Source: Isurus oxyrinchus (taxonomy: Eukaryota). From it: a stretch of DNA of 64,000 nt. Made by a program: the position numbers and the translations under genes. Below the pieces are notes generated by a model. The model saw nothing but the letters and a program-made list of their open reading frames with translations, was not told where the DNA came from and did no database searches. Of this stretch, positions 1-64,000 are shown one piece after another; position 1 is the stretch's first letter, and each line of letters starts with the position of its first letter. The DNA is taken from positions 69,998,001 through 70,062,000 of the forward strand of contig JANJGN010000012.1 of the NCBI GenBank assembly GCA_026770705.1, written 5' to 3'.

Positions 1-755
1 CCCAGTGCCCTGACCAATATTTATTCCTCAACCAATACCACTAAAACAGACTATCTGGCGATCAGAATAGACAAGTGTAATGTAATAACTGAATATATTT
101 GGGTTTTCATGAGGCTGTTCATAATATATCACATTTTACAAACATGACTAATGTCAGGATTTGTGGAGTCAGGGGACAAGTAAAGTGGATAGCAAGATGG
201 CTACGAAAATGAAAAGAGAGAGTAAGGGTTAAAGGAGTTAAAGCAGTGCTTACTCAGAGTGACTGAAAGTGGGAAGTGGTCTTCCACAGGGATTTACACT
301 GGGACCATTTACCTGAACAATTTGGACTTAGGAATCAGAAGTACAATTTCAAAATTTGCAGCCGGATCCAAGTTATGGAAATTGTGTAGCTAATAGAATA
401 GGATACTGTGACAAAATACAAGAAGACATTAATAAGCACGCAGAACAGGTAGCTAACTGTTTTTCAATACAGATGAATGTGAGGTAATACACGTTTAAAG
501 AAGAATAAGACAGCCAATTACCTCATGGAAAATAAGTGTTTAAATGGGATAGAGGAAAAGAGGGATCTGAGAATTCAGCTAAACAATTTACTCAAAGTAA
601 TGACACAGGTTAATAATGTCATTAAAGGGAAATATAGCCCTGGAGTTCATTTGTAGTGCAGTTGAATTGCATCAAACTTGTACTGGGCATTGACTAGGTC
701 ACACTTGGAGCACTATGCGCAGTTTTGGTCTCCATATGAAAGAAAGGATATAGAG

Positions 756-1150
756 CAGGAGTTTCCAAACTGTGGGTCATCAGCCCCAGTGTGGTTGTCA
801 GGCAAGAAAATGGGGGCAAGAGCCCCTCACTTCTGAAGCAGCATGGTGCTCGTGGAGCATTCACTTTGGGGGTCCGCTCTGGCATCAGTTCCAAGGCAGA
901 TAGATGCATCTTACAGAGCCTGCAAATTAGCAAGGGAAGAAAACTCTCTGTTCTCCAGTCACTACCTGCCCATTGAATGGTCTACCCCACACCCTAGCTC
1001 CCACAGCTGTACTCCCCCTACAGATGTAGCCTCCCCACAGCTCGAACCCCCACCCCGACAGCTCTCACAGCTGTATTCCCCCTACAGCTGAACTCCCCTC
1101 ACAGCTCTAACCCGCTCCACAGCTCTCATAGCCTCCCCCCTGCTCTCACG
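756..1150. mobile_element. hAT-like (Charlie-type) DNA transposon end followed by a low-complexity cacagct/C-rich repeat
   Basis: Starts CAGGAGTTTCCAAACTGTGGGTC, which resembles hAT TIRs (CAGTGTTTCCCAAACT..). It splits the CR1. No right TIR seen. Confidence 0.5.
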
Positions 1151-1231
1151 CTAGGATTTTCAAGGATATTACCAGAACTGAGATGTTAAACCTCTCAATA
1201 AAAATGAACAGGCTATGGCTCATTTCTCTAG

Positions 1232-1421
1232 TATCACGGATAGAATGCATTTGATCTCTTACTCTCCATAATCAGGATGTTTTATATCGAAAATTGTTGT
1301 GTCCTTTCTCACTCTTGGAGTGTGCATTTCAATTAAATTATTCAGCAGCAATCTTTTGTGAGTTTCAAATAAAGGCTATTTAATCTCACACATTTACCAT
1401 GAATTAATGTAACATCACCAT

Positions 1422-1459
<38 letters not shown>

Positions 1460-2212
1460 ACATAGACAGATTGGATACAAATAAAGATAGTGCAATTTTA
1501 CAGATTGCACAGTTAATTCAGGCTCTGATTTATGACTTAAGGTCTTCTACGCGGCAGGCCTGTGGTTTCTTGAATGGATTTGATTATTTGAAGTTGAAGT
1601 GAGGGTCTTGTCAAGCAAAGGGTCCTCAGCAGGATGTGAGGTTTCTTGTAGTCAACCATCTAGGAGGTTGGTTTTCAGATGAACTTTGAAACTGGAACAC
1701 GTTAACTACTTTGACTGCTTGTTGACTTGCAGCTTTGCTTCTGGGTCTGGTTCTCAGGCTAGCTGATGATGGATGGTTCTGATGGATCTGCTGGGTCCCG
1801 AGGCAATATGTGGCATAGTCCCTGAAACCAGTTTCAATCACGTGACCACTGGGTTAACACCTCTGAGGCCCACCCAGTCTAGTTTGGATGGGGGAGGACA
1901 TCATGTTACAATGGGCCATTGAGTTTTGATCTTTTTTGCTCAGTATGAAACATGGAGACAGACAGTCTGGAAATCCATAGTCTTTAGGTATTGATGCTCC
2001 TTAAGCAATGTGATGCATGAATTCTACAAATGGCTGTAAGCTACCACATGTCCATATTTAATTAGGTATTCACCTGAGAGATGATACATAGTGTAGTCCA
2101 AATGTAAAAGTCACATGATTTGAGGCAGCCATTTTAACAGCTTGCTTGTGTCCAATTTTTAAAAATAGTGACTGAAAGTTCATGCTATGACAGGTCTGTA
2201 CTTGTCATCTCA
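1232..2212. mobile_element. Probable solo LTR containing a (CA)n microsatellite at ~1423-1461
   Basis: Interrupts the CR1, with 4-bp TSD ctag at 1228-1231 and 2213-2216. Termini TATCA...CTCA (degenerate TG...CA). Confidence 0.6.
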
Positions 2213-2604
2213 CTAGCAAGGAAAAGACTAAAAGGTGACCTGATTGAGGTTTTTATGATTATGAAAGGGTTTGATGGGGTAATCATAGACAAAATATGTC
2301 CACTTGTGAGTGAGACCAGGACTCTAAGATAATCATTAGGAAATACAAGAGGGAATTCAGGAAGAACGTCTTTATCCAGAGAATGGTTTGAATGTAACAT
2401 TCACTACTACATGGAGTGGTTGAGGTACATTGATGCATTTAAAGGGAAGCTAAATAAACACATGAGGGAGAAAGGAATAGAAGGGAATGCCTTCATAGTT
2501 AGAGGAAGAAGGTTAGGAAGAAGCTTATGTAGATCATAGACACTGGCTTAGATCTCCTAGTCTGAATAGCCTGTTTCTGTTCTCTACATTGTATGTAATT
2601 ATCA

Positions 2605-2742
2605 CTGTGATTTTTATGGGACCTCACTGCTCTCCAATTAGTTTCTATGTTTGCTAAATTACTACATTGACTACACTTCAGGGGTTGTAAAGCATATTGT
2701 GATGTCCTGAGGCCGTGAAAAGTGTTACATCAATGCAATTTT
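2605..2742 (+). mobile_element. DeuSINE/SacSINE-like SINE 3' fragment
   Basis: Tail ttgtaaagcatattgtgatgtcctgaggccgtgaaaagtgttacatcaatgcaa resembles the AmnSINE1/SacSINE1-type tail seen repeatedly in the window. Confidence 0.65.
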
Positions 2743-3789
2743 TTTCTTTTTATCCAATTTAATTGTGTGAGAGCACAAGTCAGTCTTACGCTCCCTGTAC
2801 TACTGAGATGCACCTCATCACCGAGCTTGGGCTAATCTTTTCCAGTCTATTAGGTAATGAAAATACCTGGGGCAGCAAAAAAGGTTTTAATCTGAGGGGC
2901 AGTGAAAAGCAGCTAAGAAGCACTGGAAATGGAATGAGGTAGTAATATAAAATATACAGCTGAACTGCGGACCTCAACCCTTGTGCCTTGACTGACTTTA
3001 CTGGTGACCATGATAACCATATTTACCTGAATTCCTTCTGCAGTAGGGCCTCTAGTATAGCGGTTGAATGCAGAGAGACTTCAAACAGAATGTGTTCATT
3101 GCAATCCCATGGAATTACTCAGGGCCTTTTTTTTGCACTTTTAATCACCACGTGCAAATGTTGATCTCTGCTAAATGTCAAGCTGCAGTCATCAAGGATA
3201 AAAAAACTTAGTTAATTTGTAAGATGCCTTCTTGCCCAACATGTTTGGGGAGCGAAGACAGATTTGAGAAGTATTCGCACGGAGTACTGGGGCAAAAAAT
3301 AGATTCTGTCTAATGGATTTCTTCTTTGTAATGCTAAATGCTAACTTGTGGTGAAACCATGGCAACGCTGAGCTGTACTGTTGTGACACAAACCATGGGC
3401 GTAGCTAACAAGGAATTGGCAAGGCACCAGCTGACAAGATTATAACAGGAGATGATTGAAAATAAATGTTAAAAGGAGTGACTGCTTGCGTTAACTTTGT
3501 CCCCCACTGATCTCTTTAAATAACAAGCAAAGACATGGCTAATCCTCCCAAGCAAGGATTGAAGGAAAACACACACCAGAACCGCAGAAACCTGACAAGC
3601 AAGGCGATCCAAGTATGAAGATAACCAGGTCCTTTGTTAACCTGCTCAAGGAGTACAGGGCTGACTGGAATCTGGGCACCAATCCTCTGATTACAGCCAT
3701 CTTGGTGCCTTTTTCTTTAAGTTCTTTAGAACAAGAGAATCTGGAACCCACCGCGACAAAGAGTTGAAGGAAGGGGTATTTTGGCATTT

Positions 3790-4630
3790 GTGTGGCACAT
3801 GTCCATATGCAGCAAGACCTGGAAAATATTCAGGCTTGGGCTAATAAGTGGTAAGTAACATTTGCATCACACAAGTGCCAGGCAATGAAAATCTCCAACA
3901 AGAGAGAATCTAACCATCTCCCCTTGACATTCAATGGCATTAGCACTACTGAATCCCCCACTATCAACATCCTGGGGTCGTTGACTAGAAACTGAACTGG
4001 ACTAGCCGTATAAATATTGAGGCTGCAAGAGCAGGTCAGAGGCTGGGAATTCTGTGGGGAGTAACTCACCTCCTGACTCCCCAGAGCCTGTCCACCATCT
4101 ACAAGGCACAAGTCAAGAGTGTGATGGAATACTTTCCAATTACCTGGTTGAGTACAGCTCCCACAATGCTCAAGAAGTTTGGTACCATCCAGGATAAAGC
4201 AGCCGCTTGATTGGCACCACATCCACAAACACTCACTCCCTCCACCACTGATGCATAGTAGCAGCAGTGTGTGCCATCTACAAGATGCACTGCAGGAATT
4301 CACCAAGGCTGCTTAGACAGCACATTGCAAACCTGTGACTTCTACCATCTAGAAGGACAAGGGCAACAGGCACATGGAAACACCACCACCTGGAAGTTTC
4401 CCTCCAAGCCACACATCATCCTGACTTGGAAATATATCGCCGGTACTTCACTGTTGCTGGGTCAAAATCCTGGAACCCCCTCCGTAACAGCACTGTGGGT
4501 GTACCTACACCACATGGACTGCAGCGGTTCAGGAAGGCAGCTCACCACCACCTTCTCAAGGGCAACTAGGGATGCACAATAAATGCTGGCCCAGGCATCG
4601 ATGCCCACATCCCATGAATGAATAAAAAAA
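3790..4630 (+). mobile_element. LINE-A (CR1-group) 5'-truncated copy
   Basis: Matches other LINE-A copies. 3' end gggcaactagggatgcacaataaatgctggcc..cccacatcccatgaatgaataaaaaaa. Confidence 0.9.
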
Positions 4631-4904
4631 GAAAGGTTTGACGCACAATTGAGGCAGAAGAATATAGAGCCCAAGTGTGCTGGATGGGAGGAAGCCTGTA
4701 TTGAATATAAACATTAGCATGGAGTATTTGGGCCAAATGGCCTGGTTCTGTATTAATTAATTCAATATAAGGTGCTGCATCCCTCAACCAACAGATCATT
4801 CTTGGTTTGTGAACCCGGAAGGTGAATATGTGGTGAATGTGATTGCAACTCTCTATGAGGTTCCCTTTCCAACCAGGCTGACTTTGTAATTTGTGCTTAG
4901 GATA

Positions 4905-5095
4905 AGGGTGACACTGGCAAGGCCTCATTTATTGCCTGACCACAGTGTACCTTCCCTTGCCTGAAGGGTGCTGGGGAGTATATTTTTTTTATGTGACAAT
5001 CCAGCAGCTTTCATTGTTGTTTTCTAGTATCCAGAGACTTATTGAATTCAAATATAAAATTTGGTATGGTGGGATTTGAACTCATGACCTCTCAG
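4905..5095 (-). mobile_element. tRNA-headed SINE with LINE-A-type tail (decayed)
   Basis: B-box-like gggatttgaactc (rc gagttcaaatccc) near 5070. Tail cactggcaaggcctcatttattgcc is the reverse complement of the LINE-A 3' end. Confidence 0.55.
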
Positions 5096-6234
5096 GTAGT
5101 GGTGGAGTCCCAGAAGAATTAAGATATTGTGTTGGTATAAAGAGGAAGGAAAAGGAAGACCAATTCAGGTGTCTGGATTTTGGAAGTGGGGTTGGGAACC
5201 CTAGTTTAGGCTTAGGTGAATTTCATATCCTCAATTATGTTGTTAACCTGATGCTATTTTTAAATGTTGTTATGATTGTGGACAAGACCCAGAGATCTGG
5301 TTAGGGACCAATAACATTTTGTTTAAAGTGGGTAAATGTTGAGGTTCAAGACACCTGCATTTGGTGCAAGGTCAGAAAGATAAAGCAGTTTACAGTATGT
5401 ATCTTATTCACTAACAATCAGGGTGAATATGTGATACATGTGAATTAACAGACGAACTGTGGTCGAACATACCACACCAGAGTAATTGACAAATGCAACC
5501 AAGACAGAGTCCGTGGATTTCTCATGAACCTACCTGGTTGTCAGTAAACACCAAGTCAAACCATCTTATTGATGGACTGCTAATTTAGCACCCAGGGACA
5601 CAAAGAAGGGTGCTGGGGATAATGGGGACAAATACCCTGATTATGCAGGAGGGGAGTTTGGTGCCCAATTAGTATCGCCAAGTGTCTACAGAAGGCTGAA
5701 ACTACCTGCCTGGCACCAGCAGGAAAGGTAAATGGCAGTCATGTTGGGGCCTGCCACTGCCTTGTCAAATAGAGCAGGCAGTTCCTCAAAGGGCCAGCAG
5801 CATAAATGGGAAGGAAAGTGACTACAACTAAACCAAAAGTTATGCTTTCTACTCAGCATAAGATGCCCATGAGCTGACGCTTTTCATCATTAAGAATAAA
5901 CTTCAGATCCCCCTGCAACGAACCCAACAGCTGGGCACTAATATATACCAGGCCAAACGGGTTCACTGTATTGACCATTGAAAATACCATCATGGCCCTA
6001 CCTGACCTGTTAACAAAGCCTTAAAAGAGTTTAAGGGTCTGCTAATTGGAAGCGAGTGGGTTCATCAATGACCCTTTCCCCCTCACGCACTGCTCCCCAA
6101 CCCCCCACCCCCAACCACAACCCTGACCTTGAAAATTGAAGATTGCGCCGGAGGCATTGGGGTACCTCTGGGACTGTAACTTTTAATTTGCACTCACATC
6201 AGGTCCCTACCTCACTGGCATTTGAAAATCTGCC

Positions 6235-6720
6235 TCAGGATGTCCCAAAGTGATTTATAACAAGTGTGGTTATTGTTGCAATGTGGGAAATGTGGCAACC
6301 AATTTGTGCACAGCAAAGTTCCATAAACAACAATGAGATAGATTACAAGATAATCTGCTTTAGTGATGTTTCTTAGAAGAAGGAAATAAAAACTTGTATG
6401 TTTAAAGCACCTTTCAAGGCCTCAGGATTTCCCAATGCCTTTTTACAGTCAATTAAGTTATTAGTGAAGCGTGTTGCAATGTGGAAATATAGCAGCCTAT
6501 TTGCCCACAGCAATGTTACAACGAACAGATAAACTACATTAGTGATTTTGATTGAGGGACAAATATTGGCCAGGGACTGGGAGGAAATTCTGAGCAATTC
6601 TTTGAAATAATGTCAAGGGATCTTTTACATCCTCCTGAGACAGCAGACAGCTCTCTCTCTCTATCTTTTTATCATCGTCCTTAGTGCTGGATGGGGGTGC
6701 CATCCTAGATCAGTTCTTAA
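6235..6720 (-). mobile_element. Two DeuSINE/SacSINE-like SINE fragments
   Basis: cctcaggatgtcccaaag..gcaaccaatttgtgcacagcaaag and cttgtatgtttaaagcacctttcaaggcctcagg..gggacaaatattggccaggg. Confidence 0.65.
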
Positions 6721-6789
6721 TCCTGTATTGCCCTTCATGAGGCTAATTATAGATACCCCTACATTGGCTGAGATCAACATATAGAATTC

Positions 6790-7045
6790 CAGGCTGGAGG
6801 AATTTCTCCACTCAGTGTTGTAAATCTTTGGAATTCTCAGAGGGCCGTGAATCCTCAGTTGTTGAGTATATTCAAGGTTGTGATTTATAGGTTTTTGGAC
6901 TCTCAGAGAATCAAAGCACCTGGTGATTGGGCAGGGAAATGGAGTTGAGGTTGGGAATCAGCCATGATCTTCTGATATGGCAGAGCAGGGTCAGGGAGGC
7001 ATAGAGACTACTCCCGCATCTATTTCTTATATTCTTACGATCTTA
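6790..7045 (+). mobile_element. CR1 3' end fragment
   Basis: aggaatttctccactcagtgttgtaaatctttggaattctc..cagccatgatc..tatttcttatattctta. Confidence 0.75.
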
Positions 7046-9256
7046 GCATTTAACTTCAAAAATTCTGAATCCAAATTGAGATCTCTGGTCCATGTGGCTC
7101 AGGAACAATCCTAGATTTGCCTTCATCTGGAAAGCTATCATGGAATTTTTGTCAGCAGGGACGATCTAGTGTATCTTTACTAATCCTATTATCTGCTCCA
7201 CCTAGTCACTGGGACTCAGGAGCCAGATTTGATGTGTAGCCTGCTCGTCATGAAACCAGTCGATTGAGTCATTATTTTCTTTGTTATTTCTGCACTTGAG
7301 GATCGGCTTTAGAAACATAATTCCCAAATATAAGCTCCGCCAAATTGATCAGTAATGCTGAAAACTGCCACACAATATTTTTCAATGAGTGATGGCACTC
7401 TTCCTTGATGAGCTGATCAAGCTCACAATGCAAGGTTCCTTCTCATCTGTAGAACAACTCTGGAGGAAGCTGATGGAAGCAGTTGGCATTGATTTACTCA
7501 AATGCAAATTAGAAATATTCTGTTCATAAAAATAACATTTTGGGATACAGTACCTGCTCAATTTGAGACATGACATGTAATGACTGTAATGTGTTTCAGA
7601 GGGACAAATGATGTTGGACCCCAAGCTATCCAATACAAACATTTTCCTCATCTCAAGTTGTAGGCTAATTGAAAGAGATCAATTGCTATAATGAGTCAAC
7701 AACTCCATTACCATTGTATCAGGTGAAACAGGATGGTAAAAGATTAGCAAGATGGAGCTTAGTCTTTTTCGTCAGCACTTCCGATGTTTTTCTTCAAACC
7801 CTTCACTGTTGGATGAAAATCCTGGAACACCCTTTCCAACAGTACTGTAGATGTGTCGACATTACATAGACAGCAGCTGATTAAGAAGGCAGCTCACCAC
7901 CAGCTTTAGGGATGGGCAATAAATACTGGCCTTGTCAGTGACGGCCACATCCCGAGAATGAATGAGAAAAAAGTTTCTTTGCTCCTTGTCTGGTATAATC
8001 CATTGCACCCAAGATGGTCTCTATAAATCCTACCATCTGTTGCCATTGTGACCTTGTGTAGTGGGGATGTTCCTGTTGCCAATGAACAAAGGCCTTAATG
8101 TCAGGAAATGCATCAGATGACACATCTATGTTATCACATCATCATTTGCACACATTCTCACAGTCCTAGCAGACAATCCAAGCAGTACACTGCTCAAGCA
8201 GATTTTCATGAAAATTAGGGTCAGAGGAAACCAGGGCACAGTAGGTACTGCCAGACAGCCATTGTTAATTGGAAATTGAGGTGCATAGGTTTTACCATTT
8301 CTCTAGGCTCTGTTGGTGGGCTCAATCCAGCACCAGGCCCCAGGAAAGAATCCTCTAAATTTTCTTTGTTGTGTGTGTTTATTTCAATGCATGGTTCCTT
8401 AAGATTCTTTTGTGTAAAAGGGGACAGCTTGTCAGCTTCCTGCAGGGTGTTACATTCTTCCTCTCGACATAAACATACCAATTGTACACAAGGATTGGTG
8501 AAACCATAACGTGTGTTCCTTATTTGAAGATATGACTATATGCAGATATGCAGGAGACTGTGAGGCACTTGTCTGACCTCATTCACTGCTGCTTTCAGAC
8601 TGACTGCAAGTCATGGAGTGAATACATCATATCTGGTTTAGGTGCTAATGATTTACGGTAGTTTAAGGTACACTCCCTTAAAGGCATATGCACATCATTT
8701 CATAACTTCTGTTATCTACACTATTGCTGATTGGCTGCTTGTCTGTGCAGATTAGACAGAACTTTGCCAATCTACACTGTGAATATCAGCAAGTTGTTTG
8801 CCCACAGGAAGATTTACGTACAGGAATCTACCTGCCAGCACCTGCCAACCAAACATGAGCAGGCACTGGCCAGGATTTTCTATCCCTTTTAGGAAAATTC
8901 CAACTAACAGATAGCTTCTGGCAACAGGAATTCTCAATGTTTCTTTGCTCAAGAAGTGGGATCACCAACAATGTACATTTATCAAACAGGAATTGACATT
9001 GAGATACATAAGGGGTTATGAGAACAAGTGACCTAAAGCTTGGTCAAAGATGGAGTTTCTCAGAAGCATCATAAATGCCAAGAGAGAGAGGTAGAGAAAT
9101 GGAGACGTGGAGAGGGAGAGATGGAGAGGCAAAGAGGCGGACATTGGAGAGGTGGAGAGTGGAGACATGAAAAGGTGGAGTGGTGGAGATATGAAAGGGT
9201 GGAGAGTAGAGAGGTGGAGAGGGAAAGTAGAGGAGAGGTAGAGAGGTAGTGAGGTA

Positions 9257-9476
9257 CTTTTTTTATTCAGTCATGGAATATGGGCATCGCAGGCTAGGCC
9301 AGCATTTATTGCCCACCCTTAATTCCCCTTGAGAAGGTGGTGGTGAGCTGTCTTCTGGAACCGCTGCAGTCCATGTGGTGTAGGTACACCCACAGTGCTG
9401 ATAGGGAGGGAGTTTCAGGATTTTGATCCAGCGACAGTGAAGGAACGGCAACTGTCACTGGGTCAAAATCCTGGAA
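9257..9476 (-). mobile_element. LINE-A 3' tail (~190 bp) ending in a fold-back
   Basis: Reverse complement of the LINE-A 3' end. Inverted arms 9413-9437 and 9452-9476. Confidence 0.85.
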
Positions 9477-9999
9477 AGGTCAAGAGGTGGAGAGGTAGAG
9501 AGGTGGAGAGGCAGGCAGGTAGAGAGATGGAGAGGTGGAGAAGGTAGAGAGATAGAGAGGTAGAAAGGTGGAGAGGTGGAGAGGCGGAGAGGTGGAGAGG
9601 TAGAGAGGTGGAGAGGTAGAGAGATATAGAAGTAGAGAGGTGGAGAGGTGGAGAGGTAGAGAAGAGGGTAGATGGAGAGGTGGAGAGGTGGAGAAGGGGA
9701 GATGTGGAGATGGGGAGATGTGGCGAGGTGGAGAGGTGGAGAAGTGAAGAGGTGGAGAGGTAGAGAGGAACAGAGATTGAGATATAGAGAGGTGGAGAGG
9801 TAGAGAAGTGGAGAGGTGAAAAGGTGGAGAGGTAGAGAGGTGGAAATGTAAAGAGGTGGACAGTGGAAAGGTGGTGAGGTGACAAGCTAGAGAGGTAAAG
9901 AGGTGGAGACGTGGAGAGTTGAAGAGGTAGAGCAGTAAAGATGTGAAGAGGTGGAGGTAAAGAGGTGGAGAGGTAAAGTAGTGGAGAGGTAGAGAGGTA

Positions 10000-10181
10000 C
10001 TTTTTTAATTCATTCATGGGATATTGCAGGTTAGGCCAGCAATTTCCCTTGAGAAGGTGATGGTTTTTTGAACTGCTGCAATCCATGTGGTATAGGAACA
10101 CCCACAGTGCTGTTAGGGAGGAAGTTTCCAGATTTTAAGCCAAAAAGGAACAGCGACTGACACTGGGTCAAAATCCTGGAA
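10000..10181 (-). mobile_element. Second, more decayed copy of the LINE-A tail plus fold-back unit
   Basis: Same junctions (gaggtac-tttttt ... ctgggtcaaaatcctggaa-aggt) as 9257-9476. Confidence 0.8.
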
Positions 10182-10611
10182 AGGTAGAGAGGTGGAGAGG
10201 TAGAGAGGTAGAGTGGTGGATAGGTGGATAGGTAGAGAGGCTGGGAGGTTCAGAGATGGAGAGCTTTAGGGAGGTGATTCCAGAGTATGGGGCCTCAGTT
10301 GACTAAAGATACATGTGCCCCTGGTGAAGCGAGGGAAGTTGGGGTTAAGCAAACAACTAGATGGAGGAAGATAGAGATTTGGGAGACTTGTTGGACTGGG
10401 GGAGATTACAGTGAATGGGAAGGATGACACCAGGAGATCCTTCAAAAAAACAAGGATGAGAATGTTAAACCTAGATTTTGGTGAAGTGGCTGCCAATGTA
10501 GGCCACTGAGCATGGGGTGAGTGTTCAGCTTCATCTACCATTGTGTCTTACTTCTGCTTCTTTAACTACCTCCTCAAAGACCAGACTTAAACCTGGCCCC
10601 TTACAGGCTGG

Positions 10612-10922
10612 TGAATCCCAGCACAGCCCAACATACACCATTGCGCAAAACACAGCCCAATTGAACCCAGCATAGCCCCGTACAGCCCAACATATCCCAC
10701 TGCAGCCCAGCACAGCCCTATGGATCCCAGCACAGCCCCGTACAGCCCAACGCACCCCAGGCAGCCCAGTGTAGCCCAACACATCCCAGCACAGCTCTGT
10801 ACAGCCGAACACATCCCAGCACAGCCTAGTTCAGTCCAATGCATCCCAGCACAGCCCAGTACAGCTCAGGACATCCCAGTGCAACCCAGTAAAGCCCAAT
10901 GCATCTCAGCATAGCCTGATGC
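10612..10922. repeat. 10-bp minisatellite (ACAGCCCAGC / ACATCCCAGC), left half
   Basis: Directly visible. Continues at 14844 after the LTR element. Confidence 0.9.
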
Positions 10923-11196
10923 AGTCCTGAAATTGTTCTTCTTTTTTGGACTCTAGGTGTGAGGCTATAGACACACGCTATTATCTGTTTAACACTTGCT
11001 TATTAATACCACTTCTAAACAGGTCACAGAGTAGGCATGTTGCCCCTAGGCATGGTGTTCCAGTCTCTCTCTCTCAGTGTCTGACACATGACTGACTGAT
11101 ATCAATTGTACATCATCATTCACGTCATACGTAGTATATCTCATCTGTTAATCCTTTATACTACTCCTCCCCCCAGCAAACGACAACATGAATCTA

Positions 11197-11310
11197 TGGC
11201 CGGGATTTTCCAGTCCTGCCTGTGGCAAGAATCGGCACAGGCAGGACCGGAGAATTTGGAGAGCAGCCAAAGTTCCGTTGACTTTGGGCAGGAATTTCCG
11301 GGTCCCACCA
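11197..11310. mobile_element. Harbinger-type MITE fragment inside the LTR element
   Basis: Starts ggccgggattttcc, similar to the GGGCGGGATTTTCC TIR at 61213. Confidence 0.5.
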
Positions 11311-12919
11311 TTTTCTGTCTTTAACTATGTACATTGCAATTCTGTAACTCCCTTCTTACAACTTCAGATCCTACTCAACTCTTCCCCTCCCCAAGTCACA
11401 GTCATGGGGGATTCAATCTGCGATAGTATTCTCGGCCCATAGGGGAGAAGTCTTGGAGACATTTAGGGTTTCTTTCACAGCTTGTAGGACATCATCATCT
11501 GCAGAGTAGGACAGAACTTTAGCAGCATTGCTGGGAAGCAGAGTGTAGATTGAGGATGACTGAACTGTAAGGAAAATGAAGACTTTTCAAGGAAACACTG
11601 ATTGAAGAGAGAAGACTGAAGAACGTCACCCATTGGACCCTCTGGGCCTCATCCTACAGGGATCCATCCTCTAGAACCTCAACCCCCAACAGGTCACTCA
11701 GTACAACAAGGGATTCTTCCTCATCACTTTCTAGGAATAACTAATTCAAGTCCAGCAGGTCTTCATGGGGATGGTCACCATCTGCTGAAATACCTTCTGT
11801 ATCTGTCACCGCTGGCCTTACTTCTTGAAGAACTGAGAGATTCATAACTTCAGCCCCTGCCCGGGGTCTAGCGGATGGTGCCTCTGTGAAAGAAAGGGAC
11901 TCACTGCTGAGTGTATAAGCTTCCTCAGCTGCTGAAGGCTAAAGTTCCACTGGTTTTAAAGAAAAGGTTAAAGATTGTTACATAAAAGGCAGTGAGTCGT
12001 TCAGATATTGAGCGCCATCTGTTCTTCTAGGATTCCTAGAAGCAAGCCAACATCACTGCTCAGTAAGGATGTACGTCGCTTGTGAAGAATAAGGAGAGAA
12101 ATAACAATCTATTGCCCTTGTCGTGAAGTGGAGCAATAATCCTGCTTTTGATTGGAAGGTCTATACCGCTTGGGCCTTGTAACTTGATGTCTGATAGATG
12201 AAGTGTCATTGGCTGAAGCCAGTTGAGATTATCTGCTACGATATTAAGACCAGCTCCAGTGTCAACTTTAAAGGTAGTGTTGAAGCCTTGAACTTGCACT
12301 GTAACTGACTAATAGTCTGGACTAAGATTATCAACTTCCCCGAGGAACTCAATCATTCGTCTTTATCCTGATTTTCCTTTCTTGAATAGAGTGTATTTCA
12401 TAAATACTTCCTTGTCTTCTACCTCGATCAAAATTGTTGGCTTTGTAGAAGTGCTTGAAATGTCCAGTTTTTTGAACTGGAAGCATTGCCACCCCTTGCT
12501 GGGTAACCCTGGCATCTATGTTGGGTTTACATGCCATAACGCAAGCTCCTCAAAATGGCTGCTGAAGTGGTGATTCCCTCTCCTCCACCTGATATGGTGG
12601 GCTTACTAATGGCTGTGGCCGCTCCCCATGGGCCTAGAGTCATGAGAAACCTTGGATTTGCCCTGAATTATAGCCCATTTAAATTCTATAAGCTCGGCCT
12701 GTCTCGCATGCTAGATTTCTTGACCCAAAGTGAGATTATCTTTGTTCTGCAGAAAGTTGGAGAGTTTCTCATCCTGAACACTTACAACGATACAATCACA
12801 GATTAGCCTACCCTTCAGCATCCCGTATCCACAAGAACTAGCCAGGGGATAAGAAATAATTCCGTCAATTCCGCAGGTCATTGTGACAGCTGGTTAAAAC
12901 ATGATCATTCAATTACTAG

Positions 12920-14176
12920 GGGTGGAATCGTCCCAAGTTTGCACTAAATACGGTAGCAGGTGGGTAAAATGATGTTTTACAAGCTGGCCGCTATGGTGGC
13001 TTTTCATGTCGTGTCATCCCAAACCCGCCGTATTAGTTATGCATTCCCACCACATCGCCACTTCATCACACCGGGTGCCACACTTAAAGTACAGCCGCGT
13101 GAACACCACTCAGTGCTTCCAGCCCAGGATGGCTGCAAATAAGACATGGCCCCAAAAGGCAAGAAGACTGCCACCCCTAGGTTTAGTGATGTGTCTCTTG
13201 AGTGCCTTTTGGATGCTGTGGAGGCTGGCTGTGATGTCCTCTACCCTGCTCTGGCTGCAGGACGGGCAGCAAAATTACCGCTCCAGCTTGGTGGGCGATG
13301 GCAGTGGTGGTCAGTGCCAATGCTGCACAGAAGAGGTTGCCCAAAGCAGATAGAGGATGAATGACCGCATTTTTGCAGCCAGGGTAAGGCAACCATCTCA
13401 TCATTATAAACTCACACACTCACAGGCCCATCACACATTCGCTGGCATCTCACTCACGGCCAGCTCAAGGGACATCACCACTCACTCTTTCACACACACC
13501 CTCACATCTCCATTTGGACACATCTCTTCTAAAGACTGCCTCCTTAGCCCTCACCATTTTGTGGCCACTTGCACAGATCGACATGTGCCCACACACACAC
13601 TCTGAGATACCCTCCTTCCCCAGTACAGCCCTCACCCTGCAGCCTCTTACCTTGCCTGAGGCCACTTCTCCCCCTTCCTCAAGCAAGCCCCAACCCTGCA
13701 GCCATACCAAGCCACCCCTGCCTTATGGCCGGTCTGGTAGGTACAGACCTGCCCATGAGTCCCTCTAAAAGTGCTGTGGTATTGTCTATGAAGCCTGGCG
13801 CTTATACCTCGAGTGCTGCCCGAAGCAAGGTAGGCAAACAAACCTCAAAATCCTGAGTGAAGTGCAGCTCACCAGGTGCATGTCACTTATGTACAGTTCT
13901 GAAACCTGTCGGTGTACAATCACGCCAACGTGGGCAGGCGATCCAGTATGGGGGGGGCATGAGTCCGGTGGCCTCATCTAATAATGATATGCAGATATAT
14001 TACAATGAAGTTCCCGACGTCCCACAGTGGGAAATGCAACCCGCCATCAACGGGCTGAGCAGACAATGGCAAACAAATTTCACGACGCCGTGAAACCGTT
14101 TTTTGGCCTTCTTGCCATATTGCCCTCTCACACTGCCAAGCATGCCCAACGCCAGTAGGCACAGATAATTCCACCC
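12920..14176 (+). mobile_element. Non-autonomous PIF/Harbinger element carrying Myb/SANT exon 1 remnant, inserted in the Gypsy gag
   Basis: TIRs GGGTGGAAT...ATTCCACCC. 3-bp TSD TAG (12917-12919 and 14177-14179). MAPKGKKTATPRFSDVSLECLLDAVE at 13146, with donor ccagg|gtaag at ~13384. Left end is homologous to the rc of 41130-41257. Confidence 0.9.
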
Positions 14177-14843
14177 TAGATTTCATCTCAGCCTAAAATA
14201 AATGTCAAAGGTTTTGAGAATGGACTCAAAGTCCACGTGGACCCCCTATCTTAGGAGAATGTCATCTGCTCCTGGACCTACTGCATAAAGAAAGGAGCTG
14301 ACTTGAAGCTTTTGCTCCTTTTCATGATGGCCTGATGCTACTCGGTACCAGAGAAAATGGTGTTTCCATTACTCCCACTGCTGGCCTCTCCACTGGCCCT
14401 CGAGGCTGTCAAACGGGCAGGGTAGGGGCAGCGGCTGCTCACCAGGTACGGTCATTATTACCTCTCTCCAGTGGGTCTCCCTCTTCTATTGGCTTCTTAC
14501 GAGCTGCTACTGAGATTTCCTTTACTCCTTCGATAGCTCGAATGTATTTTTTTTACATCAATGTCTGCACTACTGCCACCATGTTCTGAGATGGTCCTTC
14601 TGTCTTGGACTCTACGTGTGGGACTTGGTTTGTGGACAAACTGTAGACATACTCTGGTGTCTGCTTAACACTTATTTATTAGTTCCAACTCTAAGCAGGT
14701 TAGAGTAGGCATCTTGCTCCTAGGCATGGTGTTCCACCCTCTCTTTCTCAAGAGATTCTAACACATGATTGACTGATATCAGCCATACATCATCATCTAT
14801 GGCATAAATTAGCACAGCCCATCAATTAACCCTTTATACTACA

Positions 14844-15035
14844 AGCCCAATGCATCCCAGCACAGCCCAGCACCTCTCAGTACAGCCCAGCACAATGCAA
14901 CACATCCCAATACAGCCCAGCACCTCTCAGTACATCCCAGCAAAGCCAAATGCATTCCAGTGTAGCCCAGCACTTCCCAGTACAGCCAGACAGATCCCAG
15001 TACAGCCCAGCATCCCCCAGTACATCCCAGTACCA
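14844..15035. repeat. 10-bp minisatellite, right half
   Basis: agcccaatgcatcccagcacagcccagcac.. same unit as 10612-10922. Confidence 0.9.
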
Positions 15036-15634
15036 CAACCAGTAATTCTTTTACAGAACAAGCTAGGCCAAACTTTGATTCACTCTTTGCCTGCTCTCTT
15101 TGTTATATTTTGTTATGTCTTGATTGGAACTGAATATTGCACAAAACCTGAATGAAGGTGAGTGGATTTCAACTTGCAGAAACCTTTATGTGAGCTGGAA
15201 TCACAGTGCCATCACATCTGCTGAAACATGTTCACTTCAGACCATTATCCAGACCACCTCAAAGAAAGCAGAATCCCAGCTGCCAGTGAGCTTCTCACTG
15301 TGTTTACTGCAGTCAGGTTAGAAAAAGATTGTTATTTCCCCTCTCTTTCTGTCAGGAGCCCTTCAAAATTTAAAGCCGACATCTTGTGTTTTTTGTTTGC
15401 AGATTAAAATAAAGGTAGGACCATGGCTGGTGATATAGTTTCAACTGCATGTTTCTGATTTAACCCTTTCTGACCCTGAGTGTCCTTGATTTCTGGAATC
15501 TAAGTCGATCAGGATCATTGTTTGTTTCCACACCTTCTCCTTTGGGGAATTGGCTTATGATTTTATGATACGTGTGCATAAGAGTGCAAGACAACTCACA
15601 GACTGTCAGAACTCACCATGGTACTGAACTGTAG

Positions 15635-15915
15635 TGATGATGTAACCCAGGGCTGGACTAATGATCCAGAGAATGTGAGTTCAGATCCCACTTTGAGAAT
15701 TTGAATCCAGTTTATAAAATGTGGAAATAAAAGTCTGGTATCAGTAAAAGTGACCATGAAGCTGTTGGATTGTCAGAAAATCCCAACTCTTAGTCCTTTA
15801 GGGAATGAAATTTTCTCTTCTTACCCAGTCTGGCCATGTCTCCAGTCTTCCACTAAGCGGCCTAGAAAACTGTCCAATTGTATCTAGGATTGAGCAATAT
15901 ATGGCAACCTTGCCT
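15635..15915 (+). mobile_element. tRNA-headed SINE sharing head/body with the LINE-A 5' region and tail with the LINE-A 3' end
   Basis: ctggactaatgatccagagaatgtgagttcagatcccac (B box), then gtcctttagggaatgaaa..cttacccagtctggcc, then taggattgagcaatatatggcaaccttgcc. Confidence 0.7.
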
Positions 15916-16422
15916 CTCAGCATATCAAATTTCTCCAAGGGGTCTTTAAAATGGCATCTCATTAATGCATTCAAAGGAATATAGTCGTCAGAGGCTCCTA
16001 ATAAAAGGTCATTATGTTTTTAACAGCTGCCTGAATGGTAAGGCTGACTTTATTGTGCTGGGTTTTTTTTAACCGATATAATGCACACAAAGATATTAAA
16101 CTTCTTGCCCAGTGAGGGGAGGTGGTTGTCAGTAGCGTATGTGCATTCCTGGAGGATGTAGCTGACTCTCCTCAGATTATTCGAACTGATCCTTTTATTC
16201 ATTTCAAGTGGCATTGAATGACCATGCGGGAGGAGTTCCAAAGCCGCTAATGCAGGGTTCGGGCATGTTACCTTATCCTGAGTACTTCAGCCAAAGCTCA
16301 ATCACAACCATTGGAAATCAAGTCTGTTTTCATTTGCCCTGCTGCTTGTCCTTCTTTTCTTCATCTTCTTTTCATCATTCCTTTCCTTCCCTTGCCTTTC
16401 CCCTTCCAATGCTTATCCTTAT

Positions 16423-16854
16423 GGTTGACGGGCGGGTGAATAGGCCAGGCAGCCTTGGCATTTTTGAGGAAACTTCATCCATGGGCGGGATGGATGTTTC
16501 CAACAGTAATTTAAAAAAAAAATTTTGGAACATCATTTTCATTATGTCCCTGTTCATGTGACAGAGTTTCCCTTATTTTTAAAATCTTTATTTTTCATTT
16601 TAAAATTCTTCAGTTCCTTGAGGCAGCTCTCTGCCTTCAGGGAGCTTCCAGTGCGCGCTCCCTCGCTCATGCGCAGACTTTAGCGCTCACGCTCCTCCCA
16701 CCCTCGCCCTGGCAGTGCTGAGGCTCTCAATTGGCTATTAAATGGCCAGCCAGTGTGAAATTGCAGTCAGAGAGCGATCGCAGGCTGCGTTCTGTTTCAC
16801 TGCCATTCCTGGGCCTGCCCACTGCGCCCACCTGACAAAGGGAAAATCCTGCCC
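16423..16854. mobile_element. Harbinger-type MITE, left-truncated
   Basis: Ends ggaaaatcctgccc, a TIR similar to 41246-41257, with a GC-rich subterminal region. Confidence 0.6.
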
Positions 16855-17751
16855 ATTGTCTCTACTGGAGGGAGCAATTAGATTCTCGATGTCTTTAGAA
16901 GTACCTTGCCTGGCAACAGAGTGGGGTTCCATTACCTCTTAGGGAGTCACCCTGCAGCATTCCAGCCAGTGGCTCGTGTGCATTTTTGAAAACTTAGGCC
17001 CTATTTTTAAAGTCCAATATTTCTGGGTGAAGTTCAGTGTTTCTCTATCATTATCATGACACTTACTTTGGGAAACAGTTCTAGTGAACTGAATGTTTGT
17101 TTTAATTAAATTGGAATTTACAGCAGTTCACCAACTGGGACTTTGAGAGAAACTAAGCTGGCAGGCAATTCTTCAGTCCCATTTCTTTATGGTCTGTTGG
17201 ACATATCCCCTTGAAGTAGCTCATGTCCAAGAGGATTACACAAATAATGAATCATTAAACCCACACAAGCGCAAGTTGCCTTGAGACAAAGAATATAGAT
17301 GTTCTGTTTGAAGACTGTCAACATGTTAGGTAGCAATTTGTGTCCACATTGCATGGTTATCAGCCTCCAAGCAATGCCAACAGTGATACTGGGGAATGTG
17401 CAGAGTTGGACAGATTGGGAGCCCATACAGCTGACCTTATGTTTGTTTTCCGTGACTATCCACAAGCTGGGAAGCCCTATAGCCAGTCGCCTTGTTTGTG
17501 ATGGATGTTACCCGGTTAGCAATATCACCGGGGCACTGTCACAACATGACTTCGTTTGGAAGCAGTGAACTCTCAGGATGATGAGGTCAACTAGCAGCCA
17601 TATTTAACAAATATTTAATAAATATTTAACAAACCATTGGAAGAATTTTGACCAGAGCTTCTGAGTGTGCAACTAATGGCGAGCCCTCCCTGCTGTTTGT
17701 AGGAGCTCATGCAAAGCTGAGAGGGATGTTCTTAAAGAAAGACAAAAAAAG

Positions 17752-17940
17752 AGCTTGCATTTATATGGAGCCTTTCATGACCTTAGGACATCCCATCATG
17801 TTTTGCAATCAATGAAGCACTTTTTGGAGTGTAGTTACTGTTTTAATATTGGAAAGACAGCAGCCAATTTACACACAGCAAGCTCCCACAAGCTGCAGTG
17901 TGAAAATGCCCTGATAATCTATTTATTAGGTCTTGCTTAG
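17752..17940 (-). mobile_element. DeuSINE/SacSINE-like SINE 3' fragment
   Basis: cttgcatttatatggagcctttcatgaccttaggacatccc..cagccaatttacacacagcaagctcccac. Confidence 0.7.
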
Positions 17941-19639
17941 GGCAGCATTTTGGGATCTCTGCAGCATATAAAGTGCTACATTGGGAAATTCCAACACTCA
18001 GTTAAACTCTACAATTGCTGCTCACTTGCAATGGATGTGAATTCCAGTCAGTAGCAACTGGAGTGACGGCTCATTCACCTAAAAGAAGAAATAGGCCCAG
18101 TTATCTTCAATCAAATTTTTCCCCTTTCATAGTTGCTTGGAATGAATCCAAGACAACAGGATCCAAACGTTTGCAACATATAGTCTGAGATTTTATTAAT
18201 CAGTGTGAGTGAAGGTGTTTTCATTGACAGTGAGTAGAATCTAAGGGTCTCCCAGCAACAATTTCCCTGCAGACCTTCCATTCATTACTGTAACTACCCG
18301 AATACATTGCTGCCAATGGTATCTTGCTTACAAGCCAAACATTCTTGACCATTATAAATCCTCCACTTGTGTTGTCCAAACTGGTGGCAGGTAACACATC
18401 CCCTGGTCAGTATACAGGGGCAAACCCAACATTGAGGACAAGTTTTACTTTGGCATTGATCATCAAAAAGAGCAAGACAGATCCCATACGCTGGAACACT
18501 GAGGCTGTCTTTATTCCTTAAGCAGCCCATATGAAAATAGCTTACACCTGTTTTTAAATAAGAGCTTGGAACTCCCAGTGAATGGCACTTGGTGGGTGTG
18601 GGGATTAAACTGCTCAAGGCTTTGTGCAGAATCCTCTGAATGAGGGCTGCAGAAGTTTAACTCCCAGGCAGGAATGCAGCCTAATGAGTGGCCAGCGGGA
18701 GGTGGGAGCAGTTTAACAACCGGGTCTCATGCACTGGCCAACTTCCCGATCAATACAGCCTGGAAGTTGGGGGGCTGGTGGGGAAGAGGCTTTTTGTCTG
18801 TTAAAATCAGCTGCCAGCTGGGCCCCAAGGTAAATGCGGGAATGGAAGATGAAAATGGGTTCTAGGGCAGTCTGTGTGCTGGGAACGAGGTGGGTGCAGA
18901 TTCCAGGCAGGGAAGGCTTACACATCGCTTCTGGGATTCAGGGGAACAATCTGTAACTCTTGGGTCGACAGAGGGAAGGTATAAATTTGCCAGGGAGGTG
19001 CCTCATTTCTGGTTGACCATCCCCCATAAACCCCACCACTAACTTTAGCTTGTCACGGAAGCTGCAGCCATTTCCCCGTTCAACCAATGTTAAAATGGCA
19101 GTCAAACCCCAATAACCTCATCAGGACACAACTGACATGTTCAAAGGTTGACCCCTCCAGCCTCAGAAAGCTAACTTTCCACCTGAAATTTAAAATCACA
19201 ACCCCTTGAATCGGGGGGAGGGGCTTTGAATTAGTAATGTTGCAATCCTGTCACAACGAGTGCTTGCTCTGGTTGTAAGTGAGAGCGGCTGTTACTAACT
19301 GGGGGAAGATTAGGGATTTATTCTTAAGTGTGTTTAAGAACCGGTTTCCACTTGTGTAGAGGAAGATAAGGGAGTCTGTGCCTGTGTTCTGTGGGTTATA
19401 TGAATAAACTTATATTAAGGAAACATTGCCTTCACTTTGCTTAGTGAACAAGCAGCAGCTTAGAATCAGTCCTAAGCTCCATTTCAAAACTCCTTCCCCA
19501 GCCTGGGTGTCTGTCAGGTGGATCCAGTTATAACTTCACCATCCCCCATCCCCACTTCCCGCATCCAACTAACAAAATGTTTGAGAACTTCAGAAGTAAT
19601 GGTGAGCAATCACATCTCTCTTAACAGGAAAAGCATAGT

Positions 19640-21500
19640 CAACAACAACTTATATTTATCCAGAACTTTCAACAAAGTAAAATGCTCCAAGATACTTCAG
19701 AGGAGAATTATAAAACCAATTATGACACCGAGCCACATGAAGCGATATTAAGTCAGATGACCAAAAGTTCAGAGAGGTAAGTTTTAAGAAGTGTCTAACA
19801 CGAGAAAAGTGATGTAGAAAGGTCATTTGCAGGGACAGAATTCCAGAGCTTGGGGCTGAGACAACTGAAAGCTTGGTCACCAAAGATGGAGCAATTATAA
19901 CTGGGGATGCTCAAGATGTCAGAATTGGATGAGTGCAGATATCTCAGGGAGTTGTGGAGTTGAAGGAGATTACAGAGATAGGGAGGGGTGAGGCCCTGGA
20001 ACGATTTGAGAACAAGGTTAAGAATTTTAAGATCAAGGTGTTGCTTTGACTGGGAGCCTATTTAGGCCAGCAAGCATGAGGTGATAGAATGGGACTGGGT
20101 GCAAGTTAGGACATGGGCAGCAAAGTTTTAGGTGACCTCAGGTCTACGATGGTAGAATGAGGGAGACACACCAGCAGTGCATTGGCATAGTCATGTCTAG
20201 CAGTAACAAAGGCATGAATGAGGGTTCAGTAGCAGAGCTGGGACAGGGAAGAAGTTGGACCATGTTACCAAGGTGGAAATAGGCTGTCTTAGTGATGACG
20301 CAAATATGAGGTTCGAAGCTCATCTCAGGGTCAAATATGACACCAAGGTTGTGAACAGACTGGCTTAATCTCAGACTGCTGCCAAGAAGAGGGATGGAGT
20401 TGGTAGTTAGAGAATGGAGTTTGGTGCAGGGGCCAGAAACAATGGCTTCAGTCTTCCCAATATTTAATTCTGTTCACCCAATACTAGATGTCAGATAAGC
20501 AGTCTGATAATTTAGCAACAGTGGTGTAGACAAGAGAGGTGATGATGAGGGAAAGCTGGATGGCATCAGTGTACGTGTGAAAAGTGATGCTTTTTTTAGG
20601 AGGAGATTGTTGAAGGATGGCATGTAGATGAAAAAGAGGAAGGGGACAAGGCTAGACACTTGGGGGGGCACCAGAGGTAACAGTGGGAGCAGGAAGAGAA
20701 ACCATTGCAAGTGATTCTTTGGCTGTGATTAGATAAATTAAAATGGAACCAGGTGGTCCGACCCAACTGGACAACTATGGAGAGGCCTGGGAGGAGGATG
20801 GGTGGCCAACTGTGCAGACAGGTCAAGAATGACTGGGAGGGATAGTTTATCTTTGACACAGTCACACAGGATGTCATTTGTGACTTTGATAAGAGGTATT
20901 TTGGTATTGGGCAGAAACCTGATTGGAGGGATTCAAACATGGAATTCTGGGGAAGATGGGAAAAGATTTGGGAGTTGACAACATGTTCAAGCACTTAGAG
21001 GAAAGGGAGGTTGGAGATCAGAGAGTAATTTGCAAGGTCGGTGCGGTCAAAGATTGGTTTTTTTTGAGGACAGTGTTGATGACAGCAAAATTAAAGGAGA
21101 GAGGGACAACACCTGAAGAGAGAATTATTTATAGTATTGGCTAACATGGGGACTAGGAGGGCAAGTTGGGTGATCAACAGTTTAGTGGAAAGTGAATGGA
21201 AGGAACAGTGGGTGGGTCTCATGGACAAAATGAACTCAGAGAGGGCATGAGGGGAGATATGAGAGAAAATGGAGAAGGGTGCAAGTTCAGGGCTAAGGCA
21301 GGGGTAAACTTTAGAGGAAGTTTGGCCAGCTGGGCTAGAGGAAGCAAGGGATACAGTAGAAATGGCTGATCAATTGGTCTTGATTTTAGTGACAAAAAAG
21401 ACAATGAGTTCCTTGCACTAATTGTTTTGAAGTGAGGGTGGCGGAGACCTGGAAAGGGGTTTAAGAAGATGGTTTGCAATACATAAAAGAAGCTGGGTGT
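19640..21500 (-). mobile_element. L2 LINE 3' ~1.9 kb (decayed RT)
   Basis: ORF 20596-20994 reads LEHVVNSQIFSHL..NSMFESLQSGF. L2-type 3' end aacaacaacttatatttatccagaactttcaac. Confidence 0.85.
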
Positions 21501-22009
21501 TCTTTTAAATCATTACAACCATAGCCAGGCTTCTTGCTAAATTCTTCATCTTCCATCACAACATGTCGAATCCTGCTCCCTGGCAGAGTATTAACTGTTT
21601 GATATCTATGTCTATCACGCAACTGATAAACCAAAATTCAATAGAAGCAAGTCCAGGCTTGTTTTCTGCAGTATATTTCAAGCAGAACCGGTGTTCTACA
21701 TCCCACTCAGACTGCCCATTGAGCTTTAATGGTTGACTCTCATTGTTAACCTTTTTTCGCCATGTCTTCCATTTGATGATAAATTTTGATAAATAGAAGC
21801 TACCCTCATGGGACCATTTGCTGACCTCACACCATTGCCAGGAAGCTTTCCAAGAACATTGAGAAATTGTGAACAGCATGCACCTCCACACCTCATCACC
21901 TTCACCCCTTCCCACACCCCCACACCCCCCCGCACCCCCCGATTTGCTGATTTGCAAAGGAGGTGAGCAAGGTTCCGTGTTGGCACTGCAGATTTAGAAT
22001 TGCATTCCC

Positions 22010-22450
22010 TCTTAGTGTCAGCTTGACTCTGCTGTCCACATTCTCAGCTCTTGAGACTGAAAGTTTTGTATGTGCAAGTCCTAATCTGGAGACTTGAGCA
22101 CATAACCTAGGCTGACACTTCAGTGCAGTACTAAGGGAGAATTACCAGACATGCAGCTTTTCAGATCAGACTTCAAATTAAGGAATGGCCTGTTCGCTCA
22201 AGGTATATGTTAAAACTTGCGTGACAGTGTTTGAAGAAGAGCAGAAGAATTCTCCTTGGGCCGGGTTCCCCCTCAACCAACATCATCAAAAGCAGATTAA
22301 CGAGGCCTTTACTGCCTCGTTGCTGTCTATGGGATCTTGCTATGTGTGAATAAGCTGCCACACAACAATTGCAGAAAAAGTAATTGATTGTTCATAAAGC
22401 ACTTTGGGATGCCCCATGAGGGTGTGATGTGCCATGTAAAAGCAAACCCT
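22010..22450 (+). mobile_element. Near full-length DeuSINE/SacSINE-like SINE
   Basis: Head ..tgcaagtcctaatctggagacttgagcacataacctaggctgacacttcagtgcagtact.., tail taaagcactttgggatgccccatgagg. Confidence 0.7.
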
Positions 22451-23069
22451 TCCTTTATTGGGACAGAGATCCTCTGTGTGTTCTGGATTCAGTTTTCTGT
22501 CAGACATAGGTTTAAAGATGTACAATCTGAGCTCAATCACAACGGCAAAAGCATCACCACCCCTGGTCTATTTAATGCTACTGGGTGTGGATAGAATGTG
22601 ATAACTCTGCTTCTCTCTGGTTGAGGCATCTGGAAATGGCAATCTGACAGATACTGGCAAGCAAAGTGGTCTCACTGTATTAAAGGGAATGTGATGGCAC
22701 AGTGCTGGACACATACTGCAGGGCAACAACTGAGCCCTGAGAGAAAGCCTGTCAGATGACAGAACGTCAGATACATGGCAGCAATTGTGACCTACAGCAC
22801 AGAAAGAAAAGTGAACCAGTTGGCAGCCTCAGATAGATGTCTGTAAATTCAATGCCCCCATATCTAATAGAACAGTTCTGTTGTTGAGGTCAGTTCAAGC
22901 ACCCAGAGCGGGAATGCCAGCAAAGGTGTCTGAAGGAGCTTTGAAGTGGACTCTCAGAATGGTGATGCTCCATGTGGGTATGGGGACAGCAAACTTACAA
23001 AATACCATCACAGGCAGCTGAAGAAATGCATTGGATCCAAGGATAAAGATCACAGAATTTCCCTATTCT

Positions 23070-23460
23070 TCATAAGAACAGGGGAGGTCATCCAACCCCT
23101 TGAACGTGTTCCACAATCCACAGCCAATCTTAATGTGTCTCTGTAACCCTCAATATCTACTTAACAAAAATCTACCAGTCTCAGTTTTGAAATGCTCAAT
23201 TGACCTTAAAAGCCTTTTGGAGGAGAAGATTCCTGATTTCCACTATCCTTCCTGATATTACTCCTGAACAGCCTAGCTCTAATTTTACGGTTATGCCCCC
23301 TTGGTCTGGATTCCCCCACCAGAGGGAATAGTTTCTCTCCATCGAACCTATTAACTCCCTGAATCATCTTAAGCACCTCAATTAGAGCACCCCTAATCTA
23401 CAGACAATGGAGCATTAAACTAATCGAAGCAACCTGTCTTCAGAATTTAACTCTTTTAGC
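23070..23460 (-). mobile_element. CR1 3' fragment
   Basis: cataagaacagg..ttatgcccccttggtctggattcccccaccagagggaatag. Confidence 0.75.
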
Positions 23461-23496
23461 CTCTATATTGGAGTGAGCCAGTGGCAGAATTCCTGC

Positions 23497-23637
23497 AATA
23501 AAAACAGAAAATGCTGGAAAAACTCAACAGGTCTGGCAGCATCTTTAGCGAGAGAAACAGATTTAATTTTTCAAGTCTGTATGACCCTTCTTCAGAGCAG
23601 ACTTGAGATTTCCAGCATCCGCAGTATTTTGCTTTTA
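23497..23637 (-). mobile_element. Penelope-like terminal repeat fragment with decayed hammerhead core and inverted tail
   Basis: aaaacagaaaatgctggaaaaactcaacaggtctggcagcatc; rc ctgaagaagggtcatacagacttgaaa; followed by an opposite-orientation gatttccagcatccgcagtattttgctttta. Confidence 0.75.
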
Positions 23638-24257
23638 TCCTAGGGCAGAATGCCTGCCTCTGACTCAGAAGGTTATGGATTTGAGCCACATTCCAGAGAA
23701 CCCTGGTGAACAGAAAGGGAAGTTCCGGCCACCAAAATAGCTGGCTGACATCCAACTGAATACCCTTGTCCGGTTGGAGTGAAGTGACACTCGCTCCACC
23801 CCTCCCACCCGTTGTTTCCCCTGGTGGGGAACTGTGAGTTAGGGTAATGGCCAGCACCAACAACCCAAAGCCTCATCTGCTGGGAGGGAAAGCAGTGGAA
23901 GAAATAGGCAGCCTGGTGTGCAGCTCGGCATGGAGGAGAAAAAAGGAATAGTCTAATCTGTGAACACGAAGTTGAGCCTGGTTTGGTTGTGTTGTCCTTT
24001 GGTTGAGGCGATGTTATGCATCTGGAGAAGGAGTATGATGGGAATGGCTGAACTCTGAGGGCTTTTGGTGTTTTGAGCATCATCCGCACACAGGCTGCAC
24101 TCTAATACTGGAAGGGTGCGTTGAACAGCAGGGCTGTTGAGATATTGTTAATGCTGCCTTTAACATTCTCCTATGAGAATGAACACCCAATAAATCTCCT
24201 GCAGCAACCTGAACCCTGTGGGCCACGTAGCACCTGCTGAGAAAAGAATAAAACAAT

Positions 24258-24650
24258 GAACTTGCATTTCTACAGCGCCTTTCAGGGCCTCAGGATATCC
24301 CAAAGTGTTTTACATCCAAAGAAGTATTTTTGAAGAGTAGTCACTGCTGTAACAGATGAAACACAGCAGCCAATTTGCACATGACGGCAATGATCAAGTA
24401 ATCTGTTTTCATGATATTGGTTCAGGTAAGAATATGAGGGAAAACTCCATGAATGATGCATTGGGATCTTTTATATTCACGTGAGAAGGAAAACAGGACT
24501 TCAATTTAAATTCTCATCTAAAAGATTGTGCCTCCAACAGTGCAGCACTCCCTGAGAACTGCACTGGAATCTCAGCCTGGATATTATACACAGGCCTCTA
24601 CAATTTTCTAACTCGGAGACATGGTGCTCACTGAGCTACAGCTGAGGTAG
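24258..24650 (-). mobile_element. DeuSINE/SacSINE-like SINE
   Basis: aacttgcatttctacagcgcctttcagggcctcaggatatcccaaag..cagtgcagcactccctgagaactgcactgg. Confidence 0.75.
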
Positions 24651-26559
24651 GTTTACTCACCACAACATCTACTCCCTGCCCAGAAAACAGCAGTTTCATG
24701 GAACCTGAGAATATGGGAGAGGCCATTCAGCCCATCATGCTTGTATTGGCTCTTTGAAAGAGCTTTTCAATTAGTCCCGCTCCCCCTCTCTTTCCTCATA
24801 ACCAGAAAAATCATTCCTTTTTAAATACATTCTGAGAGCTGACCATTGTTGACAGAGCAGAGGTGAAATGGGTCTTGGCTGATAACATATTGATAAAAAT
24901 TTGATGGGCCATTTTATACTCTGCCCAACTTTGATTTTGACTGAAGCCATTGGTATAATATTCCTTAACCTCTGGGTGCAAGCCTTCCATCCAACTTCAC
25001 TGTGCCCTCAGGTAATTGATACAGAGCCAATGTATGTCTACAAGAATGGTGTGAGCAGCAGCAGCCCACAGACCTGACAAACGTCTTCACCAAGTTTAGA
25101 TCACTCTCATGAGTGAAATGTGATGAGAAAAGACAACTTGCTCCCTCGTTGAAAAGTCATGGTGATTTTATGCACTCTGACACGTATTAAAAAGAGACTT
25201 TTACAGGAAAATCAGTGGGCAGAATGCTATATTTTTGGACACTGAGAGATTTTGGTAGCATTCTTTGAGAAAGGTTTGGGAGATATCACTGAGAATAAGA
25301 TGGTGACATTTGTCCCTTCTCCAGAGCCACACTAAGGATGGGCAATCAGAGAATCATAGAATTATTACCGCAATTTGGCCTATTGTGTCTCTGCTGGCTC
25401 TCTGCAAGAGCAATTGACCTAGTGCCATTCGCCAACCTTTTTCCAATAGCCCAGCAAATTTTTCCTTTTCTGATAAAAATCTAATTCCCATTTGAAAGCC
25501 ATGACTGAATCAGCTTCCAACACACTCTCAAGCAACGCATTCCAGATCCTAAACACTCGTTGCGTAAAAAAAGGTTTTCTTCATGTCACCATTGCTTTTT
25601 TAGCCAATTACTTTAAATCAGTGCCGTCTTGTTCTCAATCCTTCTACCAATGGGAACAATTTCTCCCTGTCTACCCTGTCCAGACCCCTCATGATTTTGA
25701 ATACCTCTGTTAAATCTCCTCTCTACCTTCTCTTCATCAAGGAAAACAGTCCCAACTTCTCCAATCCATCTTTGTATCTGGAGTATCTCACCCCAGAACC
25801 ATTCTCATTAATCTTTTCTGTACCCTCTCTACTGCCTTCACCTCCTTGCTAAAACGTGGTGCCCAGAACTAGAAACAATGCTCCATTTGAGGCGGAACCA
25901 GTAGCTTATAAAGGTTTATCATAACTTCCTTGCTTTTGTACTCTATGCCTCTATTTATAAAACACAGGTTCCTATATGCTTTATCAATGTCTCTCTCAAC
26001 CTATCCTACAACATTATGTACATATACCCCTAGGTCCCCTCTGCTCTTGCACCCCCTTTAGAATTATGCCCTTTATTTTACATTGTCTCTCCTCATTCTT
26101 CCAACCAAAATGAATCACTTCATCTTGTGCATTAAATTTTATCTGCCACTTATCCGCCCATTCCACCAACCTACCCATGCTCTTTTGAAGTTTAACACTC
26201 ACAGTTCACATTACTTCTCAGTTTTGTATCATCTGCAAATTTTGAAATTGTGCCTTGTACACTAAAATGTAGGTCATTAATATTTATCAGGAAGAGCAGG
26301 GGTCCTAACAAAGGGACCCCTGGAGAACTCCAGGAGAAACCTTTCTCCAGTCCGAAAAACATCTATTTGCTGTTCTCTAAGCCAGTTTCATATCAGTGTT
26401 GCTACTATCCCTTTTATTCCAAGGGCTCTAACTTTGCTCGCAAGTCCATTTTGTAACACTTTATCAAATTCCATGTGGAAGTCTATTTAAACCACATCAA
26501 TGGCATTACCCTTATCAACCCTGTCTGTTAGCTCATCAAAAATCTCAAAGTTTTCTCTT

Positions 26560-29500
26560 TCTTCACAGGATGTGGGCATCAGCGGGTAGGCCAGCATCTA
26601 TTGCCCTTTAGAAAGTGGTGGTGAGCTGTCTTCTTGAACCGCTGCCGACCATGTGGCGAGGTACACCCACAGTGCTGTTAGGGAGGGAGTTCCAGGATTT
26701 TGATGCAGTGACAGTGAAGGAGCGGTGATATATTTCCAAGTCAGGATGGTGTGTGGCTTGGAGGGCAACTTCCAGGTGTTGGTGTTCCCATCTATCTGCT
26801 GCTCTTGTCCTTCTAGATAGTAGCGGTTGTGGATTTGGAAGATGCTGTCAAAGGAGCCTTGGTGAGTTTCCTCAGTGCATCTTGTAGATAATACACACAG
26901 CTGCTACTGTGCAACAGTGGTGGAGAGAATGAGTGATTACGTTGATGGATGGGATGACAATCAAGTGGGCTGCTTTGCCCTGGATGGTGTCAAGCTTCTT
27001 GAGTGTTGTGGGAGCTGCACTGATCCAGGCAAGTGGGGAGCATTCCATCACACTCCTGAGTTGTGTCTTGTGGATAGTGGACAGGAGTTGGTGAGTCAGG
27101 AGGTGAGATATTCACCACAGGATTCCTAGCCTCTGATCTGCTCTTATAGCCACAGTATTTATATGAGTGGTCCAGTTCAGACTCTGTTCATTGGTAACCC
27201 CCAGGATATTGGATGCTTCAGCAAAGGTAATACCATTGAATGTTGAGGGGCAAAGGTTAGATTCTCTTTTGTTGTAGATGTTCTTTGTCAGGCACTTCTG
27301 TGGTGCAAATGTTACTTGCCACTTGTCAGCCCAAGCCTGGATATTGTCCAGGTCTTACTGCATTTGCACATGGACTGCTTTAGTATCTGAGGAGTTGCAA
27401 ATGGTGCTGAACATTGTGCAATCATCAGCAAACATCCCCACTTCTGACCTTATGATGGAAGGAAGGTCATTGATGAAGCAGCTGAAGATGGTTGGGCCTA
27501 GGACACTATCCTGAGGAACTCCCACAGTGACGTCCTGAAACTGAGATGACTGACCTCCAAAAACCACAACCATCTTCCTTTGTGCTAGATATGACTCCAA
27601 CCAGCAGAGAGTCTGCCCCTGATTCCCATGACTCTAGTTTTGCTAGGGCTCCTTGATGCCACACTCAGTCAAATGCTGCCTTGATGTCAAGGGCAGTAAC
27701 TCTTACTTCACCTTTTTTGTCCCTGTTTGGGTCAAGGCTGTAATGAAATCAGGAGCTGAGTAGCCCTGGCAGAACCCAAACTGAGCATCAGTGAACAGAT
27801 TATTGCTAAGTAAGTGCCGCTTGATAGCACCGTCGGCAACATCTCCCATCACTTTACTGATGATCGAGAGTAGGCTGATGGGACAGTAATTGGCCAGGAT
27901 GGATTTTTCCTTTTTGTGAACAAGACATACCTGGGCAATTATACACATTGTCAGGTGGATGCCAGTGTTGCGACTGTAACAGCTTGACTAGGGGCGTGGC
28001 AAGTTCTGGAGCACAAGTCTTCAGTACTATTGCCAGAATTTTGTCAGGGCCCATAGCCTTTGCAGTATCCAGTGCCTTCAGCCATTTCTTGACATCACGT
28101 GGAGTGATTGGCATCTGTGATGCTGGGGACCTCCGGAGGAGGCTGAGATGGATTATCCACCCAGGACTTCTGGCTGAAGATTGTAGCAAATGCTTCAGCC
28201 TTATCTTTTGCACTGATATACTGGTCTCCTCCATCATTGAGCCTGGAGGTATTTAAGGAACCTCCTCTTCCATGAATTGTTTAATTGTCCACCACCATTC
28301 ACAACTAGATGTGGCAGATCTTGGATCTGATCTGTTGGTTGTGGGATCACTTAGCTCTGTCTATCACATGCTGTTTCCGCTGTTTGACGCACAAGTAGTC
28401 CTGTGTTGTAACTGCACCAGATTTTCACCTCGTATTTAGATATGCCACTCCATTGAATCAGGGTTGATCCCCTGGCTTGTTGTTAACGGTAGAGTGGGAT
28501 GCCAGGCCATGAGGTTACAGATTGCGCTGATGGCCCACAGTATCTCATGGATACCCTGTTTTGAGTTGCTAGATCAGTTTGAAATCAATCCCATTTAGCA
28601 CGGTGATACACCACACGATAGAGGGCATCCTCAACATGAAGACGGGTCTTCATCTCTCCAATGACTTTGCAGTGGTCACTCCTATAGATACTGTCATGGA
28701 TGCATCTGTAACAGGTGGATTGGTGAGGTTGAGGTCAAGTATATTTTTCCCTGTTCTTGGATCCCTCACCACTTGCTGCATGCCCGCCTGGCAGATATGC
28801 CCTTCAGATCTTGGTCAGCTTGATCTGTGGTGGCACCAAGCTACCCTTGGTGATGGGCAATGAACTCCCCAAACCAGAGTAAATTCTGCACCATTTCCAC
28901 CCTCAGTGCTTCTTCCAACTGGTGTTCAACATGGAAAATTACTGATTAATCAGCTGACGGGGGGTGGAAGTGCGGGTTAGGTGGTAATCAGCAGGGGGTT
29001 TCCTTGCCCATGTTTGCCCTGATGCCATGAAACTTCATGGGGTCCGGAGTTAATATTGAGTACTCCGAGAGCAACTCCCTCCCAACTGTACAGCATTGTG
29101 CTGACACCTCCACTGAGTCTGCCCTGCATATTGGAAAGGACATACCCAAGGATGGTGATGGCGGTGTCTGGGACATTATCAGTATGATTGATACTGTCTC
29201 TGTCGGGCTGTTTCTTGACTAGTCTGTAAGACAGCTCTCCCAAAATGGCACAAGCCCCCAGATGTCAGTAAGAAGGTCTTTGCAGGGTTGACAGGGCTGG
29301 GTTTTCCATTTTTGTTTCTGATGCCTGGGTCGATGCTGTGTGATCTGTCCAATTACATTACTTTTTATCTTTTGTAGCAGTTTCATACAACTAAGTGGCT
29401 TGCTAGGCCATTTCAGAGTCAACCACATTGCTATGGATCTGGAGTCACCTGTCGGCCAGACCAAGCAAGGGCAGATTTCCTTCCCTAAAGGACATTAGTG

Positions 29501-29778
29501 AACCAACTGTGTTTATAGGATGATACAGAGGGCATGAATGAGGTACTAAATGAGTACTTTTCAGCTGTCTTTAGCAAGGAAGAAAATGTTGCTCAGTTCA
29601 CTTTTTATGAATGTCAGTTGACATTGGTCTTATGGTTTCACCATTACTAAGACTAACTTTTAATTGAATTAAAATTCCACCAGCTGCCATGATGGGATTT
29701 GAACCTATGTCCCCAAAACATTTGTCTGGGTCTCCAGATGACTCATCCAGTGACATTACCGTTATGCACCAACTCCCC
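26560..29778 (-). mobile_element. Apparently full-length LINE-A (~3.2 kb): tRNA-like head, short 5' region, decayed single EN-RT ORF, 3' tail
   Basis: RT GVPQDSVLGPTIFSCFINDL..MFADDCT (27355-27600). EN start LLTDIWGLVP..GELSYRLVKKQPD (~29275-29205). A box rc tggtgcataacggt 29758-29771; B box rc ggttcaaatccc 29694-29705. The whole block interrupts one CR1. Confidence 0.9.
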
Positions 29779-30568
29779 GCTAATCTGCCCCAAGTTAATA
29801 AACACAATTTTCCCTTAACAATTCCTTCCTGTCTTTCCTTAATTAATCCACATTTGCCCAAGTGACTATTAATTTTTTCTCAAATTATTGTCCCCAAAAG
29901 CTTTCACATCACCAGGGTTAAACTGACTGGCCTGTAGTTGCTGGGTTTAACTTTACACCATTTTTTGAACAAGGGTGTAACATTTACAATTCTCTCAGTC
30001 CACTGGCACCATGCCTGTATCCAAAGAGGTTTGGAAAATTATAGTCAGCGCCTCTGCTATTCTGACCTTCACTTTCCTCAGTATCCTTGGATCCATCTCA
30101 TCCTGTCCTGATGCCTTGTCAAACTAAAGCACGGACAGCCTATCCATTACCTCTTCCTTATCAAATTTAGATTAATCAAATGTCTGACCTACCTCCTTTT
30201 TAAAAAGTGAACTGGGCAGCATTTTCTTCCTTGGTAAAAACAGCTGAAAAGTACTCATTTAATCTCTCAGCCATGCCCCCTGCATCCACGCATAAATCCC
30301 CTTTATGATCCCTGATTGGCCCCACTGCTTCTTTCATCACTCTTTTACTATTTATTTGCTGACAGAAGACTTTTCAATTCCCTTTTATGTTAGCTGCTAG
30401 TCTCTTCTCATACTCTCTCTTTGCTTCTCTTATTTGCTTTTTCAATTCCCCTCTGAACCTTCTATATTGAACTTAATTTTCAATTGTATTATCTATCTGA
30501 TATCTGTCATACCCAGGGAGTTCTGAATTTGTTTTCCCTCCCTTTGTCCTCTGTGGGAACATACCTTG

Positions 30569-30961
30569 GATGAGGGAGGATCTGATTGAAACTTACAGAA
30601 TACTGAAAGGCCTGGAGAGAGTGGACATGGGGAAGATGTTTCCATTAGTAGGAGAGACTGGGACCCGAGGGCACAGCCTCAGAGTAAAGGGAAGACCTTT
30701 TAGAACAGAGATGAGGAGAAACTTCTTTAGCCAGAGAGTGGTGAATCTATGGAATTCATTGCCACAGAAGGCTGTGGAGGCCAGGTCATTGAGTGTATTT
30801 AAGACCGAGATAGATAGGTTCTTGATTGGTAAGGGGATTAAAGGTTACAGGGAGAAGGTGGAAGAATAGTGTTGAGAAACTATTCAGCCATGATTGAAGG
30901 CGGAGCAGACTTGATGGGCTGAATGGCCCAATTTCTGCTCCTATGTCTTATGGTCTTATGG
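30569..30961 (+). mobile_element. Young CR1 3' fragment inserted in the old CR1
   Basis: Open ORF REDLIETYRILKGLERVD..TRGHSL..RRNFFSQRVVNLWNSLP. Tail tcttatggtcttatg. Flanked by ccttg on both sides. Confidence 0.9.
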
Positions 30962-31649
30962 CCTTGTCTGTGCCTGAACTATCCCTTCTCTAAAGGCAGC
31001 CCATTGTTCAGTTGCAGATTTCCCAGCCAATCATTCCTTCCAATTGATCTGGGCCTTTCCATTCTCATCCCATTGAAATTGGCTTTCCCCCAGTTAATTA
31101 TTTTTATGCCATTTTGTTTCTTGTCCTTTTCTATAGCCAACCTTACCCTTATGATACGATGACCACTGTCTCCTAATTTTTCTCCTACTGATATTGAATC
31201 CTCTTGGCCCACCTCATTTCCAAGAACCTGCTCCAGCAATGCCTCCTTTTTTGTTGGATTGGAACGATATTGATGTAGAAAATTCTCCTGAACACACTCT
31301 AGAAACTTTTGCCCCTCTCTGTCCTTTTACACTATTCCTATCCCAGTCTATTTTGGATAATTGAAGTCCTCCATTGTAACTATTCTACAATTCGTGGACC
31401 TCTTTGTAATTTCCTTGCAAAATTTGTTCCTCTGAATCTGTGGCTATTGTAAAGCTGGCTGGGTACTGCCCAGTATCCAGAGGCAACTGCAATGTGTTGA
31501 CTAGTTGTCAGCCCAGACTGACCTCTTCCATCAAGAAGGAATGGGGGCAAATTTAATGCCAGTTTGTAGCTCTGCTTAAACTAGAGTACCCTACTTTACA
31601 GCTGTTCCCCAGGCAGGACCCTTCCTGCCACCCTCCAGAAACCTGAGTT

Positions 31650-31985
31650 CACCCAAAACTCTGCTGCCTGCATCCTAACTTGCACCAAGCCACATTCACT
31701 CATCACCCCTGTGATCACTGATCTGCATTGGCTCCGATCCATCACTACCTAGGTTTAAAAGTTCTCATCCTTGTTTTCAAATCCCTACATGGCTTCACCC
31801 TTCTCTATCTCTGTAATCTCCTCCAGCCCTAGAACCTCCACGATATCTGCACTCCTCCAGTTCTTGGCTCTTGCACATTCCCAGTTTTCATTCCTCTACC
31901 GTTGGTGGCCATGCCTTCAGCTGCCTGGGCCTTAGGCTCGGGAATATCCTCCATGAACATCTCCACCTCTCTGCATCTCTCTTCT
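31650..31985 (+). mobile_element. L2 3' fragment
   Basis: caaaactctgctgcctgcatcctaacttgcaccaag..catcacccctgtgatcactgatctgcattggctcc (HITPV..L..LHWL). Confidence 0.75.
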
Positions 31986-31989
31986 TGTG

Positions 31990-33390
31990 GCTATAATGGA
32001 GATCTGGTTCAAAGAAGGGCAGGGCTGGATGTTAAATACTCCTGGACACAAGGTGTTCAGGAAAGCTTGGAAAGGAAGAAAAGTGGGGGTGGTGGGTGGG
32101 GGGCGGGGGGGGGGGGGTGGCGGTGGGCAGTGGCAGTATTGGTTAAGGAGAGCATTGCAGTGCTGAGGAGAAAGAGGATGGCCCAGGGAGGTCAAGGACA
32201 GAATCTATTTGGCTAGACCTAAGGAACAGTAGAGGTGGAATTACATTGCTTGGTATTGTCTCTCAGCTACCAACTAGCGGGAAGGTGTAGCGGAACAAAA
32301 TTATAAGGAAATTACAGAGGGGTGCAAAAATTATAGTGTAGTTATAATGGGGGACTTTAATTATCCAAATATAGACTGGGATAGTAGAAGTGTAAAGGGC
32401 AGAGAGGGGCAAGAGTCCTTCGAGTGTGTTCAGGAGAATTTTGAAACTTATAAGATCCTGAGGGGTCTTGACAGGGTAGATATGGACAGGATGCTTCTTC
32501 TTGTGGGAGAACCTAGAACTAGGGGCCACTGTTTAAAAATAAGGGATCATCCATTTAAAACGGAGATGAGGCAATTCCTTTTCTCTCAGAGGGTCATGAG
32601 TCTTTGGAACTCTCTTCCTGAAAAGGAAATCGAGTATTTGAATATTTTTAAGGCAGAGGTGGATAGATTCTTGGTAAGCATGTGTTGATAGGTTATCGGG
32701 GGTAGGCAGGATGCAGATTTGAGGTTACTGTCAGGTCAGCCATGATCTTATTAAATGGCGGAGCGGGCTTGAGGGGCTGAATGGCCTACTCCTGCTTCTT
32801 GTTGATATGTTCTTCAGCAGTACGTTTTCAGTATATCAAGAAAGGTCGCACTGCTAAACCTGGTTCTTGGAAGTGAAATGGGCCAAGTGGATCAAATGTC
32901 AGTAGGAGAACATTTAGGGAACACTGTATCATTGTATCATGAGGTTTAGGTTGGCTATGAAAAAGGGCAAAGAATAATCTAGAGCAGGAATAATTAACAG
33001 TTGAAAGCCAACTTCAATGGGATAAGAATGGATCTGAGCCAAATAAACTGGAGCCAAAATTTGGTAGCAAAAATGGTAGCTGAACAATGGGCTATCGTCA
33101 AAGAAGAGAAAGTTTGGACACAGTCAAGGTATACCCCCTCGAAGTGGGAAGGAAGGGCAAACAAATCCAGAGCTCCCTGGATGACAAAAGCAATAGAGAT
33201 GAAGATGAAGAAGAAAATGTGTGTTTATGTTATATGTCAGATGGATAATACAACTGAGAACCAGGCTGAATATAAAAGGTTCAGAGGGAAAGTGAAAAAG
33301 CAAATAAAAGAAGCAAAGAGCAAGTATAAAAAGACACTGGCAGCTAACGTAAAAGTGAATCTCAAGGCCCTCTATAAGCATATAAATAGT
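31990..33390 (+). mobile_element. CR1 endonuclease-region fragment with a younger CR1 3' end inserted at ~32441-32812
   Basis: MGDFNYPNIDW, KANFNGIRMDL, APWMTK. The insert reads ETYKILRGLDRVD..TRGHCLKI. Confidence 0.85.
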
Positions 33391-33680
33391 GCACAACAAG
33401 ATCCTACAAACAGCAACATGATAATGGCCAGATAATCAATTTTTATGATGTTGATTGAGGGATAAGTATTGGTCAGGGCATCAGGGTAACTCCCCTGCTT
33501 CTCTTTGTAATAGTTTTGTGGATCTTCTAGGTTCATCTGAAAGACTCTGGAAGTGCAGCACTTACTTAGTACTACATCGAAGTTTCAGCCTGAATTATGT
33601 GTTTGCGTTGTTGGAGTGTGACTTGAACCCAATGACTATCTGATTAAGACATGAGAGCTCTGTCCACTGAGCCAGACCTG
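33385..33680 (-). mobile_element. DeuSINE/SacSINE-like SINE fragment
   Basis: gcacaacaagatcctacaaacagc..gattgagggataagtattggtcagg..gacttgaaccc. Confidence 0.65.
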
Positions 33681-33857
33681 ACAGCTGAGGCCAGACCACT
33701 TTGGCATGTAACAAAGCATTAGATATTTCAAGGCAGGGTTTGTCAACTGAGAGTGGGTATTGAACACTTAAAAGAATAACTGTCCTGAATATTTTATTTG
33801 ATGCTAGCCTGTTCTGTTTCTTGTTTTTTTTTAAAAAAGCAAACATCCTATATATTA

Positions 33858-34805
33858 ATATAAAGCAAAATACTGCAAATGCTGGAAATCTGAAATAAAA
33901 ACAGAAATGCTGGAAAGACTCAGCAGGTCTGCCAGCATCTCTGGAGAGAGAAGCAGAGCTGATGTTGTGAGTCTGTGGAAGGAGGCAGAAATGTGATGGG
34001 TTCTCTGGTGTTTAAAAAGGGTGGAGCAGCAGGTGGGGCAAAATGAAAGGTCAGGGATAGTTTAGAGGCCGGGGGAGATTAAATGACAAAAATGTCGTGG
34101 AACACAAGACAAAGGGAGTGGTGATAATAGTATTAAAGACTAGAGCTTTGGTCCAGAGTAGGTGTTAGTAGCAGAATAAAAGACAGCACTGTCTGAAAGC
34201 AAAAACCTGAGAACAAGAAACAGGCTGGTTCGTGGGGGAAAAAATCAAAATGGAGGACGGAGTTCATGGTCTGAAGATGTTGAATTCAATAAGCCCAGAA
34301 GGCTGTAAAATGCTTAATCAGAAGATGAGGTGCTGTTCCTTCAGTTTGCATTGAGCTTCACTGGAACATTGTAGCAGGCCGAGGACAGAAAGGTGAGCAT
34401 GACAGCAACTTGGTGAATTAAAATGGCAAGTGACAGGAAGGTCTGGGTCATGCTTGCAGACTGCGTGAGGGTGTTCTACAAAGCGATCAGCCAATCTGTG
34501 TTTAGTCTCCCCAATGTAGAGGACACTGCATTGCGAGCAAATTGAAAGAAGTACAAGTAAATCACTGCTTCATCTGGAAGGAGTATTTGGGACCTTGGAC
34601 AGTGAAGAGTGGGGAGGTAAAGGGGCAGGTAAAGGGTTACACCTCCTGTGATTGCATGGGAAGGTGCTGTGGGAAGGGGGTTAGGTATTGGGGGTGATAG
34701 ACAAGTGGACCAGGATGTCACAAAAGGAACTGTCCCTTCTGAATGCTGACAGGGGAGGTGAGGGGAAGATATGTTTGGTGCTGGCATCATATGGAGTTGG
34801 CAGAA
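33858..34805 (-). mobile_element. Penelope-like element 3' fragment (decayed GIY-YIG region plus terminal repeat)
   Basis: Reverse-complement homologue of 45589-46676 (gtctccccaatgtagagg = YIGE; PPLSAFRRDSS). Terminus aaagcaaaatactgcaaatgctggaaatctg. Confidence 0.85.
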
Positions 34806-35945
34806 TTATTATTATTAACCCTACCTCCCAGGAAGAATGTGGGTTAAAATAACGATCAGGCAATTCCTGCTTAATTTCAGATGCATTCATGCTCACTGCC
34901 AGTTTAAACCTGTCAATGCCGGTCACAGGGAAGGGGGTTTAACACTTGAACTGTTATGAATAGAATAAATAACAACACAGGCAAAGGTATGGGATTATAA
35001 AATTCTCAAGCTATGAACTATGTTTCAAAATCATAAGGATATGAATAGCTGTTGAACAGGTGAATAACATTATGCAGAACCTATCAATGAAAAATAAAAC
35101 TTACAAACTGATCTCTTTCAATTCAGTTGTGGTCTCATTTTCTAAATACCCCACAGATGCTGAATCCTCTTAATCCTGTTTGTTTTTCCCTTCTAAATTA
35201 CAGGACAACTGCTTCTTTCATCAAGCTCCCTGACTTACTTTAAACTATGAGATCAAATGTTTACACATCCAATTGTTTGGATAAGATCCACAAAGCTGGA
35301 TCTTCCACACAATCCACAGCCTTGGCCTCCAATCTAACCCACAGAAAACAACTGGTCTCTTTCACCCAGACCTTCTGTCTTTAACTTAACCATAGAAAAC
35401 TGGCATTTTACCCCACCCCCAGCACTCTGTTTTAACTCAACCAAGAGACAAAACATTCACATGTTCCCTGGGTGATACTCACAAGCTTTCCTCTTACCCA
35501 GCCTAGCTAGTCCCTTCTAGTCCCTATTCACATCTAGAGTGCTGAATAGATGCTCACTGAAAAAGATGCAACTTCCGACATGTTGGCAAACATCTGGTTG
35601 TACAGTGGGAAACAAAGGAAAGTTACACCTTTGTTATACCCCTCTGTACATGTGTTCACAAGCTGTGGTGATCAAGGATTGGTTAGTCCCTACATGGCCA
35701 GCCCTGTGAATAGTCAAAAGGTGACGTCACCACTCATGGACTGAGTCCCTATGAACTGTTTCAAAATGCCCCTTTTGACTGTACAGGACCCCCAGATATT
35801 CAACATGTTTGATAAGCATCATCCAGGTCTATCTTCACACTGTTTCAAGGATCATCGCTCCCTGACCACATTGATAACACCAGAAAATTGGAAGGAGTTT
35901 CAAAATTTCCCTAACGAGATTCTTCCTGTGAGTGTCTTGATAATC
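34806..35945. mobile_element. Possible LTR-like insertion truncating the Penelope element
   Basis: Abrupt switch from Penelope sequence to non-coding LTR-like composition. Termini and TSD not resolved. Confidence 0.3.
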
Positions 35946-36136
35946 ATAGGTATTTGTACCATTGGCATTCTTCCTGACCTCTTATAATTATAGGCTTTTA
36001 GACTTTTTATTGCCTGTATCCTGTTTTAAGACATTCCATACTCGGGTGATTTGACCAGGTATCCCTATGATATTTTCACTCTCTTAAGCCTTGTGTTTCC
36101 ATAGAGATCAAGCTAACAAATTCAACAGAGGCCAGT

Positions 36137-36513
36137 CCAGACACTGTCGTGCCCAGACACTGTCGCAGCCAGACATTGTCGCAGCAAGACACTGTCACGC
36201 CCAGACGCTGTCGCAGCCAGACACTGTCGCAGCAAGACACTCTCCCACCCAGACGCTGTCGCAGTCAGACGCTGTCGCAGCCAGACACTGTCGGACCAAG
36301 ACGTTGTCGGACCAAGATGCTGTCGCAACCGGACGCTGTCGCAGCCGGGCGCTGTCAGACCAAGGCGCTGTTGGACCAGGATGCTGTCACAGCCGGGCGC
36401 TGTCGGACCAAGACGCTGTCGCAACCGGACGCTGTCACAGCCGGACGCTGTCGCAGCCAGACGCTGTCGGACCAAGACGCTGTCGGACCAAGATGCTGTC
36501 ACACCCGGACACT
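36137..36513. repeat. CpG-rich 16-bp minisatellite (CCAGACGCTGTCGCAG / CAAGACGCTGTCGGAC), ~23.5 units
   Basis: Directly visible strict 16-bp period. Confidence 0.95.
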
Positions 36514-37382
36514 GGGCGGAATTTTTGGAGCCTGCTGGCAGCAGGTGTGATAGATGGCATGCACAGAAAATATGCTGCGTGAAGGCAGGTCGCAATCTTC
36601 CACTCAGCCCGCCCAAGCAGGCAGCTTTTCCCGCCATTGGCTGGCAGGGAGCTAGTTGTAGTCATTAGCATTTAATTAAAAGACCATCCCACCAGGCTCT
36701 TGAAACCCCATCTGTCCATGTCAGTGGGAAAGCACACTGACGTGTTTCACAACAGCACACAGGCGATGTGCACTTGGCGGCCTTCACTTTGGGGGAACTG
36801 AGGTGAGTGAGCAGCAGCGTTCTCCACAGATCGCTTGTTGTTTACAGGTTTCAGGGGCACCAGGCAGGGGTGGGGGGGAAACCGATGCCTGGCCCTGGAG
36901 ACAACTGCTGAGATGGGGGGTGTCTGGGGCAAATGCTGGCCAGCCTCACAGGTGACCTTTGTCGGTGGGTGGAGAGGAAAGTGCTGCCCTGGCACTGCAT
37001 CCTTCACACAGGCAATCGAGGTGGCGACAGGGTAAGCAAGGGAAATGGCCACACTTTAGGGATGCTTGTACAAACTGACCAGGCCTCTGCAACTGAGACT
37101 GATCAGCCACAGCCACAATGATATGATTGGGGTCACGCTCCTAGCCTGCCTGCCCATGGAAGCAACATGGAGACACTAAAGGGCCACCAAGCGCTCCATA
37201 CCTTATCCCCCCACCCTCCCCCAACACCCCACCACACCCCCGTCCACCCATCACTGACTTCAAATCTGCCACCACTTTATTATTATCCGGGAAGCATTAA
37301 GGGTGGTCACACAGGGGCAGGAAAGGTGCTAAGTCCACCCAGGATAACCATGTCTCTCTCTTTTTCATGCTACATCAGGATC

Positions 37383-38593
37383 ATGGATCCTGGTAACCTA
37401 GCTGTGTGCCTGATGGCCTACAGGGACCCTAGAAGATGGAGGAGAGAGCAACTGAGGCATCTGGCTGCACAAAGGCAGGAGCAGAAACCTCATGAAGAAG
37501 GGGCAGCTTGGGCTCCCGTACACGCTACCCAGGAGTGACAGTGGGCCCTGGCTGGTCGGCGCACAGCAATGCCCAGGATCTGTAGACGCCGCCTGCTATT
37601 CCTGCAGATGACTGAGAACCAGTGTCGCTGATGACTGTGCATGTCTAGGGACTTGGTGGCTCACATCTGCCACTTACTGCAGGACTTGTGCCAATGGGAC
37701 ATGGAGGGCATCCACTGCCAGCGGCTGAGAAAGTGACTGCAGCGCTCAATTTCTATGCCAGTGGCTTCTTTCAGGGCTCCACAGGTGACCTCGTGGGATT
37801 TCACTATCTGCCACCCACAAATGAGGTCACAAATGCCATCTTCTCCATGGCACACAGCTTTGTGCATTTCGCCCGGGTACAGGACAGCCAGGATGTCATG
37901 GCCATTGGATTCGCCCTGATCTCGGGATTTCCACAGATGCAGGGTGCGATTGACTGAGCTCATGTGGTGCTCAGGTCTCCATCGCTACACTTGGTAGGCT
38001 TCATCAACCACAAGGGCTTCCACTCACTGAACGTGCAGCTGGTATGTGACCACCAGAAATACATCCTGCAGGTGTGCACATGGTTTCCAGGGAGTGTGCA
38101 CGATGCCTACATCCTGAGTCACTCACATGTCTCTGCAGTCTTCCAGGGTCCACGGAGGGTGCTGGGTTGGCTCCTTAGGGACAAGGGCTCGCAACAGAGG
38201 CCGTGGCTGATGACACCCGTGCAGCGGCCTCAGACTGCAGCAGAGCGAAACTATAATGAGGCTCATGCAGCAGCTCGCACCATGGTGGAGCAGACAATCG
38301 GGATGCTGAAGATGTAGTTCCGGTGCCTGGACCGGTCTGGTGGATCCTGTAATACTGTCCACAGAGGATGTCACGCATCATCGTCGTCTACCTGCACCCT
38401 TTACAACCTGGTGCTGCAACAGGGAGAGAAGCTGGCTGAGGAGGAGATGGAGGAGCTGCGTGTCTCCTCCAATGAGAAGGACGCTAGTGGGGATGAGGGT
38501 GAGGGAGTCCTCGCTGGTGACAATGATGGGGATGAGGCTCTTGCACTGGCTAGACAGGGCAGGTGTACTCGGGAGACACTCATAACTGCCTGA
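37383..38593 (+). pseudogene. Harbinger (HARBI1-like DDE) transposase pseudogene
   Basis: KVTAALNFYASGFFQ, GFPQMQGAID*AH, FINHKGFHSLNVQLVCD, FPGSVHDA, WLLRDKG, YNEAHAAARTMVEQTIGMLKM*FRCLD. Several stops and frameshifts. Confidence 0.93.
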
Positions 38594-39244
38594 TTTGTGG
38601 AGTGAGGTGTCCTTCAAATCGCATTTGTGAAAGTTTGACTCAAGCCTGGCTTATCTCAGCACCAATACCCTCTGTGAGAATGCTCCTGTTGTGGAGATGT
38701 AGTGGAGGCCCTAATAGTCACTCGATCGCAGGAGGATGATAACAACATGCAGTGAGGACACTCTATAGATCTTCACACAGCCTCTGAGAATATCTGATCC
38801 TGTCTGGCCAAGGGAAGCTCACTTGCACTCCATGATCAGGGGCATCTCAGAGACACAGCCATGAAACTTTAGACGCATCTAATGCTGTGTCCGCCTTCAG
38901 CACCTCAACCCTTCAGGAGCTGGTGCACAGCATCACTGGTCACAGATGCTGGTGTGATGGGGCTAGCCCCACCTGAAAGGTGCTGAGAGCACACAGAGAG
39001 TATGAGAGAATTCTGTGGCGCCTGCCCAATACATTCTGGCAGCAATGACCAGCTCTGCCAAGGTGCAGGCATCAGTAATGTTTCCAGGGAGTGTGAAGCT
39101 GGACCATCACTGGTCTGAAGGCTGCACAGAGCACAGGGAAGAGGCCCTGGACTGAGACCTTTATCTTGTGCAGAAAGGTTTCACATCTGAGCACCGCTCA
39201 TCAGAACAAGGAGCCACAGACAGAGAGACGTTCTTAGGAGTTTA

Positions 39245-40989
39245 TTGACAATAGTGAACACCCATGCCCAGGCTGTGCAACTACCTTTACCTAACTCTCC
39301 TAACCTTGCTGCTATGTCTTGGTGCTCCCCAGACATCCACAGCAGAGGTGGAGGCAGCCTGCTGTCTGTGACGCGCTGTCTGTGATGACTTTGGAGGGTG
39401 TCATCTGGAGGGCCAAGACTTTGGAGGGCCTAGCCTGCTTTCAGGGTCCTGCTGTGTGGCAGAGGCACCCTCCTCGGCCTGTGGAGCTTGATCTGCGGAG
39501 GTCATAGGAAGAGGGGATTTGGATGGGCAGGTTACTCCCAGAGTCACCTGGGTGGATGTCCCCGGATTGTGCACCTGCTGATCTTCCTCCCTATGGGTGC
39601 CCAAGGGCCCCTGGCTGACTTTGTGAGAAGTAGTTGGAGTGGGTTCGAGCTGTCCAGCATCCTCTCACATACACACTATTGGAGACTAACTACAGCATCA
39701 GCGATGGAGTTAAGCCCGCGCAGCAGTACAGGAGTGACGTCCTGGACCAAGGGCTCTATGGTGGCCGCCATTTTGCTAGTGTTGACCTTGGTGCGTTGCA
39801 ATGCTGGTGCTATCACCTCAGCCTGAAGACAGGCAGGCTCCTCCATTGTGCCTTGCAATCTGAGGAGTGCAGTGGACATCCCTTCCTAATGCTCCCTAGC
39901 TTGCCTTTGCAGCTCCAGCAACTGTGACATGACTGAGTCCAGGGGCTCGTCATCTGTCTTGGGCTCAACAACGTTCTGGCCTCCAGCAGCCTTCCAAGTT
40001 CTGCGGACCTGAGACGTCCCTGCCTCCACCTGCTGTGGATCAGAAAATGCGATGTACTCACCAGATGGTGATCCCGAGACTACTCTAAAGCTAGGTCCCA
40101 GCGAGGTGTGTGCCTCTGCGCTGGTTGGGGGGTGTGGGTGAGCACTGTGACGGGACTTCAGGGAGGGTGCCTTCAGATTGCTCTTCAGAGATTCCTTCGG
40201 GGCTTGATTGGAGACCCTGGGTCATGGACTCCATCAGTTGTTTGGCAGATGTGTGTGCGAAAGCAAGGGGAGATAATTAGTGCATAGCAGTACCTGTGAA
40301 AGAGGACACATCACTCACAGCATGGTTGTCTGATGGCTGTTGCACTGCTGGATCATCACTTGGTAGAGCAGCGCCAACATCACTGTCAGCACAGGTCTGG
40401 TCCCAGTCATTGCCAGCCAGCTGTGTGGCTCTGTTTTCTAACTCTGTCAGAACTTTGATCTCCAGCATCCCTCCACCTGTCTGCGACCTTTCCCTTCTGT
40501 TGTGAGCCAGTTTGTCCTGCATAGATAGAGATGGGGAGAGTGTATCAGGATGCCTGCCGGGCCAGATGATAAGTCTGCCTGGCCTGTGTGGGTGATGAGT
40601 GGTCCCATGGACGGGATGAGGACAATGGCGATGTGTGTGTGAGAAAGTGAATGGTGATGTCCCTTGCACTGGCAGTGAGTGAGGGCCCTGTGGATGTGTG
40701 ATGGGTTTGTGAGTGTGTGAGTTGGCAGTGATGAAAAGAGTGACTTACCCTGGAGGAATGGAGGAGATCATTCATCTTTTGCGGCACTGGGTGGCTGTCC
40801 TCCTCTGCAGGGTGTTGACACTGACCATCTTTGCCACCTCCTCCCAAGACGGGTTGGTGACATTGCTACCCATCCTGTGGTCAGTGCGGGAATAGAGCAC
40901 ATCCCGGCAGCCTCCACTGCATCCAGCAGTCTCTCAAGGGACCTATTGTTGAAGCAGGGGGCTGCATTCTTTTTACCTTTGCTGGCCAT
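39245..40989 (-). pseudogene. Harbinger Myb/SANT-like DNA-binding protein pseudogene (multi-exon)
   Basis: Exon 1 40989-40749 MASKGKKNAAPCFNNRSLERLLDAVEA.. then gtaagt. Exon 2 from 40516 (atgcag|) DKLAHNRRERSQTGGG. Downstream coiled-coil-like frame 39676-39879. AATAAA (rc) at 39241-39246. Confidence 0.8.
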
Positions 40990-41459
40990 GTCTCCCGGGC
41001 AGCAGTGGTGAGCTGGTGGCGATGAGCACTTTGCTGGCAGCTGCCTTTTAAAGATGGCAACTGGCGTGATGAAACAGTGGGGTGATGGCGAATGAGAGCC
41101 CGTCTGCCATGGAAATGGCGTGTTTCCCGGGAATGCATAAGTAATAAGGCGGGCTCGGGAAGATACAGCATGAATATCTGCCATTTTCATCGGCGGGTAG
41201 GACTCCATTTTTCCTGCCCACTACCACACTTAGTACAATTCTGGGAAAATTCTGCCCATTGTGGGTGAATATTGGGCCTCCCTTCTTCACTGCCCCTTTC
41301 TTCATGAAAATGGTATTTGATGAGATTGGGATCGCCACTTAGAATTCAGGACATGCTTTAGATGCAAACAATTATTCGTTTTGAATAGAGATAGAGGGAG
41401 AAAACCAGTAAGGGAAGTCAAAACAAGGTTAAACCAATAAACAAGCAAGCTGGGCTTAC

Positions 41460-41534
41460 ATAGAGAAGATCTGAAAATGTAAAAATAAGGTCGCCTTGCA
41501 GAATATCATAGTACATCGTTTCAAATTCAAATGC
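41460..41534 (-). CDS. Candidate host-gene internal exon (75 nt; AFEFETMYYDILQGDLIFTFSDLLY), protein unidentified
   Basis: Acceptor ctcttttcag, donor gtaagc, length divisible by 3, open in phase 0, non-repeat context. Confidence 0.35.
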
Positions 41535-41915
41535 CTGAAAAGAGTTGATGCATCTTTGGTGCTGATGACCCTTAGTTGCTGATGACCCCAATCCAATGAT
41601 TCGCAGCTGCCTGCTTTGTGGACAATTGGTTGATTGTTGGTGAGCTGATATATTTTGGCTATAGTGTTGTTTATAAACTGTTCTGTTATGCACTTCTCTT
41701 TGCTGAACAAAGTCACCTGAAGTGAGATTTGTGTACGTGGGGAAACATGATGCTAAATAAACAATTAATTTTTAAACAAGCCTATTTACTGTGTGGCTAA
41801 CCATACTCGGGCCTATGAATCCTCTCACAAGGCGAGTGAACTGCAGCCTGTCCCTTCAGAGATAGCAGTCAGTTAACAGGTAATTCAGATCGAGGTCCTC
41901 AGGTCCCAGCCTTAC

Positions 41916-41981
41916 CAGTACTGAGAATGAATGGTGCTGTATCAATGTGCCTTCTTTCTTGCTCAGCGTTAAGCGGTTACG
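41916..41981 (-). CDS. Candidate host-gene internal exon (66 nt; RNRLTLSKKEGTLIQHHSFSVL), protein unidentified
   Basis: Acceptor ctcctttgcctgtgtcag with upstream ctgac, donor gtaagg. Only phase 0 is open, which is compatible with 41460-41534. Confidence 0.3.
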
Positions 41982-42919
41982 CTGACACAGGCAAAGGAGT
42001 GCAGGAACTTGAAAAGCTTCTCACGTCAGTCATGATCTCTATGCTGTTGTGCTTATTAAACCAATGTTTGCATGTTTTCAGTAGTTGCCCAGTGACTCTG
42101 CCCAAAGTATTTGAATAACTGAAGGTAGCAGCATTCAGGCTTGTGTTAATGGAAAGGTTGGATTCAGGACCATGTTTGAATTTGCAAGAATTCCTAGCCC
42201 AACCCAGAACTGATCTTCATCTATCAATCACTTATTATTGCAAAACCACACTTGACAATAGTGAGATCTTGTTAGAAAAACAATAGAACAAATTTCAAGC
42301 CCTCAGAAATGATAAAGGGGGTGTTGGCTTAGTCTATATAGTGACATACACAACACCTACTGATGCAGGCACTCATTGCTTCTCTTAATTTATAGATATA
42401 AACTGGTGACTTTATGCAGTGCTCTTAATGTTTATCTTTCATTCACAAAAAACCATGTAGATTGTTCTGTGTTCCTATTGCCAATGCCTCTGAAGATAAT
42501 GCTGTGCAGCCAGGGAGATATTCAGCTGTAAAGAGAACACGGAAGATCAGACATGAGGAAGCAATGGAAAACTCCCATAAACATCAGGAAGTACACAATG
42601 AAAGTAAGAGACATCGGACCCATCAAGGCTTTTCCTTACACAGACTGGACAGAGCCTGCTTATGCCAGTTTATCTCTGGGTTTGAATCCTGCTCCAGGAT
42701 TCAGTCCAGATTCTAGACCAACTCCACGACAGTGTGGATGGACAGAGGGGTCCCTGTCCACTGGATCAGGTAGAGTTTAAAGATCACTTGGCACCAGCCA
42801 CCCAGCTGTTCACCAACATTCATCCCCCAACTTAAACTTGAACACAAATACTGCCCAGGCATCCAGCTTGCTGACATCATCCAAAACACAGTCTCAGATT
42901 CCTGGTGTACGCTGTGTTC

Positions 42920-43825
42920 TACATTACCACCACCTCTTCCACTATCTCTGAATTGTCAGCTTACTGGTTCAACATCCTGAACTGGATGAGTAAATATTTC
43001 TTCATCTAAATTTTTGGAAGACCAAAGCCATTGTATTCAGCCCCGCCACACACTCTGCTCCCTAAATACCAGCTCCATCCTTCTCCCTGGCTGAACCAGG
43101 CTGTTTGTAACCTTGGTGTCAATACTTGACCATGAAATGAGCTTCCAACCAAACTCGGTGCCATCACTAAGACTGCTTATTTCCACTTCCACAACATCAT
43201 CCAACTTTTCCCCCATCTCAGCTCCTCTGCAGCTGAAATCCTTATTCATACATTTGGTACCTCTAGACTTGACAATTTTAATGCACTGCTGGCTGGTCTC
43301 CCACATTCTATGCTACATAAACTTAAGATCATGCAAAACATTGCTGCCTACGCCTTAACTCACACCAAGTCCTGATTATCTATCACCTCTGTGTTCACTG
43401 ACTTACATTAACTCCTGGTTAGGTAAAGGCCCAATTTTAAAACTTTAACAATCTCATCCTTGTTTTCAAATCCTTCTGCAGTCTCCCTCCTCCTTATCTC
43501 TGTAACCTCCTCCAGAGCCACAACCCTCCAACATCTCTTTGCTCCTCAAATCCTGGCTCCCTGTGCAACCCCAATTTTAATCACTCCATCATTGGTGGCC
43601 ATGCCTTTAACTGTTTGGCCCCAAACTCCAGAATTCACTCATCACAACTCAATCTCTCTACTCCACTTTCCTCCTTTAAGACACTTCTTAAAACCTACCT
43701 TTAAGACCAAGCTTTTGGTCATCAGGCCTAACAGCCCCTTACGTGGCTCAATGTTGCACATTGTTTATAATGCTTCTGTGAAATCATTTGCGACTTTTTT
43801 TTATAAAGATGCTATATAAATATAA
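42920..43825 (+). mobile_element. L2 3' fragment
   Basis: ctggatgagtaaatatttc..gaagaccaaagccattgtattc..tagacttgacaattttaatgcac; tail gatgctatataaatataag. Confidence 0.8.
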
Positions 43826-45588
43826 GTTTTTAAATTCATTTATGGGATATGGGCTTCACTGGTTAGGCCAGCATTTATTGCCCATCCCTAATTGCCCTTG
43901 AGAAGGTTGTGGTGAGCTGCCTTCTTGAACCGCTGCAGTGCATGTGGTGTAGGTACGCCCACGGGTAGGAGCTCCAGGATTTTGACCAAGTGGCAGTAAA
44001 GGAATAACAATGTATTTCCAAGTCAGGATGTTGAGTGCCTTGGAGGGGAACTTGCAGGTGGTGGTGTTCCCATATATCTGCTGCCCTTGTCCTTCTAGAT
44101 GGTAGTGGTTGTGGGTTTGGAAGGTGCTGTCTAAGAGCCTTGGTGAGTTTCTGCAGTGCTTTTTGTAGATGGTACACACTGCTGCCACTGTGCGTCAGTT
44201 CGGAGGGAATGAATGTTTGTGGATGGGGTGCCAATCAAGCGAGCTCCTTTGTCCTGGATGGTGTCAAGCTTCTTGAGTGTTGTGGGAGCTGCACTCACCC
44301 ATACAAGTGGGGAGTATTCCATCACACTCCCGGTTTGTGTCTTCTAGATGGTGGACAGGCTTTGGGGAGACAGGAGTTAAGTTACTTGCTGCAGAATTCA
44401 TATCCTCTGACCTGCTCTTGTAGCCACAGTATTTATATGGTTGGTCCAGTTCAGTTTCTGATCAATAACATCCAAGATGTGATAGAGGGGGATTCAGCAA
44501 TCGTACTGCCATTGAATATCAAGGGGGGATGGTTAGATTCTTCCTTGTTGGAGATGGTCATTGCCTGGCACTTGTGTGGCATGAATGTTACTTGCCAATT
44601 GCCAGCCCAAGTCTGGATATTGTCCATGCCTTGCTGCATTTAGACATGGACTGCTTCCCACTTCTGACCTTATGATGCAAGGAAGATCATTGATGAAGCA
44701 GCTGTAGATAGTTGATCCTAAGGCACTATCCTGAGGAACTCCTGCAGTGATGTCCTGGAACTGAGATGATTGACCTCCAACAACCACAACCATCTTCCTT
44801 TGAGCTAGGTAAGACTCCAACCAGTGGAGAGTTTTCCCCTAATTTCCTTTGACTCAGTTTTGCTAGGGCTCCTTGATGCCACACTTGATCAAATGCTGCC
44901 TTGATGTCAAGGGCAGTCACTCTAGCCTCACCTCTGGAGATCAGCTCTTCTGTCCATGTTTGAACCAAGGCTGTAATAAAGCTGAATGACCCTGGCTGAA
45001 CCCAAACTGAGCACCAGTGAGCAGGTTACTGCTAAGCAAGTGCTGCTTGATAGCACTGTTGATGATGCCTTCCATTACTTTACTGATGGTCAAGAGTAGA
45101 CTGATGGGGTGGTAATTGGCCAGGTTGGATTTGTCCTGCTTTTTGTGTGCAGGATATACCTGGGCAATTTTCCACTTTGCTGGGTAGATGCCAGTGTTGT
45201 AGCTGTACTGGAACAACTTGGCTAGGGGTGTGGCAAGTTCTGGAGCTCAAGTCTCCAATACTACCACTGGAATATTGTCAGGGCCCGTAGGCTTTGCAGA
45301 GTCTAGTGTCTTCAGCAGTTTCTTGATATCATGTGAAATGAATCGAATTGACTGAAGACTGGTATATGTGATGCTGGGAACCTCCAGAGGAGGCCAAGAT
45401 GATCAACTCGGCACTTCTGGCTGAAGATTGAGGAAAATGCTTCAGCCTTATCTTCTGCACTAGTGCGCCGGGCTCCCCCTTCATTGAGGATGGGGATATT
45501 TGTGGAGCCTCCTCCTCCAGTGAGTTGTTTAATTGCCCACCACCATTCACGACTGGATGTGGCAGGACTGCAGAGCTTAGATCTGATC

Positions 45589-46676
45589 ATCCTCCGCCAT
45601 TTCCGCCAACTCCAGCACGATGCCACTACCAAATACATCTTACCTTCACCCCCACTGTCGGCATTCTGTAGGGATCATTCCCTCCGGGACACCCTGGTCC
45701 ACTCCTCCATCACCCCCTACTCTCCAACCCCCACCTATGGCACCACCCCATGCCCACGCAAAAGATGCAACACCTGTCCCTTCACTTCCTCTCTCCTCAA
45801 CGTCCAAGGGCCCAAACACTCCTTTCAAGTGAAGAACATTTCACTTGCATTTCCCCCAACTTAGTCTACTGCATTCGTTGCTCCCAATGTGGTCTCCTCT
45901 ACATTGGAGAGACCAAGCATAAACTGGGCGACCGCTTTGCAGAACACCAGCGGTCTGTCCGCAAGAATGGCCCAAACCTCCCTGTCACTTGCCATTTCAA
46001 CACTCCACCCTGCTCTCTTGCCCTCATGTCTGTCCTTGGCTTGCTGCATTGTTCCAGTGAAGCCCAACGCAAACTGGAGGAACAACACCGCATCTTCCGA
46101 CTAGGCACTTTACACCCTTCCGGACTGAATATTGAATTCAACAACTTTAGGTTTTGACCTCCTTCCTCCATCCCCACCCCATTTCTGTTTCTTCCCCTTT
46201 CCTTTTGTTTTTTTTCCAATAAATTATATAGATTTTTCTTTTTCCCACCTTTTTCCATTATTTTGTAAATCTTTTATGCTCCCCCCACCCCCACTAGAGC
46301 TATACCTTGAGTGCCCTACCATCCATTCTTAATTAGCACATTCATTTAAATAATATCACCAACTTTGACACCTATGTGTTATTTTGTTCTGCTGTCTGTG
46401 ACATCTTTTGATGATCTGCTTCTATTACTGCTTTTGCCTACAACTACACCACCCCCCTCCACTTCTCTCCCCCCACCCAACCCAACCCCCACCCCCCACC
46501 TTAAACCAGCTTATATTTCACCCCTTCCTGGGATTCACCTGGTTCTGTCGAAGGGTCATGAGGACTCGAAACGTCAACTCTTTTCTTCTCCGCCGATGCT
46601 GCCAGATCTGCTGAGTTTTTCCAGGTAATTCTGTTTTTGTTTTGGATTTCCAGCATCGGCAGTTTTTTGTTTTTAT
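45589..46676 (+). mobile_element. Penelope-like element 3' fragment with GIY-YIG endonuclease and hammerhead-type terminal repeat
   Basis: LVYCIRCSQCGLLYIGETKHKLGDRFAEH..RLGTLHPSGLN (ORF 45750-46157). 12-bp TSD ttagatctgatc at 45577-45588 and 46677-46688. Confidence 0.93.
46541..46580 (+). ncRNA. Minimal type I hammerhead ribozyme-like motif (core variant)
   Basis: gtt-CTGTCGA-a-gggtc(atgag)gactc-GAAAC-GTC-aac: stem II pairs, palindromic ACGT stem III, core differs from CUGANGA at one base. Confidence 0.55.
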
Positions 46677-47690
46677 TTAGATCTGATCCGTTGGTTGTGG
46701 AATCATCAGTTGCTGCTTATGCTGTTTCGCACTTAAGTTGTCCTGTTTTATAGCTTCACCAGGCTGACACCTCATTTTTGGGTATGCCTGATGCTGCTCC
46801 TGGCATACCCTCCTGCACTCTTCATTAAACCAGGGTTGATCCCCTAGCTTGCTGGTAATGATAGGCTGCTGGAGTCAATGTTGAGGCCTCGCAGGGCACT
46901 CCCTCCCCTCTGTATACCACAGTGCCGCCATCTCTGCCGAGCCATGAGGCTACAGATAGTGTTCAAGGACAATTCTGCTGCTGCTGATGGCCCACAGCAC
47001 CTCATGGATCCCCAGTCTTGAGTTGCTAGATCTGTCCAAAATCTATCCCATTTAACATGGTGGTACTGTCACACAACATGATGGAGAGTATCCTCAATGT
47101 GAAGCTGGGACTTCGTCCCCACAAGGACTGTGAGGTGGTCACTCCTACCAATAGTGTCATGGACAGATACATTTGTGGCAAGCAGGTTGGTGAGGATGAG
47201 GTCAAGTATTTTTTTCATTCTTGTTGGTTCCCTCATCACTTGCCCACAGACCTAGTCTAGCTGTTATGTCCTATAGGACTTGGCCAGCTCGGTCAGTAGT
47301 GGTGCTACTGAGCCAATCTAGCTGATGGACATTGAAGTCCCCCACCCAGAGTACATTCTGCACCCTTGCAACCCTCAATGCTTCCTGCAATTGGTATTCA
47401 ACATGGAGGAGTACTGATTCATCAGCTGAGGGGGAGGGGGGGAGGTGCGGGGTGGTGGTATGTGGTAATCAGCAGGATGTTTCCATGCCCATGTTTGACC
47501 TGATGCAATGAAGCTTCATGGGGACCGAAGTTGACATTGAGGGCTTCCAGGGCAAATCCCTGCCATTTGTATATCACTTTGCCGCCATGTCTGCTGGGTC
47601 TGTCCTGCCTGTGGGACAGGACATAGCCAGGGATGATGATGGTAGCATTCGGGACATGACCTGTAGTGCATGATTCCATAAGTATGATCA

Positions 47691-50600
47691 TGTTAATGTA
47701 ATGACTTGGCGGAGTGGACAGGTTTAAACAAGAAACATATAAACTTTATTACGGTGAGCTTTTCAGGTGCTACAAGCTTGATCAGGACTCTCGTCTGAAA
47801 GCCCTACCCGCCCCAGTATTTCCTGCGCTCCCAGAGCCTCCCAGAACGTCACGCAACCCTGATAAACAGTCGAAGAGGCTTTACCTTCAGTTACTACATT
47901 TCCTCGCCTTTAGTTTTTTTACAATTTCTATTTACAGGGAAATATTTGAATATCCAACAACACATACATATATACAACTTCAGGTGATTAAAGATCAAGT
48001 CTCTGAGGTTCTCTCCTTATACAGCTAGACTGGTGTAGTTCTGCCACTTGAAGTTTCTCAACAGGATCGACAGGATCTGGAACTGTAATATGAGACACAT
48101 CATTAGAAAGTGACAGTTCTGGGTTTGGCAACTCCACAGAGACATTGAGCATGCCTATTCTAGGTTGATCTGTCACCTCAGGAATTGACTGTTCAATATT
48201 AATCACAAGTGGAATATTTGGTTGTTGGACTGTCTCTCTAGCATGAATATGATCTATGTGCTTACGAATGATTCTATCTTCCACTGGTAAGACAATGGAT
48301 TAGTCTCTGAGACAATGGTTCCAGCAACCCAACAAGGGTCACTTCTGAAATTTTGCAGGAATACAATGTCACCTACACTGAATGTGTGAGCTTTGCTGTG
48401 TATGTCATGGTTCACTTTTTGATTACTCTGATTCTGTTCTACCTTCCCCTCTAAATCACCAGGCTGAACCGTGTATGTAGGCAGCATTTCATCAATAATT
48501 CAGACACTGTTGAACACATAGTCGAATGTGACGTTGTATGGTAACTGACAAGAAAGCGGGAAAGTTGAGATTCTAGGGTATCCTCTGATAACCTTTACAT
48601 ATCAGATTGAAAGTTTGTACAACTCTCTTGACTAAACCATTTGATGAGGGATGGTAAGGGGGGGTGCTGCTTAATATAGATTCATGAATTTCTCAAACTC
48701 TATGCTGGTACCATTATCAAAAATGATGATTTCAGGTAGGCCACGTACGTTAAAACAGTGACGCAGCTTCTCAATAGTTGCGCTCGACGTTAGTGACCTG
48801 ACTTCATATACATCAATCCATTTAGAATGCGCATCTATGATCAATAAAAACATGGTAGCTAAAAATGGTCCTACATAATCAATATGTAGCCTAACCCAGG
48901 GTTGACCAGGTCACTCCTACAGATGAAGTGGAGTTGAAACAGGCAACCTCTGTTGCTGACAATGGTGACAGTGCTTGGCCATACTTTCACACTGTCAATG
49001 CCTGGCCACCAGATATAGCGCGCATCCAAGCATACCGAAGATGAAAATGTGTGCATGAAGCTGTGAAGCTCAGTCAAGAGTGGTTTGATGGGACAACAAC
49101 TCTTGACCCCCACAACAAAATTCAATCTTGACGGTTTAACTCTGTTTCTGGCATGGAATGGTCTCAAATCTTTCTTTACAGGCAAATTTGACCACACTTA
49201 CAAAACAAAGCCTCTGACTTTCAACAATGTGGGATCTCTTTTCATCCAAGTTCTAATTTGTTTCACATACACAGGCAAAGAATCCAAGAAATTCAGTAAT
49301 AGCTCAACTTCTGTGGAACAGGAGAATGTATAATTCTATCTGTTCACGGCAGACGACTGAATGCGTCTGCATGCGCAATATGTAAGCCAGGACAGTGCAT
49401 AAAGGTATACTCATACGCAAATATATCAAAGCCCAACATTGTATTCTTGCTGATGCTATTGGTGGAACGGCCTTATCCTCACTGAATAAACCCATTAATG
49501 ACACAATGGTGAAATATCATCCATGTAGGTACTGGTGGAATTTCTTCACTCTGAATATCACCGATAAAATTTCCTTTTCTAGCTGGGAATAACCCTTCTT
49601 GGCTGTGGAGAGGGTTTTTGAGATATACCCAATGGGCCTTTCTGATCCATTTTCCATTCTATGTGATAACATGGCTCCTGCACCATAAGGTGAGGAATCA
49701 CATGTTAATACCAACTGTTTCGATGGGTCGTAGTGTACCAATAAACACGTTGAGTGCAATGTTCCTTTACTTTCATAAAGGCTTCTTCCTGTTGTGAATC
49801 CCAAAACCAATGGTGATTCTTTTTTAACAACCAGTATAATGGTGCCAACATGGTTGATAAGTTAGGCAAGAAGTGGCTATAGTAGTTGATACTACCCAGG
49901 AAGGATTTGAATTCAGTTACATTGGATGGTGAGGGTGCAACTTTTATTACCCGAACTTTTTCTACTACCAGATGCAAACCCATGGCGTCCACCCTGTGAC
50001 CCAGATAAGTAACTTCTGGCACTTGGAATGTACATCTCTCTTTTTTTAACAGTACACCAGCTTCCATGAACTTTCTTAGCACCTCCTTCAGGTTGGCCAA
50101 GTGTTTGGTCTCGGTTAACCCTGTGATCAGAATATCATCTAGGTATCTCACCACTCGGGGAAGTCCTTGCAAAAGACTCTCCATTGTTCATGGGAAATAC
50201 TGCATGCAGATGATACTCCAAAGAGTAGGTGAGTGCACTGATAAAGACCCCTGCATGTGTTAATAGTCACATGTTCTCTTGACGTGTTATCCAGTTCTAA
50301 TTGCTGGTAGACGTGGCTCATATCGAATTTTGTATAGGACTTACCTCCAGCCAGCTTTGCATATGAGTTGTCTATCTTTGGAATGGGGTGCTTGTCTAGT
50401 TTAGCTGCCTTATTTACTGTGTGGATGGTTTGGTCAGGCTTAACCACAAGAACTATGGCCGCTGCCCATTCTGAGAATTGGACAGGTTGGATGATGTGCA
50501 TCTTTTCTAACCAGCACAGTTCTATATCTACATTCTCCTTCAACTCATTAGGAATAGGTCTGCCCTTAAAGAAACATGGTGTCTGTCACCTGAGGATTCA

Positions 50601-51470
50601 CATATATTATGGCCTGTACACCTTCTAACTTTCCTGATTCATCCCGAAATACCATGTTGTATTTCCTTAGCAGTTCAGTAACTCCTCCTGTTTTCAGGTG
50701 AAATATCTCAGACTAGTCCAGCTTGATCTTCTTTAACCAGGCTCAGCCCAACAGACTGGATCCATCTCCTTTCACTATTATCACAGGCAGCTGGGCTACC
50801 TGTTATCTACAAGATACAGGTACCAGAGCGATGCCCTTTACCTGAATAGATTCTCTAGTGTACGTCTTCAATTTGGCAATTAACCGCTCCACAGTTATTG
50901 GTTGTCTTAATTAAGGTATTGAAGGTGTGCTCTCCCACCATTGCAGTTGAGGTACCCATATCCACTTCCATTATTAGTGGCTTCCCATTAACTTGGATTG
51001 TGACAGTGATAGGTTCAGTTTTTACAGCGGTGACGTTACACAGGGAATAAATGTTGGTGTCGGCAGTTTCAGGTTTGCTGTATTTTTAATTCAGTATGTT
51101 GGTTTGCTGCTTTATCAGCTGTTTCGACTTCCCCAGCATTGCCTCACTACGTGACCATTCTTATGGCAGTAATGACATTCTGCCTCCTTGAATTTACAGG
51201 TGCCCGGTACGTGGTCCCCCCCACATCTATAACAGATGAACCTCAGAGTCGCTGCTGAAATGTTTCTACTAGGCCTTTTTGTGTTTCTAATAGAGCACAT
51301 TGCCTCTCACTTCGCTGCTGTGTCTCTGGATTTCGCGCCACACCCAGCGATAGGTTCCTGCCCCACATGAAGAATGGTGCCATGTTGTACCTGTTGTAAA
51401 GCCTGTGAGTCTCTCACAGCACTTTCCATGGTGAGGATATTTCTAGGGTGCGGTTAAAGTAGATGTGTGA
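47691..51470 (-). mobile_element. Gypsy LTR retrotransposon: 3' LTR (47691-47898) plus decayed pol and gag, 5' end missing
   Basis: RT YLDDILITG (49705-50184), RNase H LTCDSSPYGAGA..YSQLEKE, integrase LIIDAHSKW..IIFDNGT, Zn knuckle CHYCHKNGHVVRQC. LTR TGTT...TACA. Confidence 0.92.
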
Positions 51471-52589
51471 AGTGTGGTGAAGTGCTTCTGAGTGATGTAG
51501 CAAAGTGCTCTGTAGATTCATTTTCTTTAACCCAACACATTATCTCCCAAGGAAGATTCCTCTCTATCCCTTCATCAAAGTTAGTATCTTACTCTGTGCA
51601 TCCCTCATCCGTCAGCTTTGTACCATCATCCTCACTCAAACACCAGTATGTTCCATACAGCAGTTCATTTATCTATTTGTACTTATCATTAACACTTCCA
51701 GTCATGCTTCCACCCTATCTCATGTTTTTAGCTGTTAGCAATGCTCCAGTCCCTTGTCTCCTTTGTGCCCTTTGCTAGGGCCAGTAAAAATCTTGTCTCT
51801 TTCAATTCTATTCCTTCATGTCTATCACCAGCAGACCAAGCTTTCATCTTTGACGTTTCACTAGTTCTCAATCTTCATCTATCAATGTTTTAATCTCGAT
51901 GTCAGTTTTCACCTCAGCTTGATTCTTCCATGACATTGCTGCAAATCCATTTACCAGTCATGTAAAAATAACGATAGTCTCATATAAGAGAAAGTTCACT
52001 TTTTGGTCAGTTTCTCCTCCAAGTAAAATGAATGATCTTGGTAAAGTGGCTCTCCTGATTGGTCTATTCAGTTCATTATGACCCACATCAGGTCTGTCAA
52101 ATCTGATGGATGCTTCACTCTCTGAACCTGACATTGTCCTTCCTATCATACCTCAAAATGCATGGTTGCAAACTTGATGTTTTGTCATCTTTTATTTCTC
52201 TCTTCCCCCCAGTCCAACATTTTTCATCCTTAGGAAAATAAGTGCTTCTTTTCACTCTTCAATCTCTTGCTTTTTGCCCTTAAAGGGATTTTTCTGAAAT
52301 CCTGGGGTCTGCTGTTAATTCTCACATTATAAAGAGACTTGCATTTATATAAAGCCTTTCACTACCTTAGAGCATCCTGAAGCAATTTATAGCCAACTTA
52401 TTGCCTTGAAAGTTCTTGCCTCGACTATAATTCCCAGGTTGGGTATGAATAAGATATTTCTAAGAATGACCGTGTTTCTTATGTTCCGAAACTCGAAAAC
52501 TCTGCCTTTGGTGAGTCATTTGGGCACCACTGAAGTGTTCTAAACAAATCATGGCTTCATGGTCTCCAGTGAAAGGTATCTTCAGTGCA

Positions 52590-53035
52590 GATACTGAGAA
52601 ACAAAAGCAGAAAATGCTGGAAACACACTGCAGGCCAGAGTAAAGGTTAATGTGCTTAGCTGTTCTCTGACTTGTCGAGTGCTCCCTGTATATTCTGTAT
52701 TTGTTTCTCATTTGACTTCTAATCAAATAATTCCACCCATAATGGTATTGATGGTTTATCGCAATTCACCTTCCATTTTCTTGGAGATTCTTCAGGGTTT
52801 TGTCCTCTCTCCCGCTTTAGTTTTCCTTTTTAACTTTCATTACACATCACCTCCTATACAGTGGCTGAGCTTTTATATCTCATTCTCCTCCATATCCATC
52901 AATGGAGCAATGGAAATCTTGTTTCAATTCTTCAGTTTCTTCGTGCCTGTCCTGTCCCATCCATAGTTACTATCTTTTACCTTTAATAGCTCCACCAGCA
53001 TTCATTCACCACTCGATAATCTTGGCTTCATTATT
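52590..53035. mobile_element. Highly decayed Penelope-like terminal fragments
   Basis: aaacaaaagcagaaaatgctggaaacacac.. followed by an opposite-orientation pyrimidine-rich 3' region. Confidence 0.4.
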
Positions 53036-54352
53036 TCTTTTCATCAAATAATGGGAAGCAGATCGTGCAGTAAACTTTGAGGCAAATTACAGAAAGATGC
53101 AAGAACTAGAGCAGTGATAATGGAGGACTTCAACTATCCTAATATTAACTGGGACAGTAATGGGGCAAGGTGGGAGGAAGCGAGAAGAGAAGAATTCCTG
53201 AAAAGTACTTTAGGGAAGGAAATCTGCCGTCCTTACCTTGTCTGGCCTACATGTGACTCCAGGTCCACAGCAATATGGTTGGCTCTTAATTGCCCTCTGA
53301 GATGGCCTAGCAAGCCTCTCAATTGTATCAAACTGCTACAAAGTCTAACAGGAATGAAACCACAGGGACTACCCGGCATTGAACCAGGCACGGAAATGAC
53401 AAGGCACAGTCTGCCCTGTCGACCCTGCAAATTCCTTTTTACTAACACCTGGAGGCTATTGCCAAAATTGGGAGAGTTGTTACATAGACTAGTCAAGCAA
53501 TAGCTTGGCATAGTCTTAGCCACCGAATCATACATTACAGACAATGTCACAGGCACCACTATCACCATCCCTGGGCATGTCCTGTGCCACCAGTAGGACA
53601 GACCGAGCAAAGGTGGTGACACAATGGTATACAATCAGGAGGGAGTTGTCCTGGAAATCCTCAACATTGACTCTAGACCCCATGAAGTCTCCAGGCATCA
53701 GGCCAAACATGGGCAAGGAAACCTCCTTCTGATTACCACGTATCATCCCCCCTCAGTTGCTCTTCTATGTTGAACACCACTTGGAGGAAGCATTGAGGGG
53801 AGCAAGGGAGCAGAATATACTCTGAGTAGGGGAGTTCAATGTCCATCACCAAAGGTGGCTTGGTAGCGCCACTACTCACTGAGCTGGCCAAGTCCTTAAG
53901 GAGATAACTGCTAGACTGGGTCTGCTGCAGGTGGTGAGGGAACCAAGAAGAGGGAAAAAAATACTTCGCCTTGGCCTTACCAATCTATCTGTTGTAGGTG
54001 TACTTGTCCATGACAGAATTGGCAGGAGTGACCACTGCACAGTCACTATGGAGATAAAATCCTGCCTTCACATTGAGCATAACCTCCTTTGTGCCACTGT
54101 GCTAAACAGGGTATATTTTGAACAGATCTAGCAGCTCAAAACTGGGCATCTATGAGGCGCTGTGGGCCATCAGCTGCTCAAAACTGGGCATCTAGGAGAC
54201 TCTGTGGGCCATCAGCAGCAGCAGAATTGTACTCAAACACAATCTGTAACCTCATGACCCGGCATATCCCTCACTCTACCATAACCACCAAACTAGGGGA
54301 TCAACCCTGGTTCAGTGAAGAATGCAGGAGGGCATGCCAGGAGCAGCACCAG

Positions 54353-55066
54353 TGTCATGAAGCTATTAATGTATATAATATTTTGGAAAATATTTTTCTT
54401 TTAAAATAGAGTTTTGGTCTGCAGGTTTGTCTTACTTGGGTTAAAGCCAGCTAGTCTGAGAGCTTTGATATGTACTGGTTTTGATATGTAAAGGAGATAG
54501 CATGCATTTGCATTTTTTGAATAGAGCATTCAAGAAGTGGGGTGAAAACTTGACACCTTTCTCACAGCTACCAAGCAATATGTTTATATTACTAATAAAA
54601 TTGGTACAATGAATGGGGTTTCATTGTTAAAAGGTAAAGTTCAAAGAGGCTGGTGATACAATGAGAATTTTAATCAGGTGTGCAGGCAGAGGAAATGTAA
54701 GATCAAAAGGCAGCTACAAACCTCCAACTGGCTCCACAGTGAAAGGAACTTCATTTTGAATTTGTAAGGGGGAAATGCTTTGCCTGGTGTCTGGTTAAGT
54801 CTATGGGTTGCTGTTGCCTTAATAGTTTGGGAATTTGTTAAAAGTTATGATAGTAGTGATTTGTAACCATGTGTATTATTTTAACCTGTGTAAATTAATA
54901 AAATGTTTCAATTAGTTAATGTAAAACCTCAAGAACTATTGGTCTGATTCCTGAGTTTAGAGTCGCATCTCAAACATAACACAAAATTATTGGTTATGAC
55001 AGTTGTTTAAAGTCTCCCTCTGAGATTTTTAAATAACTCCACTTTACCAGCTGCATCATCATAACA
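54353..55066 (+). mobile_element. Solo LTR (714 bp)
   Basis: TGTCATG...CATAACA termini. 5-bp TSD accag at 54348-54352 and 55067-55071. Internal AATAAA at ~54897. Confidence 0.9.
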
Positions 55067-55517
55067 ACCAGGCATACCTAAAAATAAGGTGTCAACCTGG
55101 TGAAGTGACAACACAGGACTACTTGTATGCCAAACAGCATAAGCGAGTGATAAACAGAACTAAGCAATTTCACAACCAATGGATCAGATCTAAACTCTGC
55201 GGTCCTGCCACATCCAGTCATGAATGGTGGTGGACAATTAAATAATTAACAGGAGGGGGACACTCCACAAATATTCCTATCCTCAATGATGGGGGAGTCC
55301 AGCATATCAATGCAAAAAACAAGACTGAAGCATTTGCAGCCATCTTCAGCAGAGCTGCTGGGTGGATGATCCATCTCAGTCTCCTACTGATGTCCCCAAC
55401 ATCACAGATGTCATTCTTCAGCCACTTCGATTCACTCCATGTGATGTCAAGAAGCGGTTGAAGGGATTGGATAGGCTATGTGTCCTGACAATGCTCTAAT
55501 AATGGTACTGAAGACTT

Positions 55518-56545
55518 ACATATGAACAAATGAACGTATGAACCAGGAGCTGGAGTAGGCCACTCAGCCCTTCAAGCCTGTTCCGCCACTCAATACGATC
55601 ATGGCTGAACTGATTCTAACCTCCCACCTACTCCTGATAACCTTTCACCCCCTTGTTAATCAGGAATCTATCTAGCTCAGCCTTAAAAATATTCAAAGAC
55701 CCTGCTTCCACTACCTTTTGTGGAAGAGAGTTCCAAAGAATCACAACCCTATGAGAGAAAAAAAATCTCTTTATATCTATCTTAAATGAGCAACCCCTAT
55801 GTTTTAAACCGTGACCCCTAGTTCTAGGTTCTCCCACAAGAGGAAACACCTTCTCTGCATCCACTCTGTCAAGACCCAGCAGGAGCTTAAAGGTTTTGAT
55901 CAAGTCACCGCTTACCCTTCTAAACTTCAGTGGATACAACTCTAACCTGTCCAGCCTTTCCTCGTAACACAACCCCCCCATTCCTGCTATTAGCTGAGGA
56001 AACCTTCTCTGAACTGCTTCTAATGCATTTACATCTTTCCTTAAATAAGGAGACTGTACACTGTACTCCAGTGCCCTGTACAACTGAAGCATTACCTCCC
56101 TACTCTTACATTCAATTCCCTTGACAATAAATGATAACATTCTATTTGCTTTCCTAATTACCTGCTGTACTTTCAGACTAGCCTTTTGTGATTCATGCAC
56201 TAGGACACCCAGATCCCTCTGAGTCTCAGAGCTCTGTAACTTTTTACCATTTAGATAATAAACTTTTTTTATTCTTTCTGCCAAAATGGATAATTTCACA
56301 TTTGTCCACATTATACTCCATTTGCCAGATTTTTGCCCACTCACTTAACTTACCTATGTCACCCTGTAGCCTCCTTATGTCCTCTTCATAACTTATTTGC
56401 CTACCTATATTTGTGTCATCAGCAAATTGAGCAACCATACTATCTGTCCAATAATTTAAGTCATTTATATAAATTGTAAATGTTGTGGCCCCAGCACTGA
56501 TCCCTGTGGCACATCACACGTCACATTCTGCCAACCAGAAAATTA
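55518..56545 (-). mobile_element. Relatively young CR1 3' fragment
   Basis: AQFADDTNIG..WAKIWQMEYNVDKC; 238-aa frame RDLGVLV..SGDLIKTFK..TRGHGLK..LWNSLP. Confidence 0.92.
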
Positions 56546-58061
56546 TTTGCTTTTTCTTTAAATTTGATACTATCTTTAACTTTTTTAGTTAACCACAGAT
56601 GGTGGGGCTTGTGCTCCAGAACTAGCCATGCCCCTAGCCAAGCTGTTCCAGTACAGCTACGACACTGACATCTACTTGGCAATGTAGAAAACTGTCCTGG
56701 TATGTCCTGTCCACAAAAAATGGTACAAACCCAATCCAGCCAATTACTGCCCTATGAGTCTACTCTCGATCATCAGCAAAGTCATGGAGGGTGTTGTTGA
56801 CAGTGCTATCAAGCAGCACTTAATCAGCAATAAACTGCTCACTGGCACTTACTTTGGGTTCCACCAGGGTCACTCAGTGCCTGACCTCATTACAGCCTTG
56901 GTTCAACCGTGGACAAAAGAACTGAACTCAAGGTGAGGTAGAAGTAACTACCCTTGGCATCAGCATTTGACTGAATTTGGCATCAGGAAGCCCGTGCAAA
57001 ACTGGAGTCAATGGGAATCAGAGTGGAATCTCTCCACTGGTTGGAGTCATGCCTAGCACAAAGGAAGATGGTTGTAGTTGTTGGAGGTCAGTCATCTTTG
57101 TCCCAGGACATCACAGCAGGAGCTCCTCAGGGTAGTGTCCTCGGCCCAACCATCTTCAGCTGCTTCATCAATGACTTTCCCACCATTATGAGGTCAGAAG
57201 TGGGGATGTTCACTGATGATTGCACAATTTAATCACCACTCCCTAAATACTGAAGTAGTCAGTGTCCATATGCAGCAAGACCTGGACAAGTGGCAAGTAA
57301 AATTCGCACTACACAAGTGCCAGGCAATGATTATCTCCAACAAGAGAGGATCTAAGCATAGCCCCTTAACATTCAATGGTATTACCATCACTGAATCCCC
57401 CACCATCAACATCCTGGGGGTTACCAATGACCAAAAACTGAACTGCACCAGCCACATAAATACAGTGGCTAACAAGAGCAGGTCAGAGGCTGGGAATTTG
57501 CACAGGGTAACTCACCTCCTGACTCCCCAAAGCCTGTCCACATCTTCAAGGCAGAGGTCAAGAGTGTGATAGGTTGCCCTCCACTTTGCCTGGATGAGTG
57601 CAGCTCCAACCACGCTCAAGAAGCCCAACACCATCCAGGATAAAGCAGCCCACTTGTTTCGCACCCTATCCACAAACATTGATTTCGTCCACCACCGACG
57701 CACAGTAGCAGCAGTGTGTACCATATGCACTGCAGGAACTCACCAAGCCTCCTTAGACAGCATCTTCCAAACCCATGACCCCTACCACCTAGAAGGACAA
57801 GGACAGCAGATACATGAGAACACCACCACCTGGAAGTTCCCCTCAAAGTCACTCACTATCCTGATTTGGAAATATATCACCGTTCCTTCACTGTCGCTGG
57901 GTCAAAATCCTGGAACTCACTCCCTAACAGCACTATTGGTGTACCTACACCACATGGACAGCAGCGGTTCAAGAAGGCAGCTCACCATCACCTTCTCAAG
58001 GGCAATTACGGATGGGCAATAAATGCTGGGCCAGCCAGAGATGCCCACATCCCGTAAATGA

Positions 58062-58385
58062 CTTCTTAAAAAATGAACTTCCTAATTCAAAGTGTTTTCC
58101 ATCTAATGAGGAAGGGAGCAGAGCTCTGGGAAATGGAATGGGACAAATGGAGCATGTTTCAGTAGGAGAATGTTTGGGAAAGAATGATCTTATCATCAGG
58201 TTCAGAATAGTCAAGGAAAAGGACTCAGGCCAAGCAAGTGTCAAATAATTAACTGGAGGAGGGCGAACTTCAGTGTGTTGTAAATGGTGAAGTGGGCTGG
58301 AGTTAGAGATTAGCAGATAAACAGTAAATGAGCATTGGGACGGCTTCAAAAGGAAGATAGTTTGGCTGCAGATTAGACAAATTAG
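58062..58385 (+). mobile_element. CR1 endonuclease-region fragment
   Basis: GQMEHVSVGECLGKNDLIIRF. Confidence 0.6.
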
Positions 58386-59207
58386 GTAACTTTTTGGAAT
58401 GAGAGGGAGACAGTACCTGAAGAGAGAGGACTGTTTGCACTATTAGCTGAGGCATCAGGCTCTGTGCATCCTAGCCCAGAAACATTAGCTGGGCTGCATT
58501 CATCAATTCTGGGAAAAAGCCTTTGAGTTGAGGAGTATGTAGGAAACGGCGAAGAATAGCATAATGGAACAGAACAAACACATTCTTCAGACAGAATCAC
58601 ATTCCTCACTGTCACCAGACTGAAGCAGAACAAACTCACAATTCCTAAAGCAGAACTGTCACAGGTACTTCTGTAAAGCAGTTAACCATAATTGCACACT
58701 GAAAGTATTTTGCTAACCCAACAATATTATTGTGTAACTGGTCACATCTCAGGTTACAAAATTATTTTTCCATAATGTAGTTTAAAAACTTTGGAGATAT
58801 TTAGACTGCAAAGGCTGCGTTAATTGTATTGACACCGGATCTGCTGCATAACTGCACTTTCTGATTGCTGATGTGAGTGTGAAGTGTTTGATCAAAGCAG
58901 GTGGTGGGTGGATAGGATGATGTTGATACCAGTTTACAACAATAACCTGTAAACATTTCAATTTAGTCATCAGTTTAACTCAATCGGAGCACTCAGGACT
59001 CTGAGTCAGATGGTTGTGCATTCAAGTAGTACTGAAAAAGACTTGAGCATACAAATTCGGCTTCCACTCCACTGTCATACAAAAAGAATGCTGCATTGTT
59101 GGAGGTGCCATATATCAGATGCAATGTTAATTCAAGGTCCCATCTGCCCTTTCAGGGGAATCTAAAAAGAACCCTTGGCACTATTTTGCTGAACAGAAAG
59201 GAAATTC

Positions 59208-61659
59208 TGTTACTTACACAATGGTGTCTCTTAAAGAAGTCTTCATAGCTTTCAGTAGGTTACCTCTAAGTCTTTATTGCTAAGTAGAACTATTTATACA
59301 TGTATAGTAAAGGGTACAGGCTCGGAGCTACCTCCATGCTTAGGTCTTAACCTGTCTCAACTCAACACCACACTATCTCCAGGGTCTGGGTCATTTGACT
59401 CCCTACTTTACTGTGAGGGTGGTACTGTACTCTGTCCAACATTAACCCTGTATGTGGCGGACCATTATACTACACCTACCCCCATGTCTTTTTCCAATGT
59501 ATACGGAATTATACAAGTTTACTTCATGTCTTACATTGTTATCAGTCTCATGCATTTACATTGTTGTTACCACGTAATTGCTACTACTATATAATCACTC
59601 CTACAATATTATCACTACCTTATCTCCCCCATTCAAGTCCTTGAATTTACAGGTTGGGGCAATCTGGAGGCCTTATAGTCCTTCCACATTTCGTTTGCTG
59701 TTCTGTCAGAGGAGTGGTAGGCTCTGTTGGTTGTGGTTCTTCCTGTTGGCTTGGAGGTTGGACTGGCATGTGGGTGTCTTCCATTCTTTTCTTCCACTCC
59801 TTTGTGTTGAAACTCACTTGGTCAGTTTGCGTTGCGTTGATCAGTGGTTGTTGCTAATCTAAGTTGTTTCTTGCAGAATGGATGAACATGGTGCTCGTCT
59901 CCACGGCTCTTCTTTCTTTTCTTCTTTCTATGTGTAGACAATCTCGATGCCCTCTGTGGCTGAGGAAGAGCATTCCTGTGGCGAGAAGAAGGTTTAGTGA
60001 TATGCTAATCTCTGCCTTTTGTTGTCGATGGGGGGGAAGACTGCTACCGGCATCTCTTGTGGTCATGGCATGCTGGCTGAGAGCTGCAGTGTGTACATGG
60101 TGGTTGCTGTGTTGACCAGCTGTACCATTGTCATAATTGGAGGTAGAGGCTCCTCTGACTGCTGATCACTCTTTTGTACCACTTTCACTGGAGGCATCCT
60201 GGCTATCTTGCGAACAGTAGACTGGTCTGTCCACTGGGGGTTTTCTGGGACCTACAATCGGAATGGACAAACTTGCTCTACAAAGAGAGAAAAGAGTTCA
60301 GAGCTGAGGTCGGAATCTGAATGCTTGTTAGTGTTTGAGTACTCTGCAGTTCTGGTTGGCTAGTGACTGTGGTTGTCTTGATATCCTCTGCTGTCTGGAG
60401 CAGATCCAAGGCTACGCAGGATCCCTGCTCAGAAGAGAGAAAGGCTGGTTACAGATGATGTTCTGCCGCCATAACTCAGTGCTTCCAGGATCATGCCAAT
60501 GATTGGAAGTCAGATTCCTCCTGCCCTGCAAAGTGGAGTGTCCATTGCTCAAAGCCAGATGTCTTTGAGCCATGGATCCTTATCCGACAGGACTGTCATG
60601 CTGGTACCCGAATCTAATTTAAAATTTGTTAGGTGGCCATTGACAAAGATGTCTGCATTCCAGAATGAGAAACCACAATCCTTAACCTTGCTCAAAACGC
60701 ATGGCTGCGTGTCTTCTGGGTTTTCAATCTTGACCTTGTGGATTACTTTTGGGCCTTTTGTGCGTTCTCAGGGATTTGGTTTGCACAGTTTGCTATAGTG
60801 GCCCTTCATGTTACAGTGAAAGCATTGGGCTGTACTCGCAGGACTCTGATATTTCCTGTGAGGGTGCTTTGCACCGTAGCACTGGCAAGGTCGCTCTGCT
60901 GGCTTGTTCGGGAATTCTTTTCCCTGATTTGGATTGTCCCTGTGACTTTGTGACCTGATAAGTTGGACTGAGGGTTAGTTTCTGCCCCATTTTTATTCTG
61001 TCCCCTTAAAATTGTCCTGTGCCACTCACTGAGTTCAGATAGCCTATCTGGATTGCCTTGCCCCGGGTTAGATCTTCTTTAGCGTGTAGGAGATCAGCTG
61101 CAATAAAGACCTTCAGCTTCCAGGCCTTTTTCCTGGAGTGTTTCCTCGTGAATTTTCTCTGCATCTTTAGCTTCTATTGGGAGCTTCTGTCAGGTCAAAT
61201 TTTTTTTTTCTTAGGGCGGGATTTTCCACACCCGCCCACTGCTGGGATCTTCCAGTCCCATCACAAATCAATGGGCTTCTGGCTGGGGTGCCACCTCACC
61301 TGCGGAGGGTCCCGCCTGCAAAGGGACCGGAAAATCCCTATCTTAGTCTTCCAGCAACTTAACTTGTTTCAGCATGTTAGCAAGGTTGAGGGTTTTTGAT
61401 CACACCACTGCCACCTTGTTGGGAGGATGTTGGAACAGTGTCTCTTAAATAAGTCTTCATAGACTTCAGGAGGTTAACTGTAAGTCTTCATTAACAAGTT
61501 GAACTTTTTACACATGTGAATAAAGAGTACAGGCTCAGAGCTATTACCATGCTTAGGTCTATTCCTGGGTCTGGGTTATGTGCCCTCTTATATCACTGTG
61601 TGGGCCGTACTATATTCAGTCCCACATTAACCCTGTATGTGCTAGAGCCTTACACTACA
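59208..61659 (-). mobile_element. Gypsy-type LTR element, non-autonomous (gag plus protease remnants, no RT/IN core seen)
   Basis: Paired LTRs 59208-59474 and 61417-61659 (shared gtgtctcttaaa..aagtcttcatag..cattaaccctgtatgtg..actaca). PBS-like rc aggtggcagtggtg at ~61403-61416. Zn knuckle CFHCNMKGHYSKLC (~60783-60824). Protease FKLDSGTS (~60600-60623). Confidence 0.85.
61213..61341. mobile_element. Short Harbinger-type MITE (~130 bp)
   Basis: GGGCGGGATTTTCC...GGAAAATCCCTATC imperfect TIRs, tta on both flanks. Confidence 0.7.
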
Positions 61660-61854
61660 TTGGCCTGCTTTAAACACCAAAAACAGCTAATCCACTCATT
61701 GATTTCATTGTGGTTTGTGGGAGTTCGCTATGTACAATTTAGTTGTCTATTTTCCTACATTAAAACAGCGACTACACCTCAGATTTGTTTAATCTGTTGT
61801 GAAGTGCTTTGCGATTATGTGGAAGGCACAATGTATATGCCAGTTATTTCCTTT

Positions 61855-62497
61855 TTTTATTCATTTATGGGATGTGGATGTCACTGGCTGGGCCAGCATT
61901 TATTACCCTTCCCTAATTGCCCTTGAGAAGGTGGTGTTGAGCTGCCTTCTTGAACCGCTGCAGTCCATATGGTGTAGGTAAACCCACAGTGCTGTTAGGA
62001 AGGGAGTTCCAGGATTTTGTCCCAGCAACAGTGAAGAAATAGTGATATATTTCCAAATCAAGATGGTGTGTGGCTAGGAGGGGATCTTCCAGGTGGTGGT
62101 GTTCCCATCTATCTGCTGCCCTTGTCCTTCTAGATGGTAGTGGTCATGGTGTTTGGAAGGTGCTGTCTAAGCAGCCTTGGTGAATTCCTGCAGTGCATTT
62201 GTAGATGCTACACACTGCTGCTATTGTGCATCGGTGGCAGAGGAAGTGAATGTTTGTGGATGGGGTGCCAATCAAGCAGGCTGCTTTGTCCTGGATGGTG
62301 TCAAGCTTCTTGAGCGTTGTTGGAGTTGCACATATCCAGACAATTGGGGAACATTCCATCACACTCCTGACTTGTGCCTTGTAGATGGTGAACAGGCTTT
62401 GGAGAGTTAGAAGGTGAGTTACTTATTGCATGATTCCCAGCCTCTGACCTGCTTTTGTAACCACAGTATTTATATGGCTAGTCCAGTTCAGCTTCTG
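61855..62497 (-). mobile_element. LINE-A 5'-truncated copy
   Basis: Reverse complement of the family 3' end; MECSPIVW..TPTTLKKLDTIQDKA. Confidence 0.9.
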
Positions 62498-62889
62498 TAT
62501 CAAGCTGTGTGCAGCAGCCAGACCTATCTGCCCTGCTCCTCTGATACTAATAGTGTCTAAGGGATATTTAATGATCTTTTCCTGAAAGACAAGTGGTGCA
62601 ACATTCTCCAGCAAAATTCCATAACAAACAAGCCTAAGATCCCATTTAGTGGAGGGGTTAATCAGAGTGATGGAGATTGGAGAAAGGGACAAACTGCTTG
62701 ATTTTGAGGACGTGCAGGTCTTATCCATTAGCTCCTCCTTCTAATGGATCATGTGATCACAAAATTAGGCCCTTCCTGAATCAAAAATATTCAACCAACC
62801 AAAAAGCTTTTTCTTTGTCATCCCTCCCTCCCCTCCTGAATGTACTGAGGATCCAAGATATAGTTCCACAACCACTGACAGTGTCCCAG

Positions 62890-63365
62890 TATCCTGCATC
62901 AAGTCCGAAACACCTCTTCACACAAAGGGAAATGGAAGTCTGGAATCCTAATACCCCTGAACTATCCCAAAAATGCTGCTGAGAATGGGGGTCAATTGAA
63001 AATTTCAAAACTGAGGTGAATAGCCTTTAGCCACATAAGAGCATTGAGCGATACGGAACCAAGGCAGGTACGTGAAATTAAGATAAAAACAAAAAACTGC
63101 GGATGCTTTAAATCCAAAACAAAAACAGAATTACTTGGAAAAACTCAGCAGGTCTGGCAGCATCGCCAGCATCACCAGTTCTGATGAAGGGACATGAGGA
63201 CTTGAAACTTCAGCTCTTTTCTTCTCCGCCAATGCTGTCAGACCTGCTGAGTTTTTCCAGGTAATTCTGTTTTTGTTGACGTGAAATTAAGATGCAGATC
63301 AAACATAATCTTATTGAGTTGCAGAACAGGCTCAAAGCACTAAATGGCCTCCTTCTTCTTAAGTA
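62890..63365 (+). mobile_element. Old CR1 3' end hosting a Penelope-derived fold-back insertion
   Basis: cacctcttcacacaaagggaaatggaagtctggaa.. and taaatggcctccttcttc. Confidence 0.65.
63085..63278. mobile_element. 194-bp Penelope-derived fold-back mini-element with hammerhead core
   Basis: 15-bp TSD acgtgaaattaagat (63070-63084 and 63279-63293). Inverted arms ~63118-63163 and 63232-63277. Loop holds CTGATGA..GAAAC (63181-63208). Confidence 0.88.
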
Positions 63366-63544
63366 TCTCTCAGCTTAGACAGTGAGAGTGGGATGGTCAC
63401 CATAGCCGAGCTCAAATTTGCTCTAATTCATTAAAAGAAAGAATGACTGATATTAATGCCACGCCTTTCACAACCTCAAGATATCCAAAAGCCAATGAGG
63501 CCTTTTCGAAACACAGTCACTGTTGCAATGTAGGAAACTGGCAG

Positions 63545-64000
63545 CCTGCTCCACCATTCAATAAGATCATGCCTGATCTGATTACAGCCAAAACTCCATT
63601 CCCCATAACCCTGGACTCCCTTGCAAATCAAAAATCTGTCTAACTCAACCTTGAATATATTCAGTCACCCAGTCTCCACTGCTCTCTGTGAAAGAGAATT
63701 CCAAAGACTAATGAACCCCTGAGAGAAGAAATTCCTCCTCATCTCAACCTTAATTGGGAGACCCCTCACTTTTAAACTATGCCCCCTAGTTCTAGATTCC
63801 CTCATGAGATGAAACATCCTCTCAGCATCCAACCTGTCAAGCCCGCTCACTGGTCAACATTTCCTCATAAGACAAACCCAATCATCCCAGGAATCAACTT
63901 TGTGAACATTCTCTGAACGGCTTCTAATACTAATATATCCTTCCTTTAGTGAGGAAATCAAAACTATGCCCAGTACTCTAAGTGCAGTCTCACCAAGGCC
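63545..64000 (-). mobile_element. CR1 3' fragment running off the window end
   Basis: GLDRLDAERMF..TRGHSLKVRG..RRNFFSQG..LWNSL (ORF 63665-63850). Confidence 0.88.

Follow-up and report, generated by a model that had tools for sequence, protein, structure and literature searches.

An ORF1-less Zenon-1 LINE of sharks that opens with a tRNA-like head: a candidate for Pol III transcription and AUG-less translation

A 64,000-nt stretch of the Isurus oxyrinchus genome (contig JANJGN010000012.1, positions 69,998,001 to 70,062,000; hereafter the window) contains a coding retrotransposon that begins with a tRNA-like sequence, raising the question of which polymerase transcribed its active ancestors and how their RNA was translated. 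SINEs are said not to encode protein, and the RNA produced by Pol III is taken to be exclusively non-coding (PMC5786205; this and the other papers are cited for the parts available). A sequence-only reading of the window had proposed an autonomous LINE without ORF1, driven by an internal tRNA-type promoter. The features that bear on the insertion are as follows.

26551..29778, minus strand: Zenon-1 LINE copy, full-length but decayed (85% identity to the majority of 19 copies)
29791..30271, minus strand: host CR1, portion upstream of the insertion
25370..26546, minus strand: host CR1, portion downstream of the insertion
29779..29790, minus strand: 12 further bases that separate the head from host CR1
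29688..29778, minus strand: tRNA-derived head (A-box-like 29771-29759, anticodon arm 29750-29734, B box 29705-29695)
29512..29601, plus strand: copy-specific insert of about 90 nt, a CR1 fragment (87% like window 30201-30286)
26600..29378, minus strand: broken remnant of a single APE endonuclease-reverse transcriptase (EN-RT) ORF (FADD at 27432-27418)
26551..26600, minus strand: 3' tail closing in a short A tract, common to a SINE
53202..58061, plus strand: second Zenon copy without head, split by two later insertions and 5'-truncated at majority nt 193

The inserted block and its tRNA-like head

The two portions of the host CR1 matched consecutive positions, 3-483 and 487-1696 (a 3-nt gap), of a CR1 majority sequence built from 24 genomic copies, confirming that a single block interrupts an older CR1. 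Its 5' start had been placed correctly at 29778, whereas the 3' end reaches further than had been read, to about 26551, and 12 extra bases lie at 29790-29779. The copy aligned collinearly with nt 20-122 and 172-3277 of the family majority. It starts with GGGGAG at 29778, followed by the A-box-like motif (29771-29759) and by GGTTCAAATCC at 29705-29695, 53 nt apart, in agreement with the reported A-box-like start and B box. The endonuclease N-terminal motif begins about 510 nt into the window copy, compared with 440 nt in the family majority; the window copy contains the foreign insert of about 90 nt at 29601-29512, which is inverted relative to the host CR1 and absent from other Zenon copies. 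This short distance from head to endonuclease motif leaves no room for an ORF1, and the claim that ORF1 is absent was thereby upheld. The copy at 53207, which had been cited for both the short leader and the missing ORF1, supports the latter but not the head, as it begins at majority nt 193. The autonomy ascribed to the window copy did not survive: because of frameshifts, many stops and six runs of at least four T (T≥4 runs), this copy is dead.

On sequence similarity, the block is a copy of elasmobranch Zenon-1, an ORF1-less LINE of the CR1 group. Stuart et al. 2026 described Zenon in elasmobranchs as invariably lacking ORF1 and carrying an A tail, with entries coded CarCar, ScyCan, RhiTyp, SquAca, and HypSab (PMC13343379, available part); their Zenon-1 and the family studied here are alike in length (about 3.3 kb), absence of ORF1, and A tail. 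Two probes matched the supplementary Zenon consensuses exactly, and the first 400 nt of these were close to the family majority by eye. Published work already gives the lack of ORF1 for Zenon elements as a whole, so this feature is not novel, and the family is likewise known. In an RT tree of 36 rows, the family stood beside butterfly, beetle, and amphioxus elements and apart from shark CR1, with moderate support (91/87) and no named Zenon reference among the rows. No relatives were found among viral contigs, and the relatives at six GTDB loci were distant (25-33%).

The 5' boundary of the family was determined in the 5.0-Gb genome, in which 15,275 candidates appeared at first look and 40 of them were scored. 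Among 29 loci other than that of the window, which include two near-duplicate pairs and were drawn by a query favoring 5'-reaching copies, the start fell within 5 nt of a single base in 15 and within 30 nt of it in 22; five were truncated by more than 100 nt. A second set of copies gave the identical boundary, with column conservation dropping to 0.32-0.45 upstream of the head, and independent headed copies shared this boundary within unrelated flanks. When the head plus leader was used as a query (316 nt, the last 25 nt or so being LINE-specific), 29 of 30 loci ran on into the ORF and one was a SINE. No shared upstream ORF1 was present among the headed Zenon loci examined. The published consensuses coded for white shark, catshark, whale shark, dogfish, and stingray (species read from the entry codes) also open with the head and A/B-box-like motifs, as judged by eye over their first 400 nt; the head was not seen by eye in the visible letters of the hagfish or coelacanth Zenon entries. 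Since the copies share a 5' boundary within unrelated flanks and the consensuses of five species start alike, a one-off SINE-LINE chimera is excluded, as are ORF1-bearing copies, and the tRNA-like head is family-wide. The word "tRNA" occurs 0 times in the available text and supplement of PMC13343379, which in these parts is also silent on the head, the avoidance of T runs, the missing AUG, and the SINE identity described here. The head of elasmobranch Zenon-1 seems to be unremarked in the literature searched.

ARAGORN found no tRNA genes in the 64-kb window, and the head of the window copy gave no match to the Rfam tRNA model, on which better copies reached 20.5-20.6 bits, under the 29-bit cut-off. 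With relaxed settings, ARAGORN folded the majority head into a cloverleaf that resembles tRNA-Thr(AGT) and has a long variable arm, and the A and B boxes in this tRNA-like fold sit at the family 5' end. In 80 metagenome relatives, the same relaxed search for tRNA heads gave scattered noise, and blastn against the leader gave chance matches of 14-22 nt only. No target-site duplication (TSD) was found at the window copy. A longest shared word of at least 8 nt was present in 1/16 LINE copies (16 of 20 passed end-finding; one had no 3' flank) and 1/30 SINE copies, compared with 3.8% and 2.4% of mismatched pairs, respectively. TSDs were therefore not above chance and TSD-bounded insertion could not be used as a test of where copies begin; the common start at the head stands, its bounding by TSDs does not.

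The missing AUG and an anticodon-like hairpin

Sister copies matched Exo_endo_phos and RVT_1, and the ORF of the majority comprises about 969 codons, 892 of them open and 76 following a single stop. Its N-terminal extension is rich in Arg and Lys, and its first in-frame Met is residue 284, beyond the endonuclease motifs Asn (40), GDFN (172), and SDH (238). An AUG at majority nt 348 is out of frame and opens a 36-codon uORF that overlaps the EN start; among 69 non-redundant copies, this AUG was intact in 59 and the uORF stop in 41. Variants found in at least 8 of the 69 copies between nt 329 and 432 were synonymous in 4/6 cases in the EN frame (P 0.035) and in 0/6 in the other frames, the two non-synonymous ones being Ser/Thr, and the EN-region control gave 9/15 synonymous (P 0.02). 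At a threshold of at least 5 copies the frame test was not significant, the EN positive control included. These variants weakly suggest a translated basic extension from nt 320-335, where no AUG is present. None of the loci examined had an intact ORF, and the longest matching open stretch was 409 aa. Two further elements lie at the start of the frame.

29391..29416, minus strand: predicted hairpin with an anticodon-like 7-nt loop, CU-AGC-AA (folding and motif scan)
29376..29378, minus strand: GCU triplet, complementary to AGC of the loop; in the majority it shares the reading frame of the EN-RT ORF

The predicted hairpin corresponds to majority nt 288-313, and the GCU sits 21 nt past its loop, at the start of the open frame. 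By eye, GCUA was invariant in the available consensuses of five species while its neighbours vary; it was in frame in four of the five and off by one in dogfish. At one stem pair, 5 copies carry U-A in place of G-C, and pairing is lost in 7. A comparable arrangement was seen in the metagenome contig L136, which encodes a relative of 42% amino acid identity with no head and seven T≥4 runs: a 12-bp stem, the loop CC-AGC-UA, and an in-frame GCU 23 nt on. The hairpin idea had been formed on the shark leader before this case was met. A motif scanner scored none of 15 other LINE leaders as positive; it was tuned on the shark and L136 leaders, its final search range having been set after both were seen, and two earlier versions missed the shark motif. 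Among shuffled leaders, an in-frame AGC/GCU case arose in 0 and 1 of 3000; cases with any loop and triplet that were open and in frame numbered 18 and 26.

Back-translation allowed a hairpin of at least 10 bp at the aligned start in four of seven further close relatives, represented by proteins only, called from upstream starts and sharing ancestry; the null inside ORFs was 0.1% per position. One of the compatible relatives would need a GAC loop with Val. The remaining close relatives comprised two with 7 and 5 pairs (P0174 reaching 7 bp, and P0069, at the edge of its call, 5 bp) and one without fit; P0112 and P0114 gave no fit in the hairpin test. Among distant N-termini, 12/63 also reached at least 9 bp at some position within the 13 codons scanned. 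In L136, an in-frame Met precedes the Asn by six codons, and P0044 starts M-ATKK. Folding energy was no better than that of shuffles in either of the two leaders with the motif (z -0.06 and -1.2), no Rfam IRES or ribozyme was detected in the window copy and four better copies, and neither PKII nor PKIII appeared in the folds or the helix list. A candidate PKII pairing the loop AGGG with nt 283-288 was rejected, since more than half of the copies share a 12-nt deletion that takes away its strand.

The arrangement resembles the PKI domain of type 6 (dicistrovirus IGR) IRESs (PMC4132737, PMC10275262, and PMC12221177, available parts) in that an AUG-less ORF opens at a hairpin whose loop could pair with an in-frame downstream triplet and in having an Ala codon at the start. 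In contrast, the loop-triplet pairing in Zenon would be only 3-4 bp, against a requirement of at least 4 in IAPV, and GCU is the first decoded codon in type 6 IRESs and the paired triplet in Zenon-1; PKII/PKIII, the L1.1/SLIV/SLV motifs, and an Rfam match were not identified in the Zenon leader. The hairpin would act, if at all, like PKI, and we do not class it as a type 6 IRES. An IGR-IRES-like start for non-LTR elements was speculated on in 2013 (PMC3894237, available part), and no report of such a start in a LINE was found in the literature searched. A non-AUG start set by the hairpin appears somewhat likelier than not.

Signs of Pol III transcription and a SINE that shares both ends

Pol III terminates at runs of at least four T. 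The family majority (19 copies, 3,278 nt) contains no such run, compared with 15 of A, 11 of C, and 9 of G, and decayed single copies contain 0-6. Base shuffling put the chance of finding none at 0.013, codon shuffling at 0.094, and other nulls at 0.18, 0.20, and 0.67; because the strict nulls do not reject chance, the absence of T≥4 runs alone is weak evidence. TTT occurs 4 times in the majority against 18.8 expected, with 0 of 3000 resamples as low, and this ratio, about a fifth of expectation, was the lowest among 76 ORFs tested. The shark CR1 majority had six T≥4 runs in 543 codons and 31 TTT against 39 expected. Of the metagenome LINE ORFs, 0/74 lacked T≥4 runs, and TTT was also depleted, more mildly, in 3/74; these were the 74 of 80 loci with an ORF of at least 330 aa, most of them distant and T-richer. 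With 20% T, the Zenon element is poor in this base, and the majority has an AATAAA ahead of its A tail. In public RNA data, contigs of four runs covered all 30 bins and the SINE-type joint, but gave no start, strand, or level (24 runs in all, consisting entirely of Logan assembled contigs, nearly all only guessed to be RNA or unlabelled). The avoidance of T runs lends Pol III transcription indirect support; active ancestors were probably, by a modest margin of belief, transcribed by Pol III from the internal A and B boxes of the head.

29417..29687, minus strand: leader common to the 366-nt SINE (SINE nt 1-292 correspond to LINE nt 1-292)

The SINE set was obtained with one short copy as the query, and 30 of the 40 matches listed were taken. 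The 366-nt SINE majority consists of LINE nt 1-292 (12 mismatches) followed by the last 75 nt or so of the LINE, and identity to the two Zenon ends was 92-96%. This head-bearing SINE is abundant, and in most copies a short A tract follows GAATGAAT, forming a poly(A)-type tail. By its build, the SINE may be of the SacSINE1 kind and its body of Deu type. SacSINE1 and LmeSINE1 are DeuSINEs, present in sharks and skate, with a tRNA head, a conserved body, and a LINE-type tail, and by description they are built like the 366-nt SINE; the LINE named as their partner is L2-2_CM, with a tail similarity of 78.6%, or a CR1-4_DR-like element, whereas the 366-nt SINE matches both ends of Zenon (Luchetti et al. 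2017, PMC5499810, and Ohshima 2013, PMC3747384, available parts). The SINE may have arisen from the LINE by deletion, or the LINE may have captured the SINE ends. In moths, deletion derivatives of Zenon without a tRNA head are known; Persaeus SIDE is, like the present case, a short element related to an ORF1-less Zenon through internal deletion, but both tRNA homology and a Pol III promoter are absent from it (PMC6740152, available part). Bipartite SINEs derived from RTE and Vingi are likewise short products of internally deleted ORF1-less LINEs; there only the SINE carries the tRNA head, whereas in the Zenon-1 family the coding LINE does so too (PMC5786205). Conserved SINE bodies are described as being of unknown function and origin in the available part of PMC4824008.

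Competing explanations and what they would mean

Our best explanation, to which we give an even chance, is that Zenon-1 ancestors combined Pol III transcription from the head with AUG-less translation from the predicted hairpin, acting as a tRNA-anticodon mimic. Pol III would start at the A/B boxes of the head, read 3.3 kb, and stop at the first genomic T run; the uncapped RNA would recruit ribosomes via the leader, and pairing of the loop AGC with GCU would fix the reading frame, the role that PKI has in dicistrovirus IGR IRESs. Decoding from the GCU triplet or just after it would yield the basic N-terminal extension, and the EN-RT protein would perform target-primed reverse transcription on the shared 3' tail, mobilising the SINE as well. 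As to the order of events, the elasmobranch lineage of an ORF1-less Zenon, with a putative cap- and AUG-free start, most probably gained a tRNA-type promoter, lost its T runs, and spread, the two-ended SINE riding on this headed lineage. A bolder version, which we hold only tentatively and think rather improbable as a whole, is a self-mobilising, protein-coding Pol III transcript whose factor-less tRNA-mimic start would be older than the head and common to an invertebrate-to-shark Zenon subclade; vertebrate Deu-type SINEs would be its deletion products, and their conserved body would therefore be the ribosome-binding leader of the LINE.

The main rival concerns the polymerase. Pol II, by read-through or from an internal leader promoter, may have made the coding RNA, with the head a passive, captured SINE end and the T-poverty an ordinary strand bias of LINEs. 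The general view is that Pol II transcribes LINEs (PMC5786205), an AATAAA and an A tail are present, and A tails occur in all Zenons (PMC13343379, available part); the strict nulls leave chance as a source of the missing T≥4 runs, and headless relatives rich in T runs exist (seven in L136), so the clade does not need Pol III. A passive head, however, fits poorly with the retention, in sharks and a ray alike, of the head and its A/B boxes precisely at the 5' end, with a TTT count at about a fifth of expectation, the lowest ratio of 76 ORFs, and with an identical head driving an abundant SINE. We regard Pol II as possible but doubtful. That the headed elements are a family of non- or semi-autonomous chimeras which another LINE amplified in trans, their own ORF remaining untranslated, is very improbable: the majority of 19 headed or near-headed copies keeps 892 codons open plus 76 after a single stop, common EN-region variants are enriched for synonymous change (9/15, P 0.02), and no longer parent was seen. 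In its favor are the lack of an intact ORF in the loci examined (longest 409 aa) and a published table for one species with 0/2313 Zenon copies intact (PMC13343379, available part).

A different alternative, which would apply with or without Pol III, retains the ORF and concerns its start, which may be reached from the out-of-frame AUG at nt 348 by a -1 frameshift or termination-reinitiation, or by near-cognate scanning, the hairpin being merely part of a SINE-type body. This AUG is intact in 59/69 copies and visible in the main consensuses of all five species, its 36-codon frame overlaps the EN start, and reinitiation is known for LINE ORF2 (PMC3894237, available part). The variant pattern speaks against this route, common variants being 0/6 synonymous in the uORF frame and mostly synonymous in the EN frame, upstream of the AUG too; moreover, many copies have lost the uORF stop, which is placed beyond the conserved Asn codon, inspection by eye showed no canonical slippery heptamer, and conserved Asn-Glu codons may in themselves account for the AUG. 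We consider such a start unlikely.

If the combination of Pol III transcription and a hairpin-set start is true, a 3.3-kb coding retrotransposon on a SINE promoter would break the rule that Pol III transcripts are non-coding. The translation of an uncapped Pol III RNA now has a testable candidate in the predicted anticodon-like hairpin and the in-frame GCU, and the Zenon leader of about 350 nt offers direct and cheap tests of the function of a conserved SINE body. Should Pol III fail, there would still be an unreported LINE-SINE pair sharing both ends, together with a candidate non-AUG start.

Zenon-derived sequence and insertions in the window

Zenon sequence, fragments and both main copies combined, made up approximately one-sixth of the window. 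The following features (window coordinates) were identified.

3798-4630, 7800-7970, 15697-15835, 43826-47693, and 61852-62497: further Zenon fragments
9258-9449 and 10043-10142: short Zenon 3' ends, both at the borders of (TGGAGAGG)n arrays
9472-9998 and 10177-10263: the (TGGAGAGG)n arrays adjoining these 3' ends
approximately 54353-55066: insert in the second main Zenon copy
55628-56542, minus strand: CR1-like RT fragment, also within the second copy

A 26-nt inverted piece was present next to each of the short 3' ends.

Leader sequences

At window 29512-29601, the leader of the decayed minus-strand copy contained a CR1 fragment as an insert in inverted orientation, with 87% similarity to the host CR1 at 30201-30286, approximately 600 nt away; a local template switch during integration is a possible origin. 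By eye, majority nt 92-98, at the end of the head, were complementary to nt 213-219 in the apical loop of the long hairpin in the leader, and this pairing may represent a head-body pseudoknot. In L138, a 37%-identical relative with an in-frame Met, the leader (110-480) carried two repeats of a GGATGAGACC..TCAACGGCCATCAT-type motif, which is possibly a ribozyme-like element.

Matches in predicted proteins and prokaryotic assemblies

Zenon pieces with 62-71% identity were detected inside the predicted shark proteins P0016, P0018, P0028, and P0029, such proteins including anoctamin-7-like and storkhead-box 1-like ones; they are probably annotation artefacts or exonisation. Eukaryote-type LINE ORFs were also present in six prokaryotic genome assemblies (L246-L251), where host contamination is likely.

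Deletions shared among Zenon copies

Over half of the 69 copies, among them the window Zenon copy and genomic loci L002 and L007, carried a 12-nt deletion at majority nt 274-285, bounded by CTCT direct repeats. An identical 1-nt deletion directly upstream of the endonuclease-motif Asn codon was common to four loci (L004, L006, L010, and L107), which suggests a frameshifted sub-lineage that was moved in trans or duplicated.
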